Below are positions 1 through 60,424 of a stretch of 60,424 nt of DNA, piece after piece. The first letter of the stretch is position 1. Each line of letters opens with the position of its first letter. Position numbers and translations under genes: made by a program. The notes under the pieces were generated by a model. It made no database searches and had not been told where the DNA came from. It saw nothing but the letters and a program-made list of their open reading frames with translations. Location of the stretch: the IMG/VR virus record IMGVR_UViG_3300030329_003758, positions 1 to 60,424 of that record. One strand, 5' to 3'. The stretch is from a virus. Lineage: Duplodnaviria > Caudoviricetes.

Positions 1-650
1 CTGCTACAGAACGTGGTGAAGGTCGCAGGGCTCCAGGTCTTGTACAGCCGACTGTTGGGGCAGGTGCTCCCGAATATCACACAGGTAGTAGTGATGTTAA
101 AAGCGCAGCACGAAAACTTCTTAATCAAGCAGTAATAGAAAAAGCATTGACTCCTGAAGAAGCTGATACGATTCTAAAAACTATAAAGGATCCTGGAGAA
201 ATTGCTCAGACAATTATTTTGTGGGCTCGGGACAAGGAAGTGCCTCTTTCTCCTGAATTCTCTGCTGATCTAGCTGGTAATATTCAAACATCTTGGTCTT
301 CTGCTGATCTTGCTGAGCCCACAGCGGGTAGCCAGCGAATGCTTGAAGCAGAAACAGGTGGGGAGATGGTTGGAGAGGTCCAGGAAGAAGCACTTAAAGG
401 TACTTCTGATGAGCCGAGTATCCAGGAAGTGAAGAATCGTGAAGCGGTCTACCGTAGTCTGATGGAAGACACCGAGGAGGATCCTGACGATCCCATGCCT
501 AAAACTCTCGGAGCACTTAGAGAGAAGACAGGACAGCTTCAGCTTCCAGATCGTAGACTTGAACCGAACCCAAATGCGACGGGCACTATGAAAGATGCTT
601 ATGAGACTAAGGGTCGAGCCCGTCGTCGTAGTAGGGGTTGGTATCCATGA
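1..650 (+). CDS. 5'-truncated alternative C-terminus (allele A) of the 967-aa virion/ejection protein at 57444-60347
   Basis: Frame is open from nt 3 (ATERGEGRRAPG...) and matches the C-terminal part of the 967-aa protein, sharing EIAQTIILWARD, SWSSADLAEPTAGSQRMLEAET, DEPSIQEVKNREAVYRSLMEDT and YETKGRARRR. Ends GWYP* with an ATGA overlap into the next gene. Confidence 0.8.
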   Translation, partial: ATERGEGRRAPGLVQPTVGAGAPEYHTGSSDVKSAARKLLNQAVIEKALTPEEADTILKTIKDPGEIAQTIILWARDKEVPLSPEFSADLAGNIQTSWSSADLAEPTAGSQRMLEAETGGEMVGEVQEEALKGTSDEPSIQEVKNREAVYRSLMEDTEEDPDDPMPKTLGALREKTGQLQLPDRRLEPNPNATGTMKDAYETKGRARRRSRGWYP

Positions 651-718
651 GCCGTGATGTTGTTGCAGAGTATAAAGCTTATCGGCAGGCTCAACAGGCT
701 GCCCAGGGGGCTCTATAT
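1..718. repeat. Left copy of imperfect terminal duplication (allelic to 59605-60424); marks the circularisation point
   Basis: 1-98 is identical to 59605-59702 and 642-718 is identical to 60348-60424 (77 bp). Internal identical blocks: 291-357 = 59916-59982 and 407-469 = 60059-60121. Sequence between the blocks is diverged. Confidence 0.95.
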
Positions 719-3700
719 GAACAACAAAAAGCAGATGAAGAGTCAAACCCAGATCGGACAACTACGCAAGCTCGCTACCAAGCAGTCCAAGAAATCGGTG
801 GACCAATTACGATACCGGAGGATTCCGGCTATACACCTGAACAACACCGCGTACTCACAGGATCTGTCTATGATCCGGCCTACCCTAAGATGGATGAAGA
901 TCTAGATATAGATCGAAATGCAGGAATTAGGAGGCTGTACCAAAAATTGGGACACATCCCTGCAGATTTTAGGTGGGGAAAGGCTGATGATATTGATTGG
1001 GAAGATTTCCCCGATGATGTCCAACCCGACTCTGAACTTCAACCTTCTGTTAAAAGGCGGACTCAACCGCAGTATGGAGCAATCCGTTGGCGTCCTGAGG
1101 ATGAACAGCGAGTTCAGCGCGGTGTTGCAGCAGGAGAACTTGTTGCGGAAAGGTTTGAAGTAGCCCCAGCAAAAGGCTACCAGTGGGCCACTTCTCCTCA
1201 GGCTGGGCAGCCGCTTCCAAAAGTCGAAAGAAGTAGAGATCTAGAGGTAGAGCGGGGTGTCGCTCGCCCAGAGATGTTCGATTACGAGCCTCAGGGTGTC
1301 GATATACCAACACTGTTATCTAAGACATTTGATTGGAATCAAATTGGGAATCAAATCCCTGTACTACAAGAGGCATTTGATCAGTTTACGCTATCTCGGA
1401 ATCAAGATGCCCTGCGGGCTTTGAATGAGTCTCGTGCACTTGCGAAAAAACCAGCGCAGATTGCTCCTATCGATTTTGAGTATAAATTCGATGATATGGG
1501 TCGGGGTTGGTATGAAAGTAAAGATCCCGAGATTCAAGAAGCTCTAGATGATCCGATTATTGGTCAACAACTTGAGGGCTCTCCCGGCATTCCTGGAAGA
1601 TCTTGGCAGTACCTCAAGGATATTAACGATGAGGTAGATAGGCTCAATGCTCTTGGCTTTCATTCCGCTGCTCGACGGGAGTCTTATGAAAGATTTATTC
1701 CAGTCATTTCCGAGATTGGTTGGGATCTATTAGAGCTTTCGATCTGGACGCTTGATGCGCTTCCTATTCCATCTAGGATCGATCCATTCCCTATTCTCCA
1801 ACAAATCATGCCTACGGATCAGGAGCGTGAAAGCTTCAAGAACCTACGCTTGAAGACTTGGGATAATCTTACCCCTGAAGCTAAAGAGAAGGCAGCTACT
1901 GACCCTGAATATTTTATTCGTATGATGTATAACCAGAGAGAAGCAGACATTAGGTTTGAAGTCTCATCTGGGCACATCACTGAATACTTAGAGCAGTTGG
2001 TTAACTCCATGCCTACTGAGTTTCCTGTCTCTGATCCTGTATCTTGGGCTGAGAAACTCGGACCAGGAGAGCCTTATGAGGAAGATCCTGCAAAGATTGT
2101 AGAGGGTCGAGATAGAGGTATCGAAATCAATTGGCGACCTGGAGCAGGCCTCGATATCGCAGAATATAGGCGTGGTCGAGTAGATCATCTAATGAGAAAT
2201 TGGTTTAACCAATATCTTGAATTCGATGATGCCGGAACTCCAGACGATACTAGGGATGATAAAACTTTTCTCGTTTGGAACGGCGAAAGAATTCCAGTCA
2301 AAAATGTGACTTGGAAGCATATGATGGCTCAGCTGTCAGAAGAATCTCAATGGCAAGTACATGCGGATGTTAGCCGCCGTCTTGCAGCTGAGACTTCATT
2401 CCTGATCCACCAAGGTGCTCTAAAAGCTCAAGAGCTTGCAGAAAAAACAGCTTGGCGAGAGGGTGAGGGGTTTAAGGCTGTTGGAACAGGTTTTAGTTTC
2501 TTTGACGATGATTATATGAGGACTACGAATGAGATCGCCAAGGGCCTAAATCCCTATAATGACGATGCTCCTTGGATTAAAGATATTCCTCTTCTTGGAA
2601 AGCATCTAGAAGGCCCATATCGAGTTGCTCGGGCAGCGACTGCGCGACGACCTGGAATGTTTCTGAAGTACTACCCAAGTGCTCAAGCGTGGCGTCCAGG
2701 GAGAGATGGTCCTACTCAGTGGGAAATTAGACACAGAACGGGATTAGACTGGCTCATGGGCTGGGTCGGTACGACCTGGGAAGCAGGAATGCTAGAGCCC
2801 ATGATCGATAAGCTGCGTCAGAACGAGTCGGATGCAGGTGATCTGGTGTATCGATATATGCGGTCCCTTACCGATTCTCCCTATGAGTACACGCTAGTTG
2901 ATGATGAGGGTAAAGAAGAGTCCTACCGCCTTTTGGCAATGGATACGCCAAATCATGAGTGGTTTAATGACATAGTTGATGGACAAATTGCTATTACAGA
3001 TGAGCGTAGACTTGCAGAACATCTTGGCGATATTCCTTGGGGAGCTGAAAGAGAATCAACACTCCGTAAGGTATTGAGAGGAATTGAACCAAAGGGGATT
3101 CATCGGCCTTTTGTCGGGTATCGACAGTTCAATAAAGATACTGGAAAGATTGAACTAATTACGAAGAAGGAGGTTCTAGACGACTTTGTAAAAGTTCTAG
3201 AAGAAACCTATAATGCGACTCTTGGTCCTGAGATGTCGCCAGAAGATCGGGTTCGTCAGGTTGAGTCTATACGACAGCATAAGTTTCTAGCTCATGAGAT
3301 GGGGGCTGTTTGGGCTGAGTTGGCAGATGCTTTAGAAGTAGACCAAGAAACTAAGAACGCCATGGTAATTGGCGGTTCAATTGTGACAGGATTTGGGCAG
3401 GAGTTTGCTAATCCAATTGATCCTATCTTGGCTGGAATGCGACTAACTGGGAAGGGTTTGAAGTATGCCAAGAGGACTAAGCAGTGGAAGCGAGAGACGC
3501 GACCTGCCTATCTAGATCAAGTATCTGATGAACTAAGAAAAGAGCTAGACGATGAACTAGCTAAGATCAAAGATCACGTATACACCAACCGAGAAGACCG
3601 AATTAAGGATGAAGCGGTCATATTTGATATGATCAACACAAGGGCACACGAGCGGGGCATGAAGATTGATCATGTTGCTCAGCTAATTGTCGAGGCTCGA

Positions 3701-6700
3701 ATTGCCCATCAAGAAGGATATCGACATTCCATCTCCTGGTCGCTAGATAAGGCAAGAGCAAACACACTTAAATCAGAACAGAAAGCTAGAGCATTGATGG
3801 GTGAATGGGGCTATCAAGAGCCTCGGTGGATCCTTTCTGGTGGTGATTATGCTACTCCAACAGACCGAGCTTTTCGGTCTGAAGACTACCTTAGAGGTGT
3901 CGTAAAATATAATCCGAGACAATCCAAGCAGTACTCTATTGAGAACCCAGCCCAACCAGGACTCTTGGAAGCGGGTCTTCGTCCTGCAGAAGCTCGAATC
4001 CAAGCGAAAGGAATGGTTAGTGATGATATTCAAAGGTTCTCTAAGGAAGTCGCCGAGGATACCCAAGATCTAGATGTGTATGTAGTCTTTCGAACTGAGG
4101 ACTATATTAAAGAGAATTTCTCTACTGAAGTTTGGGAGATTGCTAAGCGAGATCAGTCGATTTCTCTCGATCTCCAACCTGGAGATACCAGTAAGTTGTA
4201 CCCAGTCTATCTAGGTAGACTAGAAACTGATGTTGTTGGCCAGGCAGTACGTAATCCAACAAGATCATCCTGGGCAGATAAGGTCGGTCAGTCATCAAGA
4301 GCCGATGATGCTCGATGGGCACCAATCAATCCAATTCGGGATGCGGAAGATTCACGGAAAGTTACGCAGTGGAAGCTTGCAGAGGTAGAAGATCAACCAA
4401 CACTTGGTCTAGTTCCAACTTCAAAAGCTCGGTCTTATACTTCTGACTTTGTATTCGGTGGGAGATTCCAGGGAACAAACAGTCTTCCTTCTCCAAATAA
4501 GAATATCTACGGACGTACCTTTGATCCTCGAACTAAAGAGGGGGCTCTCCCTCAATGGCGTAATCCTTTAACTCGGGAGTGGGAGAGCCCGACAACACAA
4601 GGGCTAAAGGAAGCCGGTCAACTAAAGCAGTATGAGCGGTGGATCGATATTAGAATTGAGATTGAGAGGAATGTAGAAGAGGGACTGAAGTTGGCCCATG
4701 CGAAGGCATCTCATGAGGCTAATGAGTGGTTTAGTGTTAGAGGGAGCTTTGCTAGGAAGTTCCAAGCTGTTTCTGATGAACTCGATATTCTTGAGAAAGA
4801 TCTGAAACAGGTGAATGGTGAGCTGGCAAAGGTAGTTTCGCAGATAGAACCTTCTGTCATCGCTTTGAATGGCCTCTCATTGAAGAGGGGAGACATCAAT
4901 CGCCGAATAGCCGAAGTACTAGAGAAGATTAAAATCACTTCTAAACCTCTCAGGGGGAAAGGAAAGAAGCGGTTCAAGAGGGGAACAGTCAGAGGCGATA
5001 GAATTCGATCAGAGCTGACTGGGTATCAATCAGATTTGGCGAGTTTGCGTGGTGATCTTGCAGTTGTGGAAGCTTCGCAAGCCGAGATCTTTGCAAATCG
5101 TAACTTCAGAAACCTAGAGTCTAAAAGACGGGAGCTTACTGCTAGGCAAATCGAATTGGGGGCTCGACAAACTATCGCTATGGACGAGATGTTAAAGGTC
5201 GATGAGCTATTTGCTTCACTCCCTCGGGCGACCCCAATAACTACAGTTAAGGGTGCTGCTGAGTTAGAGATGAGTATTGGAAAGGGTCTTCGTGCGACTG
5301 AAAGTAGAACTCTTCAACAACTCAGAGCCCAGCAGAAACACCGCCGTAGATACGAGCATGCTGCGAGAAAGTCATCTCCTAAGAAAAGAGAAGCAGCTTT
5401 TAGGGCAGCTGAGGAAGCAGCTAATGCATCAAAGCAAAGACTTTATTCAATGCTTGATGCGTATAAAGAGGTAGCTGAGGATCTGAGAAAAGGCCTAGAA
5501 GCTGTTGACAGTATGCCAAAAGATACGGGGCGGTTTGTTAATATCCTCGAAGAGTCTGGGGCTATCTCTGAGACGAAGAGCCCCGATCCAGTAACTTGGT
5601 TTAGGTCTAAGATCTTAAGGTCTATTACAGCCTATAATGATGATGGAAGCCGCGCTGTCGATGTAGATAAGCTTATGGACTATCTCCGAAATAGTTGGGG
5701 AGATCGTGCTGTTGACTACATTACTGAGAGCATCATTGGAGGACCAAAACAGCTTCATCAGGCAAAGATCGATGGGAGGACGCTTCAAGCTTCTGAGCTT
5801 AAGAAGATGTCTGATACCTATGAGCAGACTGTAGAGAAGATCAAAAAAGTTAATGAAGAGATGGTTGAGTGGAGAAGGTCTGATGAGTATCGGACATCGA
5901 CTGAAGCTGAAAAGAGAAGACAGCTAGATCTTTATGTTGAGAAGCTAACCGATCTTAACCAGATCAAGGCTCAAAATGAGGTTGTACAAGCTACCGTTAT
6001 TGGGACTCGTGGTGGTCAAGCTGGTGACGTTCTTCATAGGATCAAAGCGGCGCAAGAAAAGGGGATCAAAACAGTCGATCTTAGTCTAGAAGAGATTGAG
6101 AATTTTCAGCATATCAATAATGGCCTTCGGCATGCCTACCGAGAAACTCATGAGGCTCGACGTGGACTCTCATACTTGGAAGCCATGGATCAAGCAGACC
6201 AAGATGTATTTGGCTCTCTGATTCTTCGATCTACTTACTACCTAAAACCCCTAAAAGAGCGGAATAAACTAAACTTTTATATCTTTCCCAGTATTCTCCA
6301 AAAAGCTCTCTACCATAAGGATGTAGTTTCATATATTAGCTACATCGCTAAGAGATATATGAGAATCTTTAATCCGATTTCCGCTCGGATTGGAGAAGTT
6401 AGCAAGGATGTAGAGAACGTCTTTAGAGCGTCTGAAAATCTTCGAGATCATGTACATACTGAAATGTACGAGTACCTCCGAATGATGGATAGAGCCCACA
6501 AGGGGATGTCTCCATCCGTTCGGGAGGAAATCTACTTCGACGGTGTTGTCGAGATGATGTCGAAAACAGAGGCTGACGAGCCTCTATCGATTGCGTATAA
6601 GTCACCCTTAAAGTCTGCTAAGGTTTGGATGCACTCTGGAGGGGCGGTCCATCCACAAGCAAGGCAGAGTGTTGTAAATAATCTATCTCTCCAAGATGAT

Positions 6701-9619
6701 CTCAGCATCATTAAGGAGCAGATGGAACTCCTTAGATTTATTGAGACAGAAGCCAAGAGACTCAATCCAGTGGGGAATGTTGAGTCACTCAAAAATTCTA
6801 TTACTAAAGCTTTCGAAACTGGCAAGTTTAAGAACATGCCAAATGGAAAATCGGTTCTTCAGTATATTATCAATCAGATAGATCTTTGGAAGACACCACC
6901 CCAAGGGCAAAAGAGGAGTATTGATACACTTATTGGGTCATACTCAGAAGGAACTCGTGGTATCCGCGACATATCGAAAATCAAGGCAACGGGAGATGAA
7001 GCGATTAAGCAGATGGATGATATCCTCCGGGAATCAGAACCCATTACGCTAAACCGACTTTTGGCTACCAGATGGAACATGGGAGATTATGATAATTGGT
7101 TTGCCCGTGCGAAGAATTTTCGTGAATCCAACATCGTTCTATCTTGGTCCCGCGCCTTTATCCCTCATGGGCACGCCCCCAGCCCATCAAGAGCGGCTTA
7201 CTATTACGCTAGAACCTTGCGCCTCTTCCATGATCCCAGATCAACCGACTTCAAGTGGCTGCTCGAACAGGTGCAGAAGATGCACATGCGAGACTTTGGG
7301 CCTGAGACAAACAAGACTCGGGCTTACGCTATTGCAGCTCTCGCTTCTATCGATGGCATGGTTATCTTCCGTACAAATCGACTAATGGAAAGAGCTATTG
7401 GAGGGTTCCTAACACCAGATCAGGTAAGGTCAGGGAATGCTTGGCTCCAGCAGACAGAGAATTCAATTAAAGGTTGGGATGCAGCGCTCGACGCCAACAT
7501 CCGAGCCGGTCGCCCCATTAAACAAGACCGGATTAGAACAGGCGATAAGAAGAAGCTGACAGACTATGTTCTTTCTGGGATGGACGAGAGCGGAAGAGGC
7601 TTCTGGACATCAAGACCAATCTCTGAAGCTGCTGATGAAGTAACAGAGCGTATTGTCAAAGAGACTGCAATGCAGTACTCCAAAGCGAGGACTCCTGAAG
7701 AGGCTTTTCGGACAGGGGCTCAATGGAGTGTTGGCCGATTGTGGCGAACTTCAATTGTTACCGGTCTAGTAGTCCCCCAGCCGCGTTACTTTTACAACAA
7801 CTACTGGGGTGATTTCTCCCAGATTTGGCTCACAGAAGGCCTATATAGAGCTGGGAAGATTAACTTCCAGTTGATGACAGATATTCCTTGGTGGAGTGAT
7901 AAGCTCGATAATTACCAAAGGCGGATCACTGAGTGGGTACATAAGAAAAACCCGAACGCCCCAGTCTTGGGATCGACTTTTAATGCTCTAATGAACCCCT
8001 GGGCTAATAGGGTGTGGAGAGGGGAGAAAGGGTATTTGAGGCTACCTGATGGGCGTTTGAAGTCGTTCGATTCGATTCGAATGGATCTCGTCAATAGCGG
8101 AGTCTTAGATACCCAGGCTAATCATGATCTTCTTTCTTCTATGGCTAGAGTTACTCCACACTCCTGGAAAGAAGTTCCTGGGATTGGATCCCCTTTCCGT
8201 AAATCGGAAGAGTATCTAGATAAGTATTACCGAGGCCAAGCTCCTGGAATTACTGGGGAGATGAAAGCTCTAGGGGCTATGGGTGTCACTGGGTTGGGTA
8301 GAGGGCTCCAAGCAACGACTGATATAGCTACAGATTGGCGGCAAAATATTAGTTGGTGGGCCACCTATGTACAACAACGTCAGCGTGGCAACTTTTATAT
8401 GGAGATGCTTCGCCTGGGCTATACCGAAAAAGAAGCTATTCGCCGCACCTTCAATGCTCTGTATGATTGGAGAAATGGAATCACAGAGTATGAGATCAAA
8501 TGGCTTGCTAAATACGTTCCATTCTATCGATTTTGGCGGCTCGCCCTAAGCCAGATGGGCAGAGAGTTGTCCCAACCTCTTCTTCGTCCCAGCGAAAAGA
8601 TGGTTGACCTGCATATGCTTGGAATGAAAGCCCGAATTCCAGGTGAGTATGTCGGCCAGAGTGGCTTGGGGCGTGTTCGTCAGCAGCACGTATTTAGAGA
8701 GATGCTTCCCTACTGGACAGAGCCAGAGATGTGGGAAGAACTGGCACAAGATGAACAGCAGCTTATCCGCTATGCTCATGCTCTCCGCCCTGAGTGGCTC
8801 TATTCTCGCCCAACCTGGGGCTGGAAGGTTCTCCCTGAAGACCAGAGAAAGTTCTATATGGAGAATCGAGGTAGGGCGTTGGGCTATAGCGTTAATGCTC
8901 TTGGGCCATTTACAGCTCTCGACACAGCTGAATTTTTTATGTCGACCAATAAGGCATGGATGGGGCTCCTACTAAAGGCGATGCCGGGCGACACCATGAA
9001 CTCTCACATAGCCCCTGATTTTGAGGAGAATTTCTTTCGGAACTCTTTGGATATGCTGATGCCCATTCAGAAAGAGATGGCTCAGCAGTTTCTTATGGAC
9101 AATGGGTTTGATGCTGGTGGCCACCATAAAGGGCCAGTTACTCGTCTCCGACCGGGAGAAGCGACTATGGCGAACAGCCCAACTTTTGGTATTGAAGCTT
9201 GGTTGGATCCAGATCTAGGGACTCCTGTTGCGCAGAGAGGAGCGGTAGCCCTCTATAGAATGCTCCCTGTTGTTGGGACAGAACTCCCTGGGCTAATGAA
9301 TGCAGCTTGGTCGGATAACTATAGGATGCAGAAGTTCACCCGAGACTACCTAAACAGCGCTAAAACTCCAGATTCGAAGGATTTCATCCGGGGCTTGCAA
9401 TTTGCTTTCGGTCGGCTTGGAGGATTTGCTCAACAATATCCGATTGATCCACACCAAAGACTTCGGCATATGGCTGCTGATAAGCAGAAAGCTTTCAATA
9501 AAGCTTCGCAGAAGATTGGTAGACCAGATCTCATCTCAGATCAGCCTTATCCATATCCTTACAACTGGAGACTGGATCAGCCTATGGAGGAACAGGAGCC
9601 TGAGGATGAAGATAAGTAG
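647..9619 (+). CDS. Giant (2990 aa) internal virion / ejection protein, large-polyvalent-protein-like
   Basis: Uninterrupted 9 kb ORF placed last in the ejection-gene series. ATG at 647 has an AGGGGT RBS and an ATGA overlap. C-terminal segments PRYFYNNYWGD and EAIRRTFNALYDW..ITEYE..LAKYVPFYRFW resemble the conserved LPD38-like C-terminus of podoviral large internal proteins. Central coiled-coil-like stretch. Confidence 0.75.
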   Translation: MSRDVVAEYKAYRQAQQAAQGALYEQQKADEESNPDRTTTQARYQAVQEIGGPITIPEDSGYTPEQHRVLTGSVYDPAYPKMDEDLDIDRNAGIRRLYQKLGHIPADFRWGKADDIDWEDFPDDVQPDSELQPSVKRRTQPQYGAIRWRPEDEQRVQRGVAAGELVAERFEVAPAKGYQWATSPQAGQPLPKVERSRDLEVERGVARPEMFDYEPQGVDIPTLLSKTFDWNQIGNQIPVLQEAFDQFTLSRNQDALRALNESRALAKKPAQIAPIDFEYKFDDMGRGWYESKDPEIQEALDDPIIGQQLEGSPGIPGRSWQYLKDINDEVDRLNALGFHSAARRESYERFIPVISEIGWDLLELSIWTLDALPIPSRIDPFPILQQIMPTDQERESFKNLRLKTWDNLTPEAKEKAATDPEYFIRMMYNQREADIRFEVSSGHITEYLEQLVNSMPTEFPVSDPVSWAEKLGPGEPYEEDPAKIVEGRDRGIEINWRPGAGLDIAEYRRGRVDHLMRNWFNQYLEFDDAGTPDDTRDDKTFLVWNGERIPVKNVTWKHMMAQLSEESQWQVHADVSRRLAAETSFLIHQGALKAQELAEKTAWREGEGFKAVGTGFSFFDDDYMRTTNEIAKGLNPYNDDAPWIKDIPLLGKHLEGPYRVARAATARRPGMFLKYYPSAQAWRPGRDGPTQWEIRHRTGLDWLMGWVGTTWEAGMLEPMIDKLRQNESDAGDLVYRYMRSLTDSPYEYTLVDDEGKEESYRLLAMDTPNHEWFNDIVDGQIAITDERRLAEHLGDIPWGAERESTLRKVLRGIEPKGIHRPFVGYRQFNKDTGKIELITKKEVLDDFVKVLEETYNATLGPEMSPEDRVRQVESIRQHKFLAHEMGAVWAELADALEVDQETKNAMVIGGSIVTGFGQEFANPIDPILAGMRLTGKGLKYAKRTKQWKRETRPAYLDQVSDELRKELDDELAKIKDHVYTNREDRIKDEAVIFDMINTRAHERGMKIDHVAQLIVEARIAHQEGYRHSISWSLDKARANTLKSEQKARALMGEWGYQEPRWILSGGDYATPTDRAFRSEDYLRGVVKYNPRQSKQYSIENPAQPGLLEAGLRPAEARIQAKGMVSDDIQRFSKEVAEDTQDLDVYVVFRTEDYIKENFSTEVWEIAKRDQSISLDLQPGDTSKLYPVYLGRLETDVVGQAVRNPTRSSWADKVGQSSRADDARWAPINPIRDAEDSRKVTQWKLAEVEDQPTLGLVPTSKARSYTSDFVFGGRFQGTNSLPSPNKNIYGRTFDPRTKEGALPQWRNPLTREWESPTTQGLKEAGQLKQYERWIDIRIEIERNVEEGLKLAHAKASHEANEWFSVRGSFARKFQAVSDELDILEKDLKQVNGELAKVVSQIEPSVIALNGLSLKRGDINRRIAEVLEKIKITSKPLRGKGKKRFKRGTVRGDRIRSELTGYQSDLASLRGDLAVVEASQAEIFANRNFRNLESKRRELTARQIELGARQTIAMDEMLKVDELFASLPRATPITTVKGAAELEMSIGKGLRATESRTLQQLRAQQKHRRRYEHAARKSSPKKREAAFRAAEEAANASKQRLYSMLDAYKEVAEDLRKGLEAVDSMPKDTGRFVNILEESGAISETKSPDPVTWFRSKILRSITAYNDDGSRAVDVDKLMDYLRNSWGDRAVDYITESIIGGPKQLHQAKIDGRTLQASELKKMSDTYEQTVEKIKKVNEEMVEWRRSDEYRTSTEAEKRRQLDLYVEKLTDLNQIKAQNEVVQATVIGTRGGQAGDVLHRIKAAQEKGIKTVDLSLEEIENFQHINNGLRHAYRETHEARRGLSYLEAMDQADQDVFGSLILRSTYYLKPLKERNKLNFYIFPSILQKALYHKDVVSYISYIAKRYMRIFNPISARIGEVSKDVENVFRASENLRDHVHTEMYEYLRMMDRAHKGMSPSVREEIYFDGVVEMMSKTEADEPLSIAYKSPLKSAKVWMHSGGAVHPQARQSVVNNLSLQDDLSIIKEQMELLRFIETEAKRLNPVGNVESLKNSITKAFETGKFKNMPNGKSVLQYIINQIDLWKTPPQGQKRSIDTLIGSYSEGTRGIRDISKIKATGDEAIKQMDDILRESEPITLNRLLATRWNMGDYDNWFARAKNFRESNIVLSWSRAFIPHGHAPSPSRAAYYYARTLRLFHDPRSTDFKWLLEQVQKMHMRDFGPETNKTRAYAIAALASIDGMVIFRTNRLMERAIGGFLTPDQVRSGNAWLQQTENSIKGWDAALDANIRAGRPIKQDRIRTGDKKKLTDYVLSGMDESGRGFWTSRPISEAADEVTERIVKETAMQYSKARTPEEAFRTGAQWSVGRLWRTSIVTGLVVPQPRYFYNNYWGDFSQIWLTEGLYRAGKINFQLMTDIPWWSDKLDNYQRRITEWVHKKNPNAPVLGSTFNALMNPWANRVWRGEKGYLRLPDGRLKSFDSIRMDLVNSGVLDTQANHDLLSSMARVTPHSWKEVPGIGSPFRKSEEYLDKYYRGQAPGITGEMKALGAMGVTGLGRGLQATTDIATDWRQNISWWATYVQQRQRGNFYMEMLRLGYTEKEAIRRTFNALYDWRNGITEYEIKWLAKYVPFYRFWRLALSQMGRELSQPLLRPSEKMVDLHMLGMKARIPGEYVGQSGLGRVRQQHVFREMLPYWTEPEMWEELAQDEQQLIRYAHALRPEWLYSRPTWGWKVLPEDQRKFYMENRGRALGYSVNALGPFTALDTAEFFMSTNKAWMGLLLKAMPGDTMNSHIAPDFEENFFRNSLDMLMPIQKEMAQQFLMDNGFDAGGHHKGPVTRLRPGEATMANSPTFGIEAWLDPDLGTPVAQRGAVALYRMLPVVGTELPGLMNAAWSDNYRMQKFTRDYLNSAKTPDSKDFIRGLQFAFGRLGGFAQQYPIDPHQRLRHMAADKQKAFNKASQKIGRPDLISDQPYPYPYNWRLDQPMEEQEPEDEDK

Positions 9620-9626
9620 TTCTACA

Positions 9627-9656
9627 TTGACAGAAATGCCCAAAAAGCAGTATGTT
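9627..9656 (+). promoter_or_regulatory. Putative sigma70-type promoter for the tail-fibre/lysis module
   Basis: TTGACA-18 bp-TATGTT in the intergenic gap, followed by an AAGGA RBS and ATG at 9676. Confidence 0.55.
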
Positions 9657-9675
9657 TTCACACAAGGAATAGATA

Positions 9676-10062
9676 ATGGATAGTCGATATTACAGAGTTC
9701 GGTTGAGCGTTACCAACACAGGAACAAGCGACAACCAGACCGTTCAGCTTCCGACCACTGCTGAGTCTGCCAATAAAGTCTGGCTACTCTCTTCTTTTAC
9801 CTTTGTGCGTAGCGGCGGCTCTGGCTCCACCTGGGCTCCTCGCTTGATGCAGACGAGTTCGGCAGCCAACGACAGTATTGATCAGCGTATGGTCTACTCG
9901 GCTGGAAGCGCTGTCATTAATGACGTGTTTGCTCAGCCTATGCCCTGTTTGGCTGATGCCGATGGCAGGCTTTATTTCAAAGCTGGATTTAATTCAGGTA
10001 GCGATAATGACTATGATGCTGAGCTGTGGTTCATTCGCGCCAAGGGTGGAGCTAAATCATAA
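9676..10062 (+). CDS. Hypothetical beta-rich virion protein (128 aa)
   Basis: AAGGA RBS; Ser/Thr/Gly-rich; TAATG-coupled to the tail-fibre gene. Confidence 0.75.
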   Translation: MDSRYYRVRLSVTNTGTSDNQTVQLPTTAESANKVWLLSSFTFVRSGGSGSTWAPRLMQTSSAANDSIDQRMVYSAGSAVINDVFAQPMPCLADADGRLYFKAGFNSGSDNDYDAELWFIRAKGGAKS

Positions 10063-11762
10063 TGGGACTTTCTAAGCCGGGTTTTCCAAATAGTACGACA
10101 GGTCAGGTTGGTGTACTGTCAGACTTAGAAGTCGATGGAACCACCGTTGTGGTCGATGAGACCAATAATAGACTTGGTGTTGGCCTGGCTGATCCCAAAA
10201 CCAAACTGACGGTCGAGGGCGCAGTAACTCTAAAGGAACAGGCTAACGCAGATGGAAACACTGCGGCTTACGGGCAACTGTGGGTGAAGACTGCTACTCC
10301 AAACGAGCTTTATTTCACGACCGATGCCGATGACGATATCCAGATTACGTCAGGCACATCAGTCGTCGGACCCGCAAGCGCGGTATCAATGTCCAACGGT
10401 TCGGACAACCGTGTCACCACAGCAACAGGCGCTTCGGCCCTGAACGGTGAAGCCAACCTGACGTTTGACGGTACGACGTTGGCGGTGAATACAGACGTTA
10501 CAGCTACGACGAACCATACGACTGTCGGCTCTCAAATCGATTACGACGCAACAGGAATTATCGCCTCTGGGCAAACCGGCCAGAACATTGCCCTCGATAT
10601 CGATATAAACTCAGACACTCCGACCATGGTTGGTACTGTCGTCAACTACGGAATCGACGTTGATGTCGTTGGTGGTACATCAGGAACCCAGACCTGCGTA
10701 GGTCTCGATGTTTCTGCCACTGGTGGAGATCTTAATTACGGGGGTATCTTTACAGGGTCTTCAGCGGACATTGTTGTAGGAGCGTCAGGAACCGCCGATG
10801 CGTGCAACATCTCCGCCAGGACGCACACCAGCGGAACTACAGCGGGTAAGAACCTCACCGTCCAGGCCGGAAGCGCGGTCACTGGTGGAAGTAACAACAT
10901 CAACGGTGGTGACCTGATCCTGAAGTCAGGAAGCGGAGACGGGACAGGAACCTCGTCTATGCAGTTCCACACCAAGGTGAGCGGAACTGACGGCGTTGCC
11001 GAGCGCATGCGTATTCACACTGATGGAAGTGTTGGTATCGGAACAAACGCACCTAGTGCTTTATTGCACGTCAAGGGTGCCACCCCAACTGTCTACTTCG
11101 AAGACACGGATACAAACTATGCGCTGAGTTTCAAGGATGGCTTGACCATGGGTTGGGGCTCGGTCGCTGACACAGACTCCTTCATGGAATTCGGCCCGAA
11201 TGCTGGCACTGGCTACAATCATCTCGACACTGCCGCTCGTGACTTCCACCTGTTTGGAACAAACACCACAACGGGATTCTTTATGGACGAGGGTTCCGGG
11301 CTCTTTGGCTTTGGAACCACCGCTCCCAGTACAACAGTGGTTGTTGAAGGCGCTGTTTCTCTTAAGGAGAGGTCTGCTGCGGAGAATAAGTTCACAGACT
11401 CAACCTGTGATTACAACAACGATCCCACGATTACGATGGACTCCACCGCAAACCTGCGGGTGGGATTGGCTGTCTCGGGCACAGGTATTCCAGCTGGTGC
11501 CACCGTCGCATCCATTACGAACTCGACCACCTTTGAGTTGAGTGCCTCTACTACGGGTGGCGCGGTTACAAACGGAACACTTACGTTCACCCCCAAAGCA
11601 GCGTATGGCCAGCTTTGGGTAAAGACCGCCACTCCAAACCAACTCTATTTCACGACCGACGCTGGGGATGATATTCAGCTTACGTCAGGAACATCTGCTG
11701 CTGGCGGCGGTGGCTCTAACGATGACCTCGATCTTGTCCTCCACATGCAAGTTTTCTCATAG
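10062..11762 (+). CDS. Tail fibre / receptor-binding protein (566 aa) with internal duplication
   Basis: Thr/Gly-rich, with typical fibre motifs (NRLGVGLADPKTKLTVEG; ERMRIHTDGSVGIGTNAPSALLHVKG; ALNGEANLTFDG). The block AAYGQLWVKTATPNxLYFTTDAxDDIQxTSGTS occurs twice. Confidence 0.85.
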   Translation: MGLSKPGFPNSTTGQVGVLSDLEVDGTTVVVDETNNRLGVGLADPKTKLTVEGAVTLKEQANADGNTAAYGQLWVKTATPNELYFTTDADDDIQITSGTSVVGPASAVSMSNGSDNRVTTATGASALNGEANLTFDGTTLAVNTDVTATTNHTTVGSQIDYDATGIIASGQTGQNIALDIDINSDTPTMVGTVVNYGIDVDVVGGTSGTQTCVGLDVSATGGDLNYGGIFTGSSADIVVGASGTADACNISARTHTSGTTAGKNLTVQAGSAVTGGSNNINGGDLILKSGSGDGTGTSSMQFHTKVSGTDGVAERMRIHTDGSVGIGTNAPSALLHVKGATPTVYFEDTDTNYALSFKDGLTMGWGSVADTDSFMEFGPNAGTGYNHLDTAARDFHLFGTNTTTGFFMDEGSGLFGFGTTAPSTTVVVEGAVSLKERSAAENKFTDSTCDYNNDPTITMDSTANLRVGLAVSGTGIPAGATVASITNSTTFELSASTTGGAVTNGTLTFTPKAAYGQLWVKTATPNQLYFTTDAGDDIQLTSGTSAAGGGGSNDDLDLVLHMQVFS

Positions 11763-11771
11763 GATTTCACG

Positions 11772-12137
11772 ATGGCGACTATTAGTAAGGTACTCCTTAG
11801 CGGGTCTACGCAGGGAAAAGGCATCAAGCTGACGGATACAAGCACGTCTGGAAATACAGATGCTGGGTATCTTATCCATACCGCTGTGTCCGGTACGACT
11901 GATATTGATGAGGTCTGGATATACGCATCTAATACCCACACTGGGGCCGTAACTCTCACTCTAGAATGGGGTGGTGTTACCTCGCCCGACGACCACATCA
12001 AAGCGGTTATCAACCCCAACGAGACAGTTCTTGTAGCTCCAGGGCTTCCTCTCCAGAACGGCTTGCTTATCAAAGCTTTCGCATCTGTGGCTGATAAGCT
12101 CATACTCTTTGGATATGTCAACCGGATGGATATCTAA
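11772..12137 (+). CDS. Tail-fibre-associated small virion protein (121 aa)
   Basis: AGGA RBS; IDEVWIYASN...LVAPGLPLQNG...FGYVNR pattern of the kind found in small proteins downstream of phage fibres. Confidence 0.75.
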   Translation: MATISKVLLSGSTQGKGIKLTDTSTSGNTDAGYLIHTAVSGTTDIDEVWIYASNTHTGAVTLTLEWGGVTSPDDHIKAVINPNETVLVAPGLPLQNGLLIKAFASVADKLILFGYVNRMDI

Positions 12138-13108
12138 TGGGCCGTAGACAAATCAATCCTGGGCCAATCAAGACCGGCCCAACAGCACAAAACAGCCGTG
12201 ACTATGTTCCTGGTATTAGTGATTGGATCTGCGTGAACCCGGTCCCCAACGGTGTGATGCCGGTAAACGTAAGCACGATTAGCGACGACTTAGCCAACGC
12301 TGTCGAGGGAGTTTGGTACTACTACGATCCGCACACTGTCGCTGATATTAGTGGGCATTCAAGTAACTGGGTCAGTGTTGGACCTAATGGGGTCGAGTTC
12401 TACGTAGACTTAGACAAGTCAAGCAGCATGAGAGCGGAGGAGAATCATGCGCTCTCGTGCCGTATTGCAACAATGTTTATGAAGCCAGACGGGACCGGCC
12501 AGTTCACTGCTGATGAAATACAGGGCATTGACTTCAGAATCGAAGCTGGAGAAAACATACCCCACGCAGATAACGAGCAGTTTGGAATCGGAATCGGTTT
12601 GGCAAAGGCTGAGATTTGCAGTACAGACAGCACCAACTCGAATGCTGAGAGAAAGTTCGGATTGTGTGCTTGCTACGGGGACACAGCCGTTGCTGGTGGT
12701 GCTGTCGGAAACGAACTTGGCTACCAAATGTATACTGCCTCTAATAATCAGGGAGACAATGGTGGGCCTCATACAGCGGTAACAGCCAGCTTTGAGTTCA
12801 GTCGAAAAGACGATGATGAGGTGGGCAGCGGATACGCGACCGGACACGGGATTGATTCGGATGGGGAATACAACACGGTCAAGAAGAACATGAACAACAC
12901 CCTATTTTGGGGTATTAACGACAAGATCTATCTTTGGATTCAGCCTTGGTCTTACAAGACCGTTTCAGCTACAGGGTCTGCCAACATCAAAAGAACCGGC
13001 GCGTTCAAACTCTGGTATAGGCTCCGCTATAGCTTGCATGGCCGCACACCTGATTGGATTGAAGGTCGTGTGAATAACCACTCTGGTGTCGTTTCGGATA
13101 GGTACTAA
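12137..13108 (+). CDS. Putative receptor-binding / lectin-like tail protein (323 aa)
   Basis: TAATG-coupled; Gly/Asn/Asp/aromatic beta-rich composition; lies in the fibre module. Function inferred from context only. Confidence 0.6.
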   Translation: MGRRQINPGPIKTGPTAQNSRDYVPGISDWICVNPVPNGVMPVNVSTISDDLANAVEGVWYYYDPHTVADISGHSSNWVSVGPNGVEFYVDLDKSSSMRAEENHALSCRIATMFMKPDGTGQFTADEIQGIDFRIEAGENIPHADNEQFGIGIGLAKAEICSTDSTNSNAERKFGLCACYGDTAVAGGAVGNELGYQMYTASNNQGDNGGPHTAVTASFEFSRKDDDEVGSGYATGHGIDSDGEYNTVKKNMNNTLFWGINDKIYLWIQPWSYKTVSATGSANIKRTGAFKLWYRLRYSLHGRTPDWIEGRVNNHSGVVSDRY

Positions 13109-13410
13109 TGTCAGTAATCACCCAAAGCGATGTACTCAAAGCAGCCGTATGGCTTGCTCCGATTATCTTCACAGCCGGTGGGTTGTTGTGGCAGTCGGGA
13201 GAGGTACGCGCCGAGTTGGTGACCCTCACCGCTGACTTCGATGACCATGAAAGATTGGAAGCTCATCCCGTCAGTGCTGTGCAGTTGGAAGAACACAATG
13301 CTGTACTTGAAGAACTCATGGTAGAACAGAGAGCAATGCGAGAAGAACAGACCGAACAGGCTGTGAACATCGCTGCTATCTGTCAGGCCACCGGAGCGAG
13401 GTGTAAGTAA
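13108..13410 (+). CDS. Membrane-anchored coiled-coil protein (possible lysis accessory)
   Basis: N-terminal hydrophobic helix AAVWLAPIIFTAGGLLW followed by a heptad-like acidic helix; upstream of holin and endolysin. Confidence 0.65.
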   Translation: MSVITQSDVLKAAVWLAPIIFTAGGLLWQSGEVRAELVTLTADFDDHERLEAHPVSAVQLEEHNAVLEELMVEQRAMREEQTEQAVNIAAICQATGARCK

Positions 13411-13814
13411 TGGAATACCAGTTTGTTATCGAGAAGCCTGGGAGAGGAGCGTGGCTCTACCAGTTCCTATCCAATAATCTAGACACCTTTGATACAGCTT
13501 CTTTCGACTTGAAGTCAGTATCTCGTGATGGGGATAAGGTTATTCTTGATGTTGAGATTGATATTGATCGTCTTGTATCTAGACTGGCTCAAGGAATTTT
13601 CCTTGGGAATCTGTATTTTCGGGAGGAAGGCTTCATAGTAAAGGCAGTAAGAACTATTAAACGAGCCCGTTCGCGTGGGAAGTTTAAGTCTGATGATCCT
13701 AAGACACCTGAGAATGAAGCCTGGGAGGGGGGGAAGGCACCGCCAAAGAAGAAAAAAGCAGCTCCCCGCAAACGAAAAGTGGTAGCTAAGAAGGCACCTG
13801 CCAAGAAGAAATAG
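13410..13814 (+). CDS. Hypothetical protein with RAR..GKF..DDP.TPENEAW motif and a Lys/Ala/Pro-rich tail
   Basis: TAATG-coupled; C-terminus KAPPKKKKAAPRKRKVVAKKAPAKKK. Confidence 0.75.
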   Translation: MEYQFVIEKPGRGAWLYQFLSNNLDTFDTASFDLKSVSRDGDKVILDVEIDIDRLVSRLAQGIFLGNLYFREEGFIVKAVRTIKRARSRGKFKSDDPKTPENEAWEGGKAPPKKKKAAPRKRKVVAKKAPAKKK

Positions 13815-13825
13815 CCGGGGGGACA

Positions 13826-14086
13826 GTGGAATCGCAATTTTTCGCCCAGCTTGTAGACCTGGGAATCACAGGACTGTTTATTGGTTACCTTCTCTGGAAG
13901 GACAAAGCCCAAACAAAAGCTCTTGCTGACTTTGTAGACCGGCTTCTTGAGACGCTGGCCAGCATAGAAAAAGAAAGAGAGGAAGGCTACGATAAGATCC
14001 GTGATCGATACGATGAGGTTATCGCCAAGTACGATGCAGAGCGCGATAAACTTCTCATGGATATCGCACGCAAACTGGATGGGTAA
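13826..14086 (+). CDS. Putative holin (single TM + coiled coil, BhlA/UviB-like)
   Basis: GTG start with GGGGGGA RBS; TM segment LGITGLFIGYLLW then a charged helix; directly upstream of the endolysin. Confidence 0.6.
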   Translation: MESQFFAQLVDLGITGLFIGYLLWKDKAQTKALADFVDRLLETLASIEKEREEGYDKIRDRYDEVIAKYDAERDKLLMDIARKLDG

Positions 14087-14871
14087 TGATGCTGCTTAAA
14101 AGCTGGCCTGTTCCCTCACGAGGGGATGCTGTCCGTTCTGTCCAGCGAGCGCTGAACCGGTTGGGCTTCGGCCCGTTGGATGAGGATGGGATCTTTGGAC
14201 GTGCTACTGACAATGCAGTGCGCCTGTTTCAGAAAGCAGAGAAGCTAGACATCGATGGGATCGTAGGCCCCAAGACACTTGCCATTCTTCAGAAGCCACT
14301 AACACCAGAAGATGAACCTACTGTCCTAAAAGCCCTCCGCAAGTTGGGTTACTCAGTTCATGAGAATGGGCAGTGCAATATTATTGGTGTTCGTAGCTCC
14401 AATGCTAAGGCGAATAGTTTTGATGATGAGATCCATCTGATCTGGAAAGAGGATGGGTGGCAACACAAGACTTATCCATGCACCTGTGATCCAGGCATGT
14501 ACTGGTTGGAGAACCCAAGTAAAGTCGAAGGGACCGCTATCCTAATCCCTGGGCAGTATGTCGATACCTATAAGTTTGATCTACATGCAGGGAGATATGA
14601 GACTCTGTGCCAACGTGGTGGGACTGTAAAGGTTTGGCGTGACAACAATAGAGACTCAACACTTGACCATAATGGCGAGGAAGATGAGGGCTGGTTTGGG
14701 ATTAATATCCACCACGCGGGCACGGACTCTACCAATGTAGAGAAGTGGAGTGCTGGTTGTCAGGTGTTTAAACGCTTGGAAGATTGGGAAGAAGCAGTAC
14801 AGATCTGGAAAGCTACAGGATCAGAGTGGTTTACCTATACGCTGATTAATGATAAAGATTTGGATTCCTAG
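14086..14871 (+). CDS. Endolysin: peptidoglycan-binding domain plus YkuD/L,D-transpeptidase-like catalytic domain
   Basis: PG_binding_1 motifs DGIFGRATDNAVRLFQ and DGIVGPKT; catalytic pattern GINIHH...WSAGCQV (His...SxGC). Confidence 0.85.
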   Translation: MMLLKSWPVPSRGDAVRSVQRALNRLGFGPLDEDGIFGRATDNAVRLFQKAEKLDIDGIVGPKTLAILQKPLTPEDEPTVLKALRKLGYSVHENGQCNIIGVRSSNAKANSFDDEIHLIWKEDGWQHKTYPCTCDPGMYWLENPSKVEGTAILIPGQYVDTYKFDLHAGRYETLCQRGGTVKVWRDNNRDSTLDHNGEEDEGWFGINIHHAGTDSTNVEKWSAGCQVFKRLEDWEEAVQIWKATGSEWFTYTLINDKDLDS

Positions 14872-14880
14872 GAGGAAAGC

Positions 14881-15114
14881 ATGGATATCAAAGCACTCAT
14901 GCAGAAGTATGGTGTGACCGTTGGCGTTGCCGGTGGTTGCCTTGTAGTTGGATCTCAGTTCGGATCCTGTACCGTGGACCCCATACCACCAGCACCAAAA
15001 GCAGAAACGGCCCCTGCCGAAGCAGAGGCCGAAAAACCAGAAGAGGCTGAAGAGACTGAAGAGACTGAAGAGTCAGTCGTCGTCGCACCCGCAAGCGGGG
15101 AGGGGAGCGAATAG
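14881..15114 (+). CDS. Small protein with hydrophobic N-terminus and acidic tail (possible lysis accessory)
   Basis: Strong AGGAGG RBS; 9-bp tandem repeats encoding EET units; last gene of the plus-strand arm. Confidence 0.7.
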   Translation: MDIKALMQKYGVTVGVAGGCLVVGSQFGSCTVDPIPPAPKAETAPAEAEAEKPEEAEETEETEESVVVAPASGEGSE

Positions 15115-15342
15115 CTTTCCACCTGATTGAATCAGGTGATACAGAAACCCACACAGGCGATCCACATCGTCGTGTGGGTCTTCTGTTTTTGGAGTCGTAG
15201 CTAGTACTCGACCTAAGGACACAACTTGAAGAGCATCTCCAGTGTCTATGACTTCGGAGCCCTCCAGAAAATCCTCTATCTCACGTACAAGACTTATTGT
15301 GTAGTGGAGCTTAAGCTTCTCTAGTCGTTCTGTATCTTCCAT
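15073..15342 (-). CDS. Hypothetical protein (89 aa)
   Basis: ATG lies 2 nt after the ATPase stop; last gene of the minus-strand replication arm; 42-nt convergent overlap with the 77-aa gene. Confidence 0.6.
   Translation of the reverse strand: MEDTERLEKLKLHYTISLVREIEDFLEGSEVIDTGDALQVVSLGRVLATTPKTEDPHDDVDRLCGFLYHLIQSGGKLFAPLPACGCDDD
15120..15138. repeat. Perfect inverted repeat at the convergence of the two genome arms
   Basis: CACCTGATT-G-AATCAGGTG. Confidence 0.6.
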
Positions 15343-15344
15343 GA

Positions 15345-16742
15345 TTATCCCATTGGGTTTAGTGTTTCTTGTTTAGCTATCTCTTCATCAACTTCTAGGA
15401 ATACAGGGATGGGATCCTCCTGAAACTCAAGATCAGGACCGATCTGCACATACTCCCACTTAGCCCTCTGCTTGCCCTTGGGGCGTTGCGTCGACATAAT
15501 CACCACCTGGGCAGGACAGTCATCAAGCGCTGCGAGAGTGCGGTAGAGCGTCTTGGGATCCCACATCCGGTCATCCAGAATGACGACAGATGGGACGCCA
15601 GGACGGGTCAAAGCCGCTGCCATGGCTCCGAGCACCCTTGCCTCTGTGCTGCCTGACAGGGCAATATGGAGCCCATTGGAGCGCTTCAGCGCAGGCTGGA
15701 AAATACCAGATGTGTTGATTGTAAACTCATCACCATCTGGGAGATAGTCGTTTACCCGATTGATGTAGCCACGTAGGTAAGGAGCAACCAGATTTTTCAT
15801 GGCTGCTTCGAGAGACTTCTCAAGCAAGTCAAACTCTTCTGACAGATCATCAGAAGAGATCTTCTGTTGTCGAGTCTCAGAGGCTACCTTGTAGAGAGAT
15901 TGTGTTGCTAGCATCTCGGTAAGTTTATCAGCAATCTTTGCAGAGCCAAACTTCTCAATCCCGATTAGCTCTTCTTTATCTCCCAAGGCCTGAACCTCAG
16001 TAGCCAGTAGTCCTCGCAAGTCTGCCTTCTCTTTATACATGCGTTTGAACTCTTCATATTTCAAAGCCCGGAATAGGGATTTCCAAGTCTCGTAGATGTC
16101 TTCGCTAGGTACATCCTGAGCACCTTGAAGCTCTCTAGTCACGTCAGTCAAAGCTTTAGACTTTGCCCGGTACTCCCGCTTGAGCTTCCCAGCTTTGTCC
16201 AACATCTCGACTACTTGGTCAGGAGTCAAAGAACCATCATGCGCAGAAGGAAGCGCAGCATTGAAAGCTTCCTCACTTGGCATCCGATTGGATTTAGGGA
16301 AGGCATCCCTCAACTCTTTTTTATCTAAAGCCTCGGCCAGGTTTCGAAAGAAAAATTTATATGCTGTGAGCGGCGACCCCATGAGCGCCTCTTTTAGCTC
16401 TGATACGGGGGCAACATAGCCACTGTAGCCCGTTCTCTTAGCCCGCTTACCTGGGCTGACTTCCCATCGGGCAGTGGAACCATCCGATAGTTCGACCTCA
16501 GCAAAGACCACTTCCTCATTCTCAGGGCATAGAGCGGAAAGCTGAGCACCAGTCTTCACTGTCTTAGGTCGCATGAACAGACCACTGACACTACCGGTAA
16601 GTGCAAGCTGCAGGGCTTCAGCTACCGTGCTCTTGCCACACTCATTCGGACCAATCAGCAGAGTCTTACCTCCGATCTGTGTTGTTCTAGGCTGCCCATC
16701 AGGACTCTTTATATTTGTAATGACTCTTACGATCTTCATCAT
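15345..16742 (-). CDS. Rad50/SbcC-like ABC-type ATPase (465 aa)
   Basis: Walker A GPNECGKST near the N-terminus, helical middle, signature LSGSTE, Walker B VVILDD. Confidence 0.8.
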   Translation of the reverse strand: MMKIVRVITNIKSPDGQPRTTQIGGKTLLIGPNECGKSTVAEALQLALTGSVSGLFMRPKTVKTGAQLSALCPENEEVVFAEVELSDGSTARWEVSPGKRAKRTGYSGYVAPVSELKEALMGSPLTAYKFFFRNLAEALDKKELRDAFPKSNRMPSEEAFNAALPSAHDGSLTPDQVVEMLDKAGKLKREYRAKSKALTDVTRELQGAQDVPSEDIYETWKSLFRALKYEEFKRMYKEKADLRGLLATEVQALGDKEELIGIEKFGSAKIADKLTEMLATQSLYKVASETRQQKISSDDLSEEFDLLEKSLEAAMKNLVAPYLRGYINRVNDYLPDGDEFTINTSGIFQPALKRSNGLHIALSGSTEARVLGAMAAALTRPGVPSVVILDDRMWDPKTLYRTLAALDDCPAQVVIMSTQRPKGKQRAKWEYVQIGPDLEFQEDPIPVFLEVDEEIAKQETLNPMG

Positions 16743-19267
16743 GTCTCCAACCAGTTAGTGCCGATCTCCGCTTCGGCTGTGTAATCAAGCTTATGGTTTG
16801 TCTTTCGACGGCGGTTCATTGCAGACTGGAGAATCTTTACAGCCTCCTCTGCATCATCCTCATGCACCTCAAAAAGAAGAGAGTCATGACATTGGTTTAC
16901 CAAGCCAGTCTTCTTGTTAAAGTTGAAAGGGAGGGCACCCCTGGTCGGCTCCAACATCGTGCCATCGATAGAATTAGTTGACCAACCAGGGATACCCAGA
17001 ACTAGTTCCAACATGGACTCGTGCACAATAGATGCACCACCAGATTGGATGGGATGATTTACAAGCTCATTCAGCTTTTCTTCATCCTTGAAGTCACGGC
17101 GTCGGTGCCACAAAGAATCATCGATGTAGCCCTGACGACGGTACAGTTGTTGAATCTTTCGCCACCACTTGGGGATCTCAGGGACTGCACGCTTCAGCCC
17201 ATTGACCACATCACGTACATCTCGGTGGGAAAGGTGTGCGTAGATTAGTGCGCCATCGTCATCCTCTACACTCACCACCTGCTGATGGATGGTGGGGATA
17301 CTCGCAGCGTACTGCCATGCATAGAAGACGTTCTTGGTAATACCGCGAGTAGTCTTGAAGACACCCTTGCCCTTATCAGCCCTGTTCTCAGGAGCACCAT
17401 CGAGTTCCCAGATGCTCTTACCATAGACAATCTCCATGTTCTCATTGTGAGGGTCGAGCTTGTCGTTAATGATTTTTAGGAGCCTCTCAGCATTAGCCTC
17501 CTCTGCCAACAAACGTAGCTCAAGCTGATCCATGTCAGCCCCAACGAACAAATGCCCCTCTTCAGGTATAAAGATGTCCCGCAGAAATGCTGGAATATTC
17601 TGCGCATTGGGCTCACTTGAAGAATATCTACCCGTGGCTGGCAATCTGTTGTAGGCTGGGTGAATCCGCCCATCGCTCATGATCAGCCTTTCCTTCATGG
17701 GCTTGATGTAGGTTCCAAGCAACTTGCTATACCTGCGAACCATCCGAACAGCCTGAACAAGCTCGCGCTGTTCCTCCTCCAGATTGTGGTGGGTGATCAT
17801 TGCCCGGAGAGTCTCATCATCCGTACTTGGGTCACCTGTCTTCTCGTTGTACTTCTCTGGAGTTAGCTTCCAGTTAGAGTAGAGAAGACTCCGCAGTTGG
17901 AGAGTAGAGTTAGCGTTGAACTCAGGACTGACAACCTGTGCACAGATCTTCTTGTTTTCTTCTAGCTTCCTCAAGAATTCAGACTCATGAAAAAAGAGTC
18001 GATCCTTGTCTACACGCATACCAAGGGTCTGCATGCCTACACCAACAGACTGTAGCTCATGCTCTCTCTGTAGAAGATGCCACTGACTTCTACCCCGAAC
18101 CACACGGGCAAGGGGTGCGGCTACCCTAGCGGTCGCGCAAGCATCCTTGGCGCAGTAGGTCCAAAGCTCTCTGTCATCCCGAGCATTTAGTGCAGTATGG
18201 TTTGCCTTCCATGCTTCTACAAAGTCTGTATAGACAGACGTGACGAAGCCCAGGTTGTGGGGCATTTCATTATCAGCCAACAGGTGTAGTAATAGAGTGT
18301 CGGCTGAGAGTTTGGGGGTGATGCCAATGGAGTTTTCAATGACAAGCCTGTCATATTGTCCAGCATTGTGCCCAATGATGGGGGGCTTACCCTCTTCTAG
18401 GAACCTAGCTAGCTCATCCCGAATCTTAATCTCTGTCTGTGGATCGAAGAACGAGGACTTGCCATCAATAGATAAGAACGGAATGACGATGCTACGGGTC
18501 AGGTTGGAGAGAGCTACACACCTGAGATTAGCGCTGATTGGATTACGAGAGTCAGTCTCAACGTCATAGGCAATCGGGTCACCAACTTCCTGGAAGTTTT
18601 TTAGGGCCGCTTTTAGAGCTGAGATTGACAAGATAAAATCTATCTCTGGATCCTTCCATGTTAGCTCGCCCTTGAAGAAGCGAAAGGCCCTAGCTATGTC
18701 GCCTTGAAAGACGCTCCTCCACTTAGGAGAGCGCAGCACAAATGCTGGGTGGACTGTGTAGGCTACCTTGACCTTTCCCCATGGCTTCTCGATTACCTCA
18801 CACGCCCCGCGTGTGCCCATGATGGATGTATAGGAACCCCGGATAGCAGTAGCAGCCGTCGAGCCCAGGCATATTATCTGAGTGAAGCCTTCAATCTCAT
18901 CATCAACACGCGGCTTACAGCACTCGTGTGGAGTGGGGTGCTCTGGCTTACCCTCTTTTCTCCTTTTTTTATTTGTCCTAGAGAGTCTCGTCATGAATGA
19001 ATCGAGTCTGTTCTGCGGAGGTCGGCAGGCCAGCACGTTATTTATCTGGCATTCATCTCGCTTGACACCGCAGTAATCTAAGGCTGCCTGAAGCTCCTGA
19101 CCTGATGGCCCAACGAAGGGTCTACCCTCTGCAACCTCATGACCACCAGGAGCCTCACCAATAATAAGGATCCGATCTTCAGGGTGGTGTTCTGTAAGGA
19201 CAGGAGCAAACTCCTCCTTACTCTTCCAAAGAGCCCCAAGGGGGCAGATGTCACATTTCGCTTTCAT
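16739..19267 (-). CDS. polA: Family A DNA polymerase with N-terminal family-4 uracil-DNA glycosylase domain and 3'-5' exonuclease (SPO1-type architecture)
   Basis: UDG: CDICPL, GEAPG..E...GRPFVGPSG, CRPP, HPAFVLR. Exonuclease: YDVETD, GHN...YD, YCAKD. Polymerase: TGRYSSSEPNAQNIP, motif A ADMDQLELRLLA, motif B RGITKNVFYAWQY, motif C CHDS. Confidence 0.95.
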   Translation of the reverse strand: MKAKCDICPLGALWKSKEEFAPVLTEHHPEDRILIIGEAPGGHEVAEGRPFVGPSGQELQAALDYCGVKRDECQINNVLACRPPQNRLDSFMTRLSRTNKKRRKEGKPEHPTPHECCKPRVDDEIEGFTQIICLGSTAATAIRGSYTSIMGTRGACEVIEKPWGKVKVAYTVHPAFVLRSPKWRSVFQGDIARAFRFFKGELTWKDPEIDFILSISALKAALKNFQEVGDPIAYDVETDSRNPISANLRCVALSNLTRSIVIPFLSIDGKSSFFDPQTEIKIRDELARFLEEGKPPIIGHNAGQYDRLVIENSIGITPKLSADTLLLHLLADNEMPHNLGFVTSVYTDFVEAWKANHTALNARDDRELWTYCAKDACATARVAAPLARVVRGRSQWHLLQREHELQSVGVGMQTLGMRVDKDRLFFHESEFLRKLEENKKICAQVVSPEFNANSTLQLRSLLYSNWKLTPEKYNEKTGDPSTDDETLRAMITHHNLEEEQRELVQAVRMVRRYSKLLGTYIKPMKERLIMSDGRIHPAYNRLPATGRYSSSEPNAQNIPAFLRDIFIPEEGHLFVGADMDQLELRLLAEEANAERLLKIINDKLDPHNENMEIVYGKSIWELDGAPENRADKGKGVFKTTRGITKNVFYAWQYAASIPTIHQQVVSVEDDDGALIYAHLSHRDVRDVVNGLKRAVPEIPKWWRKIQQLYRRQGYIDDSLWHRRRDFKDEEKLNELVNHPIQSGGASIVHESMLELVLGIPGWSTNSIDGTMLEPTRGALPFNFNKKTGLVNQCHDSLLFEVHEDDAEEAVKILQSAMNRRRKTNHKLDYTAEAEIGTNWLET

Positions 19268-19324
19268 TTACTATAGGTGCCAAAGAGAGAAAGTTTGCGA
19301 AGAAAACTGAAAAAAGTCTTGAGG

Positions 19325-19360
19325 TCCAGTCAGGGAGAATTACGCCACTCCCTGACTGGA
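19325..19360. terminator. 13-bp perfect stem-loop upstream of the polymerase (terminator or processing site)
   Basis: TCCAGTCAGGGAG-10 nt-CTCCCTGACTGGA; a T-rich tract follows a few nt later on the minus strand. Confidence 0.5.
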
Positions 19361-19621
19361 ACCAGTGAAAACAAAACCACTGGTATGACAACCCAAAAAC
19401 ATCCTCAAGATCCGCCTCCACCTGCCCATTCGCACATTACAATTTTGTCCATCCCTTTCGGGCCACAACGCCCCCTGCCGACAAACAAAAATAGCAGGAG
19501 TTGGACACAAAGACATGGCATCTGCCTCTGCGGAGTAATACCGGGGGAGGAATTGACTTCTGCTGTACCACTCCCCTACGGTCTGCATGTGCTTAGCAGT
19601 ATGTAACAATAGGTACAGCAT
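19340..19621 (-). CDS. Doubtful small hypothetical protein
   Basis: Only operon-oriented ORF filling the SSB-polymerase gap; no clear RBS or motif. Confidence 0.3.
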   Translation of the reverse strand: MLYLLLHTAKHMQTVGEWYSRSQFLPRYYSAEADAMSLCPTPAIFVCRQGALWPERDGQNCNVRMGRWRRILRMFLGCHTSGFVFTGSSQGVA

Positions 19622-19705
19622 AGTAAAAAGGGGCAGACTATGACACCGGTCTGCCAGCGGTCGGGGGACATTGCTAAAACCCCCTGGGAGGCTCGATCAG
19701 ACTCC

Positions 19706-20230
19706 CTATGAAAGAAGGTACTCAAACTCGTCGCCCGAGTCATTGTCTTTCGCCTTGCCATTCACGGGTGCGGAGTCTTCAGAAGAAGACAGTGCAGTGT
19801 TCATGGCTTCGAACCGGCTCTGTGGGTAGAAGGTGTACTTGGCATAGGAGCCCGTTACAGCCTTGCCCTTCTCATCTACTTGGGGTGGGGTGTAGCTGAA
19901 GTACACAGTCCGACCATAAAGCTTGTGGAAGGGAACATCTTCCGTACCCATAAGCTTAGCTTCTGGAACACCAGCCGAGATAAGGAAAGACTTCAGGTAT
20001 CGCTTAGCAGTGGGACTATCCAAGTCATACCGCTCACGATGGCGGAGCCCATCCGTGTTCATGTAGGCATAGAGAACTCCATTCAACTCTTTGCACTCGG
20101 GATCTTTATCATCCGGGAAGTGCTGAAAGTCTACGATTGAGCCTGTATGCATACCTGCTGGAAGTACTGCGATTCCGCCAGTAGCAGCGGAGACTCCGGT
20201 GAAATCAATCTTGATGTTTAGGGGATTCAT
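19706..20230 (-). CDS. Single-stranded DNA-binding protein (DUF669-like)
   Basis: Start revised to ATG 20230 (AGGAG RBS); IDFTGV...LPAGMH N-terminus; acidic/aromatic tail DSGDEFEYLLS; adjacent to the Sak4-like gene. Confidence 0.75.
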   Translation of the reverse strand: MNPLNIKIDFTGVSAATGGIAVLPAGMHTGSIVDFQHFPDDKDPECKELNGVLYAYMNTDGLRHRERYDLDSPTAKRYLKSFLISAGVPEAKLMGTEDVPFHKLYGRTVYFSYTPPQVDEKGKAVTGSYAKYTFYPQSRFEAMNTALSSSEDSAPVNGKAKDNDSGDEFEYLLS

Positions 20231-20258
20231 TTTAGTTTTAGTTCTCCTGTGGCTGGGG

Positions 20259-21140
20259 TTACCAACCACTGTTTGATTCGATGAACAACTCATCGATCAT
20301 GTTTTCCCTGGACTCCGTAAGCACTGCCCTATGCAACGCATCCTGCAGAGCCCATCGAACATGGGGTACGGAATGCTTCTTACGGAGAACAAGAGAAGCT
20401 TTTTGTAGAACCTCTCTCCAGTTTTCAATCCCACTATCTAGGATTGCCTTGGAGAGTCCTTCTACTGTAGTAGTTTGCCACGCCAAATCTTTGGGGCGGG
20501 GAATGTCATAGCCAGCAAGACGCATGGCTTCTGCTAGATTCATTGGAGCATTGCTAGGAAAGACAGACAGTCTATCGCCAGCAATGTATTGAGCATCGGA
20601 GACTGTACGGAGTACAAAGCTCCAGGGCTTAGCAGTCTCCTCATAAACAACACGGGCTACAACATCTGAGAACGCACTGAACTGCTCTGGTAACTGACCC
20701 GGCAGGGCAGGACCGCCACGTACAAACTTACCAGATGAAGTCTTAGGTGGAGCTTCATGGCAGTTGAAGATTACGTGGGTTCCTTTTTCTGTCGCCGCAC
20801 GAGCCGCATCTCTCATCTTTAAAACCTGATGCCTAAGGGCACGCCACATCTCACCGAAAGAGTGTGACTGTTCAAGCTGTGCAATGGTCTGCTCTACGAG
20901 AATAGAGAAGTCATCCATTACTATAGTGGGATGCTTACCAGCCTCTGCCTCTACAATCTTTGCAGCAGCTTCTACGTTATGTGCCGAGGCTACCTTCAGA
21001 TCCTCTAGACCTAGGAAGTTCTTTAGTGGGAGAAGACCACCGGGCTGAGCAATAAACAAACCAGTAGCTCCTACTGCACCTGTGCAAGTACTCTTACCAG
21101 TCTTGGCAGGTCCGTAGACTGTAACGAATACCCCGTTCAT
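20259..21140 (-). CDS. AAA_24 / Sak4-like recombination ATPase
   Basis: VYGPAKTGKST Walker A, TIVMDDFS Walker B, HVIFNCHE, PALPGQ...FSDVV. Confidence 0.85.
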   Translation of the reverse strand: MNGVFVTVYGPAKTGKSTCTGAVGATGLFIAQPGGLLPLKNFLGLEDLKVASAHNVEAAAKIVEAEAGKHPTIVMDDFSILVEQTIAQLEQSHSFGEMWRALRHQVLKMRDAARAATEKGTHVIFNCHEAPPKTSSGKFVRGGPALPGQLPEQFSAFSDVVARVVYEETAKPWSFVLRTVSDAQYIAGDRLSVFPSNAPMNLAEAMRLAGYDIPRPKDLAWQTTTVEGLSKAILDSGIENWREVLQKASLVLRKKHSVPHVRWALQDALHRAVLTESRENMIDELFIESNSGW

Positions 21141-21634
21141 GACCGCACCTCGAACAGTTCAAGCTGTCCTAGAGCTTCCTCATCACAAGGTACAGATGGG
21201 TGCAGTAGATCTATGATCTCAAAGGGAGCAAGCCGGTAGCCGTTAGCCCAGTCTTCAGGATCTTCTACAATCACATCTCCGATTCTTTCCAGGCTATTCT
21301 CTGCCCACTTGAATACAGCCTTATTCTCAAGCAGTGCCATCTTGAGAATGGCAGCGGTGGCCTTACCACATGTATCGCCCGTTGCGATGAAGAGATCATA
21401 GACAGGCTTTCCTGTCATGAAGTCCTTTCGGGTTACGATGCCTGTCTGCCATGCATCCCAATCCCCGTGAGCATTCTTCTCGAAGTCCTCACGACCTGAA
21501 ACAACACGGATATGGTCGGAGGTATCAGCACCCTGCTTACTTGCAATGAAGTCACGGATGTCGATGCAAGCATCCCAGATGTCATCGTAAGGCATCGAGG
21601 ATGGGTGGGCAAAAAAGGCTCTTGTACTAATCAC
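21137..21634 (-). CDS. Hypothetical protein (165 aa)
   Basis: Overlaps both neighbours by 4 nt; N-terminal AFFAHP strand suggests a small alpha/beta fold. Confidence 0.75.
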   Translation of the reverse strand: MISTRAFFAHPSSMPYDDIWDACIDIRDFIASKQGADTSDHIRVVSGREDFEKNAHGDWDAWQTGIVTRKDFMTGKPVYDLFIATGDTCGKATAAILKMALLENKAVFKWAENSLERIGDVIVEDPEDWANGYRLAPFEIIDLLHPSVPCDEEALGQLELFEVRS

Positions 21635-21879
21635 TTCTTTTTCCTTCTGTATTTGAGTTTTCTTCTTCGGTTAGTTTTCTGGTCAACAACTCTGATGTTG
21701 TCTTTGGAATCTGACCCGCCCTTAGAGATGGGTACTTTGTGGTCGACTTCTTTTCCTTGGGGTGGGTCTAGTTCTCGGTGGAGTTTATTCCTACGAGCCC
21801 TCTCCCTCTTGGCCTTCCGGTCTGAATGGTCCCTGTCGTACTCTTTCCTGTAGTTCCGGTCCTCTGGTTTCTGCGGCAT
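21631..21879 (-). CDS. Small HNH endonuclease
   Basis: Start revised to ATG 21879 (GGAGG RBS); RNYRKEY..., EVDHKVPISKGG...NIRVV...NR. Confidence 0.85.
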   Translation of the reverse strand: MPQKPEDRNYRKEYDRDHSDRKAKRERARRNKLHRELDPPQGKEVDHKVPISKGGSDSKDNIRVVDQKTNRRRKLKYRRKKK

Positions 21880-22102
21880 TGTTTTGTTCCTCCAATGAAC
21901 GTGCATAGTCTGCAAGTGTAGGTATATCCATGGGTCTTGAACCACGATCATACTTCTTTAGAGGTATACCCTTGCGACGATATTGAGCAGCCCTACTAGC
22001 AACTGCTGTCTTCTTCATGCTCAGACGCTGTGCTGCTTCAGCGGTGCAGCTAGAGGTTTGCCATACTTGGATAAACTTCTTGGGATCGATACGCTTGGTC
22101 AT
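21791..22102 (-). CDS. Putative HTH DNA-binding protein
   Basis: ATG 22102 in ATGA overlap; FIQVWQTS...EAAQRLSMKKTAVASRAAQYRRKGIPLKK is HTH-like; 3' end overlaps the HNH gene by 89 nt. Confidence 0.7.
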   Translation of the reverse strand: MTKRIDPKKFIQVWQTSSCTAEAAQRLSMKKTAVASRAAQYRRKGIPLKKYDRGSRPMDIPTLADYARSLEEQNNAAETRGPELQERVRQGPFRPEGQEGEGS

Positions 22103-22947
22103 TGGGATTCTCCCCATTGGCAGGTTTCAAAGGCTGGACATGGACCGTACTTCCCATAGCAAATCTGTTCGCTAAAGACAGGTGGGTAGTCCAGTGGTTT
22201 TTCCAGATGTGCATACTTCTGGATTCTTTCTTCAGTCTGCTTGAGACTGTGAATGAAATGAGAGAGGGCAGAAGGAGCAGGTTCAATAGGACACCGATGG
22301 TATCCATAGGGCTCGCTCATCTTCACCCTGTTGATGATTACTCCCCGGAACCGTCCAGGGTATGCAACTCTACCGAGGCACTGATAGCCCAGGAACTGCC
22401 CATTAAGAATATGCTGGCGAAGACTCTTGGAATCAATACGCGAACAAGTTTTGTGGTCAACAATCCAGACTCCTCCGCCGACATCCTCAATGATTAGATC
22501 AGCACGCTGTGTATATAGAAAGGTTCCCTCTCCATTAAGGTTAGGGATGTGGGCTCTTAGCTCTCGCTCAACTTCCAGGATCTTCCAGTCACAGGAGGAG
22601 TCGTAGCGCATTGTGTAGTCTTTGATTACCCTCTGCACAGGCTCAATCTGATCCTTCCAAAGCTGTGCTTCAGCACCTGTAGTTTCGGCCCACTCTGTCA
22701 TACCAAGACGCTTCACGGCATCTAGTTGGTGCAGGTAACCAGGGGCATGGTTGTTATTTTGTCTATGCAGGTAGTAGTGAGCTAGACCCACATGAAAAAG
22801 ACTGCCTCTCACCAGGGGCATGGTCAGGGGGAAGTTCATATCAGCCTTGTGATTGAAAGCCCACCAGCGCATGCAGCGGTTCGCCTGCTCAAACTGGTGC
22901 CACCCGCGCTCAGAGGGGCCAGCATCTAGCAGCTTGTCCGGTTCCAT
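22099..22947 (-). CDS. PD-(D/E)XK exonuclease, Cas4/RecB-like
   Basis: C...RGSLFH, EVEREL, ADLI...WIVDHKT, QFLGY, and C-terminal CxxxxxxCPAFETC cysteines. Confidence 0.85.
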   Translation of the reverse strand: MEPDKLLDAGPSERGWHQFEQANRCMRWWAFNHKADMNFPLTMPLVRGSLFHVGLAHYYLHRQNNNHAPGYLHQLDAVKRLGMTEWAETTGAEAQLWKDQIEPVQRVIKDYTMRYDSSCDWKILEVERELRAHIPNLNGEGTFLYTQRADLIIEDVGGGVWIVDHKTCSRIDSKSLRQHILNGQFLGYQCLGRVAYPGRFRGVIINRVKMSEPYGYHRCPIEPAPSALSHFIHSLKQTEERIQKYAHLEKPLDYPPVFSEQICYGKYGPCPAFETCQWGESQ

Positions 22948-23001
22948 ATCAACTCCATATTAGCCTTGGTGATGGGGAGGATTTTCCCCGCTCTCTCTAC
23001 T

Positions 23002-23030
23002 GTTATAGCAAGGGGGTAGAGTGGTGTCAA
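23002..23030 (-). promoter_or_regulatory. Near-consensus sigma70-type promoter
   Basis: TTGACA-17 bp-TATAAC with extended TG; shares GCTTGACACCACT with the promoter at 27588-27616. Confidence 0.8.
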
Positions 23031-24640
23031 GCACTATTTGACCCCAGCCCCGATATTCTTTCGAGCAGGTCGCCCTGCGTTTGACTCATGCTCTCCTCTA
23101 AATCTACGAGCGTAGCATCGTCCTCAATAGTAGACACAGCAGGTAGTTTATCGAGAAGAATGTCTGCTACATGCTCGTCCACAGTCCCTCTAGATATAAT
23201 GTAGGAGACTAGAACAGGACGTTTCTGCCCTGTACGAGAGAAGCGTCCTTCCCACTGTCGAATGGAGCGGGGGGTCCAGGGTAGCATAACAAACAATGCA
23301 AGATCAGTGTCCTGGAGGTTGACACTTTCCCCCCACGCATCTCCTGTACCAACAAGAACACAGGGGTCAGTAGATTCCATGTATTCTATACGAATCTTGT
23401 CACGCTCAGATGTAGATGTACCACCATGGGCACACCACACAGCTACATCAACTGCGTTCTGGATTTCTTTTCCTAGCCGATCACAGTCAGAGCGGCGGCC
23501 AGTAAAAACAACCACCTTCTGTCCAAACCCAACAGCTTCCTTCACTCTGCCAATGACATACTTTCTCTTGCGGGATGCAGCCTCAAACAGCATCGTCTCA
23601 AAGATGCTGGATTTGTCTCCAGACTTGTTAGCATTCTGGATGTCTCTCTTGAAAGCTGATGGAGAGTTCTGCTCATCTCTATCCAAATATACAAACTGTC
23701 TACGCTTAGGGGGCAGATTTGCAAGGATGGCTTTCTGGTCTGTCTTGTACCTCACCCACTCAAGGCGAGAGACAAGCTCATCTTCGTTGGATATCCCATC
23801 ATACTTCCAGCCATAAAGATCTTTGAAGCCAGCGCAGTAGCGCTCCCCAAACTTATGGAACGTACCCCACTGCCAAGGCTCAACTAGATCAAGCTGTGCC
23901 CACAGATCTTTTGGTCTGTTTGGTATGGGTGTAGCAGTCAGCCCAAACCTGCGCTCTGCTACCTTGGATATCTCAGCCGCGCACGACGCCGTGTTTCCCA
24001 GTCGATCAAACCTTGTCTTCCCGTTCGGGAGTAGTACAGGTTTGACTCGCTTCGGGTTCTTCGCCCAATGAATCTCATCATAAACAACGGAATGTGGTCG
24101 TAGTTTGAGTAGTGCATCTTCCCACGCAATCAGTGTTTCCCAAGCCACGATGTAGATACACCGTGGGTCGTGTTGAATCTTTTCTATGTCTTTGATGCCG
24201 CTCAGGACTTTAGGCTGGAAGCGAGTAAACTTTCGGATTTCCTCGCGCCAAGTTCCACGGGCAGCAGCCTTAGTTATAACCAGCTTTGGTTTCTTGACAG
24301 CAGCAGCCAACCAAAGAAGTCCACAAAGAGTCTTGCCCGAGCCTGGGGGTGACCATGCATGGTAGCCAGGACGGACGATAGCGCGACTAACGATCTCCAT
24401 CTGGTGTGGCATGACCACATCTCTCACCCAGGGCAGGAATGCTGAAGACTCCAAGATTTTTTCAACACGGGCTGTATCAGATTTGACACAGCCTATTTTA
24501 GAAAAAAGATCTAGACCCAAAAAGTCCAGTGAATTCAATGGGATACGGCACCCAAAGTTATGCTTGTTTTTCCACATTCCTGGGATTTCTTCAGCACCAG
24601 CAGGCACCATGGGATGCCGCACGAATAGCGGATAGAGCAT
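23027..24640 (-). CDS. SNF2-like superfamily 2 helicase
   Basis: PPGSGKT, VYDEIH, GLTATPIPNRPKDLWAQL, GESVNLQ, QWEGRFSRTGQ. Confidence 0.92.
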   Translation of the reverse strand: MLYPLFVRHPMVPAGAEEIPGMWKNKHNFGCRIPLNSLDFLGLDLFSKIGCVKSDTARVEKILESSAFLPWVRDVVMPHQMEIVSRAIVRPGYHAWSPPGSGKTLCGLLWLAAAVKKPKLVITKAAARGTWREEIRKFTRFQPKVLSGIKDIEKIQHDPRCIYIVAWETLIAWEDALLKLRPHSVVYDEIHWAKNPKRVKPVLLPNGKTRFDRLGNTASCAAEISKVAERRFGLTATPIPNRPKDLWAQLDLVEPWQWGTFHKFGERYCAGFKDLYGWKYDGISNEDELVSRLEWVRYKTDQKAILANLPPKRRQFVYLDRDEQNSPSAFKRDIQNANKSGDKSSIFETMLFEAASRKRKYVIGRVKEAVGFGQKVVVFTGRRSDCDRLGKEIQNAVDVAVWCAHGGTSTSERDKIRIEYMESTDPCVLVGTGDAWGESVNLQDTDLALFVMLPWTPRSIRQWEGRFSRTGQKRPVLVSYIISRGTVDEHVADILLDKLPAVSTIEDDATLVDLEESMSQTQGDLLERISGLGSNSA

Positions 24641-24649
24641 GAGTACCCC

Positions 24650-26875
24650 CTAAGCTTGTGGCGCGATGTTGATTAGCTGGCCTTTTTTAGGCTCACCCTT
24701 CGGAATTGGGATGCCTACATAAACATCAAGCTTCTTGCCGCTGATGCGTGCAGTGCGAATGGCTACCCCATCCACGTCACGAACAGCGAGACGAAGAATG
24801 GTTTCACTGCGTAGGTCTACTCTACCTTTACGTTGGCACCACTCACGGTAGGCACCATACAAAGTCTCACAGGGCACAGCTCTAGCTGCCGCTGAGTCAG
24901 AGATCTTAAAGTAGGCAGGAGGGGGCGGGTAGTCTGCCAGAATAGAGGTGACTCCACTCTGTAGTACATCGAACACGAAAGCATCCACACTACTCATGCT
25001 TGCGTTTTGTAGTTCAGACTTAATCGAAGAGTTGTAGGGTCTAGAGATTAGATCCCAATCAACAGTCATGTTCTTTAGTTCGTCTGCGAACGCCTGAACC
25101 TCAGCATAAAAAGTCGGTGCAAACTTAGAGGTCTTTGGATCAAAGCATTCTTTAAGCATGTTCCGATAAGTCTTGGATGCTTTCTCTGGTGCCAAGATAG
25201 TAAACCGTCTGTCGTCTGCCTCTACAAGGAAGGGACGACGATGGTTACTAGTCATCCACCATGTCATTCGATTGACCACAGTAGTACGGGCAGCGTAGGG
25301 CGCGGAGCAGTGGATGCGGTCGTCAGTAACAGAAGCTTTAATCTCAGAGATTACATCTACTGCATTCTTCTCGATGCCTACCTCATCTGCTAGCACCAAT
25401 AGGCTGGTGACATAGTGTGAGTTGAAGTTGTCCCGCAGTGCTCTGTTGCTAACTACTACAGCATTACCCTTACCGATAATCTCTGCGAGTAGTCTTCCAT
25501 ACAAACTCTTACCGATACCCTGTTGAGGTGACAGCACAAGCACAGCTACCATAGACCGGCGCTCTGGATTCTGGATCAAAGATGCTGACCAATGGAGCAG
25601 CCACTTCTTTGCGTTGGAATCTCCAGCACACAGCAGGTCAAGAATCTTTTCTATCCGAGCCCACGGGCCAGCTACTGGTAACAGGTCAGGCCACCCATAG
25701 AGATTCAGCATTGGAATCTCATTTCTATTTACAATGGGATCCTTGGAGGGCTGGCAATCAAACCCGTATACCTGCCTTGATATGATGTGGTCAATCAGTG
25801 CAGAAGCGTGGTGTTTGTTGCACCCCTTCGGTAGCAATCCAATGAGGTGATCCTGTAGGGTTTCCTTTCGCATGGGTAGAGAGATCTGCCATGCTCCGTC
25901 AGCATGTCGGTAGAAGACACCCTGCAGTGCGTTGTATGCCAGTCGTACCTCGGCATACTCAAGGATTGTTTGGGGTACTTCACCTAGTCTTGCCTCTCTA
26001 TCTTCAACGCTACGAGAAGAGAATCCACCTGACTTGCCTTGGGATAGCCAGAACTGATTTCCCTCATGGTCGTGGCGCTCACTAGTACATTGTAAAAAAC
26101 ATCTACCATCTTTGGTGACCCGAACGAAAGCGCTACCCGGAGATGCATCCTTCTGGAATGGGCAAGCACACTTGTACTTACCAGCACCACGGGCAAGCAC
26201 ATCGGATACCGGAGTAGCACCACCTGAGTCCAGGACTACAGTTAGATCAAGCTTAAGCTCTGGCTTGTTAGAGCTACTCTTCTTTGCTGCACCAGCAGTA
26301 GTAGGAGCTTGACTAATCTTATCCGAGTTCAACAGTCGGCCATCCCATTTGGTGTAGCAGGTGTACTCTTCGCCATCACAATGAGCGGGCAAAGCATAAT
26401 GCCTGGAGATGTTCCGCGCTTGTCTATCGACACCTGCATCATAACCTACAAGCCTCAATCCATTCTCCCATGCAGCCGAATATTCCTTGGGCAAGAGGGG
26501 TCGGGAGAGGAAGAGGATTACTCTGTATCGGGGCTCACTAGAACGGTGGCTCCATGTAGTATGTATAGCATATGCAACCCCAAATTGGCCGAGCCGGACT
26601 GCAATTTTTTCTGGTGGCTCAGTAGTGTGATCAAAGTCATAGACTAGAGCTGTGACTCGCTGGACATTAGAGTTACCACGCTTATCGCCGGGGTCATAGA
26701 TTGCTGGTGACCAACAGGGCAGTTGCTTCTTTGGGAAGGTCGGGTCACGTATCGGAGGGTGAGAAAATATCTTATCCAGATCTACTTGCGATTTGACAGT
26801 AGCAGCCTTAGGTACTACGCTAGTCATACCGGGGAAGAGCGCAATCTCCCACGGTAGCACATGGTTAGTGTTCAT
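24650..26875 (-). CDS. AEP-family primase-polymerase fused to a DUF5906-like helicase
   Basis: LVYDFDH, HTTWSH, RYRVIL (AEP motifs); central CACPFQ...C..CTSERH; Walker A QQGIGKS, LADE, TSN, DDRRF. Confidence 0.85.
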   Translation of the reverse strand: MNTNHVLPWEIALFPGMTSVVPKAATVKSQVDLDKIFSHPPIRDPTFPKKQLPCWSPAIYDPGDKRGNSNVQRVTALVYDFDHTTEPPEKIAVRLGQFGVAYAIHTTWSHRSSEPRYRVILFLSRPLLPKEYSAAWENGLRLVGYDAGVDRQARNISRHYALPAHCDGEEYTCYTKWDGRLLNSDKISQAPTTAGAAKKSSSNKPELKLDLTVVLDSGGATPVSDVLARGAGKYKCACPFQKDASPGSAFVRVTKDGRCFLQCTSERHDHEGNQFWLSQGKSGGFSSRSVEDREARLGEVPQTILEYAEVRLAYNALQGVFYRHADGAWQISLPMRKETLQDHLIGLLPKGCNKHHASALIDHIISRQVYGFDCQPSKDPIVNRNEIPMLNLYGWPDLLPVAGPWARIEKILDLLCAGDSNAKKWLLHWSASLIQNPERRSMVAVLVLSPQQGIGKSLYGRLLAEIIGKGNAVVVSNRALRDNFNSHYVTSLLVLADEVGIEKNAVDVISEIKASVTDDRIHCSAPYAARTTVVNRMTWWMTSNHRRPFLVEADDRRFTILAPEKASKTYRNMLKECFDPKTSKFAPTFYAEVQAFADELKNMTVDWDLISRPYNSSIKSELQNASMSSVDAFVFDVLQSGVTSILADYPPPPAYFKISDSAAARAVPCETLYGAYREWCQRKGRVDLRSETILRLAVRDVDGVAIRTARISGKKLDVYVGIPIPKGEPKKGQLINIAPQA

Positions 26876-26891
26876 TATCTACTCCGCGAGT

Positions 26892-26923
26892 CCCCGACTG
26901 TACCATCCAACCGGCAGTCGGGG
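26892..26923. promoter_or_regulatory. Intergenic stem-loop in front of the primase RBS
   Basis: CCCCGACTG-14 nt-CAGTCGGGG. Confidence 0.45.
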
Positions 26924-26937
26924 GCTTCCTTTTGGTG

Positions 26938-27222
26938 TTAACTATTCTGGACTTTCTTAGACCTCAGTGGTGTGTCATCCGTCAGGACATTGGAAAGTCC
27001 CTCTGAAATAAGAAACTCCACAGTTGAGTTCAATGTGACGTAACGACTGGGAAAGGCAGACTGCAAGTGCTTTGCGAGATTCTCTACTGCATCCCAAGTA
27101 GCCTGGGGTAGTCGCAAAGGCTTACGGAAGCGCTCCCGCGCACTCTTCTGTGTAGCATCAAGGTTCGGAAACTCTTGTGCTCTCATAAGAGCTGCCATCT
27201 TTGGGATTTTATTATCACTCAT
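26938..27222 (-). CDS. Putative ribbon-helix-helix DNA-binding protein
   Basis: ATG 27222 in ATGA overlap with GGAGG RBS; KPLRLPQATWDAVENLA...TLNSTVEFLISEGL strand-helix-helix pattern. Confidence 0.65.
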   Translation of the reverse strand: MSDNKIPKMAALMRAQEFPNLDATQKSARERFRKPLRLPQATWDAVENLAKHLQSAFPSRYVTLNSTVEFLISEGLSNVLTDDTPLRSKKVQNS

Positions 27223-27581
27223 ACAGCCTCCGAGTCTCTTAGCCAAAGAAGGGGGCGACTCGATCCCCGTCTGTATTGTCTTCGCACAAACCCAGAAGCA
27301 GTAAGGATCTTTGCTGCAAAGATCTTAACCTTATGGGGTGAGAACACTGGTTGATCACCGAAAGCATCATCAATGAGATCATCCATTGTAAATGCTCCGA
27401 GAGAATTGGAAAGTTTATCCGCTGCGCAAAGAATGCCGACAGCAGACATGCCTTCAACATCTTCTTTACCTGCAGCGATGATTAGACGCAGGCCATACTC
27501 GATGGCCTCTCTTCGGTCGACACCTAATACAGACGCAGCCTGATCTGAGAGGCGTCCGAGGTCTTCATTACTCAAGCTCAT
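27219..27581 (-). CDS. Putative DNA-binding protein, first gene of the replication operon (probably leaderless)
   Basis: ATG lies 6 nt downstream of the -10 hexamer; LSNEDLGRLS..A..LGVDRREAIEYGL is RHH-like; basic C-terminus. Confidence 0.65.
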   Translation of the reverse strand: MSLSNEDLGRLSDQAASVLGVDRREAIEYGLRLIIAAGKEDVEGMSAVGILCAADKLSNSLGAFTMDDLIDDAFGDQPVFSPHKVKIFAAKILTASGFVRRQYRRGSSRPLLWLRDSEAV

Positions 27582-27587
27582 GACCAC

Positions 27588-27616
27588 ATAGTATCAGGTA
27601 AAAATAGTGGTGTCAA
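27588..27616 (-). promoter_or_regulatory. Sigma70-type promoter of the replication operon
   Basis: TTGACA-17 bp-TACTAT with extended TG. Confidence 0.75.
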
Positions 27617-27706
27617 GCTATAAAGTGTGGCACCACACTGCTCACTTAGTGCTCCTCTGGGGGGGCAAGGAAGTTATTAGTACAAAGGCATGTTGGGAGA
27701 GGTTGC

Positions 27707-27729
27707 GTAACCACCTGAAATCACTGGGA
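27707..27729. repeat. Dispersed 23-bp motif (IHF-site-like), inverted copy of 34971-34993
   Basis: Reverse complement TCCCAGTGATTTCAGGTGGTTAC versus TCCCAGTGATTTCAAGTAGTTAC (21/23). Confidence 0.75.
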
Positions 27730-28004
27730 GAATCAGAACTACTCTTGTCTAATAAGTCAGTAGTACTCCTATATGAGGGGGGGTATATACCTACCTACCT
27801 CTACTCTCTATAGGTGGTAGGTATTTTATTATGGAGGGTACTATTCGCTGGTTTTTGCTCCCTGACCCGATTGTTCGCTAAGTGCCTAATATAGCAGCAT
27901 TATCCCCCTGTCTAATCATGTCAAATCAGATGGCTGGTGACTCGTTAGCCGCAGACACGGGTTTTTTGGTCCTGAGGGTGAATTCAGGGACCAAGATTAA
28001 AAGA

Positions 28005-28034
28005 TTGGACAGCCCGAACGCGCTTTGCTATCTT
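28005..28034 (+). promoter_or_regulatory. Putative promoter of the isolated plus-strand gene
   Basis: TTGGAC-18 bp-TATCTT with extended TG. Confidence 0.55.
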
Positions 28035-28113
28035 CTAACTACCCTTTCATCTAAGGGCAGGTATCCCGGGATTAACCTGGGCGGGCGAAGTCCCGTAAGA
28101 GTGAGGATTCACG

Positions 28114-28572
28114 ATGCCACATATCAAACCACGTTATCTCAATGGGCAGCGCGGCACAGGCCACCATGCTTCTTTTGACGGAATCGCAGACCATGCGCTG
28201 GCAGCAAACGATATTGTTATTGCTACTGGGTACGATGGAGATCGAATCAAGTGGTCAAAAGCAGATGCAAATACGACCCGTAGATATTCCGGTGTGATGG
28301 GTATTGCCGATCATGCTGCTCCTGCTGCTGGTGATCGAGTCCGTGTTGTTTCCCACAAGCTTGTCACTGGCGTAGATACAGATGCATCTGGTGGTGTCGG
28401 ATCTGTAGTTTACCTTAGCAATGACGCAGGAGAATGGTCTGTTAGTGCTGGAACGCGAGAAGTTTGCGTTGGTACTGTTGTTGCTGACCACGCCACTACA
28501 GGTGCAGTGCTACTCGCACCAGCACATGTTGCTTGTGCTTATGATGCTGATGGTGACGTAGAAGTCGCCTAA
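28114..28572 (+). CDS. Capsid decoration/cement-like protein (DUF2190-like), isolated from the structural module
   Basis: GAGGA RBS; KADA...VMGIADHA...G..VRVV..., GSVVYLS..AGEW, VGTVV...G.VLL pattern; GIADH matches GVAQH in the 175-aa decoration gene. Confidence 0.75.
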   Translation: MPHIKPRYLNGQRGTGHHASFDGIADHALAANDIVIATGYDGDRIKWSKADANTTRRYSGVMGIADHAAPAAGDRVRVVSHKLVTGVDTDASGGVGSVVYLSNDAGEWSVSAGTREVCVGTVVADHATTGAVLLAPAHVACAYDADGDVEVA

Positions 28573-28679
28573 AAAGGGCGTTACAGAGCACACGAGCTAA
28601 GACCTATCATCCTGTGGATGGGGCTGCGGATACACGCTGCGCCAATAAAACGGGGCTCCGATACGGGATTAGTACACAT

Positions 28680-28723
28680 AAGAAAACCCCCACCGGAAAT
28701 GAATCCGATGGGGGTTCTTTTTT
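28680..28723. terminator. Bidirectional intrinsic terminator
   Basis: AAGAA-AACCCCCA-CCGGA...TCCGA-TGGGGGTT-CTTTTTT between convergent genes. Confidence 0.8.
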
Positions 28724-28760
28724 AGGCTTGTTTTTAGATCAGGTCATGCCTGACAAAAAC

Positions 28761-29633
28761 TCACGCAACACTACCAAGCCTACTAAGGGCAGTAAGGACA
28801 CGAGCAGACTTGAGATCTTTGGTCGAGTCTTTCAGGTTCGTAAGAGTCTTGTTGAAGATAGACTCATAGTGTTGAACCTTAGCCTGTAGATCTGCTGCAG
28901 CATCATTCTGCGTAGTCTTACCTCTCTTAGTCTTAGCCTTACTAAGACGCTCACGGATCTGGCCCATTTCAGACTCAACATTCTGGGCAAGCCAGTCCAT
29001 TGCCATGTTCACCAGATTATCATCCATCAAAGTACGCGGACCATAGATCTTGTTTCGTCGACTTGGAGAAGCACCCTCTACAACAGATACAACCTTATCC
29101 CAAAGGGCCAATGAGTCTTGTGGAACCCAATAGATTCCACCCGTCTCACGTAGACAGATACCATTGGCTTCTCTCGAAACAATGGCCTTCAGTGAACGTG
29201 CAACATTATCACGGGGTACTTTGTCCAACTCACGCCAGAACAAGTCACGGACAGAGTGAGCATGGGTTGGATCTGGGATCAAGTCTCCAGTATCTGGATC
29301 CATGAAGGAAATACCATCACCAGGACCAACATCCAGCTCAACACTGAATAGTTTGTTGTAGTCCAAACCTGACTTGTTTTCTCCCGAGCTAATCTCTTGT
29401 ACAACCTGGAAACCCTTACGCGGAGATTCCAGCTTACGTACCAGACAACGCCTTGAACCATAGACTTCAACAAGAGCAGACTTGAGACTCATAAGAACAG
29501 ATTGCTCTGCAGGTATGTACTGAGCCAAGTCAAGATTCTCAAAGCCTTCTTCTAGAGCTTTAAACTCAGAGTCATTTCCAAGTGACCAGAAGACGATTCG
29601 ACCGTTGACACCAAATGTAGTTTGCTTGTTCAT
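28761..29633 (-). CDS. DUF6744/DUF3150-like protein (290 aa)
   Basis: Start revised to ATG 29633 (AAGGAAAG RBS); GRIVFWSL, GICLRETGGIYWVP, C-terminal coiled coil; neighbour of AAA/VWA genes. Confidence 0.75.
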   Translation of the reverse strand: MNKQTTFGVNGRIVFWSLGNDSEFKALEEGFENLDLAQYIPAEQSVLMSLKSALVEVYGSRRCLVRKLESPRKGFQVVQEISSGENKSGLDYNKLFSVELDVGPGDGISFMDPDTGDLIPDPTHAHSVRDLFWRELDKVPRDNVARSLKAIVSREANGICLRETGGIYWVPQDSLALWDKVVSVVEGASPSRRNKIYGPRTLMDDNLVNMAMDWLAQNVESEMGQIRERLSKAKTKRGKTTQNDAAADLQAKVQHYESIFNKTLTNLKDSTKDLKSARVLTALSRLGSVA

Positions 29634-29728
29634 TTTACTTTTCTTTCCTTTCTTTTGTTTTGATACAGAACAGGATTGTTTGTACCCATCGACCCACCGG
29701 GCAGAACCCGATGGATCGAAAGTTACCG

Positions 29729-31195
29729 TCAATCCTCCACTCGAACGGTTCGCATCCAGTCTGGGGTATCTTCATCTACCCAACGACCAACAAGGCAACA
29801 GATGATACGAACATTTCGTGGAGCCTTCTCAGGCCAATCAGTCCAACCGTCAGTAAAGACAACAATGATATCAGGGCAAGGCCGCTGTTCCATAGTAGCC
29901 TTGATACCAACCCTCATGTCAGTACCTCCACCACCTTCTACCTTTAGGTCAGAGATCCTAGTTAGTTTGGACACTCCATAGGACACAGAATCACAACAGC
30001 AGTATGTGATCTTTGCCATGGGATCGATGGTTCGCATGATCCCTTGCGCCTCACTACCTGCAGCTCGAAGCTCTTCTCCTGACATAGAACCAGACGTATC
30101 AAACACCATTGCAATGTCAGGTACAGGTTCAACATCACCGGGCAAGATACAGTCTGGCATTTCCCTACGTGACCTAACCCTATAGCTCTTGTCATATTGA
30201 CCACGAGCCCATGTGTCGCAGTTTCTAAACATAGACATGAAGGTACGCTTCCAGTTGATCTTAGGTGGAGTGAGTAGTTGTTCCAATAGAATCAACATTC
30301 CAGCCGGGGCATCACCCCTTTGCTTTTCAGTAAGAGACTTAGCTTTGATTGCAATCTTCTGTCGGATGACTTCCTGGTCTTCAGGCAAAGTACCAACACC
30401 AGATTCATCTGGAGGTGGAAGCTCATACCCACGTTCTTGTCCATCCACACCAGACCCACAGTCACCATTGGCAACACCGGGGCTGTTAGACGATCCCTTA
30501 CCAGAAGATCCATCATTAGAAGAGTCTTCAGATCCACCTGAATCAGATTCGCCTTGATCTGAATCGTCAGATTGTTCAGAACTATCACCCGGAAGGGTTG
30601 AATCGGACTCTTCTTCACTTTTCAATCCGGGTTCACCTTCTGGACCTGACTTATCTTCTTCTTCTTCCTGCTCATCACGCTGTTCTTTCCAGTAGCGTGC
30701 ATACCATTCCATGGTCTTACCCGTAGGAACATCCATCCATACGCCTTCAACCTCAAGCTGATACCTCCATCCATGATTGGCATTACACCAGACTGGGAGG
30801 ATCCCTCCAGCGATCCCATCCAATAGTTCAATCAGCTTGGGTTCATCATTGATCTCCATATCAGCAAAGATATTGCCTAACCGTGGAGATAATCCCAATG
30901 CTGCCATACGTTCCATGTGTCGCATGAGTGGATGCAATGCTTCATGGGCAACAACTCCAGCTCTTTGTCTAGTGGTAAGGGTAGCCCACCATGTTGGGTT
31001 GATGTAGACACGACAGTACTTGTCGACACCAGCAGTACCTGCTTTAGGTTCGACAATGAAGTCAAGTGCTCCGATTATATCGAACCACCAGTCGAATGTA
31101 TGGATAGCAAGTAGTCTCGCTGAGCGAGTGCTTTCCAAGCATTGCGCAGCAAGTAGCTTTACTTCTTCTTCTGGGGCTATGTGTTGAGTCTGCAT
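29729..31195 (-). CDS. HExxH metallopeptidase-like domain + acidic linker + VWA-like domain (DUF2201-type)
   Basis: TAGVD..., GVVAHEALH, NIFADMEIND; CGSG; KINWKR; MIDAS DTSGSMS; GGGGTDM; IVVFTDG. Confidence 0.92.
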   Translation of the reverse strand: MQTQHIAPEEEVKLLAAQCLESTRSARLLAIHTFDWWFDIIGALDFIVEPKAGTAGVDKYCRVYINPTWWATLTTRQRAGVVAHEALHPLMRHMERMAALGLSPRLGNIFADMEINDEPKLIELLDGIAGGILPVWCNANHGWRYQLEVEGVWMDVPTGKTMEWYARYWKEQRDEQEEEEDKSGPEGEPGLKSEEESDSTLPGDSSEQSDDSDQGESDSGGSEDSSNDGSSGKGSSNSPGVANGDCGSGVDGQERGYELPPPDESGVGTLPEDQEVIRQKIAIKAKSLTEKQRGDAPAGMLILLEQLLTPPKINWKRTFMSMFRNCDTWARGQYDKSYRVRSRREMPDCILPGDVEPVPDIAMVFDTSGSMSGEELRAAGSEAQGIMRTIDPMAKITYCCCDSVSYGVSKLTRISDLKVEGGGGTDMRVGIKATMEQRPCPDIIVVFTDGWTDWPEKAPRNVRIICCLVGRWVDEDTPDWMRTVRVED

Positions 31196-31225
31196 TTGAG
31201 TTTCCTTTTTGGTTTGTTGGTTTGT

Positions 31226-32488
31226 TTAGTGTTGAATACGGAAAATGTTGGTGAGGTTCCATCCATCTTGGATGGTGGTTTCTGTAGAGTCACCAAGAAA
31301 CAGCTCTACTTGTTTCCTGGTTACTTGACGCTTACGGGGACGCCATGAGTAGTTCACTGCCACTGGCCCACGCTTACAGTCAGCAAAGAAAAGCTTATCT
31401 GTACTATTCCAAGCCAGAACACGAGTAGGTCTGTTGGAGTAGGCCATTTCAAGTAGCTGCATCCAACTTTCTTGTAGTGTGCTACCCAGCTTTACCAGTT
31501 CATTCCATTCATTGATGGCTTCATCACACATGTTGAAATCAAACCAAGTTAGAACATCCTTTTCTGGGGCTGTCGCTTCACTACCTACTTGACCTCGACT
31601 CTTTGGGTCCGCTGCAAGTATTATTGAGCGTCTCCCATGGTATCCCTCTTCATCAGTCTGAGCCCATAGAAGTCGGGTTCTTAGATAGAGACGAACCCAG
31701 ACACGCGGATGCATTGTTCCGAACCCACCGCCCCAACACTCAGCACGCCAGAGAAGACTTCTCCATGTCTCGTAGCATTCATGCAATACAGAATGGTATC
31801 GATCCTCAATAGTTGTGTTGGTGTATGCATTGTTCCAGATTGAAGTGTCACGTATGTAGTCCAGATCATGAGGTCTGAAACCATAGCCAGTAGCCAACTT
31901 AGCCATTGAACCCCTGGCAACCACTACACGTTGAATCCAACCTGGAAGCTTTGCCTTTTCAGAATCACTTAGATTCCTTAGACCATTCCGTGGGTTCTCC
32001 ATAGCTTTGTTATAGAGACGCTTGATCTCAGCACACCTATGCTCAGATTTATTTGCATTGGTTCGATGGCTGTTTCCACCACCAAGCCTACTCAAAGCCT
32101 GGAGTACTTGGGTTTTCTTTTCATCGTCATTATCAATGTCATGGGCATGGAGAATCATCTCACCACTGGGCAAGATGGAGATCTCATGGTGTGCTCCATT
32201 GCACTTACAACGACTGTTCTCATATCCATCAACAAACCCAAGCTTGTTGAAGGCAACCATGTCCTTCTTCTTCCCACCTGGATTAGCTACAGATACATAG
32301 TTGTTAGTAGTCGTAGCAATGTGGGAAGCAATCCCATCGAATGACCTAATCTTATATGTATCTCTAATATTAGAGTCAGCCATTAGGATCTTAGCAAAGT
32401 ACTTTCTATCGATAGCTCCTGGTCTTTCAATAGTATCTATCTTTGCCATTTCATACTTCTTTCGATTTGCGATTTGTCTTTTGTTCAT
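31226..32488 (-). CDS. Hypothetical early protein (420 aa) with Cys/His motif
   Basis: AAGGT RBS; RCKCNGAHHEISI...LHAH...LGG...RC possible metal-binding motif. Confidence 0.8.
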   Translation of the reverse strand: MNKRQIANRKKYEMAKIDTIERPGAIDRKYFAKILMADSNIRDTYKIRSFDGIASHIATTTNNYVSVANPGGKKKDMVAFNKLGFVDGYENSRCKCNGAHHEISILPSGEMILHAHDIDNDDEKKTQVLQALSRLGGGNSHRTNANKSEHRCAEIKRLYNKAMENPRNGLRNLSDSEKAKLPGWIQRVVVARGSMAKLATGYGFRPHDLDYIRDTSIWNNAYTNTTIEDRYHSVLHECYETWRSLLWRAECWGGGFGTMHPRVWVRLYLRTRLLWAQTDEEGYHGRRSIILAADPKSRGQVGSEATAPEKDVLTWFDFNMCDEAINEWNELVKLGSTLQESWMQLLEMAYSNRPTRVLAWNSTDKLFFADCKRGPVAVNYSWRPRKRQVTRKQVELFLGDSTETTIQDGWNLTNIFRIQH

Positions 32489-32501
32489 TTGAGTTTACCT
32501 T

Positions 32502-32579
32502 TTAGATTAGTGTGAATAGGATTTTGTAGAAGTAGTAAGTACCAGCGATGATGATGTAGATGTTTAGAACGTCAATCAT
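32502..32579 (-). CDS. 25-aa hydrophobic micro-peptide (not in ORF track)
   Basis: MIDVLNIYIIIAGTYYFYKILFTLI*; start overlaps the upstream stop (TAATG); stop abuts the next RBS. Confidence 0.6.
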   Translation of the reverse strand: MIDVLNIYIIIAGTYYFYKILFTLI

Positions 32580-33484
32580 TATCTGCCCCTGCCAAACACA
32601 CTTATTCGAGGCAAGTACTCAATGGTTCCATCACGATAAAGCCTTACCAGTAGGTCACCATGTGAGAGTGTGTCGAATGTTCCTGATTGGACAAAGTAGA
32701 TGTAGTCGGAATCCTCCAAAGTGTCGGCTTCAGTCCAAAGGGCACCACGCTTTTCACATAGTGGGATTGCTTCTCTTATTTCTTCCCAATGACCCCTAGC
32801 GTAATCTCCATTGACGCCAGAAACGTATCTTCTGTTTTTACGAGTGGGCCATTCATCACCTTCAAACCAGTTCATGATTTGGAGATACGCAGCAGCTCGT
32901 TCAGGATGCATTCGAGTACGAGCATTAGATGGTCTACTGAACAGTGAGTCAAACTGTGATTCAGGGTTTGAAAACTTCTTTAGTTTGTTCTGTAGGATCC
33001 AACCAAGTCTCATAGATTGTGACTGGTATTCATATATTGGACAGTCTGGTGACTTTCCTTTCAACATCCAAGAGTCTTGGTCTTGTTTCTTCCAAACTTC
33101 TGCACTCTCTTTACAGACAGACAAATGATCACAACCTGAAAAGTTGTTCTCACGACGGAAGCTCTCACGTTCTTTCTTCACTGCATATGCAGATCTAATA
33201 AACTCTTTGAGTGCTTCAGGTAGGATACCTCTTGGGTGAGTATATACAACACCATCGAACTGCCAGACTGCTCTTTTGAGAGCACCATAAAACTCCTCTT
33301 TGATTACTTTGCATCTACCTTCATTACATTCAACACGCTCACCATCGACAAGCTTGTATGTATGGATACGATTGTTCTCCACGCTGATATAGTGCTTCTT
33401 TTTACCTTTCACATTTCTGTTGTAGTGACTGTATTGAGGGCTACACATTGTAGTAGCTTTAATCTTGATATCTTTGGGGTTCAT
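32579..33484 (-). CDS. Hypothetical early protein (301 aa)
   Basis: GAAGGAAAGTAAATG start context shared with neighbouring genes. Confidence 0.8.
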   Translation of the reverse strand: MNPKDIKIKATTMCSPQYSHYNRNVKGKKKHYISVENNRIHTYKLVDGERVECNEGRCKVIKEEFYGALKRAVWQFDGVVYTHPRGILPEALKEFIRSAYAVKKERESFRRENNFSGCDHLSVCKESAEVWKKQDQDSWMLKGKSPDCPIYEYQSQSMRLGWILQNKLKKFSNPESQFDSLFSRPSNARTRMHPERAAAYLQIMNWFEGDEWPTRKNRRYVSGVNGDYARGHWEEIREAIPLCEKRGALWTEADTLEDSDYIYFVQSGTFDTLSHGDLLVRLYRDGTIEYLPRISVFGRGR

Positions 33485-33655
33485 TTACTTTCCTTCTTTG
33501 TTTGATTGTTGGATTGATTCTTCATCTTCAATAAGGCAGTCCTGACCGCCAAGTACAAACTTGTTGTCACGCACTTCCCATAGCTCCATGCATCCCTGGC
33601 ATTGACAGTAGATGTCACCTGAACAGGGCTCTTGATATTTATTTAGCTCTTTCAT
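33485..33655 (-). CDS. 56-aa Cys-rich protein (not in ORF track)
   Basis: MKELNKYQEPCSGDIYCQCQGCMELWEVRDNKFVLGGQDCLIEDEESIQQSNKEGK*; AAAGGAAAGTAAATG start context; TAA is immediately followed by the next ATG. Confidence 0.75.
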   Translation of the reverse strand: MKELNKYQEPCSGDIYCQCQGCMELWEVRDNKFVLGGQDCLIEDEESIQQSNKEGK

Positions 33656-33737
33656 TTACTTTCCTTTATTGTTTGGGTTTGACACTGATTAGCATCATTG
33701 GATGCATCGAATCTCTCCGATGCATCCTAGTTGTCAA

Positions 33738-34862
33738 TCAGGTGAGTCCAGCATCTTGCAAGATGTCAAACAACGCTTCCACATCGGGCAAGGTTCCGTT
33801 CCAACCCTTGGGGCTTCCAGCTTTGGCAAGGTCAATACAAGCCAGGGATGCATAGTCGGCATGTCCTGTTTCATACAGGGTTCCGATTAGATCCCAACAA
33901 GCCTGGACATTCTGACAAGTAAACTCACCATCGGAAAGTGTACCTGCAACACAAGCCTTGGCCATAGTCAGGATCTGATCTCCACGCTTGGGCCAGTTAG
34001 GACTGTGTTGGTTGACCCTACCAGAAAGAACATCACGCCAATCTGGAATGTCTTGTTGCTTCTCCCAGTTTACATACTTGAGAGCCAGTTCTTCTCCAAT
34101 GCAACCAGCCAATAGAATCATACGTGCTTCCATATGTCCGGTTCCTTTGCATAGAGCATTGTAGAGAGCAACATGTGTCCATTGTCTTGGACATGGTGCA
34201 GCTAAATGTGCTTCTGCTGCATCCTGGTCAAGGTATTCAGGAGCGCTCCGAATGAACGCGGATACCATCACACGTTCTTGGGGAATACGGTCAGTCCAGG
34301 ATGAATCAAACTCAACAACGTCTATGTTTTCAAACCCAGACTCATTGCCATCGGCCCATGCATTGGCATCTACATCAGCATTAATACAACAGACACGCTT
34401 TCTTACTGGGATTGACATGGCTCCACCAGTAGTAGAGATTTCAGGTGGATTCCCAGCACCACATAGTGCAGTCAATAGTGGAAGTTGTTCGATTCCAAAT
34501 GTCTTCCCACAGAACACAGGATGTACTGCACGCTGGACAGATGGAACAAGATCACAGACTTCATCAAAGAAGACAATGCATGAACCCTCGGGCAAGTCCA
34601 GAATGGAACGGACATATGCATCTGGATAGAAACGCATGGTTCCGGTTGTATGGTCGGGTACACCATAGCCTGAGATATCTTCAGCACACTTACCAGACAT
34701 CTCAAACCCAAAGAGCTTCTTACGCATGGCCTTTGCGATGGCTTTGGTAACTGCAGTTTTACCAATACCAGACCTTCCAATGATTATGATGGGTGGAAGC
34801 TCAGGATGATGAAACTGTCCGATAATAGCGATCTGATACGCAAGAAGTTGGTTCTTGTTCAC
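33738..34862 (-). CDS. MoxR-like AAA+ ATPase
   Basis: GRSGIGKT Walker A, EDISGY, IVFFDE Walker B, PSVQRA, GAGNP, PCPRQW. Confidence 0.9.
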   Translation of the reverse strand: MNKNQLLAYQIAIIGQFHHPELPPIIIIGRSGIGKTAVTKAIAKAMRKKLFGFEMSGKCAEDISGYGVPDHTTGTMRFYPDAYVRSILDLPEGSCIVFFDEVCDLVPSVQRAVHPVFCGKTFGIEQLPLLTALCGAGNPPEISTTGGAMSIPVRKRVCCINADVDANAWADGNESGFENIDVVEFDSSWTDRIPQERVMVSAFIRSAPEYLDQDAAEAHLAAPCPRQWTHVALYNALCKGTGHMEARMILLAGCIGEELALKYVNWEKQQDIPDWRDVLSGRVNQHSPNWPKRGDQILTMAKACVAGTLSDGEFTCQNVQACWDLIGTLYETGHADYASLACIDLAKAGSPKGWNGTLPDVEALFDILQDAGLT

Positions 34863-34928
34863 TTTACTTTCCTTTGTTTGGTTTGTTTAGTTGTGAAGTG
34901 GGGTCAGAAGAAACTAACCCCACAGTCC

Positions 34929-34957
34929 AATGTGCTCTGTTTGACGTCACTTGTCAA
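34929..34957 (-). promoter_or_regulatory. Putative promoter of the AAA/VWA operon, with TGACGTCA palindrome in the spacer
   Basis: TTGACA-17 bp-CACATT; spacer contains GTGACGTCA, also present at 37096-37107. Confidence 0.55.
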
Positions 34958-34970
34958 ATAATTCGAGTTT

Positions 34971-35049
34971 TCCCAGTGATTTCAAGTAGTTACAGCGGCG
35001 ACCAAAAACTGTCCGCGGGGCGCGTTTCGCTAAGTACCTGAAATCACTG
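34971..35049. repeat. Inverted pair of 19-bp IHF-site-like motifs
   Basis: CAGTGATTTCAAGTAGTTA (34974-34992) and TAAGTACCTGAAATCACTG (35031-35049), 17/19 complementary. Confidence 0.8.
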
Positions 35050-35138
35050 CATTTTTCGGCCCGACCCTCTGCGAGAAGCCCCAATATAAGATTTCAACCC
35101 TAAACAGGGACTATTCCCTCGCAATACTACAACCATAG

Positions 35139-35190
35139 ATTAGCGCTGATACATAGCCGCCAATATTAGCGCTGATATATTGCCGCCAAT
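35139..35190. repeat. 26-bp tandem repeat, two copies
   Basis: ATTAGCGCTGATACATAGCCGCCAAT and ATTAGCGCTGATATATTGCCGCCAAT (24/26). Confidence 0.85.
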
Positions 35191-35280
35191 GGTTGAGGCA
35201 TGCCCCGTGCTGCCCATGCCCGGGACCGAGCCCATGTGCTGCGCATGCCCCGGATCGCCCCCATATCCGCGGGAGGAAAA

Positions 35281-35379
35281 GGGCGTTACCACACCAGGAG
35301 TCGGCAGCCCCCCCTTAACCTCACCTACTTGATGATAGGTCCGTCTCAGGGCGTTACCACCCCCGAGGGGCGTTACCAC
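35281..35379. repeat. Three direct copies of the 12-mer GGGCGTTACCAC
   Basis: Exact copies at 35281, 35349 and 35368. Confidence 0.85.
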
Positions 35380-35473
35380 CTCCTAGCCCTCCCTCTGCCC
35401 TCGTACCTTCCGCACCCACCTTGGGCTAAGAAGGGGAGGGAGGCCACCTCTCGGTGACCCCCCGTCTCCTCTC

Positions 35474-35674
35474 TCAGTCGTCATCCACTAAGTAATCAAT
35501 CATCCGCATGAGTCTCTCTTCTTTGTACCGACTGACTTCTGCATCGATTTTTATCTCGATCTCCTTACGGTGTCTGTCCTTTGGGTCGCATCCACACATC
35601 GTTCCACCAGCGGCATAGTGTCCGCTAGTGACTCGTGTGCAGAGATTACAAATAGGGCAGTATCCATTGGGCAT
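35474..35674 (-). CDS. Small Cys-rich (zinc-finger-like) early protein (66 aa)
   Basis: Start revised to ATG 35674 (AAGGAGG RBS); CPICNLC...H...CGC. Confidence 0.7.
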   Translation of the reverse strand: MPNGYCPICNLCTRVTSGHYAAGGTMCGCDPKDRHRKEIEIKIDAEVSRYKEERLMRMIDYLVDDD

Positions 35675-35744
35675 GATGCCCTCCTTTCTTGGGTTGTGTG
35701 GGGAGCGGAGCATCATTGCCCCGCCCCCCGGTTGTTGAAGTTAG

Positions 35745-36032
35745 CTACGCTTCATTGACGACAAGCTTGGTACACGCAGTGAGCAGCCTCTTAAAGTCTG
35801 CCTTGCGCCTCTCTTCCAGCCTCTTCAGTTTCCATTCGTAGCGGGTAGGCATGCGAGTTGTTGGATACTCACCTTTATCTACCATCTCAGAAGAGGCTAG
35901 GATCTCGACGGGTTCATCATTCTCCCGCCTCTGCATAGCCTTCTTTCTTGCACTGTCTCTCAGTGCAGCAAGAAGGTCCATTGCCAAGCCAGCGGCTTCC
36001 TCCGTCAAGTTCTCCATACTAGGGTCGATCAT
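35745..36032 (-). CDS. Hypothetical early protein (95 aa)
   Basis: TGGAGTAAGCTATG start context, identical to that of 36130-36312. Confidence 0.75.
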   Translation of the reverse strand: MIDPSMENLTEEAAGLAMDLLAALRDSARKKAMQRRENDEPVEILASSEMVDKGEYPTTRMPTRYEWKLKRLEERRKADFKRLLTACTKLVVNEA

Positions 36033-36119
36033 AGCTTACTCCAGTGAGGCTATTGCCTCGTTTATCCCGTGCGTTATTGCAGGGAAGATGGAGCGGGGGA
36101 GGGTGCTGTCCCCTCCCCC
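36033..36119 (-). ncRNA. Structured leader element, copy A
   Basis: GGGGGAGGG-GACAGCA-CCCTCCCCC; CTCCA; TCCC-TGC-AATAAC-GCA-C-GGGA; TAAAC; GAGGC-AATA-GCCTC; AC-TGGAG. Confidence 0.7.
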
Positions 36120-36129
36120 TTGGTTGCAT

Positions 36130-36312
36130 CTATCGATGCGGGTGGGAGTTGAGATAGATTGAGGCTGTAACGCTCAACTGTCCCAACTTGTGGTTAGTGA
36201 AGCACTCACTACACACCTTATTGCCCCGGATTAGCATCCAGGTGTTGGGTGGGTAAGGGTGCTTGCATGGACTGTCTAAGTCCTTCTTAGTTACGGGTTT
36301 GAAATAACCCAT
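36130..36312 (-). CDS. Small zinc-finger-like early protein (60 aa)
   Basis: GGAG RBS; CKH...VCSEC. Confidence 0.7.
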   Translation of the reverse strand: MGYFKPVTKKDLDSPCKHPYPPNTWMLIRGNKVCSECFTNHKLGQLSVTASIYLNSHPHR

Positions 36313-36403
36313 AGCTTACTCCAAATGGGGCTTAGCCCCGGCTTATCCCTGCGGTATTGCAAGGAAGGCAAGGAGAGGGGGGCAGGTATTGTCCCTGCCC
36401 CCC
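36313..36403 (-). ncRNA. Structured leader element, copy B
   Basis: GGGGGGCAGG-GACAATA-CCTGCCCCCC; CTCC; TCCTTGC-AATACC-GCAGGGA; TAAGCC; GGGGC-TAA-GCCCC; ATT-TGGAG. Confidence 0.7.
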
Positions 36404-36410
36404 AGTGCTT

Positions 36411-36482
36411 CTAAAGGATCATCAGTGCCAGTAGCAGTATGATCCAGAAGAGCACTCCACGGGGTGAGGTGCTATTCAGCAT
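36411..36482 (-). CDS. 23-aa hydrophobic micro-peptide (not in ORF track)
   Basis: MLNSTSPRGVLFWIILLLALMIL*; GGAGG lies 9 nt upstream; start overlaps the end of the 156-aa gene. Confidence 0.6.
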   Translation of the reverse strand: MLNSTSPRGVLFWIILLLALMIL

Positions 36483-36942
36483 CGGATGCGTCCTCCGCAT
36501 CCTCCTCTGACGTCTCAACAACGTCAGCCTCACTCTCGGATGACTCGTCGCCACCCTCTTGCTCTGCCTTTACTTCCGCATCGTATTCAGCTAGCATGGC
36601 TGCCTTTCTCGCGGCAGCCTCAGCCGCTAGCTGTCTATCGATTGCAGCCTCGTAAGATGTCCGGTCAAAGCGAGCTTCTGGGAACTCGCCAGAGTCTTTC
36701 ACCTTCTTGATTGCAGTCTGGAAGTTAGGCGCAAGCTCAACCTCTCCGTTTGCTCCGATTAGAAGCTTGACTTTCCCCGTAGGGTTCCCGTCCTTGTCTT
36801 CCTCCTGGATGCAGGGGATAAGGCCTTGGGTTTCGGAGTACTTAGTACCCTTCTTCTCGCCTCCTTTACCCTTCTGCTTGCGGGTGTGGATTGTGCATGC
36901 GCTGAGCGCCGTGATTGTCCAAGTGGCTTTTGATTGAGCCAT
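36472..36942 (-). CDS. First early gene, hypothetical (156 aa, basic N-terminus and acidic tail)
   Basis: AAGGAGGT RBS; long acidic C-terminus. Confidence 0.8.
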   Translation of the reverse strand: MAQSKATWTITALSACTIHTRKQKGKGGEKKGTKYSETQGLIPCIQEEDKDGNPTGKVKLLIGANGEVELAPNFQTAIKKVKDSGEFPEARFDRTSYEAAIDRQLAAEAAARKAAMLAEYDAEVKAEQEGGDESSESEADVVETSEEDAEDASDAE

Positions 36943-37011
36943 CTGAACCTCCTTGTGGCCCTTTCGGGCCGTTTATTCCCGAGCCGACATTGGCCGGGAA
37001 AGCCTTAGGAG
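36943..37011 (-). ncRNA. Structured leader element, copy C
   Basis: CTCCT; TTCCCG-GCC-AATGTC-GGC-T-CGGGAA; TAAAC; GGCCC-GAAA-GGGCC; AC-AAGGAGG. Confidence 0.65.
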
Positions 37012-37095
37012 TTTTGTCCACCATCGTATTGAGATTTGAAAGATCAGTGCGGTTTGACACCGGCTCAGCCTCTCGGCTTGAACTGCATTTAACCA

Positions 37096-37107
37096 TGTGA
37101 CGTCACA
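37096..37107. promoter_or_regulatory. Perfect 12-bp palindrome (putative operator) in the presumed early promoter region
   Basis: TGTGACGTCACA. Confidence 0.55.
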
Positions 37108-37517
37108 GTGCAACAAAATAGTTTGAATCTCAAGCTAAAAACACCCGAAAATGGGCCATTTTTACCAAGCTGAGACACCCATTTTTCTGCCCATAATCGG
37201 CCATTCAAGCGAGTATGGGGGGATATGACCCTCTAAAAGTGGTCTATTAGGAGAAGGCACGAAAAAAGTTTGAATTAGAGGGTAGGGTGACGCCAAATAC
37301 CAGCCCCCTCACGGGGCATAGGGGCTACCCTTTCCTTTCCACGGGACAAGCTATGCGCGGGCTTTCCTTTACCTCAGTCCCCAGCACAGCCCTACCAGCA
37401 CAGCCCCATGTCCCATGTCACGCCACGAAAAACCGCCACCACGCGGAAGCATCCCCCTTTTTTCGCCCCCCCAGGCTTTCCTGGGGAGTCTCTTTCGAAT
37501 ACAATTAGTTTTGCAAA

Positions 37518-38435
37518 ATGACTGACGCCACATGCACGAAGAAAGGTGGATACACGCATTGGCTGTTGCACTCGGCTGAAATCCCGAGGAAGCAGTTCAA
37601 TCAGAGTAATCTCAGCTTCTACCACCTAGCGCTAGCTTTCGGATTCTGTACTCCGTACATGCAGGATCAGAAATCATGGCGAATGGTGTCAATTCCCCAG
37701 TTTCAGGCCGCAATGCGCAATCTGAGGTGGGCGATTTGGAGGGATCGCAGGATTCTGCACGGGGTCTACAGTAAGGCCATGTTCGTGGCACCAGAGAAGT
37801 GGCCTAAAGATGTTAGGGAATCATTTAGATTAGTAGATCCGCCCACGCCCTATGAGGTCGCATGCGTGCTATTGGTTGAGCCCCATGCGAATTTCTGGTC
37901 CCTGCACGTAGGTGCGCCCAAATATGTCCAGTGTGCGCTGTCTACCCTGAAGTGGTGGCTGATGGGAATGCCCGAGGAGGCTTTATCGACTGTCCTGGGC
38001 ATAGGGGGGAGCGCGTTACATGAGATCCTGGCTATTGCTGTCAAACACGCTATGGACAAGCCGAAGTTCGCAATCTGGGCGCTCGGTGGAAGCCTGATTC
38101 CGGTGTGTACGAACAGAACCATGCTCCAGGTCGCGGAATCTTTCGCGCTGGGAAAGTCTCTCCCGTCGAACTCTAAGGGCAGCGGCGCAACGCAACAGGC
38201 GCGAACAGCACAAAACCGTCTTTTCAATCACCCATATGTACAAGCTCAGCTTAAATCTGGTGTACGTATCGGACCATTGTGTAGGCCAATCTTTCTTCCG
38301 GGCATCGTTTGGGATTCTTCGGCGGATAAAAAACAATGGGAAGTCTCAGAAGATCGTGGAGCTAAACAGATTCTAAAGGTTCGGACGCAAATTTCCAAGT
38401 ATCCCGAACAACACCCTGAATGGTTAGATCTTTGA
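37518..38435 (+). CDS. Hypothetical protein (305 aa), possible HTH transcription regulator
   Basis: First gene of the plus-strand arm; WWLMGMPEEALSTVLGIGGSALHEILAIA resembles a sigma-region-4-type HTH. Start uncertain. Confidence 0.6.
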   Translation: MTDATCTKKGGYTHWLLHSAEIPRKQFNQSNLSFYHLALAFGFCTPYMQDQKSWRMVSIPQFQAAMRNLRWAIWRDRRILHGVYSKAMFVAPEKWPKDVRESFRLVDPPTPYEVACVLLVEPHANFWSLHVGAPKYVQCALSTLKWWLMGMPEEALSTVLGIGGSALHEILAIAVKHAMDKPKFAIWALGGSLIPVCTNRTMLQVAESFALGKSLPSNSKGSGATQQARTAQNRLFNHPYVQAQLKSGVRIGPLCRPIFLPGIVWDSSADKKQWEVSEDRGAKQILKVRTQISKYPEQHPEWLDL

Positions 38436-38525
38436 GTACCCCTTCGGGTCAAAAAGGGAGGCGCGGAGGGAGTCAACTGTCTTATTAGACACAACTGCAG
38501 GGGAAACATCCGTTATACTGGACGC

Positions 38526-38861
38526 ATGGACAAAAAAGAAGATCTTGTGCCCATCGAGGAATCCGCTGCGCTAACTCGCGTTTCTACCACACTTCAGAAG
38601 AAGAAGGTACGCGAGTTGAATGACATAACGGACTTATGCGCTGACGCGATGACCGCAATTGTCAAAAAAGAAATGTCTACTGGTGTTGCCAGAGAACTCC
38701 GCCAGTGGGCTGAACTTATGTATACTTGCGTTCAGGCTCAACGTGTTTCTGGTGAAGGTGGTGGTGTGAACTTCGTTACTCAGCTAATTCAGATGAACGG
38801 CGCGACAGAAGAAGCCCGTGAGCGCGTCGAGGAAGTTTTCGACATTAAGGATGTTGGATGA
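38526..38861 (+). CDS. Small helical protein, candidate terminase small subunit
   Basis: Size, helical composition and position upstream of terL; TATACT lies 6 nt before the ATG. Function inferred only. Confidence 0.5.
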   Translation: MDKKEDLVPIEESAALTRVSTTLQKKKVRELNDITDLCADAMTAIVKKEMSTGVARELRQWAELMYTCVQAQRVSGEGGGVNFVTQLIQMNGATEEARERVEEVFDIKDVG

Positions 38862-40597
38862 AGATTGTTCCCTGGTCCTGGATGACGAAGATTGAGCAGA
38901 AGTGGTTTGAAACACTTTCTCCTGACGATCTTGAGGATCTCAAGTCATTCGGAATGGAGATTTCTCAGAGCGATCACCCTGAGTATGGCGGTCGTGTTCT
39001 TCAGGTGGGGAATCCTAATAAAGCCAATCAGTATTTTGATGAGGTTTGGGAGTCCTGGGAGCGTAGCGTCGGTGAGGCAGATGTATTAGACGAGCCTCCT
39101 CGTACATTCGATCCAACTATGAGGGATCCAGGCCGCTATAATGAGATGGCAACAGATCTTCCTCACTTCTCAGCACGCTATTTGTCGCCTGATGAGTATG
39201 AGCCATATCGTTATCGCCCTCCTGAGAGTCGAGAACAATTCGAGAATCGGCATCGTCCTCAGCGGAAAGTAGTGCCTATTGACGCTCCAGATCGATCAGG
39301 TGCTGGTGAGTTTTATTATCCTCATGGCACTAAGAAGGAGGCGCTTCAGCGGAAGCGAGAGCAGATCAGACAGGGGGTGATCGATTCACATGTCGAAGAA
39401 AATCTCATGCGGAATCTTAGGCCCGAAGATGCAATTCCTGGGACTGGAGATCCTGTACCCCCTTCTGAGGCAATTGATCTAGAAGTACGCCGACATCGAA
39501 AGAAGCTTCACAGCCTATTTGATGATCTTGCTGTTGCTTCTACTGATGATGAGATCTATGAAGCTATACGAGCTGCTGATCAGTATATTTATGATCGAGA
39601 AGTCAAATACTCTGCGAAAAGCTCTAACCGAAGGAAAGAGTGGCAACTTAAGCTGGCTAATGAGTTTGAGGAGAGCGCACTGGATTCTGATGCGTTTAGG
39701 CAAAGACTCCAGCCTATGGATGGTCCACCCATCAAGGGATCTCCAGGAGCCCGAGGGGAAATTATAGATAAAGCTATTGATGTAGGTGTTTTAGAAGAAG
39801 CAGCTGGAATCGATAAGTCCGATTTTGATCAGATTGAAGCCATGATTGAGATGAGGCGCAATCTGGGCTTGAATTTGGGTGGTGGGGCAGATGAGTCTTT
39901 GGACTTTATCCACCAAGTGCGGACGACTTTTGGGGAGCTGCCACCAGAAGAATTCGCTGTTTCTCAGGAAGAAGTAGATGCTTTCATGGAGAAGCTACAG
40001 AAGTATGGAGAACGTCAGTACTCAGATCTCTCTCCCGCCTCTCAACAGGCTAGGGCTCATTGGGGATATGGTCAGCCTGGAGATGTTCGCCAGTTTCCGA
40101 CAGAAGAGCGGAGGAAGTCTCAGTCAGCCCAATTGAGCAAAGAAGCTCAAGAAGCTATAGCGAAGCACCAAGAAGAGTTCTCTAAAGCAATTACAGAGAT
40201 GAAGCAGCCGGGTCTACGCGCAGCTACCCTCAAGGGTGTTTTTAAGAAGCTTGGAACAGTGGGAGCAAAGCTGGGTGGTGTCGGTACTGCTGTTGATCTT
40301 CTTTGGCCAGCTAAGCTTGAAGGAGATCCCTACAAAGCTTCGGAGAGTGCTACTGGAGTTCCCAAAGGATGGACTGGTCCTGAGTGGAGAGAGCGTCAAG
40401 AGCGGGATGTAGCAGGGGCAGAGTGGCTATCCCAACAACCAGGATATGGAGATACTCCACCTTGGGCCAATGTTCCTTCTCGCCCTAGAGATCCTGAAGC
40501 GTATGAAATGCTTGCTCCTGGACAACAGAAGCAAGAAGATCGTTTAAAAGCGGTGGAAGAAGCTGTTAGGATGGATGAGATGAGGAAGAGACGGTAG
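38858..40597 (+). CDS. Hypothetical acidic protein (579 aa), possibly internal virion
   Basis: ATGA-coupled; Glu/Pro/Arg-rich, with the Gly-rich segment KKLGTVGAKLGGVGTAVDLLW. Confidence 0.8.
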   Translation: MKIVPWSWMTKIEQKWFETLSPDDLEDLKSFGMEISQSDHPEYGGRVLQVGNPNKANQYFDEVWESWERSVGEADVLDEPPRTFDPTMRDPGRYNEMATDLPHFSARYLSPDEYEPYRYRPPESREQFENRHRPQRKVVPIDAPDRSGAGEFYYPHGTKKEALQRKREQIRQGVIDSHVEENLMRNLRPEDAIPGTGDPVPPSEAIDLEVRRHRKKLHSLFDDLAVASTDDEIYEAIRAADQYIYDREVKYSAKSSNRRKEWQLKLANEFEESALDSDAFRQRLQPMDGPPIKGSPGARGEIIDKAIDVGVLEEAAGIDKSDFDQIEAMIEMRRNLGLNLGGGADESLDFIHQVRTTFGELPPEEFAVSQEEVDAFMEKLQKYGERQYSDLSPASQQARAHWGYGQPGDVRQFPTEERRKSQSAQLSKEAQEAIAKHQEEFSKAITEMKQPGLRAATLKGVFKKLGTVGAKLGGVGTAVDLLWPAKLEGDPYKASESATGVPKGWTGPEWRERQERDVAGAEWLSQQPGYGDTPPWANVPSRPRDPEAYEMLAPGQQKQEDRLKAVEEAVRMDEMRKRR

Positions 40598-41172
40598 TGG
40601 CTACTCTAGAAGAGAAACAACAGGCTCTCGAAGCCGGTCCTCCAGAAGAATACGACGCTTCCAGTTTTGGCGATGCAGGTGAGCTTGCTGCCCATCAAGC
40701 CGGAGATCCAGCCGAGATGTCTAAGGCTGAAGCTGTTGGTCGGATGCTTGATGAGGCTCGGAATACTCCAGAGCCTCCTCCACCCGCTCCGCCCGCTCCT
40801 CCTGATCCTCCAGCTGCCGAGTCTCCTTCTGCTGATTGGACGTACATTAACGACTTCATAAGCAGACATGCTCAGAAGGCAGTTGAGGAGATCGGTGATA
40901 CTGAGGATGCCGGGGATACGGGCGATTTTGAAGATACTGGCGATTTTGAAGATACTGGGGATACTGGAGATCCAGACTACGATTTCAATGAAGAAATGGA
41001 TCGTATGTTTGAGAACATGACTCTCGGTCCTGACTATGAAGAGCTTCCTGGTGAGGGTGGCGATAGGCAGGTAGCAGCAAGAGATGCCCTCCGATTCCAA
41101 CAGCTCCGAGACTTTCTGGCAGAGGGTGGTATCGAAATGTTCGAACCGATAGAACCGATAGAACCGAGGTAA
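40597..41172 (+). CDS. Acidic, Pro-rich low-complexity protein (191 aa)
   Basis: TAGTG overlap; DTGDFE repeats encoded by 18-bp tandem units near 40915-40960. Confidence 0.75.
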   Translation: MATLEEKQQALEAGPPEEYDASSFGDAGELAAHQAGDPAEMSKAEAVGRMLDEARNTPEPPPPAPPAPPDPPAAESPSADWTYINDFISRHAQKAVEEIGDTEDAGDTGDFEDTGDFEDTGDTGDPDYDFNEEMDRMFENMTLGPDYEELPGEGGDRQVAARDALRFQQLRDFLAEGGIEMFEPIEPIEPR

Positions 41173-41174
41173 GA

Positions 41175-41507
41175 ATGGCTGGAGATTACACACAGCAACG
41201 ACATGCAGCCGCAGCAGATGCAGTTCAAATGGGCCAAGTTCTGAAGGATCTTCAGATGGCTGAGGTAGGACTATATCGAGAGCTTAGTAATGAGCAGGAT
41301 CCAATTCGAATCCAGCAGCTTATGGAAGAATTGAAGGATATCCAGAAGGCAATTAAGCAGGCTCAGAAGGCTGCTATGAGTCCAGAGGGGGCGCAGGAAG
41401 AGGCAGTGATGGAAGCCCCTCCCCCTGAGATGGCTCCAGCACCTGCAGGACCGCCCCCTGAAATGGCCCCCGAAATGGCCCCTGCTCCTGTGATGCCTCC
41501 CGAATGA
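41175..41507 (+). CDS. Coiled-coil + Pro-rich protein (110 aa)
   Basis: GAGGT RBS; PEMAP repeats; ATGA overlap with terL. Confidence 0.75.
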   Translation: MAGDYTQQRHAAAADAVQMGQVLKDLQMAEVGLYRELSNEQDPIRIQQLMEELKDIQKAIKQAQKAAMSPEGAQEEAVMEAPPPEMAPAPAGPPPEMAPEMAPAPVMPPE

Positions 41508-43162
41508 GTACTGCCCAGCAAGTTCTGGATTTTCTGCGTTCGCCAGAGCAATCTTTGCCGAAGCTGGGGAAAGTGCATGACCAGAAGACTGGCCAATTCG
41601 TTCCATACGATCCATACCGCATTACGGAAACGATGCAGGCTGAGATCTTAGCCTATATGAGCAACCCCCCAAGAACACCAGACGGGCAGACGCGGTTTCT
41701 AACACTTCTGACCGCTCGGCAGATGGGGAAGTCTCTAACTTCAGAATATGCCTGCTATCCAAAAGCAGCTTTCAATCCTGGATGGGACCATGTGTGTATT
41801 GCTGACACGAGTGACCGTGCTGAGTATTTGCATAAGCGTGTTCACCATCTCCATGGGAATTGGCCGAGTGAAGTCCGAACTCGAACGATGGTCAGCCGAG
41901 AAAGCCGACAATTGACGTTTCGGCCCTTAGAGGGCGGAAAAATGCGTATTTTGTCGGCAGAGGCAGGGGCTGTTGGTATTGGACAGTCTCCTGACAGTTT
42001 CCATGCTTCAGAGTGCGCATTCTGGGCAGATTTCTCAGGGTCTATGTTTTTGATCAACCCTAGTCTTGCAAATCGTGATCATGCACTTGTGATCTTCGAA
42101 TGTACGCCTTGGGAAGCTCGAACGGACTGGCATGATCATTGTGTTTCCGCCAAGAAGCAAGAAGGTCGCCATTTCTATAAATTCTACCCATTTTGGGATG
42201 GAAAACTGAATCGACGAAAATGGGAGTTCGATTGGGTTCTAGATAATGAAGAAATCGGGCTTTTGAATCGATATGGGGGAGAAGGGCTAACTTTGGAGAA
42301 TCTATCCTTTCGTCGGTTCATGATGGAGACAGATTCGGAACTTCGGCGTCGTCCAGAGCTATTTGGTGTTTTTTATCCCTATGATGATCTGAGCTGTTGG
42401 CTACAAGCGTCAAACGCTGCAATTCCTAGCCATGCTCTTGAGAAGCATCTGAAGAAGCCTACAACTCCTTGGACTGGCCCATATATGGAATATGAGCAGC
42501 CAGAAGCTGATGCCATCTACGTTATCGGTGTTGACCCTTCTGGCCACTCGGCTCGTGACCATGCCGCCTTTCAAGTCTTGAAATGCTGGGATGGGGAGTG
42601 GACTCAGGTTGCATGCTTTGCTGACCACATTGATCCGCTAGCATTCTCTCGTAAGCTTGCAGATGTCGGTTTGAAGTATAATCGGGCTCTGGTTGTTGTA
42701 GAGTCAAACGGTGTGGGTCAATCTGTTCTCGCTTTGCTTCGAGAGTGGGATTATCCCAACATTTTCTTTGAGAAGGTCCGTCGTCCTGGATTTACTTCTA
42801 CGGCGAAAAGTATAGACTTATGTTTGGGCTATCTGGTAGATGCTCTTCTAGATGAGCTAGACTTTAACGATAAAGATACGGTGGAGCAGTTGACGACATA
42901 TCGCCACGATAAGCGGATTGAAGAAGGACCAGGACCAGAAATTGCTCGTGGTCAGCCTTCTCGCCGCCGTAGGGATCGTCACCACTGGGATAAGGTCAGT
43001 GCTTTGATTATGGCTATTGTTGGTTCGAGATACGCGCCACGTCGCCATCGTCCCGTTATTGATGAGAACGGGGAGAATGTAATCGTGTTTCGCCCACTCA
43101 CTTACGATGAAAAAACAGCTCTTCACCGGAAACGGCGGAAGCGTAGCAAATACTGGATTTAA
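41504..43162 (+). CDS. terL: Terminase large subunit
   Basis: Walker A ARQMGKS, Walker B variant FHASECAFW, IFECTP, nuclease YVIGVDPS...DHAA, VVESNGVG, HWDKVSAL. Confidence 0.93.
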   Translation: MSTAQQVLDFLRSPEQSLPKLGKVHDQKTGQFVPYDPYRITETMQAEILAYMSNPPRTPDGQTRFLTLLTARQMGKSLTSEYACYPKAAFNPGWDHVCIADTSDRAEYLHKRVHHLHGNWPSEVRTRTMVSRESRQLTFRPLEGGKMRILSAEAGAVGIGQSPDSFHASECAFWADFSGSMFLINPSLANRDHALVIFECTPWEARTDWHDHCVSAKKQEGRHFYKFYPFWDGKLNRRKWEFDWVLDNEEIGLLNRYGGEGLTLENLSFRRFMMETDSELRRRPELFGVFYPYDDLSCWLQASNAAIPSHALEKHLKKPTTPWTGPYMEYEQPEADAIYVIGVDPSGHSARDHAAFQVLKCWDGEWTQVACFADHIDPLAFSRKLADVGLKYNRALVVVESNGVGQSVLALLREWDYPNIFFEKVRRPGFTSTAKSIDLCLGYLVDALLDELDFNDKDTVEQLTTYRHDKRIEEGPGPEIARGQPSRRRRDRHHWDKVSALIMAIVGSRYAPRRHRPVIDENGENVIVFRPLTYDEKTALHRKRRKRSKYWI

Positions 43163-43164
43163 CT

Positions 43165-43530
43165 ATGGCTACTTCTTCAACTAAGACAGCTAATCCGATG
43201 GCCTACAACATTATGATCGAAACCGATCTGACGAGTACGATGCTTCAGGATGTTGGAAATGGCTCTATTACGATCTATTCCATGCATTTGAACAATGCCG
43301 CCAACTCAGGCTCGGTCTATGTGAAGTGCTACAACAATACTAGTGCTACTACAGGCTCAGACAATCCAGAGCTTATCTTCCGCTTGTTTGGAACTCAGGT
43401 TCTCGATGTGGTTTTTCCAGCTGGGCTAACGATGTCCACTGGACTCTGCATTGCTTGTGTAGATTCTGTGGGTACGGCTGGTACAACGAGCCCAACTAAC
43501 GATGTCAAAATACGCTTGGTGACTTCCTAA
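43165..43530 (+). CDS. Small beta-rich virion protein, paralogue 1
   Basis: Ser/Thr-rich; VFPAGLTMSTGL aligns with VFPQGIKFENGI of the next gene. Confidence 0.75.
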   Translation: MATSSTKTANPMAYNIMIETDLTSTMLQDVGNGSITIYSMHLNNAANSGSVYVKCYNNTSATTGSDNPELIFRLFGTQVLDVVFPAGLTMSTGLCIACVDSVGTAGTTSPTNDVKIRLVTS

Positions 43531-43544
43531 AGGGGCAATGAATC

Positions 43545-43949
43545 ATGGCAACTACTACATTCACTTTCAGTTCTAATGCTGCATCGGCTGTAATTACAGA
43601 TACCGATAGTGATACTACTGTTGAAGCCAATGTGGCTTCGGGTGGTGGAAACATCTTGCAGGTGACTATCGATAACTCTGCGAATACTGTTCCTCATACG
43701 ACTGTACTTTGGGATTCAACTTCAGTTATTGGCTACGACGGTGCAGACTGGAATAGTGGTCCTCAGGTTTGTCTCTTGGCACCAGCAAGTACATCTCAGA
43801 CATATGTATTCCCCCAGGGAATCAAGTTTGAGAATGGCATTAGTTTCGCAACGACTACTGCAGGCGGCACACAAAGAGGCTCTGCTCCATCGAGTAATGT
43901 CACTGTTACTATAATGGTGGCTGCTGTCGACCTTGCAACTACACCGTAG
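43545..43949 (+). CDS. Small beta-rich virion protein, paralogue 2
   Basis: IDNSAN / LNNAAN, VFPxG and P.SNVTV / PTNDVKI correspondences with the previous gene. Confidence 0.75.
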   Translation: MATTTFTFSSNAASAVITDTDSDTTVEANVASGGGNILQVTIDNSANTVPHTTVLWDSTSVIGYDGADWNSGPQVCLLAPASTSQTYVFPQGIKFENGISFATTTAGGTQRGSAPSSNVTVTIMVAAVDLATTP

Positions 43950-43957
43950 GAGATCTC

Positions 43958-44215
43958 ATGGCTCTCTGGAATAGAGATAAAGATAATAAGAAAGCCGCAC
44001 GTAAGGCAATCCGTGAAGGTCGACAGGAAGCACGCCAAGCGGGTCGCCAAGCCCGTGATGAGACGCTGGCTGCTGGTGGAACTCGTCGGCAAGCTCGCGC
44101 AGAGAAGCGACTGGCAAAGCGTGCTGCAAAGCAATCTTCGCCTGAGGATGAGAAGCAAAAAGCGAACCTAACGAGCCAAGTTGCCATTATCTATAAGAAC
44201 AAGAAGAAGAAGTAA
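43958..44215 (+). CDS. Small, highly basic Arg/Lys/Ala-rich protein
   Basis: AGGAG RBS; RQEARQAGRQAR repeats; TAATG-coupled to the portal. Confidence 0.75.
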   Translation: MALWNRDKDNKKAARKAIREGRQEARQAGRQARDETLAAGGTRRQARAEKRLAKRAAKQSSPEDEKQKANLTSQVAIIYKNKKKK

Positions 44216-46038
44216 TGTCTTTAGACTCTAAAACTCTGACTTCGATTATTGAAGCCCATGTAACTCGGGCTCAAAAAGAGCACCCTACTTGGGATAAGTG
44301 GCGTGCTTGGTATCGTTCAGAGTTTTGGGGGGATTACAGCTTCTCGAATGATGATGCTCTACTAGTAGAGAATAACTACCTCTACTCCTTCTGCGATACG
44401 ATGGTAGCTAGTGTCACTCCACCGAATCCAAGAGTGACGTGTGTATCTCGCCGTAATGATGATGAATCTCGTATGGCAGCCAAGTATAGAGAATCATTGG
44501 TAAATGATGTTCTTTATCGAGTGTCTGCTCATAATACGCTTTGGCAGATGGCTACTCATGCCTCTGTATATGGTCGATCCATTGTAAAGACTGTCTGGAA
44601 CTTCAATCGAAAGCGCCCTGACTTTATTGTGCTCGATCCACGCTATGTCTTCTTTGATATGAGTGCATCCCGGTGGGACGACATTCGTTACGTTATCGAA
44701 GTTACAACACTTACAAAGTCTGAATTCTATGCTCGCACTAAAACAAAACTCAAGGGCAAGAGCCGAAAGAAGCAGTACGATGGCGGTGTTGCTAAGCAAG
44801 CTCAGTTTGGGAGTTTTCCTGGTTGGTTGAAGGATAAAGAAGAAACTTCTACTGAGTTGAGTGAGAAGATTCGAGAAGTCTTTGAATGGGTTACTGTTTA
44901 TGAAGTCTATGACTTCACTAATGACCGTTACTACCACATGCTGGAAGGGATCGAAGACCCACTATTTATGGGCGATCTTCCTTACGTTTTTGTACGTAAT
45001 CCTTTTTCCATTCTCTCTTTCAATGACAATCTTGCTGACATTGGTGGATTGGCTGACAGCCAGCTAGTTGAGCGTCAGCAACGCCGTCTAAACGAACTAG
45101 ATACACTTGAGCTTCGGCATGCTCAGTCAAGTATTCCAGTTACGGTTGTTAATGAGGCTCTCTGCGATAATCCTGAAGATTTCATGGATCAGGTTGCGGA
45201 GGCTACAAGCCCTGGTGATGTTGTACGCCTTCATGGGAAGAACGCTGCTCCCCTAGGCGAGATCCTGGGCAATACGCCCACGTCATCATTGACTCCTGAT
45301 TTCAGTCAGATTCGAGATCGGATCGAGTCTTCAATCCAGTTTGTATTGGGTATTCCTGAATATGCCCGTGGTGTTGCTGGCTCTACTGAGGTAGCGACTG
45401 AGCTTGCTCTGGTTGACGCTGCTATGCGTACCCGACTGGGCCGACGTACTAAGCGTATTAATGATGTAATCGTCTCATTGGCTGAGGGGATTATTGGTCT
45501 ATATGAAGAGTATCTAGATTCAGCAGAAGAGATTCCAGTTCGCGTATCAGGAACTCAGAAGGCTGCAAAGGTTGCTCGGAAGCATTTGATTGCCCGTAGT
45601 CCTCAGATGGCTGAAGACATGAAAGCGAATGGGGAGCCGATTGAAGATCCTCTTGAGATCGATTTTGAGGTTGTCCCATATAGTCCCACTGAGAATAGTA
45701 AGACTGCTCAGGTCAAGAAGCTGACTCAATTCATGGAGATTCTGATTCAGAATCCACATATTGACCAGAGAAAGCTGACAACACATCTTCTAGAAGTCTT
45801 GGATATTCAGAACGATGTCATGGTTTCTGAAGAGGAGATGCAAGCTGCTCAGCAACAGCAGATTGATATGTCTCAGATGGAAGCCCAAGCTGGTCAAATG
45901 GCAGCACAAGACATGGGCCAAGATTCTATTGCAACAGGTGGAATGCCCGAAGGAGTCTCTGAGATTCCTGTAGGCGGCATGGGTGCAATGGCAGGTGGGG
46001 CTGGTTCTCCCACTCCAGAACCTAAGGGATTCGCATAA
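44215..46038 (+). CDS. Portal protein (P22-like podoviral type)
   Basis: 607 aa, located between terL and scaffold/capsid; YGRSIVKTVW, LDPRYVFFD, GIPEYARG...ATE, Gln/Met-rich C-terminus. Confidence 0.88.
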   Translation: MSLDSKTLTSIIEAHVTRAQKEHPTWDKWRAWYRSEFWGDYSFSNDDALLVENNYLYSFCDTMVASVTPPNPRVTCVSRRNDDESRMAAKYRESLVNDVLYRVSAHNTLWQMATHASVYGRSIVKTVWNFNRKRPDFIVLDPRYVFFDMSASRWDDIRYVIEVTTLTKSEFYARTKTKLKGKSRKKQYDGGVAKQAQFGSFPGWLKDKEETSTELSEKIREVFEWVTVYEVYDFTNDRYYHMLEGIEDPLFMGDLPYVFVRNPFSILSFNDNLADIGGLADSQLVERQQRRLNELDTLELRHAQSSIPVTVVNEALCDNPEDFMDQVAEATSPGDVVRLHGKNAAPLGEILGNTPTSSLTPDFSQIRDRIESSIQFVLGIPEYARGVAGSTEVATELALVDAAMRTRLGRRTKRINDVIVSLAEGIIGLYEEYLDSAEEIPVRVSGTQKAAKVARKHLIARSPQMAEDMKANGEPIEDPLEIDFEVVPYSPTENSKTAQVKKLTQFMEILIQNPHIDQRKLTTHLLEVLDIQNDVMVSEEEMQAAQQQQIDMSQMEAQAGQMAAQDMGQDSIATGGMPEGVSEIPVGGMGAMAGGAGSPTPEPKGFA

Positions 46039-46622
46039 TGGCACTCGCTATCGGTGCAGGTGTATCGGCTGCCTTGGCAGCTTTGAAAGCGGGTGCAGCA
46101 GCTGGAGGTGCGGCGGGCGCAGCAGGTGCGGCGGGTGCTGGCGGAGGGGGGTTGGCTGCAGGTCTTAAGACGGCTGGCTCTGCTATAAAAGCTGGGGCAA
46201 AAGCTGCGAAGATAGCAAAAGGGGTGAATAAGGCTGCCCGTGCTGCCAAAATAGCAAAGGCTGCTCCTAAGGTAACTACTCGACTTCAGGCTGCTCAGTC
46301 CGCCCTACAAAATCAAGGGCTTCGTACAAAGGTAGGAGACTGGAGCCAAAAGGCTGTTGAGGCTGCTCCTGAAGGCCTCCAAGAAAAGATTTCGGGAACC
46401 CAAAATAGAATTCAGAAAGCTAAAGATTGGCGAGATAAGACTTTCTGGGATTTTGAGGGTGGGGATGCAGCCCGAGAGAAGTTCCAAAAACGTGCCATTG
46501 GAAACATCCAAGATCAGCTTCAACAAGCATCTGAACCAGCTGCGGCTCCTTCAAGTGAGCCTACTATGGATCAATATGGCCAAGATGTAGCTGACCTTAG
46601 GCGTATGCAGCGAGGATATTAA
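46038..46622 (+). CDS. Ala/Gly-rich protein (194 aa), pilot/ejection-like
   Basis: Hydrophobic Ala/Gly N-terminus, then KA-rich repeats; TAATG-coupled on both sides. Confidence 0.7.
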   Translation: MALAIGAGVSAALAALKAGAAAGGAAGAAGAAGAGGGGLAAGLKTAGSAIKAGAKAAKIAKGVNKAARAAKIAKAAPKVTTRLQAAQSALQNQGLRTKVGDWSQKAVEAAPEGLQEKISGTQNRIQKAKDWRDKTFWDFEGGDAAREKFQKRAIGNIQDQLQQASEPAAAPSSEPTMDQYGQDVADLRRMQRGY

Positions 46623-47008
46623 TGCCAATTTACGATCAGAATTGCCCGAAGTGTGGTGTGCATGAAGTTTTCTGTCGTAAGGAAGAACGCCATAACTGCC
46701 GTAAGTGTGGCGAGCCCTGCTCTAGAATTCCAGGCGTAATGCATGCTCAAGGCATCATTTGGGATAATGCTGAAACCAATAAGCAACTTGGGGTCACTTG
46801 GCATACCAATGAGGAGAAGCGTCAGTGGATGAAGAGACATCCCAATGCTATTCCCATGGAAAAAGGCAGTAAGGAAGACCGAGATTTTAAGCAGGCAATC
46901 CGTACTCGGGAAGATCGAGTACTTAAGAATGCTGGCTTCAATGATGTTGAGGACTTTAAGCGTGAAGCTAAGAAGAAAAAGTCTCTTGACATAAATGCAG
47001 CTAAGTAG
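46622..47008 (+). CDS. FmdB-like zinc-ribbon protein
   Basis: MPIYDQNCPKCG...CRKCG...RI. Confidence 0.85.
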   Translation: MPIYDQNCPKCGVHEVFCRKEERHNCRKCGEPCSRIPGVMHAQGIIWDNAETNKQLGVTWHTNEEKRQWMKRHPNAIPMEKGSKEDRDFKQAIRTREDRVLKNAGFNDVEDFKREAKKKKSLDINAAK

Positions 47009-47040
47009 GTAAAAATACTTGCGTAGGGGATTATATTATA

Positions 47041-47289
47041 ATGGCTGAAGACGCTTTGCTTTCTCGACTCGGTTCTGTCTTGGACCGTTTTGGTCGAGTT
47101 CCAAGCCCGGTTGAGGCGCAGATGCAAGAAGCTCAGCCAGAGCCTCCTGTTCCGCCAGAAACTCCTGAAGCAGTGCCTCAGGGCGCTCTCGATAAGATGG
47201 GAGGATCTGAAATGCCCCAGCGCTCCATAGATACTCTAGATGCTGCCCGCGCTGCTCTAGAGAATTATAGAAATCGTAGAGGTGTATAG
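47041..47289 (+). CDS. Hypothetical protein (82 aa)
   Basis: In operon; TAGTG overlap with the next gene. Confidence 0.7.
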   Translation: MAEDALLSRLGSVLDRFGRVPSPVEAQMQEAQPEPPVPPETPEAVPQGALDKMGGSEMPQRSIDTLDAARAALENYRNRRGV

Positions 47290-47702
47290 TGCCGGGATCA
47301 TATAGTGATTATTTGGCAGATCCGGCTACGGATGAAGCAGAAGGCCTCTTGAACGATCTGATCGCTCAAGATGCAAGTGGCCTTGAAATCATTAAAGCAT
47401 TGGAAACTGCAGGCCTTCGTATTTACAATACAGCTGATATTGAAGAGTATGAAGAAGAGCCGGAAACAGGAGAGATGGGAATGGAACCCTCTCCAGCGAT
47501 GGCTGAAGAGGTTGAAGAAGAGGAAGAGGGGGATGAATATGAAGGCGGACCAATGTATGATGAAGAGCTTGCTGACTCTGGTCCTGGCCCCTCCATGGTT
47601 GGAGGTGATGAAAATGGGAATCGTGCTTTGATTATTGAAGCTGTTCGGTTCGGCATGGATGAAGATAAGAAAAGGAAGTCTAAGTCTGGTAAGTCTGAAT
47701 AG
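47289..47702 (+). CDS. Acidic hypothetical protein (137 aa)
   Basis: GAGGTG RBS, GTG start; Glu-rich with a basic tail. Confidence 0.75.
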   Translation: MPGSYSDYLADPATDEAEGLLNDLIAQDASGLEIIKALETAGLRIYNTADIEEYEEEPETGEMGMEPSPAMAEEVEEEEEGDEYEGGPMYDEELADSGPGPSMVGGDENGNRALIIEAVRFGMDEDKKRKSKSGKSE

Positions 47703-47723
47703 TCTGTTACATTTGGAATTGAT

Positions 47724-48677
47724 ATGAGTGAAGTTTCGACCAGCCCCACCGCTTCCGCCGCTCCCGCAGCGGAATCCTCTGCTCCCACATCTGCTGGAGT
47801 AGATGGTCCCGCTGCGGTGACCGGAACAGATTCGGTGGTGGAGTCACCCGCGCCATCAGGGGAACTGACGGCATCGACTGAAACACTTGCAGAGCCAATT
47901 TCTGCAGAAACACCGGAGGTGATGAGTAGCGCCGAGGAGCCTACATCCGCATTCAATCTTGATTCCTGGGATGGAAATATTGATGCACTACCTGAAAATC
48001 TTCGTGGCCCCATCCAATACCTACACCGCCAACTAGAAGGTGGTTACACCAAAAAGTTCCAAGAGCTAGCTGCTGAAAAAGAACAATTTGAGCGTGATCG
48101 AACTTCTTGGAAGGCGACGAAAGACAGTAGATCAGAAGAATCTAATTTTCTTCAATCTCTGATGTCAGATGAGGAAGATCCACGAATTGCTGAGATGACA
48201 GGCCAACTTGAAGAGTACAAGTCCAAAATGGAAGCTCTTCAAAGCGAGTACGATGGGTACAAAGAGACAGTAGATGCTGATCTCAATGAACAGGCTGAAA
48301 TCTATGCACAACAATTTCGGGATAAGAATGCCGATATTTTCGACAGCGAAGAGAAGAGAACTCAACTGTCTCGCCTCCTTAGCGATGGTTGGGATCCTGA
48401 AAGCGGTGTAAAGCTCGTTGGACAAAGCGAAGAAGTATTGTCCCTGGCAACAGATCTACTACAGAAGGGAACTCCACCAGCTATTGCTGTCGAGCATGCC
48501 CTCCTAAGTTTGAATGCCCAGGCCCGAACTCCTCGCCCTGCTGCTCGTCTGATCTCTGGTGCGGAAAGCCGAAATAATCCCGAGAGTGTTAGTCAAGAAT
48601 CGTTCGCAAATAATGACCCAAGAGAGGCTCGTTTTGCTGCTGCTCGCGCTGCTATGCAGTGGAAGCAACAGCAATAG
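47724..48677 (+). CDS. Capsid scaffolding protein
   Basis: Disordered N-terminus, LPE...GYTKKFQELA motif, acidic coiled coil; immediately upstream of the capsid gene. Confidence 0.82.
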   Translation: MSEVSTSPTASAAPAAESSAPTSAGVDGPAAVTGTDSVVESPAPSGELTASTETLAEPISAETPEVMSSAEEPTSAFNLDSWDGNIDALPENLRGPIQYLHRQLEGGYTKKFQELAAEKEQFERDRTSWKATKDSRSEESNFLQSLMSDEEDPRIAEMTGQLEEYKSKMEALQSEYDGYKETVDADLNEQAEIYAQQFRDKNADIFDSEEKRTQLSRLLSDGWDPESGVKLVGQSEEVLSLATDLLQKGTPPAIAVEHALLSLNAQARTPRPAARLISGAESRNNPESVSQESFANNDPREARFAAARAAMQWKQQQ

Positions 48678-48709
48678 AGTTAATCTTATGACTCCACAAG
48701 GTTAAAGCA

Positions 48710-49783
48710 ATGGCTACTAATGCTGATGTACTAAACTTTGCCACTCAGAAGCTCATTCCCAAGTGGACTGAGCAGTTCTACCAGCACCACCCGGTTCTGG
48801 AGAAAGTAATCCTGAAGGGCAATATCGAGCGTTCCACCCAAGGTGGTCCGTATATTGAATTCCCGATTGTATCGAACGGTCCTGGAGCCGTCACTCGGAT
48901 CGAAAATGGATCCGAGGTCTACTCCTCGACTCGCCGTACTGTCGGTTCTCGTGGACAGATCTACTGTCCTCGGATGATCTATTCTTTTGTCATCCCTGGA
49001 AAGGATCTGGCCGAAGCCTCTGGTGAGACTGCAATCGCACGTCTGATCAAGGTCTATCCCGAAGCTGCGCTCATGGAATTCCATGAGTATATCGTCAGCC
49101 AATTCGTCAACGGTGATGGTGCTACCAACAACGTGCAGGGCTTCTGTACGCTGAATGGTGATACTACCTTCAACCCTCAGGGCAATGCGGTCCAGGGTGC
49201 GCTTGATCTTCGGACGGTTGCTAATCAGCTAACTCGTACTACATTTAATATTACGAAGACTGCGGCCAATGGCTGGCACAACCAGTATCAGAATGTCACT
49301 AGCTTTGCGACTGATGGTCGCTCTCAGATGCGTCGTGCATATTGGGATGCTTCTCTTCAGGGCAAGCAAGGTGGTCCGGTTGACGTAATGTTGGGCGACA
49401 TGGTTTCGTTCAACAACTACTACGACGATCTGGATGATCAGGTTCGCTACCAGATCAAGTTCGACGGTGAGAAGGGACGAGGCGTTCGCCAGGGACTTAT
49501 GTTCCAGGAAGCCGAGTTCTACGTCGAGCCCGAGCTTGATTACACACTGGCCCAGTTCTCTTCGAATCCGGTCGGCGTGATCTACATGCTCAAGGCTGAT
49601 ACTTGGCATCTGTATAACCAGGGCGAGAACTCCAGCATGGAAACGAAGGGCGACTTCGCCTTCCGTGGTCCTGTCAAGGTTCCTGGTCAGGACGCATGGG
49701 AATGGGAAATCGTTCTCTCGATGCAGATGTACTGTGATCGCCTCAACGCTAACGCTGTCGTCACCGGCACAGCTAACCCGTAA
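48710..49783 (+). CDS. Major capsid protein
   Basis: 357 aa after the scaffold; GGPYIEFPI, C-terminal IVLSMQMYCDRLNANAVVT; strongly biased codon usage. Confidence 0.88.
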   Translation: MATNADVLNFATQKLIPKWTEQFYQHHPVLEKVILKGNIERSTQGGPYIEFPIVSNGPGAVTRIENGSEVYSSTRRTVGSRGQIYCPRMIYSFVIPGKDLAEASGETAIARLIKVYPEAALMEFHEYIVSQFVNGDGATNNVQGFCTLNGDTTFNPQGNAVQGALDLRTVANQLTRTTFNITKTAANGWHNQYQNVTSFATDGRSQMRRAYWDASLQGKQGGPVDVMLGDMVSFNNYYDDLDDQVRYQIKFDGEKGRGVRQGLMFQEAEFYVEPELDYTLAQFSSNPVGVIYMLKADTWHLYNQGENSSMETKGDFAFRGPVKVPGQDAWEWEIVLSMQMYCDRLNANAVVTGTANP

Positions 49784-49795
49784 AGGAAGGGAATC

Positions 49796-50323
49796 ATGTC
49801 TAGTACACGTACTATGGGAATTAACGTCACTGACGTTCATATTGCCTACTCTGCAACTGATGCTACTTCAGGTCCACAGCTTCCGCTTGGATTCGAGTAC
49901 CATGAGCCTGCTGATGGCACCAATGACTATGGTGAGCGGGTTTGGGTCTATATCGAAGCTGGTGGAGATCTCGCAAAGGGCGAGATCGTAATGCGTGCAA
50001 ACGGGGCCACTACGGCTAAGGGTGTTGTCACTACTGGTGCTACAATTCCAGCCATCCGTTGCCTTGGTGTTGCTCAACACACAATCGCTTCTGGCTCTTT
50101 TGGGTTCATTCTCAAGAGGGGTATGGGGGAGGTTGCTGTTCACGATACAGGAGAGGACCAAGCTAATGCTGCCTTGGTTACTCAAGCGTTGGGTCGAGCA
50201 GATGTGTTTGCTGACGGGTCAGAAGAATGTATTATTGCATTCTCTACTGAGAACCAGGACAAGGGCTCTGGGTCTGCTGCTGCTGGGCAGTTCTGCACCT
50301 CTATGATCAACTGTCCCGGATAG
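49796..50323 (+). CDS. Capsid decoration / cement protein
   Basis: Directly after the major capsid gene; PLG, WVYIEA, GVAQHTIASGSFGFILKRG pattern. Confidence 0.75.
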   Translation: MSSTRTMGINVTDVHIAYSATDATSGPQLPLGFEYHEPADGTNDYGERVWVYIEAGGDLAKGEIVMRANGATTAKGVVTTGATIPAIRCLGVAQHTIASGSFGFILKRGMGEVAVHDTGEDQANAALVTQALGRADVFADGSEECIIAFSTENQDKGSGSAAAGQFCTSMINCPG

Positions 50324-50326
50324 TAA

Positions 50327-51880
50327 ATGAACAAGGGTGAAATCCGCACCCGAATTCTTGAACAGGTGGACTGGTCCCCGGATCAGTCCACCGCGTTCAA
50401 GGATAAGGTTGATCGTCTGATCAATCGGGCCTACCAAGTTATGAGCTTGGAGGCCCCATTTACCTTTTTTGATGATGAAACTAAGATCATCACGCAAGCT
50501 GATTTTAGCAGTGATGGTACTGCAGCTGATGTTCTTCGCGTCATTCCTACGGATACGAATGTTCTAGAACGTCGATACTTGGCCTCAACTAGTCCACTTC
50601 CTCCAGCTTGGACTGATGGTCATAATGACAGCACGACTTCTACAGGTCGTTGGGATGGTCGAACTATTGAAGTAACGGATGGTACGATGACTTATCGTCG
50701 TAAGATCCGTGAGGTTTGGCGCACGACTTCTACAGATCTTGGCGCGGCTACGATCCATGATCGTCTATCCTTGGATATTCCCTGGCGGAATACGACATCA
50801 GACGACATGACATACCGGATCTATACGCCTGAGTATGGTATTCCTGCTGATGTTGTCGATCTTCGATCTGCTCGGGTTTATGCTGATACACACTACCCAC
50901 TTGCGATTAAAAATCAGTATTTTATGGAGCGCCATGAATATACTGACTACCAGGGCGATCAACTAGGCCGCCCTGAGACGATTTTCAGGGGTAGGCATTT
51001 TCAGATTGATGCTCCAACTGAGCCTCCGCAGATTATTGAGGTCGAACATAAAACTGGAGGTTGGACTGGTCCAGATCCGATTGGCTCTTGGGATTTCTGC
51101 TATACATGGTGTTGGGGCTATCTAGATGATGATCTTCGAACAGGTCGAGATCATCAGACACCACGATGGGAAAGTGCCCCATCCCCAATCTCCGAGATTG
51201 TTACTCACTCAGGCAATCCATACCATCGATATCGGATCTCTGTTCCTAATATCGACCATATGACGAATTATTGGAAGCAGGTACAGGATGATGGAACTGT
51301 TATTGAACCTGCTAGTTCTGGTCGTTCCGGGTTGTATGCTCGAATTTATATTCGTCGTCATTCAACTGCAGAGTTGCCCAGTGTTGGGGCAAAGGGTCTG
51401 ACAGAAACGAATATTGAAAAGACTCCAAAGATCTTCTATCTTCTCGATGTAGCCCATCTCGATACAAGCACTCAGTTTATAAGTGCGTTCTATCGAGGTG
51501 ACCGTCCTGATTATTATGTTCGATTGAAGGAGACTCATGGATACCAAACAGTCCGATTTTGGCCAATGCCGGATGACCGCTACGAGATTGATCTACGAGT
51601 CCTTCGTCGGCCTCAGCCTCTTGTGCATGATCACGATGCACCTCGTATTCATGAGGAAGCGGTCGATGCACTCATTGAACGAGTTCTAGTTCTTTTCTAT
51701 GAAATGCAAGGTATTGAGCAGAGCGCTGAGCTAGCTTCTATGCGGTATCAAGCCTTGCTACAGACACTCACTAAAAGATATGGGAATATAAGCGGCATGC
51801 GGGTCCAGAAACGGGCAGCCCGTGTTGGCAAGCGACCTCGTGAGACACGAGTTGTTCCCTTCGATATTTATGATCCCTGA
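50327..51880 (+). CDS. Head-tail adaptor with large insertions (517 aa)
   Basis: N-terminal MNKGEIRTRI...LINRAYQ and C-terminal FWPMPDDRY...P.I...DALI...A...YQ are typical of podoviral adaptors. Confidence 0.72.
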   Translation: MNKGEIRTRILEQVDWSPDQSTAFKDKVDRLINRAYQVMSLEAPFTFFDDETKIITQADFSSDGTAADVLRVIPTDTNVLERRYLASTSPLPPAWTDGHNDSTTSTGRWDGRTIEVTDGTMTYRRKIREVWRTTSTDLGAATIHDRLSLDIPWRNTTSDDMTYRIYTPEYGIPADVVDLRSARVYADTHYPLAIKNQYFMERHEYTDYQGDQLGRPETIFRGRHFQIDAPTEPPQIIEVEHKTGGWTGPDPIGSWDFCYTWCWGYLDDDLRTGRDHQTPRWESAPSPISEIVTHSGNPYHRYRISVPNIDHMTNYWKQVQDDGTVIEPASSGRSGLYARIYIRRHSTAELPSVGAKGLTETNIEKTPKIFYLLDVAHLDTSTQFISAFYRGDRPDYYVRLKETHGYQTVRFWPMPDDRYEIDLRVLRRPQPLVHDHDAPRIHEEAVDALIERVLVLFYEMQGIEQSAELASMRYQALLQTLTKRYGNISGMRVQKRAARVGKRPRETRVVPFDIYDP

Positions 51881-51894
51881 TTGGAGATAAGATT

Positions 51895-52329
51895 ATGAAG
51901 CCCACTCGTCCGATGACTGATCGAGTTCGACATCCTGCACCTGATCCTAGTGTTCTCTACTATACGAAGAAGCGAGAAGATGGCCGAGAAGAGATCGCCA
52001 CCCTTCAAGATCTTACCATCTTTGAGAAAGACGATGCCTGGAGAGGAAGGTTTCTCGTTCCAGGTATGGCTCCTATCGTCGTGGACCAGCACCACAATGA
52101 CTTGTCGGAATGGCAGCCAGTCTTTGCAGTTACTAAAGAAGACCTTGCTGGGATCATCGAAACCGTCGCACAAAGAGTAGTTGAGCTTCTTGCAGCTCAG
52201 TCTTCTACCCCTACTGATATTGTCACGGCAGGCATGGAAGTAGTAGAATCTGAAACAGTCGAAGAGGCCGTTGAGAAGGCTGTTGAAACTACTTCCCCTA
52301 AGAGGAAGAAGAACTCAATTAAGTCGTAA
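51895..52329 (+). CDS. Hypothetical protein (144 aa)
   Basis: GGAG RBS; in the structural operon. Confidence 0.75.
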   Translation: MKPTRPMTDRVRHPAPDPSVLYYTKKREDGREEIATLQDLTIFEKDDAWRGRFLVPGMAPIVVDQHHNDLSEWQPVFAVTKEDLAGIIETVAQRVVELLAAQSSTPTDIVTAGMEVVESETVEEAVEKAVETTSPKRKKNSIKS

Positions 52330-52350
52330 TCGCCTGGAACGGAGAATGGT

Positions 52351-54663
52351 GTGCCCAATCCAAGCGCGAGGATTACGTCAGAACCTCTTCTACTTCGGAA
52401 TGAATCAGGACGCCTGATCCTCCCTGAAGAGATTGCGGAGAAGATTCATAACTTTGAGCTGACGGAAGAGAATACACTGATCACAATTCGTGGTCCGTGC
52501 CCGCTCATCCCCAAAAACTCAAAGGGTGCATATCCGCCTATTTATGCTGATAATATGCCTGGGATTTACCATTCGACTCTAAAGAATGGAACCCGAGAGC
52601 TACTTCTCGTACATAGTGGTACTTCTATCCATGTCTTTGAGGGCTGGAATGCAGAGTCATCAACTTCTGCAGGATGGTCTACTCTTATTGGACCGGCGAG
52701 TACAAACCCGCTCGTGGAGATGGATCTCCCTCATTACGAGGTGAGCTTCCCAACTCAGTTTGAGACTACTCCTCTTGGTGTTGTGATTGTTCCTCAGAGT
52801 GAAACCCGAGCGGTTTTCTATGATGGTTACTGCGCTGCCCCTCTGGGATATGAAGTATCTCCTACACCACCCCACGGGCATGGACCTGCCTCTCTTCCCT
52901 CAGGCGCTGATACGAAGATCCTCTCAACTGCGAATGACGAGGGATATTGTGTCGATGCTTCAGGTAAGACAGGGGGTGATCGATTTATTCTGGTCGACGA
53001 GATGGGCAAAGGCCGATTGGGCCATACAGAGAGTGTGTCGGCAACTTCGAATGATGGGAGTACTACGACAGAATACTTTGGGCAGTTGCTTCCAGGAACA
53101 TACCAAGGGGCTGTTCAATGGATTGATCGGTGGGGCAACTTTTCAGCCCTCTCTGGTCGATCTAACGAGATCCGATTCGAGGCAGAACGTACAAATGCGA
53201 AGGGCGATACACCAGATCGTCTGATGAAGCAGGTCATGTGGACAGGGATCGATCCTGGCCCAACTAGGACAGTCGGTCGAATTCTATGCCGAACTAGAGA
53301 TGTACTTCATGATGGAGATACAAAGCTGTACATCATGCCCGGTAATGTGGGGGCGGGTGTTTTTGGGGCATTTGCTACACTGCCAGACAATGTATCGACA
53401 CGGATGATGGATAATATTCCAGATGCTTGGCTAATTGCACCTCCTTTGGAGGTTATGCCAGTTCCAATCTTTAAGTTGTGTAGGTTGGCTTTTGGGCGTT
53501 TGTGGATTGCCAATTCGCCTGGGGATCCTGGTCTTGTAGTTCCATCATTGCCCGGTAGGTATGGGACTTTTCTCCATGATACGCAGATCTACCCAGATCC
53601 AAGCGGTGGTGAAATCACAGGTCTTTGGTCTACTGACTCGGGACTACTGGCTTTTACGGCGACGACTACTTTCATCATCACGCCTAACTCCGATGGAGAT
53701 GGCTGGGTTGTTCAACCTCTCCATCGGAGCGTTGGCTGCGTTGCTCCGTCTTCTTTGGCTACTCTTGATGACGGTCGCGTCGTATGGTTGGGTCGTGAGG
53801 GTTTTTATCAGTTTGGTCCCGAGGGGATTGAGTTTATCGGCATCGATATTCTTCCTTCTACTCGAAGAATTAATCGGGTTCGAGCCAAGCAATCTGTAGC
53901 TACTTATGCGCCTAAGAGTAAGGAATACCGCTGTTGGGTTCCCATGGATGCTTCAAAGGACAATAGTCTTTGTTTTATCTACGATGGAGCTGGTTGGCGG
54001 CAGAGAAAAAGAACACCAGTCCAGGCAGTCTGTACTACACAAGATCATAGGCAGTATGTATTGGCCACAGGAAGGCAACGTACTCCCGGTGAGGCTATTC
54101 CAGTTTATGAAGTAGGTAAACAAGGTCAGGCTCAGCAGGTTGGAGTCGAGTATCCGGGAGATATCGGAGTTTGGGTATTGGATCGAGAGGTCCAATCTTT
54201 TCAGCCTCTTATCGTTGACTCTGAGACGGAAACGGATCGAACATATCGATCTGTTATAGAGACTTCCTGGATCACATGGACTACATCGCAGAACCGAAAG
54301 ACTCTAAAGACTCTCTATTTTAATTTTAGGGAGACTCGAAAAGGTACGGCTACGATCAAGATCTACCGAGATTGGAGAATGACTGATCCAATCTACACAG
54401 ACACGACTAAAGCAACTCTCTATACTCCTGAGGATATCCCTCCTTTGTGGGGAGAGTATTCTTGGGATAGCTCAAAAGAGCCGAATAAGTATTCTAGAAG
54501 GCGTCCTTATTGGAAGCGTGTAGACGTAGATGTCCCTAGCTGCGAAGTCTATAAGATTGTGATCGATGTCTTCACTGAGAGTTCAGATGACCGCTGTGAA
54601 TTTATTGGTATGATGATTGACGAAGAACCCAAGCTGGGTGGGTTCGGAACTCGGGTGCCCTAA
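52351..54663 (+). CDS. Tail nozzle / stabilisation protein (P22 gp10 / tail tubular B-like beta-propeller)
   Basis: 770 aa; FGRLWIA, GEITGL...LLAFT, SVGCVAPSS...VVWLGREGFY blade-like motifs. Confidence 0.8.
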   Translation: MPNPSARITSEPLLLRNESGRLILPEEIAEKIHNFELTEENTLITIRGPCPLIPKNSKGAYPPIYADNMPGIYHSTLKNGTRELLLVHSGTSIHVFEGWNAESSTSAGWSTLIGPASTNPLVEMDLPHYEVSFPTQFETTPLGVVIVPQSETRAVFYDGYCAAPLGYEVSPTPPHGHGPASLPSGADTKILSTANDEGYCVDASGKTGGDRFILVDEMGKGRLGHTESVSATSNDGSTTTEYFGQLLPGTYQGAVQWIDRWGNFSALSGRSNEIRFEAERTNAKGDTPDRLMKQVMWTGIDPGPTRTVGRILCRTRDVLHDGDTKLYIMPGNVGAGVFGAFATLPDNVSTRMMDNIPDAWLIAPPLEVMPVPIFKLCRLAFGRLWIANSPGDPGLVVPSLPGRYGTFLHDTQIYPDPSGGEITGLWSTDSGLLAFTATTTFIITPNSDGDGWVVQPLHRSVGCVAPSSLATLDDGRVVWLGREGFYQFGPEGIEFIGIDILPSTRRINRVRAKQSVATYAPKSKEYRCWVPMDASKDNSLCFIYDGAGWRQRKRTPVQAVCTTQDHRQYVLATGRQRTPGEAIPVYEVGKQGQAQQVGVEYPGDIGVWVLDREVQSFQPLIVDSETETDRTYRSVIETSWITWTTSQNRKTLKTLYFNFRETRKGTATIKIYRDWRMTDPIYTDTTKATLYTPEDIPPLWGEYSWDSSKEPNKYSRRRPYWKRVDVDVPSCEVYKIVIDVFTESSDDRCEFIGMMIDEEPKLGGFGTRVP

Positions 54664-55400
54664 TGTCTTTTGTTTTTCCTCGTAATTGCGAGAAGGATAG
54701 CTGGCCTCTTGATTTGGAAGCCCTCAATGAGAACTTTCAAGATGTAGTTTCTGAGGTCCAAGGAAATCTGGGCGAGCATAATTGGAAGCAAGGTGCTTTT
54801 ACTAATCTGACAGATATGGAGATTAGTGAGAGTGAATCTCCAATTGTATGTCAGAGCACATTCAACTGGGGAAGCGCTCTAGGTTTTAAGAACCACTTAG
54901 ATCCTCCAGCTGTGCTTCAGCCCGGTACTGTCAGTATCGCTCTTAATCAATGGAAGGTTCCAAATACTTACGATTGGGCAGTAGTAGGCACAGATGTCGC
55001 TACAGGAAATACACCTGTTAATGCAATGTCTAAAACCGTAACAACTCGTTCTGGACTCCTCTGGATTATGGCTTCATTCCAACAACATGGGCAATGGAAG
55101 ACTTGGGCAGCAGAGCCTAATGAGATGCCGGGTGTCCAGTATGGTATTTCTATCGATGGCTCTATTATCCATGAGACTATTCCAGGCTCTCTAGATACCG
55201 GAAATGATCGAGGTGGTTCCGCGATTGGTGTGAGAAGATTCCCAATCGTAGTTGATACTCTCTATCCAATCACACCAGGGCAACATAAGATCGAACTAAA
55301 AGCCCGTCTGGGGCAAGGTCGGGTAGAAACATCCTATGATCCAGATGATGATTTCTATCAGATCGATGCTTACCAATTCATCATTATTGAGTTGCGATAA
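54663..55400 (+). CDS. Tail protein (245 aa)
   Basis: N-terminal LNENFQDV...GNLGEHN anchor-like segment, beta-rich C-terminus; TAATG-coupled. Confidence 0.7.
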   Translation: MSFVFPRNCEKDSWPLDLEALNENFQDVVSEVQGNLGEHNWKQGAFTNLTDMEISESESPIVCQSTFNWGSALGFKNHLDPPAVLQPGTVSIALNQWKVPNTYDWAVVGTDVATGNTPVNAMSKTVTTRSGLLWIMASFQQHGQWKTWAAEPNEMPGVQYGISIDGSIIHETIPGSLDTGNDRGGSAIGVRRFPIVVDTLYPITPGQHKIELKARLGQGRVETSYDPDDDFYQIDAYQFIIIELR

Positions 55401-56275
55401 TGGCTGATTACACTCCAATCCCTAAAGGCGGACCAGTAACGGCTAATACGATCACAGATCGATTTACAGACGTTCAGGATGAGATCAATTCTCTTGATGA
55501 GATCATGATTGAGCCCCGGTCCTTGGACCATCAGCACTTTGAAAGCCAGATTATCTACTCTGGAAATAAGAGTATTTCTGGGTTCCCTAACCATGCCATC
55601 CAGGGCACAAGTCAGATTCATTATTACGCTAATATGGATCCTAGTGGTCAGGGTTTGAATGAGCCCTATACGTCTGGAACATCAAAGATAGATATGGGCT
55701 GGACTTCAATTAAAGAAGGTGGTCAATGGAGTACGCTCATGGGGGGATCGGCTCAGACAGGGCAGGAACTCCAGATTAACTTTCCTACATCATATATAGT
55801 TGGCGATACGCTAAACGGTGTTGCTGGGATCCTCGTAATGGCCAACATTGAGGTGGTTAAGCTCGGTCCGTCATACCTTGTCGATACGAGCACACACGGA
55901 TCTCCAGCTGTGCAGCATGGTACTGATCATCTTGCTCGGTTTGTTCTACAAGCTCGTATGGACCAGGGAAATGGCCCAACCTGGAGAAATATCCATGGCT
56001 CTCATCGATTCCTAGAATGCGATACGCTAGTTCAGCAGAATGGAATTTCAGGGTCGGGCGCAACAGCAATTATTGATAAGAATTGTGATGTAGCAATCCG
56101 TGCGATGGTCCATGACATGGGTGGTACAGCCCAAATTGATGCTGTTCGAGTTTTGGTCGCAGTTCGCCGCGCCCATTCGGGGGGGAATCAAGCTCTTCAA
56201 CCGACCTGTGTTGGTCTTAGGCATTGTGATTTGACATCGATTGTGTTCCATGGTCATTTTCGAGGTTCATGGTAA
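55400..56275 (+). CDS. Tail protein (291 aa)
   Basis: G.PVTANTITDRFTDVQDEINSL N-terminus similar to neighbours; TAATG-coupled. Confidence 0.7.
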   Translation: MADYTPIPKGGPVTANTITDRFTDVQDEINSLDEIMIEPRSLDHQHFESQIIYSGNKSISGFPNHAIQGTSQIHYYANMDPSGQGLNEPYTSGTSKIDMGWTSIKEGGQWSTLMGGSAQTGQELQINFPTSYIVGDTLNGVAGILVMANIEVVKLGPSYLVDTSTHGSPAVQHGTDHLARFVLQARMDQGNGPTWRNIHGSHRFLECDTLVQQNGISGSGATAIIDKNCDVAIRAMVHDMGGTAQIDAVRVLVAVRRAHSGGNQALQPTCVGLRHCDLTSIVFHGHFRGSW

Positions 56276-56934
56276 TGTCAACTCTAACTATTACATCTTT
56301 AACTAATGTAGTTCCAGACCAGAAAACCGAAGCATCTAAGGTAATGGAAGCCTTCTATGCAGAAGGAATGCTAAACAATAGTCTAGAGATCATTAATGGC
56401 CATCTAGACACTGTTAATCTACGGAATTCGGATTGTATCGGAATCTCCCAGATTAAGCAGAACGCTTTAGTTAATGGAAAGATGATCGGACAAACAGGGA
56501 ATCTAGACTATACAAGTCGTACTTTTCCCGACACTTCAGAGGATGCTGGGGCTTTCACACCAATTCCCGGCGCTTCAGTAGAGTTCTATCTCCCTTATGA
56601 CTGTTCTCTGGTAATCTTTACTTGGATGGTTACCGCTCTAAATACGATGAATTACTCAGTTTCAGGCACAACAACCGCGACAAGTGAGAATACTTTCCGG
56701 TTTGTTGTAGATGGAGATTCCAAGCAAGTTCGCAGTGCCCCACCAGGGCAGGATACCAGTAGTACTGGTAGCCCAGCTCAGCAGCATCGAACTCGGCTAT
56801 GGTCAGGTCAGTATCTGGCTCATGGGCCTTCTGCTCTAACTAAGGGTTGGCACTCAGCAGGTGTTGAGATTTTCATTAACGAGGGTATGTCCCGCGTTAG
56901 GATTCGCAATATGAAAGTACTGTGGTTTAAGTAG
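56275..56934 (+). CDS. Tail protein (219 aa)
   Basis: Start revised to ATG 56275 (TAATG overlap, GAGGT RBS); EASKVMEAF...INGHLDTVN N-terminus; LTKGWHS versus ITPGQHK in the 245-aa gene. Confidence 0.7.
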   Translation: MSTLTITSLTNVVPDQKTEASKVMEAFYAEGMLNNSLEIINGHLDTVNLRNSDCIGISQIKQNALVNGKMIGQTGNLDYTSRTFPDTSEDAGAFTPIPGASVEFYLPYDCSLVIFTWMVTALNTMNYSVSGTTTATSENTFRFVVDGDSKQVRSAPPGQDTSSTGSPAQQHRTRLWSGQYLAHGPSALTKGWHSAGVEIFINEGMSRVRIRNMKVLWFK

Positions 56935-56942
56935 GAGGCATC

Positions 56943-57434
56943 ATGGCAAAAGAAGATCGCCTAGCACGCCAAGCTGATAGAAGGCAGAAAAAGCTTGATA
57001 AGTGGCAACGGAAGGTCGAACAGGGTCGAGCAATCTCAGATAAAAAGGTTGCAAAGCTCGGTGCTGCTCAAGCTGCCCTAGCTCAACAAGAGCTTGAAAA
57101 GCCTCTAACTCGCGCTGATTTTACTGAGGCTCAGGAAGATGCTACCGCTGATGTCGGAGCCATGTATCAAGCTCAGATGGCTGGACAGCCAATGGGTATG
57201 TCAAACCAACCTGGGCAACTTGTACAGCAAGTACGTCGGATGCGGGAAGGAATGTCGGGAGATGTTCTTCAGAGAGCTGTATCTGAAGTAGATTTGAAAG
57301 AGCAGATCCGAGAGAAGCGACTCGCTGCAAAGAAGGCTGAGTATCTTAAGTGGATTGCAATGAAATCTGCCAATAAAAAACAACAAGCACAGATGGCGTC
57401 GATGGCAATGCAGGGCTCGATGACACAGGAGTAG
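56943..57434 (+). CDS. Putative ejection protein (163 aa)
   Basis: AGGAGG RBS; Gln/Ala/Lys-rich helical protein, first of three progressively larger genes after the tail genes. Confidence 0.7.
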   Translation: MAKEDRLARQADRRQKKLDKWQRKVEQGRAISDKKVAKLGAAQAALAQQELEKPLTRADFTEAQEDATADVGAMYQAQMAGQPMGMSNQPGQLVQQVRRMREGMSGDVLQRAVSEVDLKEQIREKRLAAKKAEYLKWIAMKSANKKQQAQMASMAMQGSMTQE

Positions 57435-57443
57435 GGGAATCCG

Positions 57444-60347
57444 ATGGCAGAGAAGATAAATAAGCAAGATCTCTTTGCTCAAGTAAGAGATATGCAGCGA
57501 GAGCGCCGTCGCTACGCAGCGAGACGGGGTGCAGAACAGCTACGTCGTACAGGTGCTGGTCTAATGGGCCAGACTTCTCAACAGATTCTTGCTGGGGCTC
57601 CTGCTGAGTTCCAAGGTGGGATGTCTAGAGCTGAGAAGATGAAAGAGAGATCTAGACTGGCTGAGATGATGGGTAATCTGTCAGAGATCGAAGCTAATCT
57701 TGCAAAGGAGCGTTCTGTCTCTCGTCGTGAGATGAGCCGCAATATGCTGACCATGGCAGGGAATCTCCTTGAATATGATCTAGGGCGGCAAGGACACCTA
57801 AGTGAACAGCAGACAGCTAAGATCACGGGTGAGTACCAGTCTTTCCAAGAAAGAATGAAGGCTCTAGAGACAGCTCAAAGAACTGATGGTTTCTACGGGA
57901 GATTCACTGACTCTGATGAGGCCAGAATGCAAGCAAACATCAGAGAGGTCTTCAAAGACTATGTTCGGGTTGTAACTAATGAGAAGGGTGAAACTGTACT
58001 TACTAATGTAGAAATTCCAATGGCAGACGGATCGAGCCGAACTGTACCACGCCCTCTGTGGGAAATTCGGGCGGCTCGAAGTGATGAGCATGTAAAAGCG
58101 GCAAAAGATCTCCAGAATTTCTTTATAGGTCTTTCTGATGACCAGAAGATCTTGTTTAGGAACGAGTTCTCTAAAGTTTATGGCGGAGTTGATCCACTTG
58201 AATGGCTGCTCCCCACCGCACCCGGTGAGGAAGCGCATAGAGAACACAGCGCGAACCTAGCAAAACTAGGAATTGATGACCAATCTTTGGGAGATGCTCT
58301 TCTGCAGGCAGAGAGGCAGAAGAATCTTCTGATTGATAAAGATCGGCAGTGGACTCAGAGAAAACAAGGCCTGATTGATGACCTAGAGAATGTCTATGTA
58401 CGGGAGGGTGCGAAGTCGCACGCTACTGATGAGGCCTTCCGTCTAATGCGTCAGGTCGAATTAGCTGAGCAAGACTCACCTCAGGTGATGTGGTCCCCCC
58501 CTCCAGAGGATGCTTCCCTGGAAGAGAAGAGGGCATATATCAAGAAAGAAATGGGTGAGGATTTCACCATCTCAGACGAAGGCCATCTCGGGGTAGTAGG
58601 CGATGGTGGCTCATTTATACCAGCACAACATCAAGAAGGTGGACCCCCTGTTGTATTCGATGAGTGGGCTACTGCTCAGAGAGTCCGTGCTGCTCAAGGG
58701 GCTCCGCAGGGCACTATTGAGAGGGGAAGAACTACAGCAGAAGATGCTCCTAGCCCCTATACAGCTACAGCTAGCGACTATATCGAGACACTTTGGGAGG
58801 AATTGAATCAGCCTGAACCTGGAACTCATATTGAAGAGTTCATTCAGGATCCATCTTTTATCCAGTGGATGAAGGATATGAACTATGGAGATGAATCTTC
58901 TAGTGAGTTGGATAAGCGATGGGCTGCTCGTCAGCTAATCAAGGAAGCTCGGATCTCTGGTCGTGAGCGTCGAGGAGATCGGAGAGAGATTCGAGACAGG
59001 AACATCGTAGAAGGCAAAGCTGTCGCAACTGAAGGCCAGATGAAGCGGGCAAAACGTCGTCTAGCAGCAGTCCAACGACGAGCGGGGGAGACGGGTACAG
59101 ACTCTGCTCAGGTCGCTGCGACTGGAGCAGGTGGAGATGCTGCATCTCCAGAGGCGTTACCAGCCACTCAAGTTACTGAGGGTGATGCTGCTGGAGGGGC
59201 TCCCCAAGATGTGAGGGGAGAGTCGAATGTAGCCCAAACAACTCAGAAGGCCCAAGAACCAGTCGAGATCAAAGGGACTGGAGGGTATACGTATCGACAT
59301 AATCCTGATGGATCAGTTGAGATTGTAAAAGCCCCCAAGGGCAAGGGCGTAGGTACAGTCCTTACAGAGGGTGTGGCATATGATGCCATTATGTCTGAAA
59401 TAGCAGACAAGATTCCTCAAGCTGCTGTAGAGGAAGCCGCTCCGGTGGAGGAAGCTGCTGTAGAAGCTGAGTATGATCAGATGGATGAGCGGGCTATGGA
59501 TGCGGGCTTGTTTGACCAGGGAGAAGCTCCTACAGCTGCCCCCGTCGAAGGCGAGGCTGGATTCACTGCTGGGGATCGTTTACCTGGAGAAGAAGATCCA
59601 CTGACTGCTACAGAACGTGGTGAAGGTCGCAGGGCTCCAGGTCTTGTACAGCCGACTGTTGGGGCAGGTGCTCCCGAATATCACACAGGTAGTAGTGATG
59701 TTGTTGATGCAGGTCAGCAGCTCTCTGCACAAGCCCAGAGACTTGTTGATCGTGCTGTCAGAGAAGAAGTTATCAAACCAGATCAAGCGCTTGTGATTTC
59801 TAAAAACATCACGAATCCGAGTGAGATCGCTCAGACTATTATTCTCTGGGCTCGGGATACTGGAGTTGACATACCTCCTGAGTTTGCTCGTGAGTTGGCT
59901 CTGAATATAGATACTTCTTGGTCTTCTGCTGATCTTGCTGAGCCCACAGCGGGTAGCCAGCGAATGCTTGAAGCAGAAACAGATGGAGAGATGGCTGGAG
60001 AGGTTCAGCAAAAATCGTTTATAGATGAGGAAGGTAAGGAAAGACCTTTGAACTGGGGTGATGAGCCGAGTATCCAGGAAGTGAAGAATCGTGAAGCGGT
60101 CTACCGTAGTCTGATGGAAGATACTGATGAGTCTGATTTTGAGACGAGAACTGGAGGTACGGGTCGAGTACTCCCTCAAGATCTTGAAGCTATGCGTGAG
60201 CAGACAGCAGTAGGGAAGACTATACTAAGGCGGAAGAAAGAACAAGAGGACGCTCTTCGAGAGGCAGTCGCTCCAAACGTACCAGGTACTATGAGAGATC
60301 CTTATGAGACTAAGGGTCGAGCCCGCCGCCGTCGTCGTAGGGGTTGA
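57444..60347 (+). CDS. Putative ejection / internal virion protein (967 aa), allele B C-terminus
   Basis: Helical N-terminus, Ala/Glu-rich linker, ends KGRARRRRRRG; precedes the giant gene on the circle. Confidence 0.8.
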   Translation: MAEKINKQDLFAQVRDMQRERRRYAARRGAEQLRRTGAGLMGQTSQQILAGAPAEFQGGMSRAEKMKERSRLAEMMGNLSEIEANLAKERSVSRREMSRNMLTMAGNLLEYDLGRQGHLSEQQTAKITGEYQSFQERMKALETAQRTDGFYGRFTDSDEARMQANIREVFKDYVRVVTNEKGETVLTNVEIPMADGSSRTVPRPLWEIRAARSDEHVKAAKDLQNFFIGLSDDQKILFRNEFSKVYGGVDPLEWLLPTAPGEEAHREHSANLAKLGIDDQSLGDALLQAERQKNLLIDKDRQWTQRKQGLIDDLENVYVREGAKSHATDEAFRLMRQVELAEQDSPQVMWSPPPEDASLEEKRAYIKKEMGEDFTISDEGHLGVVGDGGSFIPAQHQEGGPPVVFDEWATAQRVRAAQGAPQGTIERGRTTAEDAPSPYTATASDYIETLWEELNQPEPGTHIEEFIQDPSFIQWMKDMNYGDESSSELDKRWAARQLIKEARISGRERRGDRREIRDRNIVEGKAVATEGQMKRAKRRLAAVQRRAGETGTDSAQVAATGAGGDAASPEALPATQVTEGDAAGGAPQDVRGESNVAQTTQKAQEPVEIKGTGGYTYRHNPDGSVEIVKAPKGKGVGTVLTEGVAYDAIMSEIADKIPQAAVEEAAPVEEAAVEAEYDQMDERAMDAGLFDQGEAPTAAPVEGEAGFTAGDRLPGEEDPLTATERGEGRRAPGLVQPTVGAGAPEYHTGSSDVVDAGQQLSAQAQRLVDRAVREEVIKPDQALVISKNITNPSEIAQTIILWARDTGVDIPPEFARELALNIDTSWSSADLAEPTAGSQRMLEAETDGEMAGEVQQKSFIDEEGKERPLNWGDEPSIQEVKNREAVYRSLMEDTDESDFETRTGGTGRVLPQDLEAMREQTAVGKTILRRKKEQEDALREAVAPNVPGTMRDPYETKGRARRRRRRG

Positions 60348-60424
60348 TATCCATGAGCCGTGATGTTGTTGCAGAGTATAAAGCTTATCGGCAGGCTCAA
60401 CAGGCTGCCCAGGGGGCTCTATAT
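59605..60424. repeat. Right copy of imperfect terminal duplication (allelic to 1-718)
   Basis: See 1-718; includes the first codons of the giant gene (MSRDVVAEY...). Confidence 0.95.

What the first reader, a model, noticed from the sequence alone, without database searches (positions are those of the whole stretch)
36033..37011. Triplicated structured 5' leader with covarying stems, a conserved hexaloop and anti-SD pairing: candidate new cis-regulatory RNA
Three early genes (starts 36032, 36312, 36942) are each preceded on the minus strand by the same architecture: CTCC(A/T), then P2, TAA(A/G)C, P3, 2-3 nt and a GGAG SD. P2 stems differ but pair (TCCC.TGC/GCA.C.GGGA; TCCTTGC/GCAGGGA; TTCCCG.GCC/GGC.T.CGGGAA) and always close a 6-nt loop C-AATRNC-G (AATAAC, AATACC, AATGTC). 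P3 is a 5-bp stem of different sequence each time (GAGGC/GCCTC, GGGGC/GCCCC, GGCCC/GGGCC). The upstream CTCC can pair with the SD (CTCCA/TGGAG, CTCC/GGAG, CTCCT/AGGAG), closing a three-way junction that would hide the RBS. Copies A and B add a 5' hairpin with a 7-nt GACARYA loop and share TGGAGTAAGCTATG. Compensatory changes with conserved loop and junction bases are the hallmark of a functional RNA. I cannot match it to a riboswitch, ribozyme or leader that I know. Inference: a protein- or ligand-responsive translational switch co-regulating the earliest genes, perhaps read by the basic N-terminus of the 156-aa first gene product.
Basis: partly seen in the sequence, partly recalled or inferred. 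Interest (0 to 1): 0.85.

Follow-up and report, generated by a model that had tools for sequence, protein, structure and literature searches.

The report
Triplicated structured leader before phage early genes
The first three early genes of an uncultured phage each carry the same folded RNA leader that probably hides the ribosome-binding site; it is a real but narrowly distributed regulatory module whose trigger is unknown.

Summary
Three minus-strand leaders (ATGs at 36942, 36312, 36032) fold into one architecture. A conserved CUCC pairs with the GGAG Shine-Dalgarno. This closes a three-way junction holding P2 (loop C-AAURNC-G) and a 5-bp hairpin P3. Copies A and B also have an upstream G/C hairpin, P1.

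All five known copies (three here, two in relative L003) give this as their minimum-energy fold (z -3.5 to -6.4). A covariance model built only from copy C and its orthologue retrieves A and B' as the best foreign hits. P2 and P3 show compensatory changes (7 of 19 pairs). The anti-SD helix never varies, so covariation cannot test it, and its predicted probability depends on context (0.15-0.97).

There is no Rfam match. None of 10 related phage records carries the element.

My best reading (0.4) is a factor-responsive translational operator that occludes the SD and travels with early-gene cassettes: copy A plus its gene is missing in L003. Rivals are a processing and stabiliser site, a passive PeSL-like cassette, a DNA-level element, and a riboswitch. 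The proposed reader, the first gene's product, is untested.

Verdict: a new variant of a known kind, of moderate interest.

The parts
36943..37013 (-). Leader copy C, in the 5' UTR of the 156-aa first early gene. Parts: anti-SD CUCCU 37011-37007, P2 37000-36976, J2/3 UAAAC, P3 36970-36957, SD AGGAG 36953-36949.
   Evidence: Fold z -3.47. It was a seed of model R1. It is 87.3% identical to C' in L003, against 50% for the intergenic region upstream, and conservation starts about 5 nt 5' of CUCC. The P2 changes between C and C' are all compensated.
36313..36376 (-). Leader copy B, before the 60-aa gene. Parts: CUCC 36375-36372, P2 36365-36346 (contains one U.G pair), J2/3 UAAGC(C), P3 36339-36327, SD 36322-36319.
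   Evidence: Fold z -3.78 when folded with P1. R1 scores it 12.9 bits, E 0.51 in 72.5 kb and E 0.07 in 9.9 kb. R2 scores it 70.2 bits.
36377..36403 (-). P1 hairpin of copy B: a 10-bp G/C stem with loop GACAAUA and no U-run. It starts 7 nt after the stop codon of a 23-aa ORF.
   Evidence: Pairing probability 1.0 in every context tested. Between B and B' there are two compensated stem changes, G-C to A-U and C-G to U-A.
36033..36094 (-). Leader copy A, before the 95-aa gene. Parts: CUCCA 36093-36089, P2 36085-36065 (bulged C), UAAAC, P3 36059-36046, SD UGGAG 36043-36039.
   Evidence: Fold z -6.38 when folded with P1. R1 scores it 25.5 bits, E 1.4e-4. Copy A and its gene are absent from L003.
36095..36119 (-). 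P1 hairpin of copy A: GGGGGAGGG / CCCUCCCCC with loop GACAGCA.
   Evidence: The same stem sequence with a different loop precedes the second early gene of relative L040.
35700..35729 (-). Hairpin before the fourth early gene (ATG 35674). It has a 12-bp stem with two G.U pairs and a loop C-AAUGAU-G. There is no P3 and no anti-SD.
   Evidence: It folds better on the sense strand than on the antisense strand (-26.7 against -21.2 kcal/mol).
36472..36942 (-). First early gene, 156 aa, with a basic N-terminus and an acidic C-terminus.
   Evidence: ORF listed. The orthologue in L003 is 67% identical. Three clusters were found in 5.8 billion proteins.
36130..36312 (-). Second early gene, 60 aa, with Cys/His motifs.
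35745..36032 (-). Third early gene, 95 aa. It is present only in the window lineage.

Best explanation
Each of the first three early cistrons is preceded by a modular RNA leader of about 65-70 nt that acts on translation initiation.

The RNA folds into a three-way junction with three helices:
- A short closing helix pairs a conserved CUCC with the GGAG Shine-Dalgarno.
- P2 is a hairpin whose loop (C-AAURNC-G), base (UCCC/GGGA) and 3' flank (UAAAC, UAAGC or UACAC) are conserved in sequence.
- P3 is a 5-bp clamp of free sequence that ends 3-4 nt before the SD.

The folded junction lowers ribosome access. A trans-acting factor that recognises the P2 loop and J2/3 most likely sets the state of all three genes together, as a translational operator. 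This factor is probably a protein, from the phage or the host.

The G/C hairpin P1 in front of copies B and A insulates and stabilises the upstream cistron. The whole module moves with small early genes as a cassette.

Shown: the fold, the covariation of P2, P3 and P1, the conservation, and the cassette indel.
Inferred: SD occlusion in vivo, the existence of a factor, and the direction of regulation.
For: - The same MFE and centroid architecture, with the SD paired, appears in 5 of 5 copies. The z-scores run from -3.5 to -6.4.
- RNAalifold predicts it de novo on an unfitted alignment: 17 pairs, 7 of them with changes on both sides.
- On the fitted alignment, 98.8% of 85 cells are paired and 7 of 19 pairs changed on both sides (P2 4, P3 3). 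Only 0-1 of 500 shuffles reach the observed values for the percentage of cells paired, for pairs and cells changed on both sides, and for the covariation score; for further pair types 8 of 500 do. Slid controls give 60% paired or less.
- Orthologue comparison: all P2 changes in C against C', and all P1 changes in B against B', keep the pairing.
- Leader C is 87.3% identical between lineages. Its gene is 71.8% identical and the upstream intergenic region 50.3%.
- The conserved block starts about 5 nt before CUCC.
- CUCC is an invariant island between linkers that vary in sequence and in length, 3-7 nt.
- P1, P2 and P3 keep a pairing probability of 0.94 or more in every context folded.
- The element sits directly on the SD and start codon of each gene, and only there.
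- Independent analogues exist in relatives. The first early gene of L033 and L034 has a different long hairpin that pairs the SD (z -4.9 and -4.0), with compensated inner-stem changes. L040 and L044 likewise pair the SD.
- Hairpins closing a C-AAUNNN-G loop lie just upstream of an SD-ATG in three further relatives: 5 of 6 hits, against a background of 3.4%.
Against: - The closing helix has no covariation: 4 pairs are invariant, and in the fifth one of three scored cells is unpaired. The SD must be conserved in any case.
- The probability of the closing helix falls to 0.15-0.38 in some larger contexts.
- Predicted SD pairing of 0.95 or more is not unique. It occurs at 8 of 54 crude starts in the window, including these three.
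- Across relatives, early-side genes are not more occluded than control-side genes: median 0.52 against 0.62, Mann-Whitney p 0.59.
- There are only five copies from two lineages. A and B are recent duplicates (77% identical), so the statistics rest on few independent events.
- No binding factor is identified and no transcript data exist.
- In one search the number of hairpin hits is itself near chance (6 against 3.1 +/- 1.7), and three of the five well-placed hits are duplicates in one genome.
Confidence: 0.4

Rival explanations
1. The element is a processing and stabiliser module. An endonuclease, from host or phage, cuts in the conserved single-stranded J2/3 (UAAAC), guided by P2. P1 and P2 then stay as 3' protective hairpins on the upstream mRNA. 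P3 becomes a 5'-terminal stabiliser of the downstream mRNA. Removal of the CUCC strand frees the SD, so translation is activated by processing.
For: - There is one element before every early cistron, including the first. This matches the five RNase III signals in the T7 early precursor (passages of PMC3867540).
- P1 has no U-run, so it is not an intrinsic terminator.
- J2/3 is the only conserved junction strand.
- This model gives every part a role.
Against: - The helices are short: P1 9-11 bp, P2 7-9 bp. The idealised RNase III substrate is 22 bp (PMC3867540).
- No nuclease gene was recognised near the element.
Confidence: 0.25
2. The element is a passive, cassette-borne structure like a PeSL. 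The repeats exist because new small early genes are inserted by recombination at existing leaders. The hairpins only insulate and stabilise cistrons and tune translation constitutively. No dedicated factor exists.
For: - Copy A plus the 95-aa gene is an indel relative to L003, with the junction at the G-run of the hairpin.
- P1 is a polyG/polyC stem-loop placed after the upstream stop codon, and an SD and ATG sit at the 3' end, as described for PeSLs (passages of PMC2839356).
- Relatives carry other repeated hairpin cassettes before early genes.
Against: - The P2 loop and J2/3 are conserved in sequence while the stems covary. This points to specific recognition.
- No sigma-70-like promoter lies in any copy.
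- The leaders are G+C-rich, not AT-rich (GC 0.52-0.57).
Confidence: 0.17
3. The element acts at the DNA level. It could be a promoter or operator, or an N4-type extruded hairpin promoter read by an injected RNA polymerase.
For: - The arms are inverted repeats, and sense and antisense fold about equally well: -46.4 against -44.5, -48.8 against -48.0, -31.8 against -30.1 kcal/mol.
- A 2993-aa ORF of unknown function lies next to the structural genes.
- Relatives repeat a TGTGC-N6-GCACA unit with constant arms.
Against: - No promoter-like site was found in the leaders.
- The giant ORF has no Pfam, PHROG or PDB match, and my regular-expression scans found no T7-like or two-barrel polymerase motifs. 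Those motifs were recalled from memory.
- The stems covary rather than keeping fixed half-sites.
- G.U pairs are present in B P2 and in the fourth hairpin.
- N4 geometry, as I recall it, would start the RNA inside the SD if P3 is taken as the promoter hairpin. With P2 as the hairpin the start would fall in J2/3, so geometry does not exclude that variant.
Confidence: 0.07
4. The element is a small-molecule riboswitch whose three-way junction binds a host metabolite.
For: It has three-way junction geometry with the expression platform on the SD, and it belongs to no known family.
Against: - J1/2 (3-7 nt) and J3/1 (2-4 nt) vary in length and sequence.
- P3 loops vary (AAUA, UAA, UUAG, GAAA), so there is no loop-loop contact.
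- The distribution is very narrow.
Confidence: 0.05

Closest known systems
PeSL (promoter-early stem-loop) cassettes of T4-type phages (PMC2839356 passages; PMC4122927 abstract)
   Same: Both are repeated intergenic modules before small early ORFans. Both have a polyG/polyC stem-loop after the upstream stop codon and an SD and ATG at the 3' end. In both, a module plus its gene differs between close relatives as an indel.
   Different: This element has no sigma-70-like promoter and is G+C-rich rather than AT-rich. It adds a covarying three-way junction closed on the SD. The phage is not T4-like: it has a family A DNA polymerase and no cultured relative above 27% identity.
Inhibitory leader helices of T4 genes e, soc, 49 and I-TevI (PMC3014915 passages)
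   Same: The SD is sequestered by an upstream complementary strand, which lowers 30S binding.
   Different: In T4, relief comes from late promoters inside the structure. No internal promoter is seen here. Here the helix closes a junction with two extra hairpins and is repeated on three genes.
Translational operators of T4: the gp43 hairpin with a conserved loop that overlaps the RBS, and the RegA regulon (PMC3014915 passages)
   Same: Like the gp43 operator, this element has a hairpin with a conserved loop next to the RBS. Like the RegA regulon, several early genes share one signal.
   Different: RegA sites are unstructured. The gp43 operator is a single autogenous site. The binder here is unknown. 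Only copy A's loop contains the UAAC of the T4 operator loop.
RNase III processing signals of the T7 early precursor (PMC3867540 passages)
   Same: There is one structured signal ahead of each early cistron, including the first.
   Different: T7 signals are long irregular hairpins of about two helical turns. Here the helices are 5-11 bp and form a junction.
Lambda nut boxB and HK022 put RNAs (recalled; not checked in any call)
   Same: These are small hairpins in early transcripts that are read by a factor or by RNA polymerase.
   Different: They occur once per operon and are not tied to an SD. Here there is one per gene, abutting the SD.

Membership tests
PeSL cassette | Stable G-run/C-run stem-loop in the intergenic space after the upstream stop codon | tested here: met
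   P1 of copies A and B, and of B'. Copy C has none.
PeSL cassette | Strong sigma-70-like -35/-10 promoter inside the cassette, with an AT-rich region upstream | tested here: not met
   The consensus scan finds no site in any leader. GC is 0.52-0.57.
PeSL cassette | Module plus ORFan gained or lost between close relatives | tested here: met
   Copy A plus the 95-aa gene is absent from L003. This is a single event.
T7-type RNase III signal | About 20-22 bp of irregular double helix | tested here: not met
   The longest helices are 9-11 bp, against 22 bp (PMC3867540).
T7-type RNase III signal | Cleavage by RNase III | not testable with these tools
SD-sequestering inhibitory leader (T4 e type) | SD or AUG lies inside a helix | tested here: inconclusive
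   The SD is paired in the MFE of 5 of 5 copies. The probability is 0.15-0.97 depending on context, and there is no covariation.
SD-sequestering inhibitory leader (T4 e type) | Promoter within the 5' strand that gives unstructured transcripts | tested here: not met
Protein-bound translational operator | Hairpin with conserved loop bases adjoining the RBS | tested here: met
   Loop C-AAURNC-G and J2/3 are conserved while the stems covary.
Protein-bound translational operator | Cognate repressor that binds the RNA | not testable with these tools
   The early proteins have no family hit. The model is of low confidence.
Any Rfam family (riboswitch, ribozyme, leader) | Score at or above the gathering threshold | tested here: not met
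   There are 0 hits in the window. With an E-value cutoff of 10 there are only weak chance hits of 7-19 bits.
N4-type hairpin promoter | Phage-encoded virion RNA polymerase | tested here: not met
   The 2993-aa ORF has no Pfam, PHROG or PDB match and lacks the recalled polymerase motifs. A fold-level test was not done.

The most novel reading that the evidence does not exclude
The three-way junction is a sensor, riboswitch-like or read by a host factor. It lets the phage gate translation of its very first genes on the physiological state of the cell it has just entered. The conserved P2 loop and J2/3 would form the sensing surface.
Probability: 0.07. Interest if true: 0.85.

Novelty: new variant of a known kind. 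Interest (0 to 1): 0.5.

Why it matters
If correct, this small and portable RNA module puts several unrelated early genes of a phage under one post-transcriptional control, and it is copied along when new early genes are acquired. That would link two phenomena so far described separately. One is the regulatory cassettes that drive gene shuffling in phages. The other is structured translational operators. The element is short enough (65-70 nt) for direct biochemical testing without knowing the host. Its distribution is narrow: two lineages and five copies. Its general importance is therefore limited unless the simpler AAU-loop hairpins of related phages prove to be the same system.

Tried and rejected
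**Searches for more copies**
- The gp1 protein and its alignment found only L003/L004 in viral contigs.
- In metagenome contigs they found three loci. L007 is identical to the window. L008 and L009 are the L003 type.
- The ATPase as a single protein, and as an alignment of 7 sequences, found only L003.
- A motif pattern found L006 (the same contig as L003) and one chance match inside a glycosyltransferase gene, L005.
- Model R2 found nothing at E of 1 or less in 10 of 10 related records. The positive control on the window's own genome gave 3 matches.
- R2 on 12 further loci gave a best score of 16.8 bits, E 0.022 (L044), without P3.

**Negative generalisation**
- SD occlusion is not a family-wide trait of early genes. 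That test used 12 of 17 loci. I left out L045, L047, L048, L049 and L051 because almost no early-side DNA is held for them.

**Hypotheses rejected or left open**
- Sigma-70 promoter: rejected.
- Phage RNA polymerase: not found.
- Strand asymmetry of folding does not discriminate for the leaders.
- The gp1 model is of low confidence (pLDDT 52.9). I ran no fold search, because it would be meaningless.
- The Atlas gave no lead.
- A search for the loop sequence of the T4 gp43 operator, recalled from memory, returned only unrelated papers among the 10 of 32 listed.
- A search for 'three-way junction' with phage early genes returned nothing relevant.
- A catalogue of 8,495 IMG/VR candidate structured RNAs exists (PMC10690425; passages read). 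Its alignments are in supplements that I could not open, so this motif may already be listed there under an unnamed number.
Full report
**Setting**

The window is a complete-looking 60,424-bp virus record (CheckV 100%). It has no tRNA. It has no cultured relative: the DNA polymerase is 27% identical or less to any phage record, and blastn finds no match.

Genes from 15.3 to 37.0 kb run on the minus strand and the rest on the plus strand. The minus-strand block begins at a 575-nt divergent intergenic region (36943-37517). It opens with four small genes of unknown family (156, 60, 95 and 66 aa). An ATPase and replication genes follow.

**Observation**

The only correction is that P3 ends 3-4 nt, not 2-3 nt, before GGAG.

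Folded alone, each leader gives the described three-way junction as both MFE and centroid. The z-scores are -6.38 (A with P1), -3.78 (B with P1) and -3.47 (C). Of 200 dinucleotide shuffles, 0, 0 and 1 fold as well.

**Relatives and the covariation test**

One other lineage carries the element. It is held as L003, L006, L008 and L009, which are 99.96% identical to each other. This lineage has orthologues of C and B (C' and B'), with z -5.15 and -4.84. It lacks copy A together with the 95-aa gene.

- Between C and C', the P2 stem differs at four places (two substitutions on the 5' arm; one substitution and one deletion on the 3' arm). The helix stays fully paired.
- Between B and B', the P1 stem has two compensated double changes.
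- A covariance model built from C and C' alone was run with filters off over window plus L006 (72,499 bases). It ranks A third (25.5 bits, E 1.4e-4) and B' fourth (23.4 bits, E 5.7e-4).
- B scores only 12.9 bits (E 0.51, rank 8), behind three unrelated hits.
- On the five-copy alignment fitted to the model, 98.8% of 85 cells pair and 7 of 19 pairs change on both sides (4 in P2, 3 in P3). Only 0-1 of 500 shuffles reach the observed values for cells paired, for pairs and cells changed on both sides, and for the covariation score; for further pair types 8 of 500 do. Sliding the partner by one column drops pairing to 60% or less.
- That alignment leans towards the structure, so I also ran RNAalifold on the plain MAFFT alignment. 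It predicts the same three helices, with 7 of 17 pairs compensated.

The sample is small: five copies from two lineages, and A and B are 77% identical duplicates.

**What is and is not supported in the structure**

P1, P2 and P3 are robust. Their pairing probability is 0.94 or more whether 100 nt or 400 nt of context is folded.

The closing anti-SD:SD helix is the weak point.
- Four of its pairs never vary, and in the fifth one of three scored cells is unpaired.
- Its probability ranges from 0.15 to 0.97 with context.

Three observations argue for it.
- CUCC is an invariant island between linkers that differ in length and sequence among paralogues.
- Between lineages, sequence conservation switches on about 5 nt upstream of CUCC. 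The intergenic region upstream is 50.3% identical, leader C is 87.3% identical, and the following gene 71.8%.
- Other relatives sequester the SD of their first early gene by unrelated structures.

A crude genome-internal control weakens the case. SD pairing of 0.95 or more is predicted at 8 of 54 starts that carry an SD motif. These include the three leaders and several probably miscalled starts.

**Family context**

The DNA polymerase finds 23 related IMG/VR loci at 56-94% identity. Model R2, built from the five copies, finds only those five in window plus L006; the next score is 12 bits.

R2 finds nothing at E of 1 or less in 10 of 10 related records, five of which are at least 96% complete. 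The positive control on the window's own genome gave three matches. Twelve more loci reached through the neighbouring 305-aa gene gave at best 16.8 bits. The junction element is therefore lineage-specific.

The relatives keep the synteny: a 305-aa gene lies divergent from an early operon. They have their own hairpin cassettes.
- **L033 and L034:** a long hairpin pairs the SD of the first gene (z -4.9 and -4.0), with compensated inner-stem differences. A G/C hairpin without a U-run follows, then a C/U-rich stretch and GGAG.
- **L040:** a P1 with the same stem as copy A (GGGGGAGGG / CCCUCCCCC), followed by GCCUUCCUUC and ACUGGAG, with no P2 or P3.
- **L044:** an anti-SD followed by two G/C hairpins and then the SD (z -5.45).
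- **L035, L036 and L037:** an intrinsic terminator, then UUUUACUGU, then a small hairpin, then the SD, repeated five or more times in L035.

I took a motif defined on the window: a stem of 4 bp or more closing a C-AAUNNN-G loop. I scanned the five relatives' early regions with it. It hits 6 times, and 5 of the hits lie directly upstream of an SD-ATG. The background is 3.4% of positions, giving a binomial probability of 2.8e-7. Two caveats apply. The hit count itself is near chance (3.1 +/- 1.7 in shuffles), and three of the five hits are duplicates in one genome.

The fourth early gene of the window also has such a loop, AAUGAU.

SD occlusion is not a general trait of early genes in the family. 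The median pairing is 0.52 on the early side and 0.62 on the control side (p 0.59).

**Interpretation**

The element sits on the SD and start codon of each of three consecutive genes and nowhere else. Its stems covary, while one loop, the base of P2 and one junction strand keep their sequence. This pattern fits an RNA read by a sequence-specific factor at the site of translation initiation. It fits a ligand pocket poorly, because two of the three junction strands vary.

I therefore favour a factor-responsive translational operator that works by SD occlusion (0.4).

A processing and stabiliser module explains the parts nearly as well (0.25). In that model the RNA is cut in J2/3, P1 and P2 serve as 3' stabilisers and P3 as a 5' stabiliser, and removing CUCC activates translation. 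It mirrors the layout of the five RNase III signals of the T7 early precursor (PMC3867540). However, the helices here are far shorter than an RNase III substrate.

A passive PeSL-like cassette (0.17) is supported by the indel of copy A plus its gene and by the polyG/polyC stem (PMC2839356). The defining promoter is absent, and this reading does not explain the conserved loop.

DNA-level readings (0.07) lack both a promoter and a polymerase. A riboswitch (0.05) is not excluded.

**Known and new**

There is no Rfam family match at gathering thresholds, and only chance-level hits at E up to 10. The mechanisms it resembles are all known:
- SD-sequestering leaders of T4 genes e, soc, 49 and I-TevI (PMC3014915).
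- The gp43 operator hairpin and the RegA regulon.
- PeSL cassettes.

Three things are new: the specific three-way junction, its repetition on the first three early genes, and its apparent mobility with gene cassettes. A published catalogue of candidate structured RNAs from IMG/VR (PMC10690425) may already contain it.

**Limits**

The host is unknown.

Noticed in passing
window 36411-36482 (-): A 23-aa ORF (MLNSTSPRGVLFWIILLLALMIL) starts inside the last codons of the 156-aa gene and ends 7 nt before P1 of copy B. It is conserved in L003, with 4 synonymous and 4 non-synonymous codon differences. It is probably a small membrane peptide.
   Followed up: partly
window 34863-35474 (-): This is a roughly 610-nt stretch between the fourth early gene and the ATPase with no convincing ORF. 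It is 79.6% identical to L003, and its 3' half is conserved far better than its 5' part, which is better than the flanking genes. It contains GGTGGTAACGCC three times (35282-35380) and, by eye in the alignment, two copies of TATCAGCGCTAAT. It may be an origin or regulatory region, or a non-coding RNA.
   Followed up: partly
window 37097-37106 and 34942-34950: The palindrome GTGACGTCA(C) occurs only at these two places (3 strand-matches, 0.27 expected). One lies within a TTGTTG-N18-TTAAAT promoter-like stretch upstream of leader C, which I read by eye (the consensus scan did not call it). The other lies just downstream of the promoter-like site 34985-34958. It is a possible operator shared by the early and middle promoters. 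L003 has one in its intergenic region as well.
   Followed up: partly
window 638-9619 (+): A 2993-aa ORF follows the structural genes. It has no Pfam, PHROG or PDB sequence match, and my scans found no polymerase motifs.
   Followed up: partly
window 16739-19267 (-): The family A DNA polymerase carries an N-terminal uracil-DNA-glycosylase-superfamily domain and a 3'-5' exonuclease domain.
   Followed up: no
L035 1600-4270; L037 (reverse strand) 1740-2521; L036 (reverse strand) 137-187: Relatives repeat a cassette before early genes: an intrinsic terminator with a U-run, then UUUUACUGU, then a small hairpin (often TGTGC-N6-GCACA), then an SD. The arms stay constant while the loops vary. This would also fit a DNA-binding palindrome.
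   Followed up: partly
L033 4238-4340; L034 4141-4243; L040 (reverse strand), ATG near 1233: The first early gene of these relatives has a long leader hairpin that pairs the SD. Inner-stem changes between L033 and L034 are compensated.
   Followed up: partly
L044 2205-2300 (-): This leader has two G/C hairpins with identical AUAGU loops, enclosed by a helix that pairs GUCCU with the SD (z -5.45).
   Followed up: no
window 37417-38861 against L003 2474-3917: The divergent 305-aa and 111-aa genes are 96% identical in DNA between the two lineages, while the adjoining early genes are about 72% identical. The conservation is mosaic, which suggests recombination at the intergenic region.
   Followed up: no
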